From Mobula hypostoma (Eukaryota), in assembly GCF_963921235.1 (NCBI RefSeq), contig NC_086107.1:99078001-99142000 (forward strand): a stretch of DNA of 64,000 nt. The letters are read 5' to 3'. Each line of letters starts with the position of its first letter. Position 1 is the first letter of the stretch. A model generated the notes under the pieces. That model searched no databases. It was not told the DNA's origin and worked only from the letters and a program-made list of their open reading frames with translations. This document shows, in pieces, positions 1 to 64,000 of the stretch. Position numbers and translations under genes: made by a program.

Positions 1-1050
1 CCCCTCCTCTCTCTCTCCCCTCCTCTCTCTCCCCTCCTCTCTCTCCCCTCCTCTCTTCCCCTCCTCTCTTCCCCTCCTCTCTCTCCCCTCCTCTCTCTCC
101 CACCTCTCTCTCCCCTCCTCTCTCTCCCCTCCTCTCTCTCCCCTCCTCTCTCTCCCCCTCCTCTCTCTCTCCCCTCCTCTCTCTCTCTCCCCTCCGCTAT
201 CTCCCCTCCTCCTCTCTCTCTCCTCCCCTCTCTCTCCGCTCCTCTCTCTCCCCTCCTCTCTCTCTCCCCTCCTCTCTCTCCCCTCCTCTCTCTCCTCCTC
301 CTCTCTCTCCCCCTCCTCTCTCTCTCCCCTCCTCTCTCTCTCTCCCCTCCGCTATCTCCCCTCCTCTCTCTCTCCCCTCCACTCTCTCCCCTCCTCTCTC
401 TCCCCTTCTCTCTCCCCTCTGCTCTCTCCCCTCCTTTCTCTCTCCCCTCCGCTCTCTCCTCCTCTCTCTCCACTCCCCTCTCTCTCCCCTCTGCTCTCTC
501 CCCTCCTTTCTCTCCTCCTCTCTCTCCACTCCCCTCTCTCTCCCCTCCCCTTTCTCCCCTCCTCTCTCTCCCCTTCTCTCTCTCTCCCCTCCCCTCTCTC
601 ACCCCCTCTCTCTCCCCTGCTCTCTCTCTCCCCTCCTCTCTCTCCCCTCCTCTCTCTCCCACCTCTCTCTCCCCTCTTCTCTCTCCCCTCCCCTCTCTCT
701 CCCCTCCCCTCTCTCCTCTCCTCTCTCTCCCCTCCCCTCTCTCTCCCCTCCTCTGTCTCCCCCTCTCTCCCCTCCTCTCTCTCTCCCTCCTCTCTCTCCC
801 CTCCTCTCTCTCCCCTCCTCTCTCTCACCTCCTATTTCTCCCCTCCCCTCTCTCCCCTCCTCTCTCTCTCCCCACCTCTCTCTCTCCCTTCTCTCGCTCC
901 CCTCCTCTCTCTCCCCTCCTCTCTCTCCCCTCCGCTCTATTCCCTCCTCGCTCCCTTCCCTTCTCCCCTACACTCTCTCTCCTCTCTTTCCTCCTCCACC
1001 TCATTCTCCCCTCTCCATCCTCTTCCCCCATCCTTCCCACCCCTCTCTTT
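1..1050. repeat. Polypyrimidine/polypurine (CT/CCCCT)-rich low-complexity tract
   Basis: Almost purely C/T on the + strand, with recurring units such as CTCTCTCCCCTC; the R/E/G-rich ORFs over it are artefacts. Confidence 0.97.
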
Positions 1051-3037
1051 CACTAATTGTTCTATTTTTATCACTCTTATCTGTTTTTGATTCTGTTCCC
1101 TGCAAAACTGCGGAGGTGTGGTTTCCATATCGAGAGATGTTTGTGTATTTGTCGACTTAACGATAAGATTAACTGATGCGAGAGCAGCAGCCACTCATAG
1201 CTCAGGAACTGTCTCAGGCCCACTGGACTGGCACGGAACCAGCGACGGGGACGGGCACCTGTGTTCCAAACAGTGGGAGGAAGCGTTTGTAGGCAGGACA
1301 GGGCCAGTGACCCAGAGCCCCGACTAACACTTCATAAACAGGTTCGAATCCCACCACAGCAACTGTGTAATTTAAATTCAGTTGAATATCTGAATTTTTT
1401 TTTAAATGCAGGTAACAACAGGACAACAGCGTTGCCAGATGCCCCCATCAGGCCTGGCACCTATCGCAGGGAGAGGAATAGTCAGTGTTTCAGGTCAGAA
1501 CCAGGGAAGTGGGAAAGCAATCAGCCTTTAAGTTACAGAGAGGGAGAGGGGTGGAGTGAACTCTGACCCAGGTTGTCATGGCAACCATTATTATAAGTTC
1601 TGGCCACACGTCATCTCCAAAGATTCTTTCCTGGAGCCAGGCAGCTTCTCAACAAAGCCCACTCAGGTGTAATATCCTCACACTCCCTGCACAGCATCCA
1701 TTAAATGATCCTCCCTGCTGTCCTTGTCCTGCTGATAATTGCTGAGTCTATTCGTACGTTCACATTTATTTATGTGTGACTGTACTGGCAATAAAGTGAA
1801 TCTGATTCTGACTTATGAGACGAGAAAGGAGACAACATATCCGGCAGCGTTCATGGACAGACGGTGAGAACTTGGTTACCTGAAATAGCTGAACTCTGCA
1901 CTAATTCTTCATAGCTACAGTGGGCCTGGACCAGAAGATCAGGTGCTGTTCTCAACCTTATTTTGGGCATTGTCGGCACAATGCGGAAGGCCGAAGAGAG
2001 AGCGGACAGAGTGGCTGGGAGTGTGAAAGTGACCGGAAGCTCAGCTGTGGCCTGAATGGAGGTGTTTCCTAAAACAAATATCTAATCTGGTTTGGTTTCT
2101 CAAGTATGGAGGAGACGATGTTTTTAGTCCACTAGATTGGAAGTGCAGGTGAATCACAGGCGGAGCATCTTCTGTTGTGTTAAGAGGAAGGGGGAAGGTG
2201 TTGGAGGAGATGGACAAACGGACTGGAGGGACAAGATGGGAATGTGAACTTGGAGATGCGGTGGGAAGTGAGCACCAGGGAAACCGTCCTTGTTCTGACC
2301 AGGCTTCTCTAACATCTCCACCTAATTAGCGAGGTGGGATTGCCCTCACATAAAGCTGTGCTGACCATCCCTGATTAGTGTCTTCCTCCCCAAAGGAACA
2401 TAAATCCCTGTGAATATATTCCATCCATTTTGTTCCCACTGACGTGAGGCTGTAGTCACTTGGCCTGTTGCCCTTCCTAACTAAACAAGAAACATTAGCT
2501 ATCATTCAGCCTTCTGATAACTTGCCTGTAGCTATAAACAAGTCTATTAAACCCAGTCACGTTCCTCCATCGCTTCCCTTAGCATATTAGGATAGATCTT
2601 TACCAGCCCTGGGGATCCCTTATTCATTCTGAGATAGTTAACATCTCCGCCTTCTTAACACTGACACGCTGCAGACTATTAATGTACCTCTCCCTCTACT
2701 CACTCTCCTCCATTCCATTCTCCTGGGTGAGTACCGATGAGACATATTCATTTAGGATCTTGCCCACGCCCCCTGGCACCACACGTGGATTATTGCTTTG
2801 GTCCCTAAAGGGACCCACTCTTTCCCACGCCACCCTCTTGCTCCTAATAAGCTCTAAGAAAGACTTAGGTCAATCTAACGACAAGGGTATTCTGCCCTTG
2901 TAAACTCTTTTTTAAATACTCCTCAGAACCTTCTGTATTTCTCAAGGTATTCATTTGATTTTAGATGCCTTTAGCCCTGACCAAACTTTCAATAACTTTA
3001 GTCACGCAAGCTTTCTTGATCTTGTTCCATTTTCCTT

Positions 3038-3267
3038 TTGTAGTGTAATTAATATTTCAGTAATATCTGAGTAACCTTGTATGTATGTTGTTTGAATAAA
3101 TGTTCTTGTTCATTTAAATAAATCATTACGGGTTATAAATACGTGAATTGCGTAGGTCAGCACACCACCACATAATATGCGCGCACCTTGCTTAAAGTAA
3201 ACTGGAAGTTAGGCTCACATCTCAGACTCCCATGTCTTTCTTTCAATTAGTTTAATGTTACAAAACA
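3038..3267 (+). mobile_element. Probable solo LTR (Gypsy-like), same family as 9933-10367
   Basis: TG...CA ends, AT-rich; shares blocks with the reverse complement of 9933-10150 (e.g. taaagtaaactggaag, aattagtttaat). Confidence 0.55.
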
Positions 3268-3460
3268 TAGCCTCTTACGTCCTCACAAGAATGAGCTGAC
3301 CTAGCTCCCTTTGTATATAATATATTATAGGTTGTCAGTTGTCATTTTAACTGCAACCATTTTCTTCCAATCTATTTTTGTCAAGTACTCTCTTGCATCA
3401 CTGTTCCTCCAGTTTCTCCTTATCTGGGGAGTTGGTTTATTATTGTCACATATACTAAGA

Positions 3461-4015
3461 TGTGGTCACACACTGGCTGTGTGCTGATGAAGGCACAACA
3501 GTGCCTCTTTCACCTCAGACAGTTGAAGAAGTTTGACATGAGACCCCGAATCCTAAGAACTTTCTACAGGGGCACGATTGAGAGCATCCTGACTGGCTGT
3601 ATCACTGCCTGGTACGGGAACTGTACCTCCCTCAATCACAGGACTCTGCAGAGAGTGGTGCGGACAGCCCAGCGCATCTGTAGATGTGAACTTCCCACTA
3701 TTCAGGACATTTACAGTGACAGGTGCATAAAAAGGTCCCAAGACACCCAACCACAAACTGTTCCAGCTGCTTCCATCCAGGAACCAGTACCATAGCATTA
3801 AAGCCAGGACCAACAGGCTCCAGGACAGCTTTCTTCCACCAGGCCATCAGACCGATTAATTCACGCTGACACAATTATATCTCGAAGCTATATTGACTGT
3901 TCTGTTGTATATCTTACTCTATGTGCTATTTATTACAAATGACTATAACTTGCACATTCAGACAGAGGTGTAACTCCTCATGTATGTGAAGGATGTAAGA
4001 AGTAAAGTCAGTTCA
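3461..4015 (+). mobile_element. Rex1/Babar-type non-LTR retrotransposon 3' fragment
   Basis: ORF KAQQCLFHLRQLKKFDMRPRILRTFYRGTIESILTGCITAWYGNC is a typical Rex/Babar RT C-terminus, followed by a 3' UTR. Confidence 0.85.
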
Positions 4016-4467
4016 ATTCGATACGGTAAAACACTTGTCTATACCGTTCATACAGGACAAATCCTTACACTGGTAGAATAAGGTAAAACAATAACAATGC
4101 TGAATAAAGTTTAAAGCTACTAAAAAAGTGTATAGTACAGGGAAATGATAAGGTGCAAGATCATAACAACGTAGATTGTGAGGTCAAGAGTCCATCTTCC
4201 TCCAGTTTCTGTTGGGGACCAACGTTATCCCTTTTCAGTAGCTACCTTAAAAGGTACAGAATTATGACAGCTGTTACCAGAGTGTTCCGCCATCTATAGT
4301 TCCTCCATCTGCCCAGTTTAATCTTCTAAACTGGGGTCAAGTACAGCCCATTCTCCGGTTGAACTATCTAATAAAGTGTCAGTAAACTATTTCGGACACA
4401 CTTAAATTCTGCTTCATCCGAGCCTGTTGTATTAAGGAAATCCCAGTCAACATTGGGAAAGTTGATA

Positions 4468-4770
4468 TTTTTCTACTGAAGTGGTTTGCCATTGCCTTCT
4501 TCTGGGCAGTGCCTTTACAAGACGGGCGACCCCAGCCATTATCAATACTCTTCAGAGATTGTCTGCCTGGTGTCAGTGGTCGCATAACCAGGACTTGTGA
4601 TGTGCACCGGCTGCTCATACGACCATCCGCCACCTGATCCCATGGCTTCATGTGACCCTGAACGGGGGTGGGGGGCTAACCAGGTGCTACACCAGCGACC
4701 TGCAGGCTACTGGAGGGAAGGAGTGCCCTCACACTCACAATGGTAGAGATGTACCTCCACCCCACTACCC
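4468..4770 (-). mobile_element. RTE/BovB-related SINE-like element
   Basis: Contains gaagtggtttgccattgccttc (RTE/BovB 3'-tail motif); a second copy lies on the + strand at about 19640-19960. Confidence 0.65.
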
Positions 4771-5789
4771 GGTCCCATGATTAGGATAGGGTTAAATCAG
4801 GGTTTGTTGGCCAACACAACTCGAGCGGCCGCTAGGGACTACTCTGCACTGTATCTCAACAAATAAGTAAGTAAATAAACAATTTCGTACCCTTGCCGGT
4901 TTAAGTAGCCCAGTCAACGTGCAGATTAAAGTCACCCATGATAATTGCAGCTCCTCTCTTCCCTTACTTTGACATGTCCCCAATCTGCCTTGTCTCATTG
5001 TAAGGCCAAGAACATTCCCAGCATGCACTTCCAGCATCTGCAGTTTATTTTCCTCCAGGGGCGGCAACAGAACGGCAGCAAACCCTCTCTGGTTCGCTTC
5101 AGGGGAGAAGTCCTCCACACCCTCACCCGGACCGGTGCATATACGACTCCAGACCCAGCCACGGGGTTGTCTCCTGAGGACACTCCGAAGCGGTCCCACA
5201 GTCCTCTCAGTCCAAGGGCAATATATATGGCCTTCACAACGAGCCCCGATAAAGAAAGGTGAACGAAGGGAAAAACGAAAAGTGTAACAATAATAGAACT
5301 GGACTTCAAAGGTGCCAGTGACTGATATAGACTCAGGCTGAGGTGTGTGGAAGGCACAAGAAGTAGAGACGCTGCCTTATAGCTCGAGCGATCGAGGTTC
5401 AGTCTTGACCTTGGGTTACGTTACACACACTTCACCGCAGCAGTTTCCGGGGAAACTGTCCACCAATGCAGCTCAAAGGTCAAAGTAAATTTATTACCAG
5501 AGAATGCATACGTCACCTTGAGATTCATTTGATTGCAGGGACTTAAAAGAAAAGAGAAAAATGCAATAGATTTTGCAAATAGGATCATCAGGTATATTTA
5601 AAGTGGAGGTTGATTAATCAGGGCATCGAAGGTTATGGCGAGAAGGCAGGAAAATGGGGATAAGTTAGCTATCATGGAATGGTGGAGCAGACTCGATGGG
5701 CTGAATGGCCTAATTCTGCTCCTATGTCTGACTGTGGTCAAATCATACCCATAAACAAACAAACAAGTCAGTAAATACTGACAACATGA

Positions 5790-6170
5790 GCTGCGGAGTG
5801 GCTGAGAGGGAGTCCGCAGGTTGTAGAGTCTCTTCAGCACTGGGGTGGGAGAGGTTACCCACGCTGGTTCAGGAGCCTGATGGTCGTAGGGCAGTAACCG
5901 TTCCTGAACCTGGTGGTGTGGAACCCAAGGCTGTACCTCCTGCCCAATGGTAATAGTGAGAAGAGAGCACGGGCTGGAGGGTGGTGAGGGGGTCCTTGTG
6001 GCTTTCTTGTTGCAGCGCTCCTCGTAAATGTGCCCGGGGTGGGGAAGGCTTTGCCTGTGACAGGCTGGAAAGGATTCACCACTTTCTGTAGTCTTTTCCA
6101 TTTACGGACATTGCTGTTCCTGTACCAGCCCATGATGCAGCCAGCCAAGCACAGCTTCCATCTCCCTTGT
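5790..6170 (-). mobile_element. Rex/Babar 3' fragment
   Basis: Translation LAGCIMGWYRNSN...KRLQKVV...TTRFRNGYCPTTIRLLNQ. Confidence 0.75.
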
Positions 6171-6233
6171 GTGATAAGATGGATTCTTGGCCTCACAATC
6201 TACCTCAAATGTATTTGATGATTCTACTGTACA

Positions 6234-6819
6234 GCGGTTCCCAAGGTTGTCATAGCCGGGGGTGGCAGTGGGGATAAGCTCCCACCGATTATAAAGTGCT
6301 CCAAATGGCATGCGTCTCTAACATCCTCTGACAACCAAATCCAACTCTTGACCTTCACATGTGGCTAATCTACTAGGCCCGGTGGAACTGTTTCTACTGA
6401 CAAGGGAAGGGTCAAAGGCGGACCACTTCAACCTCAAACCCAGTTGTTTCGGGCTGGTGGGGCTCGTCAGCCCGCCTGGGAGAAGGAAAACTCTGATTTT
6501 AAACCTCTGCTGCCTTGTGGCCATACCCACCCACGGGGAAGGCCTAGGGAGTAAACCCCGAGGAAGAAATCCGGAGCCGGGGTCCCTAAGGCAGTTTGAT
6601 GTTGTTTACAGCTTCACTCTGGAAGCGACGACACTGGTGCCAAGCTGTATTGGTGCTTGCCCTTCCCTTGGACTACGTCAGTGACGTGGAGGGGGTGAAC
6701 CTGCAGCATGGACAACAGCCGGTTCTTCAAATCTTCCCGCCCAGGCTTACGCCCTGGAGAGGACACAGTCCACCAGAGGCGCAAACACACAATCCCCAGG
6801 GATCGATGGCTGCCTACTA
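6234..6819 (+). mobile_element. Non-autonomous RTE-related retroelement (586 bp) with 8-bp TSD
   Basis: Flanked by ACTGTACA at 6226-6233 and 6820-6827; contains an RTE-like 5' UTR motif (ggagaaggaaaactctgat); its 3' part resembles the tail of the SINE at 38958-39286. Confidence 0.65.
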
Positions 6820-8214
6820 ACTGTACAACTTTCTGGGGCAGAGAATTCCAGAGATTCCCCCATGCGCTGAGAGAAAGCCCTCCTTCCAGAAGGCTCCAGG
6901 ACCACTTCTACCCCTCTGGTTGCCAGCCTGCTGAACCGACCACCAGCCCCGGCCTGAAACGCCGACTGTTTACTCTTTTCCATAGATACTGCCAGGCCTG
7001 CTGAGCTCCTCCAACATTTCGTGTGCGTGGCTCTCGCTTGATACGTTGGACTCTCTACCTCATTATGATTTTGCACTTTATCGTCCACTTTCTCTGTATC
7101 TTTACCACTTTATTCTGTGTTGTTATTGTTTTACCTTGTTCTACCTCAATTGCACTGTGTAATGATCTGATCTGTATGAACAGCCTGCAAGACAAGCGTT
7201 TCACTGTACAGTATCTCCGTACCTGTGGCAATAATAAACCATCTCCAACACCAATAAAAGAGGTTTTTTTTTTCTGTGCACAGGAGCAACCTTACTCATT
7301 TTCACAGTTTCACAAGTCAGGAAGTGGTTCTGAGAATTAGGTTAAGCAAGATGAGTGTGTTGGGTCGTTGTCAATTATCACTGTGTAATTACTGTAGAAT
7401 GCGTGGTCCAGAACGTTTCTGAGAGCAGTTCTCAGCTGGGAAGGGCGAAAGTCCACGATTTACGAAGGAGCTCAGAGTAAGCTGAGGAAAGGTGACTGAA
7501 GGGTCCCGGTGGGTGCGCCCTGGCTCCTACACCAACGCGCAGTCCTACCATGGCCTCTGATTGCTGGAACAGCGAGAGCCGTGAAGTGTGAGAGCTGAGG
7601 GGTGGAATGCCGTTGGTTGCTTGGGAATGTAATTCTAGTGTCTGTGTCAGCCTTCGGCGGGGGGGGGGGCGCGGGATTCCTGCAGGACACAGGGGTGGCT
7701 ATCAATAACAAGATGATAACTGAGAGACTTGTTAATAAACAAACTGTAGTAGTTATTCTCAGTGAGAGCTAACAGAAAACACAATATATCCTGGTTAATA
7801 CGAATTCACGAGTGGAATACATCACAGCAGCAGTGGTGAGCGGGGGGGTAGGGGGTGGGTGGGGAGAGAATACAGCTGAGTGGGTAGTCCAGGCTGTGAC
7901 CCCTCCAGGGTTGAGCACCTTGTCTGGGACGTCTGGGGGCCCAGCCTCACCCTCGCTGTAACAGCCGCTGATGTTGACCGTACTGATCCCCCCCACCCCC
8001 AAGATCTCTCCACCACGATCCAGCTGGGGCAGGTCTCAGTGGCCTGAGTTCATTCGCACACGTCCAGTCCTTGCCAGCACAGTAACAGCAGTGTCTCTCC
8101 CTCCCACCCTCCAACTGGATATCTGCCATCGTCCCTGCCAACTGCTGTACTACCCTCTCTGCCTATCCCTCCCTCCATCTCCACTTGATCCCCTCTGTTT
8201 GCTCTCTCTCTCAT

Positions 8215-8245
<31 letters not shown>

Positions 8246-8545
8246 GTCACTCCCTCTTTCCTTCTCTCTTTCTCTCTCCACTATACTAATTCCCTTTTTT
8301 TAATTGCATCCATCAGACTCTGCCCCCTCTCTCTCCCCTAAACTCCCTGCTCTTTTTCACCAACATGCTCTATCTATCCTGTCCCTCTTTCCTCTAATAA
8401 GTTCCTTTCCGTCTTCATTTCCTCTTTCTACCTCTTAACCTCTCTTTCTCTCCTTCCGTTTCCTCCCTCCTTTCCCGCCGCTTGCTCCTCCCTCCCTGCT
8501 GTCTCCGCGGTCGCTCCCAGCCCCGCACCCCCCGCCCAGACCCAC

Positions 8546-8819
8546 CTGTCAGGATGGACAGCCTCCTCATGGCAGGGAAGGGGTGGTTGCCGGAGGTGTC
8601 GAGGATGTCCAGCTGATAGATGTCACCCCGGATGTTGTAAACCTTGCGGTGGAAGTCTTCGATAGTGGGAGTGTAGAGCTCCTCGAACCTGCTGTTGAGG
8701 AAGCGCGACACTATGCACGACTTCCCCACTTTGGAGGCGCCCAAGATCACCATCCTGTAGGAGTTCTTGGCTGGGACGTTGAGCATGGCAGGAGTCGAGT
8801 GGAAAGGCTTCGTCATCAT
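8546..8819 (-). CDS. RASD2: RASD family member 2 (Rhes) small GTPase, first coding exon (91 codons + 1 nt)
   Basis: MMTKPFHSTPAMLNVPAKNSYRMVILGASKVGKSCIVSRFLNSRFEELYTPTIEDFHRKVYNIRGDIYQLDILDTSGNHPFPAMRRLSILT(G) matches the RASD G1/G2/G3 motifs; the short MM-start N-terminus and VPAKNSYRM favour RASD2 over RASD1. Acceptor cctctctttcccag ends at 8825 (exon starts 8824); phase-1 GT donor (ACAG|GTGGGT) at 8545, the known RASD intron position. The ORF-track extension to 8415 is intron read-through. The last exon was not found in the window. Confidence 0.93.
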
Positions 8820-9654
8820 CCTACCTGGGAAAGAGAGGTTTCCATTTAGATGGACGTTACTGAGGCCCTTTGAAGTTCAAAGTACACGTATTATCGAAGT
8901 GTGTGTACTACATACAACCTTAAGTTTCGTCTCCTTGCAGGCAGCCACAAAACAAGGAAACATAATAGAACCCATTTAAACAGGACCGTCAAACACCCAG
9001 TGTGCAGGAAAAGATCGTGCAAACAATAAAATCACATTCAGATCTGAAGTTCACGAAAGTGAGTCCACAGCCACAAAGCCAGTCATCACTGCAGCCGGTC
9101 CAGGAGCCTGTTAGTTGCAGGCCACAGCCTCAGTTCAGCACAGAGACAAGTAAACCTCAGGGAGCAGTGAGCTGAACACCAGCCCTGACACCCTGACCTT
9201 TTCAATCTGGCCCAGTGCTTAAATCGGCCAAGCCTTGGGTTGTTCCTCACTCTCAGATCTGGGACCTCCTGGTCTGTTATGCTCTCAGGCCTGGGCCCCG
9301 CAGCCTCGATTCAAGAGGACAGGCCGATCCATTTTTAGACAATGTATTTTAAACCCCTCTGTACCCAGTGTGATGTTACAACGAGAGCCCAATCACAGAG
9401 AATCCAGCCTCACATTTGAGCCCGTCCAGATGCAGATGCGGTTGCCCCAGTGATCTGCCTGGACAGGTGCAGGTCCTGGAGACCTCTCTTTCCAACTCCG
9501 GCCCCTTTCCGTCCCAGGAGAGAGGCTGTAGGAAGGGCAGAGGCCCAGTTCACCCACAGCACCCTGTACTTGGATCACACAATGTGAGCAGGTAGGAGGG
9601 AGGGAAAGAGAGAGGAAGAAGAGAAAAGAGGGAGTTTAGAAGAATGAAGGAAGG

Positions 9655-10457
9655 GGGATCTCAGTGAAACCTACCAGATACTGAAAGGCCTAGACAGAGT
9701 GGACACAAAGAGGATGTTTCAAATAGTGGGAGAGTCTAGGACCAAAGGCACAGAATTGAAGGACATCCCTTCAGACAGAGATGAGGAGAAATTTCTTTAG
9801 CTAGAGGGTGGTGAATCTGTGGAATTCATTGCCACAGACGGCTGTGGAGGCCAAGTCATTGGGTATATTTAAAGCGCAATTTGATAGGTCCTTGATTAGT
9901 CAGGGTGTCAGGAAGAAGTCAGAAAATTAGGGTTGTTTTGTTTTGTAACTTCAATATATTAAACTAATTCAAAGGAAGACAGGGGACACCAGGAATGCAG
10001 ATCTAGCTTCCAGTTTACTTTATGTAAGGTGTGCGCATCTCAGGTTGTAGCGTGATGGCTTATGCAATTCAGGTAATAATTACATATAATTATTTAAATG
10101 AACGAGAATGCTTAATCAGCCAATATATATATATATACAAGATTGTTATTCCTCTCTGCGGCAACTTTGCCATTTCGTTAGCATTTGTTGTTTTTTTTTT
10201 ACGAGGCCGAGTTGCTAGCTGGACACTCTTCTCAGCATGGATGGAAAGCATGCAGGGAGCCGGCTGGATTCGAACCCGGGACTGCTTGCCTCGAAGTCCG
10301 ACACAGATGCCATTACACCACTGGCTGGTGCATACAGAAGAATACTCAAATATTAAATACAAAACATTGAAAGAGAAAATAAATCAGCCATGATCAAGTG
10401 GTTGAGCAGACTCGATGGGCCAAATGGCCTAATTCTGCTCCTATGTCTTATGGTCTA
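9655..10457 (+). mobile_element. CR1 3' fragment interrupted by a solo LTR (about 9933-10367, minus), which is itself interrupted by a tRNA-SINE
   Basis: CR1 3' motifs (agagggtggtgaatctgtggaattc ... aaatcagccatgatc ... cctatgtcttatggtc) are split by an AT-rich TG...CA segment. Confidence 0.75.
10165..10330 (-). mobile_element. tRNA-derived SINE
   Basis: Minus strand has A box TGGTGTAATGG and B box GGTTCGAATCC; a second copy lies at about 35925-36133. Confidence 0.8.
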
Positions 10458-11799
10458 GTGGTCAATGGCAGACTAGTTACAAAAGGATCATCAATGCCAT
10501 GCAAAAGTTAGTCTCATTGCGCTGTCCTCACCTCACAGCCTGAGAGTCCTTGCCTTTCAGATGGTAATTGAGCTCTCTTTTGAATACTGCCGTTGAATTT
10601 TCCTCCACCTGCACCTTGGCAGAGTGTGCAGGAGTCTGACCACTTGCCGTATAGAGAACGCCTCTCCTCAAATCACTTTCAGTTCTTTTGTCATTCCCCT
10701 GCCGTCTCCTCCCAGCACTGTAAAACCTACATCAACGGCAATAGTTTCTATTTGTTCTTCCTGTATCCTTCATGATTCCCCTTATTGCCCTTTATTCCAA
10801 GCAGAACAATCCCAGTTTCCCAATCCTGAGCCTCTTGTCCTTGGAATCAGCTTCATAAATCTTTTCTGCCCCTTCGTCAAAGCCGTCACAACCTTCCTAA
10901 AGCGCAGCCCATTGGGCTCCTGTTTCTGCTGAACCATTGTTCCAGAAAGGTTCCTTGCGACTTCCTTGTTCTTTACACCTCTGTCGCTAAACCTCAGGAT
11001 TCTTACAATATTTGTCAACTTGTCCTGCCACTTCCAGTGAAATCAGCACATCAGCCCTGACCCCTCACCTGCGGTCCTTTCAGAACCGCGTCCGCTAGTT
11101 GGTCTGGGCTCCTCTCATTAAAATAGATAGAGATCTCTCACCAAATAGATAGATAGAAAGGTACTCGATTGATCCCAAAGGAAACTAAGTGTCACAGTAG
11201 CATTACAAGTGCACAGATGTACAAATATATAAATAATAAAAATAAGTTACCTCAAACAACCTAACAGGAGGGAGTCATCACTTTCCCGGCTATAGGGTGA
11301 CTCATGATAGAGCCTAATGGCCGAGGGTAAGAATGACCTCATGTCGCGCTCTTTGGAGCAGTGCAGTCGTCTTACACAGAGAAGTTAACAATGAAAGACA
11401 GTTACATTAGAGTGATTAGTAAAGAGAGAGAGGAGGAGGGGGGAAAGAGGTAGGGAAGAGAGAAGGGGAGAAGGAAGGGCAGAGGGAAGAGGGAGAGGGG
11501 GAGGGAGAGAGATTGGCTGATAAAGGGATCTTTGCAAGCCTTTTTTTGAGGCACAATATACTTCAGCTCATTGTCTCTCTGGATAGACACTATAACCACA
11601 AGCAATTTAGGTAATGATTTCTCAAAGCCACATATCCAGAACTGCAGATGTGCCAAGTAGACGGAAACATGAGAAAACAAAGAATGTCAAAACTGTGGTG
11701 AGTGTATCTGAGTGAAGGGAAGTTTGAGGCCAAGCACTTTTGACCGAAAGGGACTTTATTCAGAGTTGCTGCTCAATGGGGAGGTGATGTAAAGAAAGG

Positions 11800-11985
11800 C
11801 AACAAGCAAAGTGCTGGAAGAACTCAACAGGTCAGTCAGCATCTGTGGAGGGACATGGGCAGTCAACGTTTCTGGATTCCACATAATATGTCTCAATATG
11901 AACTGTCAACTGTCCATTTCCCTCTGCAGATGCTGCCTGACCTGTTGAGTTCTTCCAGCATTTTGTTGTTTGATCCAGATTCTGG
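11800..11985. mobile_element. Penelope-derived palindromic short repeat
   Basis: Inverted arms tgctggaagaactcaacaggtcag / ctgacctgttgagttcttccagca; same family as 36168-36762. Confidence 0.7.
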
Positions 11986-13282
11986 CACCCAGTCCCAGTG
12001 CAAGAGGCTGAGCTGGGCTGCTTCAAGTACAAAAACAGTTAAAAAATATCACGGAAAGACAGAGAAAATGAAATGTCCGATGGAATTAATTCAAGAGTGA
12101 AATGCAACTGATACTGGTAGATAGCAGATGGCTGCAGGAAGAGGTCAGTCACCTGGTTAGGTGGACAAACTAGTAGCTAATGGAAATTTATGACTGTGTA
12201 GGGTGATGCATGTGGGGAGGGTTTGTCAAGGCAACAAAATACACGGTAAAAGGCAGAATAGTGTGAAGCTTGCAGGAAGATTGGGATCTGCTGATGTTAG
12301 CAAGGCAGCTGGGTAAGGTGGTTGAGAAGGTATAATTTAAAACTTGGAGCTGGGTCTTTCGGGAATAAAATTAGCAGACCTCACTGTTGTGGGGTCTGTG
12401 CTCTCTGTAAATGGCCAGTCGATTACTCAACTTCAGATCTGGGACTCAGACTTTTGTTCAGTGAATGATCTTGATTTATAAAAGGGTGAAACCGGGGGTA
12501 GATGACAGATCACACACACAGTCTCCTTGAATGGAGGAACGGATGTGAGGACAGTTTCCAGTCTCACCGCAAGCTCGCAGAGTTAAATAGATCACAGCTC
12601 CTGGTTATACACTGCAACAAAAACCTGAATTTTGGTAACAGCAATAACATATTCAAATGCTTCAAGGTGCTCCCAGGGTGATCATCAGAGGAATAAGGTC
12701 ATATCTGTCCCACACCCTCACAGTCCCAAAATTTCCTTTAAGCTGGTGCATTTTAGATCATCAGAATCTCATTGCTCCTGACTTCTATTTCTCAAGTCAT
12801 CTTTTTAAAATCAGTTAAGTTAAAACTGATTCCCTCATTATCATACATGCCCGTAGAAACCATTCCAACTGGCATCAAAGTTAACAACCTGATTTTGAAC
12901 ACCGGCATCAAATTTCCCCTCAGCCTTCCCCCCAATGCTACTGTGAGGAGAACATCTCCAGCTTCATTCTTTAAGTAACTAATGTTGTCCACACAGCTAA
13001 CGCACATCTCCTTCGCTCCCTCACTGAAATCAATGACAGCTATTCTTAGGTGTGATATAGTCAGCTAAGGTTTAACCAGCGATTTGTAACTATTTAGTAG
13101 GGTCCTTTTTTAATTTCCATTCCTTGTTTCAGAAAGACAAGGAATCTGCATGCAGTTATTTTTTTTTAAATAGCTCTACCATTTTCCTTTCAAAATGAAT
13201 CATTCCCATTTCTTTGCGTTGCATTTCACTCACTGCTGTTATCCTATTTCACTAATTGGTCTGTGAACTCAAGGTCGCAGAA

Positions 13283-13295
13283 TGTGTGTGTGTGG

Positions 13296-13346
<51 letters not shown>
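13283..13346. repeat. (TG)n microsatellite
   Basis: Seen directly. Confidence 0.95.
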
Positions 13347-13347
<1 letters not shown>

Positions 13348-13554
13348 AGGGGGGAGGAGAGCTGATGGTCACACTGTCGATCTTCTCATTGTGACCTGCA
13401 CTACTGATCCTGGAGCAACGGGCTTGCGTCCAACTGTGGCACCAAGGGTGACACTAATCCAAGGGGGATTCCAGCAGCATGATGACCAAATGGTCCATGA
13501 CCACATTCTTCTCTGGAGGCCTCAGTTCCAATCTCAGCTCTCATATTTGGCAGG

Positions 13555-13626
13555 GGCCCTGTGGTGTAATGGTTAGCAGCCCGGACTCTGAATCCAAAAC
13601 TCCAACTTGAAATCTCAGAGGAATCT
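13555..13626 (+). pseudogene. tRNA-Gln(CUG) pseudogene
   Basis: 72 nt colinear with vertebrate tRNA-Gln (TGGTGTAATGGTTAGCA ... GGACTCTGAATCC ... AAATCTC). The acceptor stem is mispaired (GGCCCTG/AGGAATC), the T-loop/B box is mutated (ACTTGAAATC), and no oligo-T terminator follows. Confidence 0.85.
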
Positions 13627-14114
13627 CACCCTTCCTGCTCTTCTGACATTTAGTGACGATGGGACCTTGGGCAGTGTCAAAGGGATAGGGATATTTAAGC
13701 CAGGCACATAGACAAAAGGAAAGTGGAGGCTTTGTGGGAGGAAAGGCTGAGATTGATCTTGGAGTAAATTGAAAGTTTGGCCTATAATAAAGGCCTATAA
13801 TATGCTGTAGTAGTCCTTGTTTTATGTTCTAACCCATGATTGGCTGTTTACTGAAAATATATGAAGGTGTAACTGGCAGAGTTGGTGAGGGAGAACCGGT
13901 AGATGTGATTTATTTAGATTTTCAGAACTGTTTTGGTAACGTCTGACACAGGGTTGGTCAAGAAGGTTGGAGAAATGCAGTCGAGGATTGGTTAATGGAC
14001 AGAAAACAAACATTGGGAATAAAAAGGATCTTTAAAGAACACATTTTGTTACAATCTATATCAATGGTTCAGCTGAGCAGACCGTCTGAGGTATTTCCAA
14101 CTTTGATGCAGTGA

Positions 14115-15460
14115 TACAAATTCACTGATGACACAACTAGTATTGGCTGAATCTCAGATGGCGACAAGGAGGCGTACAGGACGGAGACAGATCAGCTGAT
14201 TGAGTGGAGTCACATCAACAACCTTGCACTCAACATCAGCAAGACCAAGGAAATAATTGTGGAATTCTGGAAGGAGAAGTCAGGAGAACAAAAAGTAGTG
14301 GATACGGCCCAGTCCATCACAGGAAAACCCTCCCTACTTTTGGGCACATCTACCTGGAGTGCTGTCACAGGAAAGCAGCATCCTTCATCAAGGATTCCCA
14401 CCACCCAGCTCATGCCTTCTTCTCGCTGATGCCATCAGGAGCCTCAGGCCCTGCACTACCAGGTTCAGTAACAATTATTACCCCCTCAGCCATCAGGCTC
14501 TTGAACCAAAGGGCATAACTTCACTCAACTTCACTTGTCCCATCACTGAAATGTTCCCATTACCTATGGACTCAGTTTCAATGACTCTTCAGGCCACGTT
14601 CTCAATGTTTATTGTTTTTTATTTATTTAACTTTATTAATATCATTTATTTTTTCCGTCTTTTTGTGTTTGCAGGTTGTTATGTTCTGCATACTGGTTGT
14701 TTGCCGGCCCTGTTGGGTGTAGTCTTTCATCGATTCTACTCTGTTTCTTGTATATACTGTGATTGCCCATGGGAAAATGAATCTCAGGGGTGCATGTGTA
14801 TAAATAAATTTATTTTAACTTTGAATTTTGAACCAGTTGTCACTGAGGGGATTAGCAGTGGAAAGGTGAGTAGCTTTAAGTTCCTGGGCATTAACATCTC
14901 AGGGGATCTATCCTGGGCCCGCCATATTGATGCATTCATGAAGGCTTGCCAGCAGCTATACTTTATTAAGAGTTTGAGGTTTGGTACGTCACTCGCAAAG
15001 TTCTACAGGTGTGCCATGGAGAACATTCTGACTGGCCGCATCTCCACCTAGTATGGAGATTGGAAGAGACTGCAGAGGGTTAAAGTCTCAGGTAGCTCCA
15101 TCGCCAGCACAACCCTCCCCTCCACCGAGGACGTCTTCGAAAAGCAGTGCCTCAAGAAATTGCCATCCATCGTTAGTCACCCTCACCATTAGGACGTGGC
15201 CTTTTCTCATTGCTACCATGAGGGAGAAGGTACAGGAGCCTGAAGATGCACACAGGAACAGCTTCTTCCCCTCCGCCGTCAGATTTCTGAATGATCCATG
15301 AACCCATGAACACTACCTCACTATTCCTCTTTTGCAATATTTATTTATTTTAACTTTACATTTTGTAACTTATAGGTAATTTTTGTGCAGCGCTCTGCTG
15401 CCACAAAGTAGTTACTTCCACAGTTTAGGTGAATGATAATAAACCCGATTCTGATTTGAT
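14115..15460 (+). mobile_element. Cluster of Rex/Babar RT fragments
   Basis: Motifs KFTDDTT, NNLALNISKTKE, FKFLGINISGDLSW, QLYFIKSLR; multiple 3' UTRs. Confidence 0.8.
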
Positions 15461-15606
15461 TCTGATCTGAGATGAAGATGAGAATGCAGGTGGTGATGAA
15501 GATGAGAAGAGCATCCCAGAGGATACAGACAGCCGAGTTAATCGGCAACAACATGGCAGATAATTTCAATGTGGGACAATGTGAGATTACCCACTTTAAT
15601 CCTCCA

Positions 15607-15845
15607 AGAGGACCATGATCTTGTCTTAGGGTTTGGAGGCTTGCTTGCCTCAGTGACCTGGAGACCTATGCTGGCTGGGGTCAGGGCCTTGTGCTCTGGC
15701 TGTTCGTAGGGTTCCCCATGCCAAATAGGTCAAAGGGTAGAGGCCAGACTAAAAGTGGTCCACCAGTCCTCCAGGTTCGGGGGTTCAGCTCTAGGCTAAC
15801 AACCCTGACTAGTAAAACAAAATTGTTACGGAAACAGCTATGAAG
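15607..15845 (+). mobile_element. RTE 5'-UTR-like fragment
   Basis: gcctcagtgacctggagacctatgc ... cccatgccaaataggtcaaagg resembles RTE-clade 5' ends. Confidence 0.5.
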
Positions 15846-16490
15846 AGGCTGAGGGGAGATCTGACAGAAGTTTATAAGATTATGAGAGTCATAGACAGGG
15901 AGTATCTCTTTTTCCCTAGGGTTGAGATGTCTAATACCAGAGGGTATACGTTTAAGGTGAGGGGGTTAAGTTCAAAGAAGACGTGAGAGGCAAGTTTTTT
16001 TTTTACTCAGAATGGCGGTTGCCTGGAACGAGCTGCCCAGGGTGGTGGTAAAGGCAGGAATATTGCAGACTTTTAAGAGACGTTTTGATAGGCACACGAA
16101 TGTAAGGAAAATGGAAGGATAAGGACATCGTGTAGGCAGAGGGGGTTAGTTTAGTTGGCCATTTGATTACTAATTTAATTGGCTCAGCACAACATTGTGG
16201 GCCGAATGGCCTGTTCTTGTACTGTTCTATGTTCCATGTGAGAAGGCAGAGATTTAATACAAATTTGAGGGGGCATTTTGTTTACACAAAGGCTGGCATG
16301 GATGTTGAATGAGCTACCAGGGGAAGTGATTCAGGCAGATACGATAACAATGTTTAGAAGACAATGGGACAAATATATGGATAGTAGAGGGTTCGATGGA
16401 AATGGACCAAAGGCTGGCAAGTGGGACGAGATTGCATGGGGTATCTTGGTCGGTATGGACCAGATGGCAAAAGGGCCTGTTTCAGTGCCG
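15846..16490 (+). mobile_element. CR1 3' fragments (two tandem pieces)
   Basis: RLRGDLTEVYKIM, FFTQR motifs and CR1-type tails. Confidence 0.8.
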
Positions 16491-17964
16491 TATAACTCTG
16501 CTCAAGTTTTCTATAACTCTGCTAAAGTTTTCTTTGTGTCCTTTCTTGTTGCCGATTGGAGGTTTGGGGTTCCAGGTGGGCAAGATGTTGGGTTTTTGTG
16601 CGAGGGAGGGGTCCAATGTTCTTGTTGGTTTTCTGTGTAGGCAATCTTGTGTGGAAGAAGGGAGCTGGGGGTTTGATGTTGTCACTTTTTTTGCAAGGAG
16701 GGGTTAGGGCTTGGGGTTTTTAGTGTTCTGACCACCGTCTTCTAGGTGTTTGATCTGTTGGTTTTTCTGCAAGAGAGGGGTTGGAGGGTTTGGGGTTTAG
16801 TGTTCCAGCTGTTGTTTTCTGTTTGGGCGATTTGTTAGATTTTTTGTGCGGGGGTTAATGTCTTTTCTTTCAATGGCTACCATGTTTTTCTGTATTTCAT
16901 GGCTATCTGGAGAAGACGAATATCAGAGTTATATCGTACATGCATAATTTGGCAATAAAATTAACCTCTGAACCTAGAAGTTGTTCTCTAGCCCATAGTT
17001 ATCCCATTCTGTAAGTTTCAGTGCTCTAAAGAAATCAATAGGCAGATCTGCTGCCGTAGACTGACTGTGGCCTGTCCCCAAATCTTGCTTTTGCATCCAG
17101 CGTGCTCCCAGCACGCTCTTCCTTTGAGAGGCCAGGTCTCAGGACCTCAGTGTGTGCAATGCAGCACCGAGCAATGCAATGACTCTCCCTGGGGCCTCGT
17201 TCTCAGAGTGAGCTTAATGACCCATGAGGCCCTGTCCCTAGACTCCTCAGCTGCCATTGACCTTGAATGTCTTTGATAAGTCTCGCGGGACCCGAGTGCA
17301 GTGAGGTACAAAACCAGAGAAGTCTCCAAGTTCAGGGAGAGAGAACGGCAAATTTCACCTTGTCTGGAATTTTGCTTTGTGGACTATGGGAAGGGAAGGA
17401 ATTGGCAGAGATGGAGGTACATATGGTCTTAATTTTAGTGACAAACAATTTTTAGCACTGTAATATTTTAATCATGACAACATTTTCCCACACTGCTCAT
17501 GGTCAGGCCCTACTTTAATAAAGTTATGATTCATTCTTGTGACGAGTGTTGGTACTTTGTGGCTTTCTGCTGCTGCTGGAGAACTTCTGGTGGTGCCTGT
17601 GTGGCAGATATCAGATCTCCACGAGGGTGAGACTGAGATGTCCACACCTCTGTGGCAGCTGACACTCTGAAACGGTCTGCACTGCGTTAAGGGAGTACTG
17701 CAAAACCCTTAGCGGAGGAGAGCAGGCACATGCCTCCCACGCCACCTTCTCGCCCCCATGGAAGGTTGGAGATGGCCTCCGCACCATTCCCCGTCATCTT
17801 CAGTTGGAAGCGTTGGCCTGATGAAAGCTCGGTGCCCCAGATTTGTGTCCTCCGGGGCAGCACCGCCAGCTAGCCACTCCCTGGGAAGACCTCCCACACC
17901 AGCTCCCCCTTGGCTCCGGCCACAAGAATGGCACCTTGCTCAGCCTGGACGAATCGGGGCAGCC

Positions 17965-19060
17965 TGATAGTGCGGCGGCTGGCGCAACAGTGCCGTCAAT
18001 CAGGGTTCGATTCCCGCTATGGTCTGTCAGGAGTTTGTACAGTCCACCTCCCAGTGACCATGTGGGTCTGCTCCGCTTTCCTCCCACATTCCAAAGACAT
18101 ACCGATTAAACCTGAAGGCGGAGCTGAGTAATGGTGGCGCTAAACGGCGACTCCTTTGCCTGCATCTTCGGAAACAGCTCTATTTCTATCTTCAATATCA
18201 CTTTTTCCCCCTTTCAAGGTTCTTTTGAAGACCCCGACCTAGGGTTACAGTCTGACTCCGGTTCTTTGCGGGAATGGGACCCGCTCTCAGGGCCTCACGA
18301 CCGGCCGCTTTTTGATATCCCAAGGACGCGCCCGGAAGACTAGCATGACTTCAGGGTGCCGTATTTTTCGTGGCTCTGCAGGCAGGCGGATTCAAGGCCA
18401 GTGCCGCCGCCGCTGATTGATGCGTTGCGGGAGAATAAGGAAAATCGGAAGCAGCATGTTTGCTACTGGCTGTGTGCCCAAAGATACAGAGCTCGGAAAA
18501 AGTAACGCAACAGACTTTTAACACCATAAATCGGCAAGTTGTTTTGTCATGTCTCCCCTCTCGCTGTGAAACGGGGACACCTCTTTTTCCTTTAGTAAGG
18601 AGAGAGAGAGCCTGTGGTATGTCAAATACCAGCTGAACGACTAGTCTTTGGGGTACTGCAAGTCTGTGTCTCTATTGATGCTTTGATGCACGCTTTCACA
18701 TTTGATGGAGGGCGCCAATGTTTTTTTTTGCTGGTGAGGGGGTCATTGCCTTGCTGCTGCTTGTGCGTGGGTGGGAGGAGTTGGGGGGGTCTTTGGGGTT
18801 CTAACATTTAACTGTCATTCATCCTTTGGGGCACTCCTCTGTTTTCGGAGATGTTTGCAAAGAAAAAACTTTCAGGCTGTATATTGTATACATTTCTCTG
18901 ACATTAAATGTACCTATTGAAACGATCGTCGTGAGCATGCTACGTTGGCACTGGAAATATAGCGACACTTGAGGGGGTGCCCCCAACACCTCAATTGTTG
19001 ACACAAATGACACCTTTCGCTCGATGTTTCGATGTAGATTTGACAAATAAAGCTAATGTA
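17965..19060 (+). mobile_element. tRNA-SINE interrupted by a roughly 800 bp non-autonomous element (about 18108-18920)
   Basis: SINE head with B box (gggttcgattccc) and ctcccacattccaaagac body; SINE tail (tgacaaataaagctaat) resumes after about 18925; related SINE on the minus strand at about 26800-27095. Confidence 0.6.
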
Positions 19061-21469
19061 ATCCTTTATTTTTCTTTTAAGTTGGTCCAAAGAGCCTTTG
19101 GCCGTGCTGAACCACCGTCCAAGCTAAGCTTGACAAGTCTTGTGAGGTGACAGTGCTCCACTGCCCTGGGATTTTTGAATAATTGGCTGGGGAAAATGCT
19201 AGAGTAAAAGGAAGAGGAGGACCTTCTGAGATGTGTAAAGGAGAGCCTACTTCAGGGTTGTAGGATATGATTCTGAGGAATGGTGCAGTCCATCAACCCT
19301 GGAAGAACACGACTAGACCCAGGGCCATTTGCAACATATGGTTTGGATTCACTGTGGAGGCTAATGGGTAAACATCTGCAGTAGAACTTCAAACTAGGGG
19401 AGGACTAACATCAATAGGTTAGGAAAGGTCCTGGCCAGGAACAAATAGAACCACTTTCTGGAATACGGGAGGAGTCACAGGAGCCTGAAGGCACACACTC
19501 AACATTTTAGGATAAACTTCTTCTCCTCTGCCATCAGATTTCCGAATGGATAATGACCCCATGTACACTACCTCACTATTTGTTTTTTTTTCTCTTTTTC
19601 TGGCTCTCACTTTGCACTAGTTATTTTCAAATTTTAGGGGCAAGGTGTAACACCTGCTTAACCCCTCCCTGATCGGGATCACGTGAAGCCATGGGAGAAG
19701 GTGGTGGACGGTCGTATGAGCAGCCGGTGCCCATCACAAATCTGGGTTATATGACCATTCACACCAGGCAGACAATCTCTGAAGAGAATTGATAACAGCT
19801 GGGGCCACCCGTCTTGTAAAGACACTGCCCAGAAGGCGGCAAATGGCAGTCCACTTCCGTAGAAAAATTTGCCAAGAACAATCATGGTCATTGAAAGACC
19901 ATGATCGCCCAGATCATATGTCACGGCCCATAATGATGATATCATATGACATGGCACATAATGATGGTGTCATACAACATGGCCGATATTGATGATAATG
20001 TGTCTATATAGATGGCATCATTGTAATTTATAGTTTTTTATTACTATGTATTACAATGTACTGTTGCCACAGAACAACAAATTTCATGACATATGCCATG
20101 ATGTTATACTTGATTCTGATTCTAAATGTGGTAAAGACTCATTAGATAGCCCAGAGATGCCCTGTTACTCATTCTACATTTTCTATGTTTCTTTTATGCT
20201 ATGTGTTTCCTTTCTTAATAAGGAGACCAAAATGGCACACGTTACTCCGGGTCCGATCCTATCAAGATCCCTGGAATGGTAGGACTATCTTACACGGATC
20301 AGATTATGGCAAGTAGACTTGTGTTCCCCAGAGTCGAGAAGAATGGGAGAGGATTCCTGAAAGGTAAAACATTCCGGTAAGACTAGATGGACTGCCTTCC
20401 TTGGCAGGGGATATTAGAATGAGAGGTTGTGGTTTAGAAGTTCAATCTAAATTTATCATCAAAGGATGGTGTACGTCATCTTATCTTCCCTTGAGATTCA
20501 AAACAATAGGTAGGTCATTTAAAGTCAGAGAAATGTATACAATATACATCCTGAAATTCTTCAGGAAGCAGGGCAAGGACTAAGGTAGGGTAAAATATGT
20601 TTACCACAAGGATGGTGGATCTATATAACCCCTCACTACCGATGTCTGTGGAGGAATATCATTTAAGACAGATGGAGATGGATTTCTAGACATAACGTTT
20701 ATGGGGAGGGAGCAGGAATTATTGGGATGGATATTCAGCCATGACCTTGCTGAATGGCAGCCTGGGGTTGTAGGCTGAACTAGCCTACTCCTGCTGTTCT
20801 CTAGGTTTCTGAGAGAGAGGGTAAAGACAGACTGATAGTTAATGTAAAGAGGATTGCAAAAACAGACTTGTCAATAGCAAATGGGTCAGCACAGATTGGG
20901 AATAAAGATGATTTGTGCTTGGAGCCAAAAGGCAGCAGTGGAATGCGAAGAGAGCATTCGTTTAGCCTTCCCTTTATTCTCACTTCTCTCTCCAGCAACA
21001 CCCCCCAGCTTACCATAAACAGTCTAATTCTCAGTTATTCGTCACCCATGCCCAACGCACAATATCTTTTCTTTCTCTTTGATCATCTTCTCCACTCATT
21101 CGTCTTCAGTGAAATAACAACACTGGTGAAGTCTGAGTGGGAGAGGAGGCCAATAGAGATCGTGGAAGTGAAAACTGAGGAGGTGGAAGCTGAAAGGCTG
21201 GTAACACTTCAACATCTGGTTCAGCTGGGATGTGGCCCGTGTTTCTAAGGGCGATGGGCGAAGTCTGTGATAGGGTGGACATATAGCAAGGCCTCACGGA
21301 GTCTGCCACATAAGTTCCAGCCAGTCAAATTAACCAAAAAGGTAAATATTAACATGAGAAATTTAAACTAATAAGAGTGGCAACATACACTTGTTTAAGG
21401 CACATTGCTAGAATTTTGTGATGAGGTAAAACAATAATTAATGAAAGGAACAAGGACGTTACGGGTACC

Positions 21470-21770
21470 TTACCGTGCAAATGTTTTAGGCAGATATATA
21501 TAGCTAGGGTACCTAAGACTTCTGCGCAGTACTGTAGTAGTTTTATGTATTGCATTGTACTGCTGCCACAAAAAAAAAGCAAATTTCATGACATGTGAGT
21601 GATGATAATTGGGATACAGAGAGAGATGATGAGAATTAAACTAAGGAAATTGGGGTGCAGGAATTCACATTAAAAGGGTTGCTGGGCATGGGTATTTTAT
21701 AGGATATGGTGGATAAACGGGGATAGGGTACTAGGATAGCCAAAGATGGGAGGATAAAGTGTAGGTTAGG

Positions 21771-21801
<31 letters not shown>

Positions 21802-22295
21802 ATTGGGTGAAGGGATTTAGAATGTAAGTCTATTGCACACTCTGGAGCAGAAGGTGGCGGTAATGCACCATTAAGCTGGGTGCCAACCGTTGTAAAACAA
21901 GACGGAGAGAGAGAGAGAGAGAGAGTGATGATAAACCTGATTCTGATATGGGTCTCTATTGTGGACTGAGAGTGGGAAGGGGGCAGGGAGAGGGGAATCA
22001 TGGTTGGGAAAAGGGAAACGGGCAGGAAGCACCAGAGAGACATTCTGTAATGATTAATAACCCAATTGTTTGGAATCAAATGACCTTGCCTGGTGTCTCA
22101 GGGTGTGCCTGCATCCACGCCATCCCCCACCCTGGCACTCCTTCCCTGCCACCTGTCCCACACCTCTCCCACAGCGCTCCACTCTCACCATTCCCCACAT
22201 CCTGTGCTCCTGCCAGATTTACAAACTCGCTCTCCTCTCAACACTGACAAATACAGAACTGTGCCAGAGTCTTAGGCACCCTAGCTGTATATACA
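21470..22295. mobile_element. Tc1/mariner-like non-autonomous element (three copies: here, about 29222-29820 and about 32163-32692)
   Basis: Inverted repeats of the type cagtactgtgcaaaagtcttaggcac; internal sequence shared among the three copies. Confidence 0.65.
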
Positions 22296-22981
22296 ACACA
22301 GAAATCTGATCAGCAAAACGGAAGTCCATGAAATTAGAGTGAGTGAAAACCTGGACAGGAAATTGGCTTAAGGACAGAGAGTGGTGCTGATTAGAGTTTT
22401 TCGGACTGCTGACCACTAAGCAGTTGTGTTGGGTTGGGGTCTATGGTTTCCTGCCTAGTACTTGGATGTAGAAGGCAAAATTTCTAAACTTGTGGCACAT
22501 CCAAAACTTGGAACTGTGGTAAAGATGGTAAGAGGTTAAAGAGGAATTGAGGCTGGCTGGATGGGAAGTCGGAAGGCAGAGGAAGCTTAATAAAACAAAG
22601 TGTAAAGAGGTCAACCATTGAGTACATCTACACAAAACGCTGTCGTAAGAAAGCAGCGTCCACCATCAAAGATTCTCACCACCCAGGCCATGCTCTTTTC
22701 TCACTGCTGCCATCACATGGAAGGTACAAATACCTCAGGACCCACACCACCAGGTTCAAGAACAGTTTCTACCCCTCAACCATCTTGAGCAAAAGAGGAT
22801 AACTGCATTCATCTATTGGGATGTACCCATAACCAATGATCTCACTTTAAGGACTCTTTATCCTGTTATTTCATGCTCTCATTATTTATCGCTATTTATT
22901 TATATTTGCATTTGCACAGTTTGATGTCTTCTGCACTCTGGTTGATCTTTCATTGATCCTGTTTACAGTTACTATTACACA

Positions 22982-24918
22982 GAAAAAAAAATAGGTGCAG
23001 GAGTAGGCCATTCGGCCCTTCGAGCCTGCACCGCCATTTATTATGATCATGGCTGATCATCCAACTCAGAACCCAGCCTTCCCTCCATACCCCCTGACCC
23101 CTGTAGCCACAAGGGCCATATCTAACTTCCTTTTAAACATAGCTAATGAACTGGCCTCAACAGTTTGCTGTGGCAGAGAATTCCACAGATTCACCACTCT
23201 CTGTGTGAAGAAGTTTTTCCTAATCTCGGTCCTAAAAGGCTTCCCCTCTATCCTCAAACTGTGACCCCTCGTTCTGGACCTCCCCAACATCGGGAACAAT
23301 CTTCCTGCATCCAGCCTGTCCAATCCCTTTAGGATCTTATACGTTTCAATCAGATCCCCCCCTCAATCTTCTAAATTCCAACGAGTACAAGCCCAGTTCA
23401 TCCAGTCTTTCTTCATATGAAAGACCTGCCATCCCAGGAATCAATCTGGTGAACCTTCTTTGTACTCCCTCTATGGAAAGATGTCTTTCCTCAGATTAGG
23501 GGACGAAAACTGCACACAATACTCCAGGTGTGGTCTCACCAAGGCCTTGTACAACTGCAGTAGTACCTCCCTGCTCCTGTACTCGAATCCTCTCGCTATA
23601 AATGCCAGCATACCGTTCGCCTTTTTCACCGCCTGCTGTACCTGCATGCCCACTTTCAATGACTGGTGTATAATGACACCCAGGTCTCGTTGCACCTCCC
23701 CTTTTCCTAATCGGCCACCATTCAGATAATAATCTGTTTTCCTATTTTTGCCACCAAAGTGGATAACTTCACATTTATCCACATTAAATTGCATCTGCCA
23801 TGAGTTTGCCCACTCACCCAACCTATCCAAGTCACCCTGCATCCTCTTAGCATCCTCCTCACTGCTAACACTGCCACCCAGCTTCGTGTCATCCGCAAAC
23901 TTGGAGATGCTGCATTTAATTCCCTCATCCAAGTCATTAATATATATTGTAAACAACTGGGGTCCCAGCACTGAGCCTTGCGGTACCCCACTAGTCACCG
24001 CCTGCCATTCTGAAAAGGTCCCGTTTATTCCCACTCTTTGCTTCCTGTCTGCTAACCACTTCTCCACCCACACCAATACCTTACCCCCAATACCGTGTGC
24101 TTTAAGTTTGCACACTAATCTCCTGTGTGGGACCTTGTCAAAAGCCTTTTGAAAATCCAAATATACCACATCCACTGGTTCTCCCCTATCCACTCTACTA
24201 GTTACATCCTCAAAAAATTCTATGAGATTCGTCAGACATGATTTTCCTTTCACAAATCCATGCTGACTTTGTCCGATGATTTCACCGCTTTCCAAATGTG
24301 CTGTTATCACATCTTTGATAACTGACTCCAGCAGTTTCCCCACCACCGACGTTAGGCTAACCGGCCTATAATTCCCCGGTTTCTCTCTCCCTCCTTTTTT
24401 AAAAAGTGGGGTTACATTAGCCACCCTCCAATCCTCAGGAACTAGTCCAGAATCTAACGAGTTTTGAAAAATTATCACTAATGCATCCACTATTTCTTGG
24501 GCTACTTCCTTAAGCACTCTGGGATGCAGACCATCTGGCCCTGGGGATTTATCTGCCTTCAATCCCTTCAATTTACCTAACACCACTTCCCTACTAACAT
24601 GTATTTCGCTCAGTTCCTCCATCTCACTGGACCCTCTGTCCCCTACTATTTCTGGAAGATTATTTATGTCCTCCTTAGTGAAGACAGAACCAAAGTAATT
24701 ATTCAATTGGTCTGCCATGTCCTTGCTCCCCATAATCAATTCACCTGTTTCTGTTTGCAGGGGACCTACATTTGTCTCTATCAGTCTTTTCCTTTTTACA
24801 TATCTATAAAAGCTTTTACAGTCCGTTTTTATGTTCTCTGCCAGTTTTCTCTCATAATCTTTTTTCCCCTTCCTAATTAAGCCCTTTGTCCTCCTCTGCT
24901 GAACTCTGAATTTCTCCC
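22982..24918 (-). mobile_element. Young 5'-truncated CR1 LINE, frameshifted near the C-terminus, inserted into a Rex 3' fragment (about 22620-25020)
   Basis: ORF 23471-24739 has RT motifs (GVPQGSVLGP, FADD); nearly identical to 45716-47650; the host Rex 3' UTR resumes at 24919. Confidence 0.95.
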
Positions 24919-27231
24919 ATATTCTATAGGTTTGCTGAGTATGCCCGTAGGAAAATGAATCTCAGGGTTGTATGTGATGACATGTATGTACTCTGATAAT
25001 AAAATTTACTTTGAACTTTGGCAAACAAAACAAAGATGATACGGGCTAAATGGCAGAACTCCACCCAGTGTGCAGGAACAGGTGGATCTGGATATACTTG
25101 GGTTTAGATTGTTGAGAGGGCAGAGTATATTGAGGGAGTGCTTAGTCAATCAAATGAGATCCTGAGATTGATAACTAGGAGCAGAGGAGTTATTTCAAAC
25201 CCTCAAACAACAATGGCTATGCCACCATCTGGAGTCTGGTGTCCACTTCTATCTATAGCATTTTAGGAAGGTTGCCAAGGTTCCAGATTCAAAGTACGTT
25301 TATTATCAAACTAAGGATGCAGTAAACAACCCTGAGATTTGTCTTCCCACAGACAGTCACAAAACAAAGAAGAACAATGGAAGCAGATTGTTCAGAGAAA
25401 CCAGCATCAAATCAGTATGGCCCGGGTCTGAGATCGTATCGAACCAGTCAGCATCCATGACCATCTGAGTACCTCTTCCATTTCATAATCATCTCCAAAG
25501 GTCATATCACTATGAGCCCCACTCATTTCCTACAAGCATTCTCTGACAAATCTAACATCAAAACCCCCTCCCCATAACATACAAAAATATAGTGCGAAGG
25601 GCAGCAAAAAAATGAATGAAAATGCAGACTACAAAACACAGAATCAAAAGGCATATTTCGGTTCAGTTCAGCTCAGAGTTCCTTATCTGCAGGCTGGCCC
25701 GATTCAAAAATTGCCCAAAATTAGTAACAAAAAAAGAGTGACCAAAACTAGAACACATCATAAACCTGAGAGTCCAAACCATGTCGAACAAGCCTTGCTA
25801 TGACACGAATGTAGCAAACTTTTCAGGGATGATGGCTACAAGGAGAAGCTTGGGTTGAGTAACAAAGATAAGATCTGGCAGAGATGAATATCATTGTTGG
25901 CTTATGGAAAGAAACCGGATGGAAACTGTTTCCAGTATCAATGGTTCAAGGACCAGGGGCATCAATTTAAAGTAAAACTAACACAGAGAGATTCTTTTTT
26001 TATTGAATGCAGAAAATGAGATCCAGAATTTGCAGATGATGGCATAATGGAAACTGAATTGGTGTCTTCAAAAGGGACTTGAGAGAAAATAATTTTCAGG
26101 CAAGTAGGAAAGTGGGCCAGCTGAGATTGCTTGACTTGGTGCTGGCAGAGTCTTGATGGGCTGAACGGCCTCTTCCCATGCCACAATAGTTCAGAGGCAC
26201 TATGTAACTCAGCAGTCGTCGGAGGGGAACCATGCCACAGAATGTAATGTCAACAGGCAGTGGCTGAGGTTCCAAACCGACTCCACTTTATTTTGCCTGG
26301 CATTCTGATATGGGTTCTGCTGATAGCAGCTCACATCAACAGTCGTTGCCTGACCTCGTGGTGAGAAATTAATGTGTTCCAATGAACTCCGGCTAAAGAC
26401 TTCCCACAAGTCCCCCGGTGTCTGCTGCAAAATCTATTTCACCATCCTTCCATGAACCTTTGATCTTCCTTTGTCCAAAGCAGCTCCATCCCACGGCTCA
26501 GTCCGTCTCCCACGGCATTTTTAAAAGTTCTGTCCTTAGCCCAAAACGATCTCCAAAAGCACTGTCATGGCCAGGAAGAACAAACTAATCAACTATGAAT
26601 TTTACTAGCGTCAGTCTACTGTAAGGCTTTGCCTACCCTAGTACTCCCACTCAATGATCCCCCAGTGACTACATCAGGGGGCGCTGTAGGTGGCTCTGGA
26701 CACTGACAGTGAGCCGCTGGAGCCCAGAAGCTCAGCTTTGGTCTAATTCTCTCATTAACGGTGGACAGTGCCTAGGTTCTCCTAGCCAACAAGGCCTTTA
26801 AAGATTAAAGACTAGCTCTAAAAGTTTAGCTTTATTCGTCACTTCTACGTCAATTGAAACACAGTGAAATGCATCGTGTGCGTCAATTGTGCTGGGCAGC
26901 CCACAAATGTCGCCACACCTCAATCTAGCATGCCCAAAAATCGCTAGACTTGGAATGTGGGAGGAAACCACAGCACCTGGAGAAAACCTACACAGCCGTG
27001 GGGAGAACGTACCGACTCCTGACAGACAGTGGCGGGAATTGAGCCCTGCCCTGTGATGCTGGCACTGTAATAACCTTACACAAACCGCCACGTTACCATT
27101 CTGTCCATGATAGACACACTACAGCTGGAAGAGCTGTAGGAGGTGGAACCATAAATGTTGAGATATCAGCCAGCCCATGATCTCCCAAAAGCACTGTCTC
27201 CACCCCAGAGTGTCAGCCTGCTCAAAGCCAA

Positions 27232-28128
27232 AGGAAATTGTGCAGAAGATGCAGAGAGTCTGCAGAGAGATATAAATAGGTTAAGTGAGTGGGCAAGGGT
27301 CTGGCAGATGGAGTACAATACTGGTAAATGTGAGATTATCCAATTTGGAAGGAAAAATGGAAGAGCAGATTATTATTTAAATGGTAAAAAATTGCATCAT
27401 GTTGCTGTGCAGAGGGGCTTGGGAGTGCTTGTGCATGAATTGCAAAGGGTTGGTTTGCAGGTGCAGCAGGCTATCAAGAAGCCAAATGGAATGTTGGCCT
27501 TCATTGCTAGAGGGATTGAATTTAAGAGCAGGGAGGTTATGCTGCAACTGTACAAGGTACTGGTGAGGCCATATCTGGAGTGCTGCGTGCAGTTCTGGTC
27601 TCCTTACTTGAGGAAGGATATACCAGCTTTGGAGGTGGTGCAGAAGAGCTTCACCAAGTTGATTCCAGAGTTGAGGGGGTTAGACTATGAGAAGAGATTG
27701 ATCGTCTAGGACTGTACTTGCTGCTGGAATACAGAAAAATGAGAGATCTTATAGAAACATATAAAATTATGCAAGGGATAGATAAGATGGAGGCAGGAGA
27801 GTTGTTTCCACTGGTAGGTGAGACTAGGGGACATAGCCTCAAGATTTGGGGGAGTAGATTTAGGATGGAGATGAGGAGAAATTGCTTCTCCCAGAGAGTG
27901 GTGAATCTGTGGAATTCTCTGCCCAATGAAGCAGTGGAGGCTTCCTCAGTAAATATATTTAAGACAAGGTTGGATAGATTTTTGCATAGTAGGGGAATTA
28001 AGGGTTATGGGGAAAAGGCAGGTAGGTGGAGATGAGTCCATGGCCAGATCAGCCATGATCTTATTGAATAGTGGAGCAGGCTCGACGGGCCAGATGGTCT
28101 ACTCCTGCTCCTATTATTATGTTCTTAT
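27232..28128 (+). mobile_element. CR1 LINE 3' fragment
   Basis: LQRDINRLSEWARVWQMEYN...KVLVRPYLECCVQFWSPY...FSQRVVNLWNSLP and CR1 tail. Confidence 0.92.
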
Positions 28129-29748
28129 GAAATACTCATCCTGAGTTATAGCAACACAAGCCAAAGTCATTCAATGCAAGCTAAAAGATTCACTAATCAT
28201 AAACACAAGAGATTCTCCGGAAGCTGGAAATTTTGAACAACACACACAAAATGTTGGAGGAACTCAGCAAGTGAGGAAGCATCTATGGAGGGGAATAAAT
28301 AGTTGAAATTTCAGGTCAATATCCTTCATAAGGACCCAAAGAACGATCTCGTCCTAAAGCGCTGACTGTTTATTCACTACCTTAAATGCTGCCTGACTTG
28401 TTATCTATGTTGCTATCTATAACTATGATTTGTTATCTGAGTTGCCATCTATGATACACAGCCAACAGAAGGAGTTCTGTGGATTGAGAGAGGCTCAGTT
28501 GGCACTTGCGTAAAGGACCACTGATCACATGGTTTAGTCCAGGGCTCCATTGTGGAGTAAATTATTGTCGCAAAGCAAGAACAGAGACAGATAAGATCTT
28601 GGCAGAAGGACGTAAAATAAATGAACATGCTGATTAGAATTCTCAAAAATACAATAATATTAACACATCAAAGGAAAGCAATACATCTGTGGAAACAAAT
28701 AGCAGACCAAAATGGATTGTCAAACAATCTCAGAGACTGATTGAGAGTTGCTGAGTGAATGAGGGACTGTATTTACCTACTGCAATTGAAGCTAATGTAA
28801 ATATCTTTGTTGGAAAGTATTATTGTTTCCTGCAGATTTATGAGGACACAATATTGTGTTTGTTTTCTTTAAGGGGGGTGTATATAATAAAGAACTGCAG
28901 TTCCCAGTGAGCAGTGCAGGTAGTTCACCCTGGAACTGGAAGTGATGCTGGTGAGCAGGTTGCTTGCGCTTATGTTGAACTGAAGCCATGAGTTGGTCGC
29001 ATGCAAACGTGTGGAGCTAGAGCCATTATTGTTAAAAAGTATGTGTTCATATTAAAACGCACACCAAGCTTGTCTTTGATTAATAACAAACATAACACTG
29101 AGTTCCTCCACTGTTTAAAGAGAATGGCAGTCCAAAGATGAAGCTTGACCAGGTCCACCAGGGTAGAAAAGGAACTGGGCATCTTTAAGCCCAATGCTCA
29201 GTAACTCTTTGCTGAGATGTACACTACAATGCAAAGGTTTTAGGCACACACACACACATATATATATATTTAGCTAGGGTCCTTAAGACTTTTGCACAGT
29301 ACTGTATTTGTCAATATGGAGTGGAGAGCGAGTCTGTAAACCTGGCAGGAGCAAAAGAAATTGGGAATGGTGAGGGTGGAGTGCCACAGGAAGTGTGTGG
29401 GACAGGTGGCAGAAAAGGAGTGCCAGGGACAGGGAATGGCACAGGTGCAGACACACCCAGACCTGAGACATCAGGCAAGGTCACTTAATTCCAAACAATT
29501 AGTTTATTGATCATTACAGAGTGTCTCTCTGGTTCTTCCCACTCCCTCCCCTCTCCCTTCCCCTTTTTGCAACCATGATTCCCCTCTCCCTGCCCCCTTC
29601 TCACTCTCAGGCCACAATAGAGACCCATACCAGAATCAGGTTTATCATCACTCACATATGCCATGAAATTTGTGTTTTTTCTGTGGCAGCAGTAGAGTGC
29701 AATGCATAAAATTATCACAGTGTTGTGCAAAAATCTTAGGCACTATAT

Positions 29749-29789
<41 letters not shown>

Positions 29790-30919
29790 CGCATGCCTAA
29801 GACATTTGCACAGTACTAGACTCTATGATAAGTCAACCTATAGCCTGGGAAATGATAAACCCCCCCCCCCCCCGCCCGTAAGACTGTTTCTAACCACTGT
29901 TTACCAGAGTCTGTTCAAACTCTGTTTTATTCTATTTACCATACCGTGCTATCGCAGACACCCTGTGCAACACTACCATCACTTCTTATCTGGACAGTGT
30001 GAATGTGCACCCACTCCTGTACAATATTACAGTCATTCTTGCACTACCATCTTATCAACGTGAACTTGTAAATCTTGTAATCTTTGACTTGTAAATCTTG
30101 TGCATCTTATTTTTAAGGCAACTTTTTAAAAAATTCTTTCTCCTCTTCTAATATTCGTATACCCGTGCTCTTGTAATGTTACTGTGACACTGTAATTTCC
30201 TTTGGATCCAATAAAGTATCTATTTATCTATGCGTCTGAATTAACAGTCAAGTGTGGTAATAAACAGCTGTTCTTGGTTCTTTAACCTCGAGTATCTACA
30301 ATTGAAACAATACAGGTGAGACAAGGGAGTGCAAAACGTCTTTAACATGGTTACTCCCTGGTGGGTCGTCTCGTCTTCACTCATCCATGTATAAACACAG
30401 TGAGCAGGTTGAATTTCATTGTCAGGTCAGAGTATCCCTGGAGTTTATGGTGGAGATGGTAGCGGTCAGGCTAAGTACAGTCTCTGGGACTCAGATCCAT
30501 TTTCAAAATGCCATTGACACCTCTGTGACATTTAAGAGTGTAATAGTTGAAGTGCGACATTTTCAAAACAGAGGCTAAGTACACAATAGTGAACTTTAAG
30601 CTAAGTCTCTGGGACGCTGAAAGCGGGGGCAGGGGAAGTGATGAAAGAAAACGCGCATGGCTCACGGGGGCGGGGGGGTAAGGCTCTTCTACCGCGATTA
30701 TATTGACTGGGAGTGGGGAGGGGGAAGAGGTTTGAGGGGGCTAGGTAGCATGCTATTTTCTTGCAGGCACCCTGAGTGGAGTCCTCATTCTCCACCACAC
30801 GGGCTTCATCACTGCCTATGGTCACCCTTACGCCACAGCTATCACCAGTGCTGCCCCAGTCCACTTCTGAAACTCGGTGATCAAACTGAAGTTACACATC
30901 TAACAGTAAGTGGCTCCCC

Positions 30920-31380
30920 TTAGGCTCAGTTTTCCTCGAGGCAGGTGGTCGTGGCAGAACTGACGTTCCTTGGGAAGACCGGATTAAGAAGGTTATTGGA
31001 GCGTAAGAAAGCCAACCAGCAGGAGCTGGTAGAGGAGTGCCAGAGACAGGGGTGGAGGGCACAAGATGAGCCTATAGAGGTGGGGTGTAGAGGTTTGCTG
31101 GCCGCTCGCTGTGCTGAACCTACTCTCTCGTTGGCGTTATGGGGGCTGCAAAGAAAAGAGCCACCAGGACCGTCACAGAGGCTGCTGAGCGAGTCTCCCG
31201 ATGGCTATGGATCAAGAGGTGTGACCCGTGGACCAGTGCTGCTGGGATACAAGCCGGGGCCTGGTCAACCCTGGCTGGGTCGCCCGGACGAGAGTGTCTG
31301 ATGTTGAAAGACCCGGAGACACCCGATGACCGCAGGTCGCCGATGATGCATCCCAGCACTTCCCAAGACGTACCTCAGCA
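30920..31380 (+). mobile_element. HERO-like (restriction-like endonuclease) non-LTR retrotransposon 3' remnant
   Basis: Frameshifted translation QVVVAELT(V)PWEDRI...ERKKANQQELVEECQRQGWRA..EPIEVGCRG...GAAKKRATRTVTEAAERVSRWLWIKRCDPW, the RLE C-terminus typical of HERO elements. Confidence 0.8.
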
Positions 31381-32730
31381 TCAGTCGTCATGACCTGTAC
31401 TGTTCTGTGCTCTACACACCATAATTCCTGTGACCATTAGCCTGCACACACTCAGTCCAGCAATGCATCAGTTTAAGAATTCTCATCCTTGTGTCCAAAT
31501 TTGACATGGACAACATGCATTCCTTTCTCTCTATCCTCTTCCAGATCGAGAGCTCTGCGAGAATCGAGCTATCCACCCGATCGGCTTCATTTTGATTTGC
31601 TCTGCCATTCGCCGCCAATGCCCAATTATGAATTCTCTCCTCTTTTATCTTGAAAACACACGGCCTCTGTGATGTGAATTTCCCCCTACTTTTGACACCA
31701 TTGAGTGTCAGGGGTCAACTACAAAGTGGCTGGTTCCCAGCCTTCAGGACTAAGGGGAAATTGCACGGTCAATGGCAGACCCCTAAATCGTGCTAATGTA
31801 GAGAGGGGTGTTGGGGTCCAGATCCAAGTGGCTACACAGCTTGTTGGGGTGGAGCAGACGGCATATGGCATGGCTGTTTGTATTCGTCAAATTCAAGAGG
31901 CAGGAAGTTACGTTGTAGAACGCTGATTAGGCCACATTCAATTCTGAAAACCCTGTTATGGGAAGGCAGTCAAGGCGTTGGAGAGGGTGGATTTTGCAGA
32001 CGGTACAAAGGTAGGTGGAGGGGCAGGAAGTGTTGAGGAAGCAGGGAGTCTGCAGAAGGGCTTAGAGAGATTAGGAGAAGGGGCAAAGAGGTGGTGCATA
32101 AGAATCAGGTTGAATATCACTGGCATGTGTCCTGATTTTCTTTGTTTTGCAGCAGCAGTACATACAGTAGTGTGCAAAAGTCGCAGCTACATACATATAG
32201 CTGGGGTACCTACAACTTCTGCACGGTACTGTAGTAATTTTATGGATTGCACTGTACTGCTGCTGCAAGAAAAATTAATTTCATGACATATGTGAGTGAT
32301 GATAAACCTGATTCTGATATGGGTCTTTATTGTGGACTGAGAGTGGGAAGGGGGGCAGGGAGAGGGGAATCATGGTTGGGAAAGAGGGAAGGGAGCAGGA
32401 AGCATCAGAGAGACATTTTGTAATGATCAATAATCCAGTTGTTTGGAATCAAGTGACCTTACCTGGTGTTTCAGGAACGGGTGTGTCTGCACCCGCACCA
32501 ACCCCTTCCCCCCACCATCCGGGCACTCCTTTACTAGCACCCGTCCCACACCCCTCCAGCGGCATTTCACCCTTGCCGTTCCCAACATCCTTTGCCCCCG
32601 CCAGGTTTACAAGTTCGCTCTCTGCTCTGCAGTGCAAAAGTCTTAGGCACTCTAGCTAATGTATGTGCCTAAGACTTTTGCACAGTACTGTAGTAATTTT
32701 TTTAAAAACTATAAATTACAAAAAGAAATT

Positions 32731-34040
32731 TATATCTATCTGGGAATGCCCCATTATCAAAGACTATTGGAGTGGGATACATAATGCCCTACAAGACATC
32801 TTTAAATGTGAAATACCCTTAGAGAGTAAGACCATATATTTTAGGTATATACCTCAAGGATGGTTGAAAAGAGATAAATATTTAATGAATATACTGCTGG
32901 TGGCTGGTAAAAAGACCCTTACCAGGAAATGGTTATCACAGGAGAGCCCAACTTTAAATGTATGGATGGAAATTACAATGGATATTTATAAAATGGAGAA
33001 GATAACAGCATCTGTTAATCATAAGTTGGAACAATTTGATTCATACTGGGAAAAATGGTTTAACTACATAACACCTCATAGGCCTGATTTTATTCTCACA
33101 AGTCAATGAATATGTTGTTAAAAAAAGATCACTCCCTACTTTGTACATAGTTTTCTTCTTTTGATTGTTCTATCTTTCCTCTCCCTTCTATAGAATAGAA
33201 TAGTACAGCACAGTACAGGCCCTTCAGCCCACGATGTTGTGCCGACCCTCAAACCCTGCCTCCCATATAAGCCCCCACCTTAGATTCCTCCATATACCTG
33301 TCTAGTAGTTTCTTAAACTTCACTAGTGTATCTGCCTCCACCACTGACTCAGGCAGTGCATTCCATGCACCAACCACTCTCTGAGTAAAAAACCTTCCTC
33401 TAATATCCCCCTTGAACTTCCCATCCCTTGCCTTAAAGCCATGTCCTCTTGTATTGAGCAGTGGTGCCCTGGGGAAGAAGCGCTGGCTATCCACTCTATC
33501 TATTCCTCTTATTATCTTGTACCCCTCTATCATGTCTCCTCTCATCCTCCTTCTCTCCAAAGAGTAAAGCCCTAGCTCCCTTAATCTCTGATCATAATGC
33601 ATACTTTCTAAACCAGGCAGCATCCTGGTAAATCTCCTCTGTACCCTTTCCAATGCTTCCACATTCTTCCTATAGTGAGGTGACCAGAACTGGACACAGT
33701 ACTCCAAGTGTGGCCTAACCAGAGTTTTATAGAGCTGCATCATTACATCGCGACTCTTAAACTCTATCCCTCGACTTATGAAAGCTAACACTCCATAAGC
33801 TTTCTTAACTACCCTATCCACCTGTGAGGCAACTTTCAGGGATCTGTGGACATGTACGCCCAGATCCCTCTGCTCCTCCACACTACCAAGTATCCTGCCA
33901 TTTACTCTATAAGTGTATATCTCAGATAAATATTATGTGGAAATTTGTGACAAATATATGTATGATATATATAATACATCTTATGGAAATGTTTGTTTGA
34001 TGATGAACTTCAATAAAAAATAAATTACAAAAAAAAAATT
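32731..34040 (+). mobile_element. L1-clade LINE 3' end (ORF2 C-terminus, 3' UTR, A-rich tail), interrupted by CR1
   Basis: WECPIIKDYWSGIH...LLVAGKKTLTRKWLSQESPTLNVWM...MEKIT...W is a fish-type L1 ORF2 C-terminus; AATAAA plus A-rich tail at about 34012-34038. Confidence 0.85.
33193..33905 (-). mobile_element. CR1 3' fragment nested in the L1 3' UTR
   Basis: ORF 33249-33881 encodes a CR1 C-terminus; (CTATT)n tail; TCTATA present at both junctions. Confidence 0.92.
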
Positions 34041-34194
34041 CAGTAATGCAAAAGGAGGACACAAAAAACGAGGGAAAAATGGGACTGTGTTGCTTACTTT
34101 AACAGTGGATTTCAGCTGACGTAGTCCTAACCGAGAATCTTTGATGATTCCCTTCAGAGTTGCATGCAAAGAGTCTAAGATAGAACATAGCACA

Positions 34195-35335
34195 GGGAAG
34201 TGCATGGTCATGCGCTTTGGTAGAAGGAATAAAGGTATAGGCTAGTTTCTAAACGGGGAGAAAATTCAGAAATCCAAGGTGCAAAGGGACTTGACAGTCC
34301 TCATGCAGGATTTCCTGAAGGTTAGCTTGCAGGTTGAGTCAGTGGTGAGGAAGGCAAATGTGGTGTTAACATTCATTTTGGGAAGGCTAGGATACAAGGA
34401 TGTGATGCTGAGGCTTTTGGTATTGGCCATGCTGCATTTGGAGAACTGTGAGCAGCGTTGGGCCTTTTACCAAGGGAAGGATGTGCTGGCCTTGGAGAAG
34501 GTCCAGAGGAGGTTCACAAGAATAATTCTGGGAATGAAAGGGTTGAAGTATGAGGAGCATTTGATGGCTCTGGGTCTGTACTTACCGGAGTTTAGAAGAA
34601 TGAGGGGGGATCTTGACTATTGAAAGCCCTAGACAGAGTGGATGTGGAGAGGATGTTTTCTATGGCGGGAGAGTCTAGGACCACAGGGTGTAGAGGGACA
34701 TTCCTTTAGAATAGTGAGGAGGAATTTCTGCAGCCAGAGAGAGGTCATGGAATTCATTGCCACAGACAGCTGTGGTGGCCAGACATTGGGTACGTTTAAA
34801 GCAGAGCTTGATAGGTTCTCGATTAGTAAGGGTGTCAAAGTTTATGGGGAGAATGGGGTTGAGAGGGATAATAAATCAGCCATGTGGAATACTGGAGCAG
34901 ACTCAATGGGCTGAATAGCCTCATTCTGCTCCCATGTCTTATGGTCTTATTAGAGGGCATGTGGTCTATGGAGAGTTTGGACCGGCTCAGGTCATTTTCT
35001 CTGAAGCAACTGAAGCTGAGAGGAGACTGGTAGAAGGTTATAAAATTATAAGAGGCATTGATAAACAGTCAGTATTTTTTTCTCAGGATCAAAATGTCTA
35101 ATACTTGAGGGCATCCATTTAAGGGGAGGGGGAAGGTTCAGAGGAGATGCCTGGAGCACAAAATGGCGGATGCCTAGTATACTCTGGTAGTGGGGAAGTG
35201 GGTAGGGGAGCAGATGTAATTGAAATGTTTAAGGGAACATAAATATGCAGGAATTGAGAGATTAGTCTAATTAGGCATCATTAGTTTAACTTGGCCCGAA
35301 ACCGAGGGCTAAAGGGCTTGTTCCCGTTCTATGTT
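34195..35335 (+). mobile_element. Old CR1 fragments
   Basis: Degenerate VQRDL...KVQRRFTRII...RRMRGDL motifs and tails. Confidence 0.8.
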
Positions 35336-36167
35336 CTACCACCTAGCAGCCAAATTTTTAAAAAAATCTCAACAGTAGCAAACTCAGAAATAAAACGCAT
35401 AGTTTTCTTTAACAAAAATTTGTAACAGCATGAAATGATGACGGAACGTGCAGGGAAGCTGAGGAAAGAAGGGGAACTCGCATTTCTCTTTGCATTAAAA
35501 TTGATTGCATTTTGAAGTACTTATTAGAAAGATTGGCAATGCAAATACAGAGGATGACAAGACTTGCATATCATTAAAAACTCATTAACACCTCATGCAT
35601 CAGTGCAAATCCATTTTAGGGTTTTAGTGATGAAATTGGTTTCTAAAGACTTGGAACTGTTGCAATGCTGAGAGAGGCCACTCAGGCCACTGAAACTTCA
35701 CAGTATTCCAGTAGGCAGGCGTTCCCAACAATTTTTATCATCTACTATTAACTGAAAGGTTTGCGGACCCCAGCCTGGGAGCCCCTGCGATAGAGCAATC
35801 CCATCAACCCAAGCACCTGCCCTTTCCGCAGAGCTCTGTCGATTATTCCCTCGAAGACCTATCCAATTCCCTGTGAAAGTTCCAATCAGCAAGGGCAGGA
35901 ATTCCCACGTCAGATCAACTACTTTTTTTTTAGCTCCTTTCCATGCCTTCTGGCACATCGACCAGCTGCCTTGGCATTCTTCAGCACGTTGTCGGGTCTT
36001 TACGAGGCTGAGTTGCCAGCTTGTCCGTCACTTAGCTCAGCACAGATGGAAAGTGTGCACGGAGCTGGCCGGATTCGAACCCAGGACCACTCGCCTGGAA
36101 GTCTGGTGCGGATACCACCACACCACCGGCCAGCTCTATCAACTATAGAAATTATAAAAAAGAAGAA

Positions 36168-36762
36168 GGGTCTCAGCTCGAAACTTTGACTGTTTATAGA
36201 TTATGCCTGACCTGCTGAGTTCTTCCGGCATTTTGTGTGTGTTGCTCTGGACTTCCAGCATCGGCAGAACCTCCTGTGTTTAAGCTTTTCCTTCCACTTT
36301 GAGCACAGACAGAGATGCTGGAAATCCAGAGCAACGCACACAAAATGCTGGAGGAACTCAGCAGGTCGGGCAGCGTCTGTGGAGGGGAATAAACGGTCAA
36401 CGTTTCAGTCTGAGACTCTTCATCAGAACTGGAAAGGAAGGGGGGAAGGTGCCAGAATAAGAAGGTGGGAGGAGGGGAAGGGGGACAAGCTGGCAGGTGA
36501 TAGGTGAGACCAGGTGAGGTGAAGATGGGTGGATAGGGAGGGGGGAAATGAAGTAAGATGCTGGGAGGTGATAGGGCAGATGAGGAGAAGAGAAGGGGTG
36601 AGAGGGGAACCGGAATGGGAAATGAAAAAAGAGGGGAAGAGGTGGGGGAGAAACTACCACAAGCTGGAGAAATCAATGTTCATGCCATCAGGTTGGAGGC
36701 TACCCAGGTGTAATCTGAGGTGTGGCTCCTCCACCCTGAGTGTGGCCTCATTGTGGCAGTAG
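36168..36762 (-). mobile_element. Penelope-like element 3' end with inverted terminal repeat
   Basis: Minus translation YCHNEATLRVEEPHLRLHLGSLQPDGMNIDFS resembles the Penelope GIY-YIG C-terminus; inverted arms at about 36168-36280 and 36305-36430. Confidence 0.8.
36394..36431 (-). ncRNA. Minimal type I hammerhead ribozyme-like motif
   Basis: Minus strand CAGTT-CTGATGA-agAGTCtcaGACT-GAAAC-GTT-GACCG: CUGANGA and GAAA core, stem II, loop-less palindromic stem III (ACGU), imperfect stem I. Confidence 0.6.
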
Positions 36763-37017
36763 ATGTTTCCTTAGCCACACATTAAACTGCCTGCTCTTCT
36801 TTCATCTGCTCTGGCTGGCTGGTGGCAGCAGGAGCAATGCAGAGATTGACGTGTTTTGAGGTCCTAACTTTTATCTTCTGTCCAACCCCAGCAGCTTCAA
36901 CTGTAGAACTCTTAACCCTTGGACCCACAAATTCCGGCACTCTCCCTTCCCCCTGGCCCATCCGGCATCTTCTCTGTCCCTTATCCCACAACCAGGGCAA
37001 CAACCTGCCCGGTGAGA

Positions 37018-37386
37018 TAGACAGTAGACATTAGGTGCAGGAGTAGGCCATTCTGCCCTTTGAGCCAGCTCCGCCACTCACTGTGATCATGGCTGATCAT
37101 CCACAATCAGTATCCAGTTCCTGCCTTCTCCCCATATCCCTTGACTCCGCTATCTTTAAGAGCTCTATCTAACTTTAAGAAAGAATCCAGAGAATTGGCC
37201 TTCACTGCCTTCTGAGGCAGAGCATTCCACAGAACCACAACCCTCTGGGTGAAAAAGTTTTTCCTCAACTCCGTTCTAAATGGTCTACCCCTTATTCTTA
37301 AACTGTGGCCTCTGGTTCCAGACTCCCCCAACATCGGGAACATGTTTCCTGCCTCTAGCGTGTCCAATCCCTTAATAATCTTATAT
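37018..37386 (-). mobile_element. CR1 3' fragment
   Basis: TRGHSLRIRGRPFRTELRKNFFTQRVV and CR1 tail. Confidence 0.9.
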
Positions 37387-38009
37387 CTTAGATGTCACTG
37401 CAACACCCTTTTACCCCTGACTGTGCAGTGCATGTCTAACATTCTCAGTTACCACCAGTCCTTCTCCTCCTCTCTGTGCACTCAGAGCCACCCCCCCAAC
37501 ATGAGACTATGGTCTCCCACTTCCCCAAGGTGTGTTCACTCCCACCACTTCTTCTTCCTGCCCTTCCGGGTGATTACCGTTTATTAACCCAAACCCACCA
37601 AGGGTGTGGGGTGGCTGTCCCTTGGAATATCCAGCCCAGGAAAATCTCAGCTTCCACTAAGCCCTGCAGCGATCAGCTCTCTTGCACGAGCTCAAAAATC
37701 CTGACCTTGATCAGAAGGCACTCCCTATACCAGTGGACTCCCGAGCATGAGAAATTTGTGAAGTTCTCACACATTGCAGGAACCGCAAAAAAAAAACAGA
37801 TTCTCATCTGTTCCACCAAGAAGGAGAAAAAGAGACTAACACCTTTTGCTAACACTTACTGAGTTGTTAGCATGATTGAATTAACCCTGTCTTTTATAAA
37901 ATGAAAACTATTGGAAATACTCAATATATCTCAAGTAACCAAATATGCCTCAAATCACCATAAATGGATCATATCTCATGTGACCACATGGACCTCAAAT
38001 CACCATATC

Positions 38010-38950
38010 TCAAGTGATGGTGAGGCGGAATTCAGGAAGGAGATAGAGAGCCTACTGATATGGTGTCATGACAACCAGCTTTTCCTCAGTGTCAGCAGCA
38101 CAAAAGAGTTAGTCATTGACTTCAGGAAGGGAGGGCAGGGGTGCTGTGCGCCTGCTCCTGTCTCCATCAACAGTGCTGATGTCGAGAGGGTTGAGAGCTC
38201 GATGTTCCTGGAGTGAACATCTCCAGTAGGCTGTTCTGGACCAATCTTGTAGATGCCACCATTAAGAAAGCGCACCGCTGCTTCTACCCCAGGGGTTCCC
38301 AACTTTTTATGCACCGTGGACCCCTACCGTTAACCAAGAGCTCCACAGACCCCGGGTTGGGAAGCCCTGTTGTACTTTCTCAGGAAGCTAAAGAAATCCG
38401 ACATGTCCTCTTTGACCCTCATCATTTTTTAATAGATGCGCCACAGAAAGCATCGCATCCAGATGTGTCACAGTTTGGTACGGCAACGGCTCTATCCTTG
38501 ACTACAAGAACCCACAGGGAATTGCGGATACAGCTCAACGCATCATGGAAACCACCCTCCCCACTCTGGACTTGGTCTAAACCTGAATGGCTCAGTAAAG
38601 CATCCAACATAATCAAAGACCCCACCCACCCCAGATATTCTTTCTTCTACTCCCACCACCTGGGAGAAGATACAGAAGTCTGAAAGCACATACTACCAGG
38701 GTCAAGGATAACTCCTTATCCCACTGTTATAAGACTATTGAACAGTCTCCTAGTACAATAAGATGGACCTCACTCTCTACCTCGTCATGATCTTGCACCT
38801 TAATGTCTACCTGCACTGCACTCTCTCTTTAACCGTAACACATTATTCTTAGGGGACAGGGGCATACCTGTTATTATTCCATCTTGTAGTACCTCATTGC
38901 ACTGTGCTGATCTGTGCAAATGGTGTGTGAGACAAGTTTTTTCACTATAT
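38010..38950 (+). mobile_element. Rex/Babar fragment with nested hAT MITE (38290-38369)
   Basis: WCHDNQLFLSVSSTKELVIDFRK motif; MITE with CAGGGGTTCCCAAC-type TIRs. Confidence 0.75.
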
Positions 38951-38957
38951 CTTGGTA

Positions 38958-39286
38958 AAGTAAAGTAAAGTAAAGGCATCCATTAGTCTTGCGAGACCAC
39001 GGATCTGCACCTGGAAAGTCTTCACTCTCCAAGGCGCAGGCCTGGGCAAGGTTGTATGGAAGACCAGCAGTTGCCCATGCTGCAGGTCTCCCCTCTCCAT
39101 GCCACCGATGTTGTCCAAGGGAAGGGCATTAGGACCCATACAGCTTGGCACCAGTGTCATCGCAGAGCAACGTGTGGTTAAGTGCCTTGCTCAAGGACAC
39201 ACACATGTTCCCTCGGCTGGGGCTCGCACTCATGACCTTCAGGTCGCTAGTCCAATGCCTTAACCACTTTGCCATGTGCCCACATG
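38958..39286 (-). mobile_element. tRNA-head SINE with CORE/Meta-like centre and (TTTAC)n tail, 10-bp TSD
   Basis: TSD TATCTTGGTA at 38948-38957 and 39287-39296; head TGGCAAAGTGGTTAAGGC; centre gtgtccttgagcaaggcacttaacc. Confidence 0.85.
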
Positions 39287-40064
39287 TATCTTGGTACATG
39301 TGACAATAATAAACCAATTTACCCATCTAGATCAGGCTGCATCTGTGGAAGATAAGCGGAGGTAATATTTCATGTTTACTCCCATCTTTTTCTCACATCC
39401 TTTACCTCCTTGTTCCACGTTCACGGTAAAAGTACATATACAACCGTATACATATGTCACCATATACAACCCTGAGGTTCATTTTCTTGTGGGCATACTC
39501 AATAAATCCATAAATAAATCCAGGTGGCCTCCTCCTGCTCCTATTTAACAACACACACACAAATGCTGGAGGAACTCAGCAGGCCAGGCAGCATCTTTGG
39601 AAAAAAAGTACAGTCGACGTTTCGAGCCAAAACCCTTCGGCAGGAATTTTTCCATAGATGTTGCCTGGCCCGCCGAGCTCCTCCAGCATTTTGAGTGTGT
39701 GCGTTGCTTGGATTTCCAGCATCTGCAGATCTTCTCTTGTCCCCTGCTCCCGTTTCTTATGTTCTATGCCAACACTTCTACTTCTCTGAGGACTGTCAGC
39801 TCCTGAGGTCTCGAGAGCAAGCTGTCCAGAGTTTAGCTCCTGGTTGGATCACCCACGGTGGTGATCCAAGGTCAAGAGGGGATTCCAGACAAAGAGCGAT
39901 CCAACCAAGTGGTGGAGCTGGCAGTGAAGGGTCCCCAGTCATCTTGCATTCCATGCCATGCAACCCTGACCCCAAGCTGCCAGGGACTGCATGGTGGCTG
40001 TCTACCAGCTTCCCCATGTTAAACAAAGTAATGCACAAGCCACTTTCCAACCAACCTCTTAGAC

Positions 40065-40144
40065 CAGGGGTTCCCAACCTTTTTTATATCATGAACCCTA
40101 ACCATTAACCGAGGGGTGTGTGGACCCCAGTTTGGGAACCCCTG
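40065..40144. mobile_element. 80-bp hAT MITE
   Basis: TIR CAGGGGTTCCCAA / TTGGGAACCCCTG; 8-bp TSD TCTTAGAC / CCTTAGAC. Confidence 0.9.
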
Positions 40145-40778
40145 CCTTAGACCAACATTATATTCAACACAAGTCCACATCCTACCACTGATAATGAATG
40201 CCCATCATGATTTTATACAGTACATCTCTATAAAGATAATCTCTCAGTCTCCTTTATGCCCTTCATCAAATTCCAACACACGTTTCACATCTGTGCGAAT
40301 TAATCTAATCCATATGAATATAGAGTAAGGAGTTCGTTAATGTGATTCAATATACTGTATCTGGTATTATTATATTTTTTCTTTTGTTTTCTAATATGTA
40401 TTCTCTTGAACTCTGCATCCTTCAATATAGAAATCAATAAAAAATATTGGAAAAAGAAAAAAGACATCTGTGCCGTTAAAACTACACTGCATTCACCTTG
40501 GGCTAAAATGCTGTCCAGATTACACTGGAGGAAGCTTTTAAACTGCGTGCTGTCTGGAGGAGTCAGAAATAATCTACAACCACTTTAGATTTCCACAGTT
40601 AACAGTGTGTGTCCATACTACGTAAGTGGGGCCATCTTTATGGTTAGCTGATGGAAATCAGCTCTGTGTGTCTCTCTCTCCACGGACGCTGCCTGACTTG
40701 CTAAGTGTTTTCAGCGTTTTCGGTCTATACTTCAGATTTCCAGCATCTGCTGTATTTTGCATTTTGCTTGGTGTTAAA

Positions 40779-41585
40779 AGACCATAAGATACAGGAGCAG
40801 AAGTAGGCCATTCAGCCCATCAAGTCTGCTCCGCCATTCAATCATGGCTGATCCAATTCTTCCAGTCATCCCAACTCCCCTGCCTTCACCCCATACCCTT
40901 TAATGCCCTGGCTAATCAAGAACCTATCTATCTCTGCCTTAAATGCAACCAGTGACTTTTCCTCCACAGCCGCTCATGGCAACAAATTCCACAGATTTAT
41001 CACCGTCTGACTAAAGAAATTTCTCTGCATCTAAATGGACGTCCTTCAATCCTGAAGTTGTGCCCGCTTGTCCTAGACTCCCCTACCATGGGAAATAACT
41101 TTGTCATATCTAATCTGTTTAAGCCTTTTAACATTTGGAATGTTTGAGATCCCCCCTCATTCTCCTGAACTCCAGTGAATATAGCCCAAAAGCTGCCAGA
41201 CATTCCTGATACGGTAACCCTTCCATTCCTGGAATCATTCTCGTGAATCTCCTCTGAACCCTCTCCAATGTCAGTATATCCTTTCTAAAATAAGGAGCCC
41301 AAAACTGCACACAGTACTCCAAGTGTGGTCTCACCAGTGCCTTATAGAGCCTCAACATCACATCCCTGCTCTTATAATCCATACCTCTAGAAATGAATGC
41401 CAACTTTGCATTTGCCTTCTTCACCACCAACTCAACATGGAAGTTAACCTTTAGGGTATCTTTCACAAGGACTCCCAAGTCCCTTTACATCTCTGCGTTT
41501 TGAATTCTCTGTCCATCTAAATAACAGTCTACCCGCTTATTTCTTCCACCAAAGTGCATGACCATATACTTTCCAACATTGTATT
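40779..41585 (-). mobile_element. CR1 3' fragment (same subfamily as 55310-55995)
   Basis: LYKALVRPHLEYCVQFWAPY motif and CR1 tail. Confidence 0.9.
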
Positions 41586-42379
41586 TGTGATCATTCTGAC
41601 CAGCATTTTTAACTTGCCAGCTATTGATCCGCGCCCGAGTGGACAGAGACAAACCACTGTTGAGCACCCATGTGCTAATCTCAGAAATAGTTAAGTTTTT
41701 CATCGCCTTGAGTAAATGGGTCAGTAAATGGCAGATGCCGTACAGCGTGGCTGGCTATTCACTAATTAATATGGGAATGATGAGTCGAAAGGGGGGAGGA
41801 GAGGCGGGGGGAGGGTGTTAGAACAGAACCCCACCAGAGCGCTGATCAAGAAGGTGACCGCCGGGCTTTGCTGCAACCGGCCACCGCGTCACCGTCGGTC
41901 ACAGCAGACAGCGACAGCAGCGGGACCGTAGCACCATTCTGGCAGCGGGAACTTGGGTCTGAGGGAAGTTGCATTATTTCCCTCTAAAAGGGGGAGACTT
42001 CGCGTTTGACGAAGAACATCAAAGAGCCGCGACAAGCTGAAGGAAATTGTATTTTCGGTTAATTGCTCCAAATTCCGCTAACATCGAGAAATCACAACGC
42101 CTTGGGTAGAAAAAAACAATGCAAATGAACAGACAAATCATTCTAAAATATTTCCTGCCATTATACATTAATTCACAGCCTTCCTAAATACTGGTTTAAC
42201 ATCCAGAAACGCATCATTTCTTTTTATCAATATAGTATCCAAAATCCAACCATTCTAGAGTCAGAGCACTAAAAATAATCTAATATGAATTTTAACAATC
42301 CAAATTAAATCTTTAAATTCGAAATCTGCCGGATTTTAACCTACAAACACATAATGTAATCGTTGACATTATACAATAA

Positions 42380-43156
42380 CGATGCATTAGGCGATTATCT
42401 CCCGGAAAACGTTAGCTAACTCCTGCCTTTCCCCCTGACATCCTTCCCACATCCCGGGTCGCTGAGACATCCTCTCCTTCTCTCCAAGACCAAGTGAATG
42501 CGGCAGGAGGGGTTCACGGTCAGAGTACCATCTGGGCGCACCCCGGCGCAGGCTCGCTTTCACCGGCAGCGATACCTGGGCAGGGCCGGGGGACGCGTTA
42601 TCCGCCGCTGCTCGCACCGTTTGCCCGTGTCACCTTGCGCCTTGGCGCCCTTGCTGAAGCTGGCGGACCGCGCTGGAACACCGGCCAGAGCGGAGCTTTC
42701 TGACAACGCACAATTTTGCTTTCGGAGGAGGGTGGTTGGGGACGGGAACGGGATTTCGAGGAATTTCTGCAAATATTTCAAAGTTACCTGTTCGCGATAG
42801 CAAGGGCCAGATTCTGGGCAAAGCGGAGCAGCCGCCGGAGAGGAGATCAGGTGTCCGGGGGGGATGAGAGGGATTCGGGGAACTAGAGCTTTACAGTTCG
42901 GGCGACTGCATCAGACGAGCGTCTCCAGGTGGAAGAGGTCACTGCGGCGGGACGGTGCTCAGCGAGCCCGCAGCATGTCGCTCCGGACCTGCTCCTGAAG
43001 GGAGCGAGGCTGGCAGAGTGCCGCGCTCGCTCCCACAAATGCGGTCCCTCTCTCCCTCCCACCTTCCCATGAAACCCAGTTTAAATAGACGCGCCCTCTC
43101 CCTCTGCACTAACCCTCAAGCTCTCACTCAACGCAAGCGGCTGGGAACTGGGCGGA

Positions 43157-43157
<1 letters not shown>
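42380..43157 (-). promoter_or_regulatory. RASD2: CpG island and putative RASD2 promoter with TATA-like TATTTAAA (43087-43080)
   Basis: Non-repetitive GC- and CpG-rich sequence upstream of the coding exon on the same strand as the TATA-like motif; GC-box-like GGGCGG at about 43150; a second CpG-rich patch at about 41820-42030. Confidence 0.6.
42788..43055 (-). other. RASD2: Putative non-coding exon 1 of RASD2
   Basis: Starts about 25-30 nt downstream of the TATA-like box and ends at donor CAG|GTAACT (42788/42787). The coding exon has an acceptor 5 nt before its ATG, so an upstream non-coding exon is required, as in mammalian RASD2. Confidence 0.5.
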
Positions 43158-43195
<38 letters not shown>

Positions 43196-43239
43196 ATACA
43201 CACACACATACACACACACGGACACACACACACAGACAT

Positions 43240-43280
<41 letters not shown>

Positions 43281-43362
43281 CACACACACACACATACACA
43301 CACAGACATACACACACACACACATACACACACACACAGACATACACACACACACACACACA
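43158..43362. repeat. Interrupted (CA)n microsatellite
   Basis: Seen directly. Confidence 0.97.
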
Positions 43363-43432
43363 GACCCTCCCCTCCCCTGTCACAACAAAAACGTTCGGCG
43401 AACAATCGCTGCCTTTATGTAGCGCCCGAACT

Positions 43433-44226
<794 letters not shown>

Positions 44227-44647
44227 TTGAGGGGAGGGAGAGATCCCCAGGAGTAGAAGCTGAGCACACCTGACGGGCTGCAGGGCAAGAGGAAGAGAGC
44301 TGACAGAATCTGATCAAAGTGGTGAAGATATTTACAGCTCCTGCTGGTGGGAGAGCAGGGGAAAGGGCGGGATAGACCTGTGGCCACGACTGGAGACGGG
44401 GGCAGACAGAAACTGTTGTTCAGGAGGTTTTTCACATCAGTGAGGAGTAATGACAAAGCGGACACAGTCCTTCCTCCCAGCGAGGGAAGTCTGTTTCGCC
44501 GTATGACTCCGAAACTCTGTTCTGCCAGTAATGTGAGGGCTGGAAGATGAAGGTTTCGGCCAAGGCAGTGACCTCTGCTCTGTGTGTCCGCTCAGCTCCG
44601 TCTCCTTCGTCCAGACCAAAGGCCAGCGCCCACAGTCGCTGCGCCAT

Positions 44648-44984
44648 CTCTCTCATTCTCTCACATTCTCACATTCTCACTCTCTCTCACTCATTCTCAC
44701 TCTCGCTGTCTCCTTATCGCTCTCACTTTCTCACCCTCTTACTCTCTCACTTTCTCACCCTCTTACTCTCTCACACACACACTCTAACATTCTCTCAGAC
44801 ACTCTCTCACACACTCTCTCTCTCACTTTCTCACACTCTTACACTCTCACACTTACACGCTCGCACACACAGTCGCATACTCCCACACACTCTCACACAA
44901 ACACACACTCACATGCTCTTAGACACTCTCCCTCACTAACTTACACTCTCACCCACATACGCTCACTAACACACTCTCATACTC

Positions 44985-45017
<33 letters not shown>

Positions 45018-45060
45018 GCTCACATTCTCTCACACTCTCAAATTTTCATTCTCACTCACG
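44648..45060. repeat. (CT/CA) low-complexity tract
   Basis: Seen directly. Confidence 0.9.
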
Positions 45061-45486
45061 GGCTCTCCTCCCTTATCAAACCCAGCAATCGGGACTGGGC
45101 TGTTATAGTTAGATGTACTGAGATGCGATCAAAAGCACTGAGTGACATCCACAGATACTGCCTCTGTCAGATAATGCCACGCAGAACCATATGGAAATAG
45201 AACAATGAAAGAAAGCCAGAACTACCCGCTGCCGGGTAAAATGGGTAGTGGTGGGGTCATTAAACATCGCCCCAGGTTAAAAATCATTCATGCTAAAGGC
45301 TTGGGGGGGGGGGGGGAAATCATTTCCTAATATTTCTCATGACCCAAAACAAGTGGGAATGTGAACACTAGAGACCGTGCTGATGTGGGAAACCTGGAGC
45401 AACACACACAAGATGCTGGAGGAACTCAGCACGTCAGGCAACATCCATGGAAAGGAATTTCAGGTCGAGACCCTTCCTCAAGGACC

Positions 45487-47675
45487 TGTAATAAGATAGA
45501 CTGGCAAATGACACTTAAAGGGTTGACGGTGGATATGCAATGGCAAGCATTTAAAGGTTGCATGGATGAACTACAACAATTGTTCATCCCAGTTTGGCAA
45601 AAGAATAAATCAAGGAAGGTAGTGCACCCGTGGCTGACAAGAGAAATTAGGGACAGTATCAATTCCAAAGAAGAAGCATACAAATTAGCCAGAGAAAGTG
45701 GCTCACCTGAGGACTGGGAGAAATTCAGAGTTCAGCAGAGGAGGACAAAGGGCTTAATTAGGAAGGGGGAAAAAGATTATGAGAGAAAACTGGCAGGGAA
45801 CATAAAAACGGACTGTAAAAGCTTTTATAGATATGTAAAAAGGAAAGGACTGGTAAAGACAAATGTAGGTCCCCTGCAGACAGAAACAGGTGAATTGATT
45901 ATGGGGAGCAAGGACATGGCAGACCAATTGAATAATTACTTTGGTTCTGTCTTCACTAAGGAGGACATAAATAATCTTCCAGAAATAGTAAGGGACAGAG
46001 GGTCCAGTGAGATGGAGGAACTGAGCGAAATAGATGTTAGTAGGGAAGTGGTGTTAGGTAAATTGAAGGGATTGAAGGCAGATAAATCCCCAGGGCCAGA
46101 TGGTCTGCATCCTAGAGTGCTTAAGGAAGTAGCCCAAGAAATAGTGGATGCATTAGTGATAATTTTTCAAAACTCGTTAGATTCTGGACTAGTTCCTGAG
46201 GATTGGAGGGTGGCTAATGTAACCCCACTTTTTAAAAAAGGAGGGAGAGAGAAACCGGGGAATTATAGACCGGTTAGCCTAACGTCGGTGGTGGGGAAAC
46301 TGCTGGAGTCAGTTATCAAGGATGTGATAACAGCACATTTGGAAAGCGGTGAAATGATCGGACAAAGTCAGCATGGATTTGTGAAAGGAAAATCATGTCT
46401 GACGAATCTCATAGAATTTTTTGAGGATGTAACTAGTAGAGTGGATAGGGGAGAACCAGTGGATGTGGTATATTTGGATTTTCAAAAGGCTTTTGACAAG
46501 GTCCCACACAGGAGATTATTGTGCAAACTTAAAGCACACGGTATTGGGGGTAAGGTATTGGTGTGGGTGGAGAATTGGTTAGCAGGCAGGAAGCAAAGAG
46601 TGGGAATAAACGGGACCTTTTCAGAATGGCAGGCGGTGACTAGTGGGGTACCGCAAGGCTCAGTGCTGGGACCCCAGTTGTTTACAATATATATTAATGA
46701 CTTGGATGAGGGAATTAAATGCAGCATCTCCAAGTTTGCGGATGACACGAAGCTGGGTGGCAGTGTTAGCAGTGAGGAGGACGCTAAGAAGATGCAGGGT
46801 GACTTGGACAGGTTGGGTGAGTGGGCAAATTCATGGCAGATGCAATTTAATGTGGATAAATGTGAAGTTATCCATTTTGGTGGCAAAAATAGGAAAACAG
46901 ATTATTATCTGAATGGTAGCCGATTAGGAAAAGGGGAGGTGCAACGAGACCTGGGTGTCATTATACACCAGTCATTGAAAGTGGGCATGCAGGTACAGCA
47001 GGCGGTGAAAAAGGCGAATGGTATGCTGGCATTTATAGCAAGAGGATTCGAGTACAGGAGCAGGGAGGTACTACTGCAGTTGTACAAGGCCTTGGTGAGA
47101 CCACACCTGGAGTATTGTGTGCAGTTTTGGTCACCTAATCTGAGGAAAGACATCTTTGCCATAGAGGGAGTACAAAGAAGGTTCACCAGATTGATTCCTG
47201 GGATGGCAGGACTTTCATATGAAGAAAGACTGGATGAACTGGGCTTGTACTCGTTGGAATTTAGAAGATTGAGGGGGGATCTGATTGAAACGTATAAGAT
47301 CCTAAAGGGATTGGACAGGCTAGATGCAGGAAGATTGTTCCCGATGTTGGGGAAGTCCAGAACGAGGGGCCACAGTTTGAGGATAGAGGGGAAGCCTTTT
47401 AGGGCCAAGATTAGGAAAAACTTCTTCACACAGAGAGTGGTGAATCTGTGGAATTCTCTGCCACAGGAAACTGTTGAGGCCAGTTCATTGGCTATATTTA
47501 AGAGGGAGTTAGATATGGCCCTTGTGGCTACGGGGGTCCGGGGGTATGGAGGGAAGGCTGGGGCGGGGTTCTGAGTTGGATGATCAGCCATGATCATAAT
47601 AAATGGCGGTGCAGGCTCGAAGGGCCGAAGGGCCTACTCCTGCACCTATTTTCTATGTTTCTATGTTTCTATGTA
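45487..47675 (+). mobile_element. Young 5'-truncated CR1 LINE with uninterrupted RT ORF and (TTCTATGT)n tail
   Basis: Stop-free ORF to 47574 with all RT motifs (KSPGPDG, NYRPVSL, LDFQKAFD, GVPQGSVLGP, FADD); no endonuclease domain; 3' hairpin and octamer tail intact. Confidence 0.96.
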
Positions 47676-47744
47676 ATGGGAACATGAGGTTGTCAAGATG
47701 CTTCAAGTGGATACAGCCAAGCAGAGTTAGTCAACAACTTCAAG

Positions 47745-48336
47745 AGCTGTGAAGTAATGTTACGGCTATACAAGACCTTAGTTAGATCCCACTTGGAGTA
47801 TTGTGTTCATTTCTGGTCACCTCACTACAGGACGGATGTGGATACTATAGAGAGAGTGCAGAGGTGATTTACAAGGATGTTGGCTGGATTTGGGAGCATG
47901 CCTTATGAGAATAGGTTGAGTGAACCCGGCCTTTTCTCCTTGGAGCGACGGAGGATGAGAGGTGACCTGATAGAGGTGTATAAGATGATGAGAGGCATTG
48001 ATCCTATGGATAGTCAGAAGCTTTTTCCCAGGACTGAATTGACTAACATGAGGGGGCATAGTTTTAAGGTGCTTGGGATTGGGTACAAGGGGGATGTCAG
48101 AGGTAAGCTTTTCACACAGAGGTTGGTGGGTGCATGGAATGTACTGCGGGTGATGGTGGTAGAAGCAGATATTATAAGGTCTTTTAAGAGACTCTTGGAT
48201 AAGTAACTGGAGCTTAGAAAAATAGGGAGCTGTGCGGTAGGGAAATTCTAGGCAGCTTCCAGAGAAGGTTACATGGTCAGCACAACATTGTGGGCCGAAG
48301 GGCCTGTAATGTGCTGTAGATTTCTATGTTCTATGT
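47745..48336 (+). mobile_element. CR1 3' fragment
   Basis: LYKTLVRSHLEYCVHFWSPHY...RRRMRGDLIEVYKMMRG and tail. Confidence 0.9.
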
Positions 48337-48486
48337 TAATGAAGATGGAAAATATATGAGGTTATCCACTTGGTTGGAAACAGAAGTGTGGAGAGTGTTT
48401 TTAAAGAAATTGGAACTATCAAGTGATGCGATGACCATTTACTGGAAACCAGCGTGCAGGTGCAGAGGGGAGTTGGGAAGTCTCGT

Positions 48487-49040
48487 GAACATGAGAAAGT
48501 CTGTAGACGCTGGAAATCCAAATAACACACACAAAATGCTGGAGGAACTCAGCAGGCCAGGCAGCATCTATGGAAGTGAATGAGCTGTCAACAGTTTGGG
48601 CCGAAACACTTCCTCAGGACTGGAAAGGAAGGTGGAACAAAGAGGTGGGGAGAGGGAAAGGCGGATAGCTAGGAGGTGAGAGGAAGGGATCTGGTAGACG
48701 AGGAGAGTGGACCATAGGGGAAAGGGAAGGAGGAGGGGCACCAGGAGGGGTGATAGGCAGGTGAGAAGAGGTATGAGGCCAGACTGGAGGATAGAAGAAG
48801 AGGGGAGGGGAGCTAATTTTCCTTTTACCAGAAGGAGAAACTGACGTTCATGCCATCTGGTTGGAGGCTACGAAGACAGAATATGAGGTGTTGCTCCTCC
48901 AACCTGACTGTGGCCTCATCGTGACACAAGAGGAGGTCAAGGACCGACATGTCGGAACGGGAATGGGAATGGGAATTAAAATGTTAGGCCTCTGTTCCAC
49001 TTTTGACAGATGGAGCAGAGGTGCTCAACAAAGTGGTCCC
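48487..49040 (-). mobile_element. Penelope-like element 3' fragment
   Basis: Minus translation EATVRLEEQHLIFCLRSLQPDGMNVSFS; same terminal repeat as 36305-36430. Confidence 0.8.
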
Positions 49041-50024
49041 CAAATTTCTGATGGCTCTATGGCCAGTTTCATGAAATAGTACAGACTGAGGAGGAAAGGC
49101 TTCTCGCTACAGTCACATAGGGCCATGGTTTCATGTCATCGGCAGATCACAAAACGGTTCTGCATCGCCAAACCCTGCCTGTTGCCACCCGCGGGAAGCG
49201 ACGGTGATACAAGGACTGTACAGCTTGTCCACCTGCCACTGGACTGAGTGTTTTTTTAACTTCTCAGTCCATTCTGTGATGACCACTCTGACCCAATAGG
49301 CTTCAATAAGGCTAAAGGTTCAAAGTAAAATTTATTATCAGAGTACATACATGTCATCATATACAACCCTGAGATTCTTCTACTGTGGGCACACTTAGTA
49401 AACCCATCGAACAGTAACTGTAAACAGGATCAATAGACAATAAACTGTGCCAATGCAGATATAAATAAACGGCAATAAATTGCAGTAGTAACTGTTCTTC
49501 AACCTGGTAGTGTGGACCCTGAGGTACTTGTACATTCTACCTTACGGCAGCAGCGAGAAAAGAGCACGGCCTGGGCGGTGAGGATCTCTGATGATGGATG
49601 CTGCTTTTCCATGGCAACGTTTCATGTAGATGTGCTCATTGGCTGGGAGGGTTTTACCCATGATGCACTGGGCTGAATCCACTACCTTCTGTAGGATTTT
49701 CTGCTCAAAACCATTGGTGTTCCCATACCAATGTAGCCAGTCTGTACAGACTGGTTATTAACAGACTTGTTATGTTGGTACTGTACTAAAGGCCTTTGGA
49801 AAATCTCCTTTCCTGACACCACCTGTGCTTCCTTCATCTATTTGCTTGGTCACCCCTTCATAAACTCAAATTAGTGAGTTGGAACCCATGTCCATTCATC
49901 TCTTCATGCCTGTTCATATTCTACTAGATTAAGGGCTTTAAGGGGTTCTCCATCACTGGCATTAAAATCATTTCTAACATTTGTCAGTACAGTATTCTCT
50001 CTTACCGATATAATCCATACTCAG

Positions 50025-50540
50025 ACAGCACTTTATGAAACACCTGCTCTTTAATGCAAATATCTAATCAGCCAATCATGTGGCAACAAACTAATGCATA
50101 AAAGCATGCAGACATGGTCAAGAGGTTCAGCTGTTATTCAGAATGGGGAAGAAATGTGATCCACGTGACTTTGACCGTAGAATGATTGTTGGTGCCAGGC
50201 AGGGTGGTTTGAGTATCACAGAAACTGCTGATCTCCTGGAGTTTTAACATACAAGAGTTGCTAGAGTTTACAGAGAATGTGAGAAACTAAAAAAAAGCAA
50301 AATCCAGTGAGAGATAGTTCTGTGGGAAAAATAACCTTGTTAATGAGAGAGATCAGAGAAGAGTGGTCAGACTGATTCAGATTGACAGGAAGGTGCCAGT
50401 AACTCAAATAACCACATATTACAACAGTGGTGTGCAGAAGAGCACCTCTGAACGTGCAACATGTTCAGCCTTGATGTGGATGTGCAACAGCAGCAGAAGA
50501 CCATGAACAGCAGGTACATAATAAGGTAGACATTGAGTAC
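50025..50540 (+). mobile_element. Tc1/mariner non-autonomous remnant
   Basis: Tc1-like text (aatatctaatcagccaatcatgtggc; DFDRRMIVGARQGGLSITETADLLEF transposase N-terminus) and a degenerate TIR at the right end. Confidence 0.75.
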
Positions 50541-50569
50541 ATATGAAAGGCACCAACCCCACGCTGTAC

Positions 50570-53500
50570 GGAGTGTTCCCTCCCCTCCACTGTACACACT
50601 GTTCCCTCCCCTACACTGTACACACTGTTCCCTCCCCTACACTGTGCACAGTGTTCCCTCCCCTACACTGTACACAGTGTTCCCTCCCCTACACTGTACA
50701 CAGTGTTCCCTCCCATACACTGTACACACTGTTCCCTCCCCTACACTGTACACACTGTTCCCTCCCCTACACTGTGCACAGTGTTCCCTCCCCTACACTG
50801 TACACAGTGTTCCCTCCCCTACACTGTACACAGTGTTCCCTCCCCTACACTGTACACAGTGTTCCCTCCCCTACACTGTACACACTGTTCCCTCCCCTAC
50901 ACTGTGCACAGTGTTCCCTCCCCTACACTGTACAGAGAGTGTTCCCTCCCCTACACTGTACACAGAGTGTTCCCTCCCCTACACTGTACACACTGTTCCC
51001 TCCCCTACACTGTACACAGTCTTCCCTCCCCTACACTGTGCACAGTGTTCCCTCCCCTACACTGTACACAGAGTGTTCCCTCCCCTACACTGTCCACAGA
51101 GGGTTCCCTCCCCTACACTGTACACAGAGTGTTCCCTCCCCTACACTGTACACACTGTTCCCTCCCCTACACTGTGCACAGTGTTCCCTCCCCTACACTG
51201 TACACAGTGTTCCCTCCCCTACACTGTACACACTGTTCCCTCCCCTACACTGTACACAGTGTTCCCTCCCCTACACTGTACACACTGTTCCCTCCCCTAC
51301 ACTGTACACAGAGTGTTCCCTCCCCTACACTGTACACAGAGTGTTCCCTCCCCTACACTGTACACAGAGTGTTCCCTCCCCTACACTGTACACACTGTTC
51401 CCTCCCCTACACTGTACACAGTCTTCCCTCCCCTACACTGTGCACAGTGTTCCCTCCCCTACACTGTACACAGAGTGTTCCCTCCCCTACACTGTCCACA
51501 GAGGGTTCCCTCCTCTACACTGTACACAGAGTGTTCCCTCCCCTACATTGTACACACTGTTCCCTCCCCTACACTGTACACAGTGTTCCCTCCCCTACAC
51601 TGTACACACTGTTCCCTCCCCTACACTGTGCACAGTGTTCCCTCCCCTACACTGTTCAGAGAGTGTTCCCTCCCCTACACTGTACACAGAGTGTTCCCTC
51701 CCCTACACTGTACACACTGTTCCCTCCCCTACACTGTACACAGTCTTCCCTCCCCTACACTGTACACACTGTTCTCTCCCCTACACTGTACACACTGTTC
51801 CCTCCCCTACACTGTGCACAGTGTTCCCTCCCCTACACTGTACACAGAGTGTTCCCTCCCCTACACTGTACACAGAGTGTTCCCTCCCCTACACTGTACA
51901 CAGTGTTCCCTCCCCTACACTGTACACACTGTTCCCTCCCCTACACTGTGCACAGTGTTCCCTCCCCTACACTGTACACAGAGTGTTCCCTCCCCTACAC
52001 TGTACACAGAGTGTTCCCTCCCCTACACTGTACACACTGTTCCCTCCCCTACACTGTACACAGTCTTCCCTCCCCTACACTGTGCACAGTGTTCCCTCCC
52101 CTACACTGTACACAGAGTGTTCCCTCCCCTACACTGTCCACAGAGGGTTCCCTCCCCTACACTGTACACAGTGTTCCCTCCCCTACACTGTACACACTGT
52201 TCCCTCCCCTACACTGTACACACTGTTCCCTCCCCTACACTGTGCACAGTGTTCCCTCCCCTACATTGTACACACTGTTCCCTCCCCTACACTGTGCACA
52301 GTGTTCCCTCCCCTACACTGTACACACTGTTCCCTCCCCTACACTGTGCACAGTGTTCCCTCCCCTACACTGTACAGAGAGTGTTCCCTCCCCTACACTG
52401 TACACAGAGTGTTCCCTCCCCTACACTGTACACACTGTTCCCTCCCCTACACTGTACACAGTCTTCCCTCCCCTACACTGTACACACTGTTCTCTCCCCT
52501 ACACTGTGCACAGTGTTCCCTCCCCTACACTGTACACAGTGTTCCCTCCCCTACACTGTACACACTGTTCCCTCCCCTACACTGTACACAGTGTTCCCTC
52601 CCCTACACTGTACACACTGTTCCCTCCCCTACACTGTGCAGTGTTCCCTCCCCTACACTGTACACAGAGTGTTCCCTCCCCTACACTGTACACAGAGTGT
52701 TCCCTCCCCTACACTGTACACACTGTTCCCTCCCCTACACTGTACACAGTCTTCCCTCTCCTACACTGTGCACAGTGTTCCCTCCCCTACACTGTACACA
52801 GAGTGTTCCCTCCCCTACACTGTACACACTGTTCCCTCCCCTACACTGTACACAGTCTTCCCTCCCCTACACTGTACACACTGTTCCCTCCCCTACACTG
52901 TGCACAGTGTTCCCTCCCCTACACTGTCCACAGAGTGTTCCCTCCCCTACACTGTACACAGAGTGTTCCCTCCCCTACACTGTACACAGTTCCCTCCCCT
53001 ACACTGTACACAGTGCTCCCTCCCCTACACTGTACACAATGTTACCTCCCCTACACTGTACACAGTGTTCCCTCCCCTACACTGTACAGAGAGTGTTCCC
53101 TCCCCTTCACTTATATAGAGTGCTCCCTCCCTCTAACACTGTACAGTGTTCCCTCTCCTACACTGTCCAGAGAGTGTCCCCTCTCTCTACATTGTACACA
53201 TTGTACCCTCTCCTGCATTGTACACAGTGTTTCCTCCTCTTCACTTATATAGAGTGCTCCCTCCCCTACACTGTACAGTGCTCCCTCCCCACACCGTACA
53301 GAGTGTTCCCTCTCCTACACTGTACAGAGAGTTTTCCCTCCCCTTCACTTATATAGAGTGCTCCCTCCCTCTAACACTGTACAGTGTTCCCTCTCCTACA
53401 CTGTCCAGAGAGTGTCCCCTCTCTCTACATTGTACACATTGTACCCTCTCCTGCATTGTACACAGTGTTTCCTCCTCTTCACTTATATAGAGTGCTCCCT

Positions 53501-53744
53501 CCCCTACACTGTACAGTGCTCCCTCCCCCACACCGTACAGAGAGTGTTCCCTCCCCTACACTGTACAGTGCTCCCTCCCCCACACCGTACAGAGTGTTCC
53601 CTCTCTCTACACTGTACAGTGTTCCCTCCCCCACACTGTACAGAGTGTTCCCTCTCTCTAACTGTACAGTGTCCCCTCTCTCTACGCTGTACACATTGTA
53701 CCCTCTCCTGCATTGTACACACTGTTCCCTCCACACTGTACACA
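50570..53744. repeat. Minisatellite, 26-28 bp unit GTGTTCCCTCCCCTACACTGT(A/G)CACA(GA), about 115 units
   Basis: Seen directly; degenerate after about 53095. Confidence 0.98.
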
Positions 53745-54563
53745 CGTAACGCGCTGCTACGGTTGTAGAGTATTTCATGCAAAGGTCTTTCTGTAGAAGC
53801 AGTGATTGGGTTTCTGTTGGAGTTAAGCGATGCTTGGGAATTTGGGGCATCCAATCAGCAGAGTGGAACGACGAAGGTTCTAGAGAAGGCTGGGGGACCG
53901 GTTTTGTGACCGACACCAGTGGCGGGTCTTCATCCTTTTTGGCGGCAGATAAAGAGATAAGACGCGGGATCCGATCCCGTGGGAAACGCGACTCGGCGGA
54001 GCCCAGGCGCGGAGTTCTGCCGAGGATCAGTGACTATGGGTTTTGGAAGATTTCAGCTCCAGCCTCTGCACATTTGACTGTTTAGTTAGAATGGTCCTTT
54101 TTAATTTACTAACTCTTTGGTTAAATTAACATTCACATATATACTTCATAATTGCGTGCAGTATGCGATCTGTTATTTCATACCGACTGGCTATTGCAGG
54201 GTAGTAAATCACACAAACCGGGGTCTGAGTGAGCGAGAGATCCCAACACCACGGATTTGGCGGGACCAAAGTCATACACACCCCAGACGTACGAAGCCGG
54301 AGAAGGTTGCGGAACCCAGTGGCTGTTAGGTAGGGGTTAACGAGGCGCATTTCCAGAGACGCCCAGTAAAATGGGGTTTTGTTGTCGCGGCAATCGTCCC
54401 GGATTGAATTCGCTGAACGCGTTGTGATAGCCCTAAGAATTGATTAGGTGGGTCTGTGGTTAAACCTATGTTAAACTATAGTCCGGGAAAGTGATTAACG
54501 CTGCAGGGATTAAGAATTCCTCGTGTAGGGGTTAAACGTTGGTGCGATCGCCTGCAGATAATG

Positions 54564-54757
54564 TAAACACGAGGAAATCTGCAGATGCTGGAAATTCAAG
54601 CAACACACATCAAAGTTGCTGGTGAATGCAGCAGGCCAGGCAGCATCTCTAGGAAGAGGTACAGTCTACGTTTCGGGCCGAGACCCTTCGTCGACTGTAG
54701 CTCTTCCTAGAGATGCTGCCTGGCCTGCTGCGTTCACCGGCAACTTTGATGTGTATT
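54564..54757. mobile_element. Penelope-derived palindromic element with 14-bp TSD, nested in Gypsy
   Basis: GCCTGCAGATAATG at 54550-54563 and 54758-54771; near-perfect inverted arms of about 70 bp. Confidence 0.88.
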
Positions 54758-55309
54758 GCCTGCAGATAATGGTTGTGTTCCGTGCGGCGTGGATATCCGC
54801 AGCCCAGATGAATTGTTGACTAGGGTTTTAAGCGCTGTTAAATCAGTAGGAAAAGTTACGGATAATATGAGCAAACGGAGGGGAAAGAGGTAGCATTAAT
54901 TCAGACCAGCACTGACGTAACGGGAGTGGATCTGCCTGGTACCTTTGGGGTCCCAGGAGAGGCAGGGCCGTGGGCCGTCCACTCTTTCCAAGGAAAAGGG
55001 AGAGCAGGCGAGAGCGCCGAGTTTCCCCGTAGCTGACGGCGGAGGCTTTAGAGACAAGTTGCTGTCGTGTCCGCGGAGCGCGGGGTGAGGAGTGGTCTGA
55101 TGTGGAAGGTCTAACGGGTCCCCCAGCGAGGGGTGAAAACTGAGCTGGTATCGTCCCTTACGTCCCCGGCGGATAAATGGCAAAAGTGAGTCAAAGGTCC
55201 GGCCGGCCGCTGAAGTCGCGAGGTCCTTAAAGGCAGAGATCCCTTTGGCCACTTCCGGGGGCTACATCCAAGCGCTAGAAAACTATTTTTTTGCACGACA
55301 GGAGTTTAA

Positions 55310-55995
55310 AAAACCATAAAATATAGGAGCAGAAGCAGGCCACTTGGCCCATCGAGACTGTTCCGCCATTCAGTCATGGGCTGATCCAATTCTTCCAGTC
55401 ATCCCCACTCCCCTGCTTTCACTCCATACCTTTTGATGCCCTGGCTAATCAAGAACCTATCTATCTCTGCCTTAAATACACTTCATGACTTGGCCTCCAC
55501 GGCCACTCATGGCAACAAATACCACAGATTTACCACCCTCTGACTAAAGCAATTTCTCCGCATCTCTGTTCTAAATGGACGTCTTTCAATCCTGAAGTCA
55601 TGCCCTCTTGTCCTAGACTCCCCTACCATGGGAAATAACTTTGCCATATCTAATCTGTTCAGGCCTTTTAACATTTGGAATGTTTCTGTGAGATCCCCCC
55701 TCATTCTCCTGAACTCCAGGGAATACAGCCTAAGAGCTGCCAGATGTTCCTCATACGGTAACCCTTTCATTCCTAGAATCATTCTCATGAATCTTCTCTG
55801 AACCCTCTCCAACATCTGTATATCCTTTTTAAAATAAGGAACCCAAAACTGCACACAATAAGTGTGGTCTCATGAGTGCTTTATAGAGCCTCAACATCAC
55901 ATCCCTGCTCTTATATTCTATACCTCTAGGAATGAATGCCAACATTGCATTCGCCTTCTTCACCACCGACTCAACCTGGAGGTTAACCTTTAGGG
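55310..55995 (-). mobile_element. CR1 3' fragment nested in Gypsy gag
   Basis: CR1 C-terminal ORFs 55507-55854 and 55829-56149; Gypsy sequence on both sides. Confidence 0.9.
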
Positions 55996-58900
55996 CGTTT
56001 ATGACGGGTTTGGGAGCATATTTCGGGTGGGGGGACTTTCTGTCCGGATGTTCCGGCAAGAGAGACGGCTGCGTGGCTTGCGGCGTACAGGGGGCATCCA
56101 AACGGCGGAGGAGAATCACTTGATGGGCCAAGAGGCGAAGGGCGCGCAATCACAGGGCACGAATGGCTCGCAAGACGTAACACCCCCCCCCCCGTTTGTC
56201 GAGCTGACCAGAGAAGTAAGGGAGGGGGGAAATGCGATGGAGGAGCGGGAGGCCTCTGTCAGTAGGGCACAGTCCTCGGAAGTAGCTTCTGTTGCTGAAG
56301 TGACCCCCCGATATGTGACCCCCGCGGGTGTTACAGGAGTTCGTGGCAGATTGTACAGCCGAGGTATCCGGGTTGATTTCGGCGGGTGCGGCCGCCAAGC
56401 ATGAGAAAGCCGATAGGGGTTAGCCCACTGAGGGGACGTACCACGCAGAGGGCTGCTATTGAACGGGTTCCCTGGAAAGGGGGAGCGGCGGTATTGTCTG
56501 TTACGACGGCGGCGAGGAGGCACACTTCAGGCGAGAGTGTGAAGGAGGGAAAACCTTCGGAAAGTGAGCCCACGGTTAGTAAGCAGAGAGCGAAGTTGGA
56601 AAACTTCGGAGAGAGGAAATGGCCTGGAATCTGGGGTCACGTTTCAAGCAATACATCAAGGAAGATACTAACGTGAAAAACCTTATTCCCGAGGGTTTAG
56701 CGGGGCCAAACTCCAGCGTATCCCTACGGATCGAGGGTGTTTCTGCTAGAGCCTTACTTGACACAGGTTCTCGGTTATTCTGCTGTGCAGATTCTTCTAC
56801 AACCAGTCTTTGACGCATCGACCATTGAAGCCACTCAGTGCGCTAGAGCCCGGGAGCCTTAGTGCTGGTGACTAACCGTAGGATGATTACTTGTCGTTGA
56901 AGCGAGAGTTTTCTGAGGCAGATGTGGGAGTAGCTGAGGTCCCCGGTACGTTAGTGCTGGTTTGTCCGGACCCGGTCGAGAAGGGCGAGGCTTCAATTCT
57001 CGTGGGGATGAATGCTTCTGTTGTGAAGAGGCCAGAGGGAGCCTGCGAGGAGAAAGTTGAAGAGAGTTTTCAGAAAGCATTGTCCGTTCACCCTTTGTCC
57101 GTGTGTGGTACACCCCGGTCCAAGCGCATCGCGTTACGGCCAGGGGGAGTAGCTGGAGCGACGGGAAACCCCAGATTTCCCGGAATGCCTGAGGCCGATG
57201 CCCTCTTGGCGGCTGCTCCGGATGACCACGAAGAGGAGTCGGGCTTACCTGCTGGGGTACTGGTGAGGCCCGAACTGCGGAAGCCGTTGGTTGTACAGGT
57301 GAGCAGGATGACAGCTAGAGTCAGGAAGACCTCGGAGAGGGAGGTCACTCTCAGGCGGGGAAAGCCTCTGGCACACCCCTTTCTCCCGGTGACAGTCATG
57401 TCTAGTGCTCCTGCGAGACAAGCAGAAGAGAAACCATCTCCTGGAAAGGGAACGTTGACAGGCAAGTCATTCAACTTTGGGGACTTCCCGGTCCCTGGAG
57501 GTTGATAGAGAAGACGATGGAGCTGGAAGATGTCTTTTTCTACTGACGAGTTTGCTGGGGGTTGTTCCAAGAGCACTCGCCACACCATCCGGGTGACAGA
57601 GGACACCTCTTTCACAGAAAGCTCTCGGCGACTGGAGGACGTTCGGCAGCATCTGCGGAAGTTGGGATCGTCACTGAGTCCAGGAGCCCCGGTGCGTCCT
57701 CCGTAGCGGTGGCGAGGAAGAAGAATGGGAAGGTACGAATATGTGTTGACTATCGGACTCTAAACCGACGTACGGTCCCTGACACCGGCTACGAGGGCCG
57801 CCCCTTCACGCCATTTGCAGAGTGCGGGGCCACTTGATCTGGCGTGTGTGTGGAACACGGCGAGTGTCTTGGTTATTACTGATCACAACACCAGATACGC
57901 TCAAGCCTCCCCTACAAAGGATCAGCGGGCGACCCCCGTGGCCAAAGTGTTATGGGAGAAGTATTTCGTTCATTAAGGCCCTCCCAGACGCCTACATGGC
58001 GATCAGCGAAGGGATTTTGAGAGTCGGCTTAAAGGTGAGTTACTGGGCGTGCTTGGAGTCGAGAAGACGAGGACTACGCTTTATCACCCATAGGGCGATC
58101 CCCAGCCCGAGAGGTTCAATCGGACATTGGTGGACATGCTCTGAAACTTGGAGATCAGTAAGAAGAACAAACTGAGTCAGCATATTCTACATCTGGTCCT
58201 CTGCTGCAACTGTACACGGAATGAAGCTACTGGGTACTCGCCGTATTATTCGATGTTCGAGCTCGAAGCAAGGTTGCCTGGTGACTTTTAGTTTGGGATT
58301 GGTGGGGAAGATTTTGCCACAGAAGCCCTATCTTAAGTATGCGTCTGACATGAGGAGGGAATTTCAGAAGGCTTATGGACTAGCAGAGGTCTCTCCTACC
58401 AAGCAGAATCAACAGGCAAGATGATCAAAAGATTAGGTTCTCCCAAATGATGCCTAGAGACAGAATTCTCATGAAGAATTTGGGGCTACCAGGGAAGCAT
58501 AAGTTGGTTAACTGTTGGGTGTCTACATCTTACACAGTGGAGAGTCAGATGCCAAATGTACCAGTTTTCCAGGTGAAACCAGAGGATGGGAATGGACCTG
58601 TCAAGATTCTCCATCAGAACCACCTTCTGCCTCTGAGACAAGAGGTGCATGTTGATCCAGAGCCTGACTGGGACCCTACACCTAGTAAGAGGACTCTGCA
58701 GTGACGTGGGAGAACAGAAGGACAAGCAGTGGGAAGGCCTGGAAGGGAATTAACCACTGAATGTCGTACAGACTCAGAGGTTGAGGAAATGGGAGTATGG
58801 TATACGTTACCCTATGTAAACTCCCCAATAACTGAAGAGATTCCCAAACCTTCCCACTCCGATGCAGATGAAATGGGGTGGGTGTGGATTAGCAGTGGAC

Positions 58901-59424
58901 AGGCAGGCTTGCAGCTGGATAATATGGAGAGACTGGGCTCTAAAGTAACTGGGAATGAAGCTGAGCTCAGCCAAGTGACAGGGGGACCAGAGTTGATGGA
59001 AGGCGTGAGTAATGGACAGGGGGAGGCCTCCCCATGTGGACAGGAAAGATCCCAGAGAGTGTCAGAAACTGAAGGAGTAGATGATGGGGTAAGGAGCTCT
59101 CAAAGAGTCAGGAAACCCCTAGACAGGCTGGCCAATGTCACACTGGGGGAACAGGGCATTGCACCTATTCCACTGGTGAGATATGTCACAAACACTTACA
59201 AATGCATTGGAGGTTCTGATGTCACAAAATTCCTTTGAAAACTGTGATATTAATTTTGGTGGGAGATGAAAAGAGAAGACACAGGAGAGAACCAATAATA
59301 AGATTCAGCCAAGTGGGGAAACGCGATTCGATGGAGTCCAGGCATGCAGGTCTGCCGAATATCAATAAATATAGCTTTTGGAAGATTTAAGTTCCAACCT
59401 CTGCACATTTGACTGTTTAAGTGA

Positions 59425-61260
59425 GCTCTCCCTACACTGTACATAGTGTTCCTCCCCTGCACTGTATACAGTGTTCCTCCCCTGCACTGTATACAGAGTG
59501 TTCCTCCCCTGCACTGTATACAGAGTGTTCCATCCCCGGCACAGTATACAGTGTTCCTCCCCTGCACTGTATACAGAGTGTTCCTCCCCTGCACTGTATA
59601 CAGAGTGTTCCTCCCCTGCACTGTATACAGAGGGTTCCATCCACTGCACTGTATACAGTTTCCCCCACACTGTATACAGAGTGTTCCCGCCGCTGCACTG
59701 AATACAGAGTGTTCCTCCCTGCACTGTGTACAGAGTGTTCCTCCCCTGCACTGTATACAGAGTGTTCCATCCTCTGCACTGTACAGAGAGTGTTCCCTCC
59801 CCTACACAGTACACAGAGTGTTCCCTCCCCTACACTGTATACAGAGTGTTCCCTGTCCTACACTGTACACAGAGTGTTCCCGCCCCTACACTGTACACAG
59901 AGTGTTCCCTCCCCTACACTGTACACAGTGTTCCCTCTCCTACACTGTACACAGAGAGTTCCCTCTCCTACACTGTATACACAGTGTGCACTCCCCTACA
60001 CTGTACAGAGAGTGTTCCCTCCCCTGCACTTTACACAGAGTGTTCACTCCCCTACACAGTATACAGAGTGTTCCTTCTCCTACACTGTATACACAGTGTT
60101 CACTCCCCTACACTGTACACAGAGTGTTCCCTGTCCTACACTGAACATAGAGTGTTCCCTCCACTACACAGTACACAGAGTGTTCCTCCTACACTGAACA
60201 TAGAGTGTTCACTCCCCTACACTGTACACAAAGTGTTCCCTCCCCTACACTGTACACAGAGTGTTCCCTCCCCTACACTGTACACAGTGTTCCCTCCCCT
60301 ACACTGTATACAGAGTGTTCCCTCCCCTGCACTGTACACAGAGTGTTCCTCCTACACTGTACACAGAGTGTTCCCTCCCCTACACAGTACACAGAGTGTT
60401 CCCTCCCCTACACTGTACAGAGAGTGTTACCTCCCCTACACTGTACACAGCGTCCTCTCTCCTGCACAGTACACAGAGTGTTCCTCCTACACTGTACACA
60501 GAGTGTTCCCTCCCCTACACTGTACACAGAGTTTTCCCTTCCCTACACTGTACACAGTGTTCCCTCCCCTACACTGTACAGAGAGTGTTACCTCCCCTAC
60601 ACTGTACACAGAGTGTCCCCTCTCCTGCACAGTACACAGAGTGTTCCCTCCCCTACACTGTACACAGAGTGTTCCCTCCCCTACACTGTACAGAGAGTGT
60701 TCCCTCCTCTACACTGTACAGAGAGTGTTCCCTCCCCTACACTGCCCACAGAGTGCTCCCTCCCCTACACTGTACACAGTGTTCCCTCCCCTACACTGTA
60801 CACAGAGTGTTCCCTCCCCTGCACTGTACACAGAGTGTTCACTCCCCTACACAGTACACAGTGTTCCTTCCCCTACACTGTACACAGAGTGTTCCCTCCC
60901 CTACACTGTACACAGTGTTCCCTCCCCTACACTGTACACAGAGTGTTCCCTCCCCTACACTGTACACAGTGTTCCCTCCCCTACACTGTACACAGAGTGC
61001 TCCCTCCCCTACACTGTACACAGTGCTCCCTCCCCTACACTGTACACAGTGTTCCCTCCCCTACACTGTACACAGAGTGCTCCCTCCCCTACACTGTACA
61101 CAGAGTTTTCCCTCTCCTACACTGTACACAGTGTTCCCTCCCCTACACTGTACCATGTTCCTCCCCTACACTGTACACAGAGTGTTCCCCTCTACACCAC
61201 ACACAGAGTGCTCCCTCCCCTACACTGTACCATGTTCCTTCCTTATGCAGTACACAGTGC
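59425..61260. repeat. Second array of the same 26-28 bp minisatellite, about 65 units
   Basis: Seen directly; same orientation as 50570-53744; most degenerate next to the Gypsy element. Confidence 0.97.
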
Positions 61261-61966
61261 ATTTTTACGCAGAAAGTGTTCTTTCCAGTGCCACACACAA
61301 ATGCCTGTTCTCTCAGTTCCACACGCTGAGCGCCTCCTTCAATACACGTGAGAATCGATTCCTCTAACATACGCTGAGCAGCTTTCACATGGTATCTCAG
61401 AATTAGTTCTTCTTTACTACAGAACTGGAAGCAAAACGGTTAAAGTTAGTCGCAATCCAGAGAGTTGAATTATTCATCTGGAGAAATGTGTTCAAATCCC
61501 AGTGCGGAAGCCAGAGAGTTTAATGTAGTTAATTAACCAATCTGTGATGGTGATCGTGAAATTACTGGATGCTTGTGAATTACCATCTGGTTTATTGGAG
61601 CCTTTTGGCGAAGGAAGCCTACGGTCCCTGCTTGTTCGTTCTCAGGCTCCGTACCTTACCATCACACACCTCACTTCATCTCACCTCCTAAGGTGGGTCA
61701 CAAGCCACGGGTGGAGGTCAGATGTATGGATAAACACTCTGCCCTTCCCTGAGATGGCCCATCCAATGAAAGAATAAATAAGGCCATCCAGTGGGGAAGA
61801 TAAGTAGTCCAAACAGAATGAGATGCCAGAGGTCTGGATGATGAAGAGGTAACCCTGCTGAGTCTGGGCTGAGGCCCAAGAAGAAACACTGGCGGTACTC
61901 CACCTCCCCCCACCCCCCCCCCAGGTCAGAGATCTCATATCGGCAGCGCCCGTACCTGAAGCTGTG

Positions 61967-62376
61967 TATCACAACCACAGATTCGGCTGCGCAGCAGATC
62001 CGGGAAACACTTCGTATCAGCTAATTATTATTTCATTGTGACGGTACTTAACTCCATTCTTTTTGTCGTAGCACTGGTCGAGACTTGAGCAAAGCACAGC
62101 AACATTACGCTACCTGCTTGCATTCGGCCTTGCCTGAGAAATTGGGCTGTCGAGTCAACTCACACTGAAGGCTAGCGGCATTCGTTTTATATTTAGTTAT
62201 CCCTTTCAGCCGTAGTGTAGGCTTCGTTTTCCATTTGATAGTTAACGGCCCTGTTTGGCCTAGCGTTTATAGTTTTCTTCTCCCTCTAAACTCTGTTTTG
62301 CTTTAAAGTCTGTGAACTATCGACACGCCTCAGTGTCCCTCACCCGGCGCTTGGGCCACGTCTGAACGTAGTGACA
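61967..62376 (+). mobile_element. Solo LTR (410 bp) with 5-bp TSD
   Basis: Ends TATCAC (probably from TGTCAC) ... GTGACA; TSD CTGTG at 61962-61966 and 62377-62381. Confidence 0.8.
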
Positions 62377-62804
62377 CTGTGATTCTGAGCAGACCCTGGA
62401 GCTTCAGGACAAGGTCTGAACCATCAGGGCTGGGCTCCAACCACAGCCCTGTGCTGCTACTGCCCACAGGTAGTCAGGGAGCATAAAACCTTACTTAAGA
62501 TCACCAGACAGTGACTGGTGTCTCAGGTCACCCGCACAGCATATTGCTGTCCCATTAACTTGGCCAACTGGCCCCACTCTCTTGTTGTTAGAAGTGTGTG
62601 TGTGTGTGTGTGTGTGTGATCACCTGGAAGAACTATGGAGGGTGCATCTGTAGACCAGAGTAAGTGTAGGGGTGGGGGTGACTCGTCCCTGCTTTCTGCA
62701 CAGATCCAGAGCCCCCTCAAAGTTGGTTTAGCACAGGGAGCAAGTGACTATCCAGGCACAGCACCCACGACCTGTGACCAGGGGTCCAGGGATCTAGAGG
62801 CACA

Positions 62805-63480
62805 TTAGATTAGATTAGATTATGAGGACACTCAGTCCTCGTTTATTGTCATTTAGAAATGCTTGCATTAAAAAATGATACAACATTCCTCCAGAATGAT
62901 ATCACAAGAAAACACAGGACAAACCAAGACTAAAACTGACAAAACCACATAATTATAATATATTGTTACAACAGTGCAAAGCAATACCGTAATTTGATAA
63001 AGAGCAGACCATGGGCACGGTAAAAAAAGTCTCAAAGTCCCGATAGCCTCATCATCTCACACAGGCGGCAGAAGGGAGAAACTCTCCCTGCCATGAACCT
63101 CCAAGCGCCGCCAACCTGCCAGTGCAGCACCATTGGAAGCACCCGACCGCAGCGGACTCTGAGTCCGTCCGAAAAGTTTGAGCCTCCAACCAGCCCCTCC
63201 GACACAGCCTCTCCGAGCACCATCCTCTGCCGAACGCTTCGACCTGCCCTGGCCACTGAGCAACAAGCAAAGCCGAGGACTCGGGGCCTTCTCCTCCGGA
63301 GATTCTGGATCATACAGTAGCAGCAGCAGCAAAGCAGGCATTTCAGAAGTTTCACCAGATGTTCCTCCGTGCTCTCACGTCCGTCTCCATCAAATCAGAA
63401 TTGTGCACGGTCCCCTACTTGACAAATACCAGACTTCACCACCGGAGTGGCCGCTGCGAACTGCGTCGTCCCACCATCTT
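62805..63480 (-). mobile_element. Non-autonomous retroelement with (TCTAA)n tail
   Basis: TTAGA repeats at about 62805-62822 and a GC-rich 5' part; no recognisable ORF. Confidence 0.5.
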
Positions 63481-64000
63481 CTCCTCCTGCCTTTTGGATG
63501 ACACTGGGCTGATGTTCGTCTTTATGGCCCCTTCCAGGCACAGGGCTGCGTCCAGACTGAAATCTGGAGACCCAAGGGACTGGGACCGGATGAAGGGGCT
63601 CGGCCCGGAACGGCCACTCTCTGCTTCCCTCCATGGATTCTGCCTGGCCTCCAGCATTCTTGTGTGCTGCTCCAGGTCAAAGTCTGAGCAACAGCGGCTT
63701 CGTTTGGAAAGTCCGAATCTCACCAGGCAGAGTCTGCACGGCTTCCTGAAGGGAAAATCTGGTCTCTTTTTGAGGGAACGAAAACCGAGGGGGAAACAAA
63801 AGGAACTCAGCCGTTCAAGCTGCATCTGTGAGTGGGTGGGAGGGGGATATGGGGAGGACGTGTCCCGTCACAGATGACACCTGCCCCACTAAATCCCTCT
63901 AGCAGATTATGTTTTGTTCCAGAGCCGAGCATCTTGTGCCTCAACTAAACTGAACCACTAATTGGACTTGACAAAGGTCTTTGTCTCAGTGCCTCACAAA

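What the first reader, a model, noticed from the sequence alone, without database searches (positions are those of the whole stretch)
53745..59420. The two LTR copies of one Gypsy element diverged with a 15:1 GC skew, and the element splits into a CpG-rich and a CpG-poor part
Seen: 53981-54084 and 59316-59419 align without gaps over 104 nt with 18 differences. In 15 the 5' copy has G/C where the 3' copy has A/T, 1 goes the other way, and 2 are G/C swaps; many are outside CpG context. By eye the element is CpG-dense from about 53.7 to 58.1 kb and CpG-poor from about 58.2 to 59.4 kb, and the presumed terminal TG of the 5' LTR reads CG. Established: LTR pairs are identical at insertion, and methylated TEs normally lose CpG. 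Inference: the left part has been under a different substitution regime, either GC-biased gene conversion at a recombination hotspot next to the minisatellite or a germline-unmethylated, TE-derived CpG island about 11 kb upstream of RASD2.
Basis: partly seen in the sequence, partly recalled or inferred. Interest (0 to 1): 0.7.

Follow-up and report, generated by a model that had tools for sequence, protein, structure and literature searches.

The report
Dead Gypsy element turned CpG island
The front three-quarters of a dead jumping gene kept its CpGs and gained G/C while its tail decayed normally, the footprint expected of an unmethylated patch that once drew recombination: a clear single example of a known process.

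Summary
In detail: 15:1:2 over 104 nt (p=0.0005; 12:1 outside CpG) and a sharp CpG break at about 58,265 (o/e 0.88 left, 0.16 right). The contrast is private to this copy. At residues invariant in distant relatives, the left part shows 26 W>S against 16 S>W changes and no CpG decay (0 of 46 chances); the right shows 0 against 8 (p=0.0014). Total divergence is equal (22% vs 23%). A related species carries the same junction. Corrections: part of the LTR skew is ordinary decay of the 3' copy. The CpG-rich part is interrupted by a CpG-poor LINE insert that evolved AT-ward (8:17), so the GC drive is old or patchy, not continuing across the locus. The minisatellite shows no signal. A chimera of two insertions is not excluded but would not explain the private W>S excess. 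Methylation and recombination were not measured. The process is known from dogs and other mammals, and this scan has noted similar cases on other DNA.

The parts
50530..53744 (.). 26/28-nt minisatellite, left flank
   Evidence: TRF 50557-53744, period 26; no usable W>S/S>W signal
53745..54342 (+). 5' LTR (3' end inferred from an inverted terminal motif and a recalled LTR/PBS pattern); both ends read CG; CpG-rich
   Evidence: summed depth of other copies highest at 53745-54124 among Gypsy non-coding bins
53981..54084 (+). 104-nt LTR segment, 5' copy
   Evidence: family D11, 83%
53745..58265 (+). CpG-retaining, W>S-biased part of the element (3.63 kb of Gypsy sequence once the two inserts are removed)
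   Evidence: o/e 0.88, TpG+CpA o/e 0.96; 26 W>S: 16 S>W, measured only over the coding stretch 56.66-58.30 kb
54563..54762 (.). nested palindromic high-copy insert (MITE-like; label from memory)
   Evidence: arms 92% complementary; siblings at 39.5, 48.5 kb; other copies skip it (joints); S/W 13:9 and 19:14 vs siblings, n.s.
55306..55995 (-). nested LINE 3' fragment (CR1-like; label from memory), CpG-poor, ordinary AT-ward spectrum
   Evidence: 88% to 40774-41456; 29:29 unpolarised; polarised 8 W>S: 17 S>W
56660..57783 (+). broken protease region and start of RT
   Evidence: tblastn of P0001-P0008, 43-75% identity
57770..58294 (+). broken integrase core, joined to the RT start by a deletion of about 560 codons (most of RT and RNase H)
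   Evidence: query jumps from residue 400 to 963 of P0001; homologues carry PF00078, PF17917/9, PF00665, PF17921
58266..59419 (+). CpG-decayed part: integrase C-terminal region and 3' LTR fragment
   Evidence: o/e 0.16, TpG+CpA o/e 1.31; 0 W>S: 8 S>W
59254..59419 (+). 3' LTR fragment, lacking about 190 nt at its 5' side and its 3' end
   Evidence: local alignment starts at 53937/59254
59420..61240 (.). same minisatellite family, right flank, same orientation
   Evidence: TRF 59430-61230, period 28

Best explanation
One CpG-rich Gypsy copy inserted into a minisatellite and died. Shown: its 5' 3.6 kb lost almost no CpG and (in the coding stretch that could be polarised) took more A/T-to-G/C than G/C-to-A/T changes, while its last 1.15 kb lost most CpGs and drifted to A/T. 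Inferred: the 5' part stayed unmethylated in the germ line (a TE-derived CpG island, probably seeded by the CpG-dense LTR), and as an open island it drew meiotic recombination, so GC-biased gene conversion of moderate strength (B about 1-1.4 averaged over its life) pushed it towards 60-65% GC. The drive was strongest before the nested LINE arrived (roughly the first half of the element's age) or skips that insert. The 15:1 LTR skew is the sum of 5' gain and retention and 3' decay.
For: Invariant residues: left 26:16, right 0:8, Fisher p=0.0014; relaxed 35:25 vs 3:12, p=0.01; equal total change, 61 of 277 vs 15 of 65. CpG transitions 0 with 46 chances left vs 3 with none left on the right. W>S includes both strands (12 A>G, 7 T>C) and 7 transversions. 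With all CpG-making and CpG-losing changes removed, 15:14, GC* 0.60, above an assumed mutational ratio of 0.45-0.6 (p=0.002-0.013). Neighbouring LINE copies GC* 0.26. Right part has a TpG/CpA surplus, so the element was CpG-rich at birth. Polarity checked at DNA level: 11 of 20 rows agree, 0 disagree, 3 synonymous, 6 neither. Whole-element totals against other copies are balanced (158:148, 157:149, 161:148) rather than AT-ward. A contig from species B spans the CpG break (58074-58588, 9 differences). Same minisatellite on both flanks. Precedent: unmethylated islands attract recombination and gBGC in dogs (PMC4350167 abstract; PMC11161765 passages).
Against: The nested LINE shows no GC drive (8:17, like its sibling 6:14; differs from the left part, p=0.024). 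Recent A/B differences that I could polarise by hand are about 4 W>S: 6 S>W. With 150 more divergent homologues the contrast is significant in 1 of 3 settings (15:8 vs 2:11 p=0.006; 12:8 vs 1:4 p=0.16; 6:6 vs 0:4 p=0.23). Only 42 polarised left changes; GC* interval 0.49-0.79. The observed 15:1 is still more extreme than the two spectra predict (p=0.03). A 3.6-4.5 kb tract with a sharp edge is wide for one hotspot (own knowledge). The mutational baseline is assumed, not measured in this species. No methylation, chromatin or recombination data; TEs in elephant shark are mostly methylated (PMC5437953 passages, somatic data).
Confidence: 0.6

Rival explanations
1. Chimera: left and right parts come from two insertions. 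The left part gained its GC bias elsewhere, or several kb further off, and was joined to the right part by a crossover in the integrase near 58.3 kb; the LINE arrived afterwards under an ordinary regime, and the CpG-dense part stayed unmethylated on its own.
For: Sharp break; LINE insert ordinary; the two LTRs do not align upstream of 53937/59254; contigs of species C and E carry the same ORF-end-to-inner-LTR join at 86-90% identity, which could mark a short-LTR subfamily; no target-site duplication can be checked.
Against: Equal divergence of both parts; same minisatellite in the same orientation on both flanks; the join is also explained by a deletion between two look-alike motifs; one species-B copy departs at 59254 (record 23). 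It still needs a GC-biased, unmethylated history for the left part.
Confidence: 0.17
2. Hypomethylation alone with island-type mutational bias (for example TDG-driven TpG/CpA-to-CpG changes), no recombination drive.
For: No CpG decay on the left; CpG-making transitions are more frequent per chance (8 of 58 vs 11 of 147); both LTR ends read CG; mechanism proposed in PMC4041421 (abstract); LINE insert, poor in CpG, is unaffected.
Against: That excess is not significant (p=0.18); W>S excess remains without CpG-making changes (GC* 0.60, p=0.002-0.013) and includes transversions.
Confidence: 0.15
3. The left part is simply a GC-rich subfamily or non-autonomous lineage, with ordinary decay.
For: More family contigs fit the 5' LTR bins than the 3' LTR bin (about 3-fold), though edge effects and the indel weaken this; non-autonomous Gypsy families are noted in this genome (unchecked notes).
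Against: W>S changes hit invariant residues and other copies in three species carry the W letter at those shown; ordinary decay would have removed CpGs (0 of 46).
Confidence: 0.05
4. RNA editing or deaminase hypermutation during retrotransposition, or an assembly error.
For: A>G is the commonest single class on the left (12).
Against: T>C (7) and transversions (7) go the same way, so it is not one-strand editing; four runs of species A hold 67-75% of words (may be the source sample) and species B holds the locus at about 2-4%.
Confidence: 0.03

Closest known systems
Unmethylated CpG islands as PRDM9-independent recombination hotspots with gBGC (dog: PMC4350167, abstract; placental mammals: PMC11161765, passages)
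   Same: Low CpG mutation together with raised W>S substitution and high GC*; gBGC creating or keeping islands away from genes; such hotspots shift slowly with hypomethylation.
   Different: Here the island is a dead LTR retrotransposon in a ray-like genome, with an internal decayed control and a nested insert that dates the drive; recombination and methylation are not measured.
CpG-island regimes of Cohen, Kenigsberg and Tanay 2011 (seen only as summarised in PMC8286816, one passage)
   Same: Island kept without selection by the balance of methylation, deamination and conversion.
   Different: Their 'biased gene conversion islands' are methylated with fast deamination; this one shows no deamination, so it mixes their canonical unmethylated class with a conversion signal.
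Mouse ERV copies with one unmethylated and one methylated LTR (PMC3491417, passages) and CpG-dense IAPs that escape silencing (PMC8555987, abstract)
   Same: Two LTRs of one element in different methylation states; CpG-dense retroelement DNA acting as an island.
   Different: Those are young copies measured in somatic or ES cells, unmethylated close to a TSS; here the state is inferred from about 10% divergence per copy, reaches through pol, and lies about 11 kb from the nearest promoter-like island.
Ty3/Gypsy LTR retrotransposons (P0001-P0008 type)
   Same: LTR, protease-RT-(RNase H)-integrase order, 43-75% identity.
   Different: Dead copy: frameshifts, stops, loss of most RT/RNase H, truncated 3' LTR.

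Membership tests
Ty3/Gypsy LTR retrotransposon | pol order protease, RT, RNase H, integrase | tested here: met
   Collinear with P0001-P0008; integrase follows RT; RNase H lost in a deletion. Pfam finds nothing on the 12 fragments themselves.
Ty3/Gypsy LTR retrotransposon | direct terminal repeats | tested here: met
   104 nt at 83% plus a 32-nt extension; 3' copy truncated
Single insertion (both LTRs from one event) | target-site duplication and matching full LTRs | tested here: inconclusive
   3' LTR lacks both ends; equal divergence and shared flanking array favour one locus
CpG island (sequence definition, recalled: GC over 50%, o/e over 0.6, over 500 bp) | composition | tested here: met
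   GC 0.54, o/e 0.88, 3.6 kb in pieces
Germline-unmethylated island | low CpG transition rate | tested here: met
   0 of 46 (strict), 2 of 54 (relaxed); 1 of 10 single-contig A/B differences, weak (p=0.02 to 0.15)
Germline-unmethylated island | measured hypomethylation or H3K4me3 in germ cells | not testable with these tools
   no methylome available
gBGC tract | W>S excess on both strands, transitions and transversions, outside CpG | tested here: met
   weaker with the second homologue set
gBGC tract | acts on all DNA inside the tract | tested here: not met
   nested LINE 8:17; compatible only with an old or patchy drive
gBGC tract | fixation bias in polymorphism and raised recombination rate | not testable with these tools
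   no population data or map
PRDM9-independent hotspot | PRDM9 absent, partial or bypassed in this lineage | not tested
   No genome held; SSXRD domain reported absent in some cartilaginous fish (PMC5519329 passages), no ray named in the passages seen

The most novel reading that the evidence does not exclude
In rays, dead LTR retrotransposons that escape methylation seed new CpG islands that become default (PRDM9-independent) recombination hotspots; paired LTRs and nested inserts record when each hotspot switched on and off, so thousands of such copies could map and date recombination in a lineage for which I found no such map.
Probability: 0.25. Interest if true: 0.7.

Novelty: new member of a known kind. 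Interest (0 to 1): 0.4.

Why it matters
It is a natural experiment: one neutral insertion with a protected part, a decayed part and a dated insert. It suggests that the link between hypomethylation and GC-biased conversion known from dogs and other mammals also holds in cartilaginous fish, shows a route from TE to CpG island, and warns that LTR-pair dating assumes equal regimes. It is one locus with small counts and no functional evidence.

Tried and rejected
No own genome is held, so copies could not be counted or compared whole. Pfam gave 0 families on 12 of 12 fragments. Three homologue searches gave no close ray protein except a 60-residue piece inside P0009. Minisatellite unit variants show no W>S gradient that can be trusted (distinct types 10:10 left, 13:18 right). 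Palindromic insert vs siblings not significant. No RNA holder listed; run X9 is probably DNA; neither bears on expression. Read laying showed only 40 of 514 difference rows, chosen as best supported, so regional spectra could not be read from it; rows at CpG sites are likely under-shown where other copies overlap. Summed contig depth is not a copy number. Editing, assembly error and a plain GC-rich subfamily were rejected (see rivals). Literature searches (listings and abstract starts only, beyond the papers named) listed no report of this in rays or for an LTR pair; most subscription papers are outside the library and no supplements were read.
Full report
Observation. The two LTR segments align without gaps over 104 nt with 18 differences: 15 strong in the 5' copy and weak in the 3' copy, 1 the other way, 2 G/C swaps. 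The skew has p=0.0005, and 12:1 remains when the 3 CpG transitions are removed (p=0.003); this is not corrected for the stretch having been picked by eye. K2P distance is 0.20, about 10% per copy. In Gypsy-only sequence the CpG density breaks at 58,265 (range 58,259-58,300): 229 CpG in 3,628 positions before, 10 in 1,154 after; o/e 0.88 vs 0.16, against 0.35 for 1.1-41.5 kb.

Anatomy. The element lies inside a 26/28-nt minisatellite that continues on both sides in the same orientation. The 5' LTR runs from 53,745 to about 54,342 (end inferred from a recalled terminal pattern). Relatives P0001-P0008 (RT, RNase H and integrase domains on record) align over protease, RT start, integrase core and integrase tail, with about 560 codons missing between RT start and integrase. 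Two younger inserts sit in the CpG-rich part: a palindromic element at 54,563-54,762 and a LINE fragment at 55,306-55,995 (family labels from memory). The 3' LTR is a fragment, 59,254-59,419, that follows the ORF end almost directly. A deletion between two look-alike motifs would explain that (inference), but a short-LTR subfamily is possible, since contigs of species C and E show the same join at 86-90% identity. No target-site duplication can be read.

Is it real DNA? Four runs of species A hold 67-75% of sampled words (possibly the source sample). Species B holds the locus: 70 differences in six pieces covering about 2.85 kb of the left part, 13 in 323 nt at the 3' end, and one contig spanning the CpG break with 9 differences in 514 nt. 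The break is older than the A/B split and not an assembly join.

Direction of change. No genome was held, so I polarised changes at codons where at least 6 of 10 homologues align and all agree; the homologues are 53-89% identical to one another. Left (56.66-58.30 kb): 277 sites, 61 changed, 26 W>S, 16 S>W, none a CpG transition. Right: 65 sites, 15 changed, 0 W>S, 8 S>W, 3 of them CpG transitions (Fisher p=0.0014; without CpG p=0.013). At 85% agreement: 35:25 vs 3:12 (p=0.01; without CpG p=0.054). Ambiguous and multi-step codons were left out of the ratios (12 left, 5 right in the strict set). With 150 more divergent proteins the direction is the same but significant in only 1 of 3 settings (15:8 vs 2:11, p=0.006; 12:8 vs 1:4, p=0.16; 6:6 vs 0:4, p=0.23); these reuse the same window changes. 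The polarity was checked on DNA: of 20 coding-region rows shown, the letter of other copies agrees with the homologues against this copy in 11, never the reverse, 3 are synonymous and 6 fit neither. So the changes are private to this copy. The non-coding left 2.9 kb could not be polarised this way.

Two components. First, CpG: 0 transitions with 46 chances on the left, 3 with none remaining on the right. The right part has a TpG/CpA surplus (1.31 vs 0.96), so the element was CpG-rich at birth and the left richness is mostly retention. Among 10 single-contig A/B differences on the left, 1 is a CpG transition (p=0.02 if 45% are expected, 0.15 if 30%), a weak hint that protection continues. Second, non-CpG: per chance, GC* is 0.63-0.65 (interval 0.49-0.79), 0.60 with all CpG-making and CpG-losing changes removed, above an assumed mutational ratio of 0.45-0.6 (p=0.002-0.013). 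Both strands and transversions take part. That is B of about 1-1.4. Neighbouring LINE copies give GC* 0.26 including CpG.

Results against an ongoing hotspot. The LINE in the middle of the left part differs from its 88% sibling by 29:29. Polarised against other window copies it took 8 W>S and 17 S>W, the sibling 6 and 14, with 15 sites unresolved; this differs from the surrounding Gypsy (p=0.024). Its branch is about 4-5% long, roughly half the element's age. Recent A/B rows that I polarised by hand are about 4:6. The minisatellite gives no signal. At the LTR pair, other copies mostly carry the 5' letter at 2 of the 15 sites shown (mixed in species B at one of them) and the 3' letter at one G/C swap, so part of the skew is 3' decay. 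The two spectra predict a 71% share, and 15 of 16 is still on the high side (p=0.03).

Mechanism. Best reading (0.6): the 5' part became a germline-unmethylated island, drew recombination, and was pushed towards GC mainly before the LINE arrived. The substitution pattern is shown; hypomethylation, recombination and timing are inferred. Rivals: chimera of two insertions (0.17), hypomethylation with island-type mutation bias only (0.15; PMC4041421 abstract; the CpG-making excess is not significant), GC-rich subfamily (0.05), editing or artefact (0.03).

Known systems. Dog islands with low CpG mutation and gBGC, including new islands away from genes (PMC4350167, abstract); PRDM9-independent hotspots in hypomethylated regions of most placentals, read through GC* (PMC11161765, passages); island regimes (PMC8286816, one passage on Cohen et al. 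2011); one-sided LTR methylation (PMC3491417, passages); CpG-dense IAPs escaping silencing (PMC8555987, abstract); episodic gBGC (PMC12290510, abstract start in a listing). In cartilaginous fish, TEs are mostly methylated (PMC5437953, passages), chromosome ends and small chromosomes are GC- and tandem-repeat-rich (PMC10620051, passages), and PRDM9 lacks SSXRD in some species (PMC5519329, passages); PMC8892340 gave one uninformative passage. Unchecked scan notes describe similar TE or retrocopy islands in other genomes.

Verdict. A real, well-controlled single example of a known coupling, in a lineage where my searches listed no such report. New member of a known kind; interest 0.4.

Noticed in passing
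window 59236-59285 and 53925-53968: The 3' LTR fragment begins at a purine-tract-like motif that resembles a motif inside the 5' LTR; the same join occurs in contigs of species C and E (86-90%), while one species-B copy departs at 59254. Locus deletion or short-LTR subfamily.
   Followed up: partly
window 53745 and 54341-54342: Both presumed ends of the 5' LTR read CG, each a W>S change that makes a CpG.
   Followed up: partly
window 57770-57783: About 560 codons of RT and RNase H are missing with no cargo at the junction, unlike the cargo-bearing Gypsy families noted elsewhere in this genome.
   Followed up: partly
window 41800-43150: CpG island (87 CpG, o/e 0.92) with a TATA-like motif near 43,080 and a donor-like site near 42,790 on the minus strand (read by eye); possible non-coding first exon of the Ras-family gene whose coding exon is at 8415-8876. 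The Gypsy island (229 CpG) is larger.
   Followed up: no
window 45343-47574 (+) and 23471-24961 (-): Two young LINE copies with long open RT frames (743 and 496 aa).
   Followed up: no
P0009, residues 596-654: A Mobula birostris OAS3-like gene model contains a 60-residue piece of this Gypsy family (62% to window 57119-57298); probably an annotation artefact or exonised TE.
   Followed up: no
window 1-1013, 43158-44227, 50530-53744, 59420-61240: Long simple repeats and a background CpG o/e of 0.35 suggest a chromosome end or small chromosome.
   Followed up: no
window 61300-64000 and 17500-18500: Further CpG-rich patches (o/e 0.5-0.8), not examined for substitution bias.
   Followed up: no
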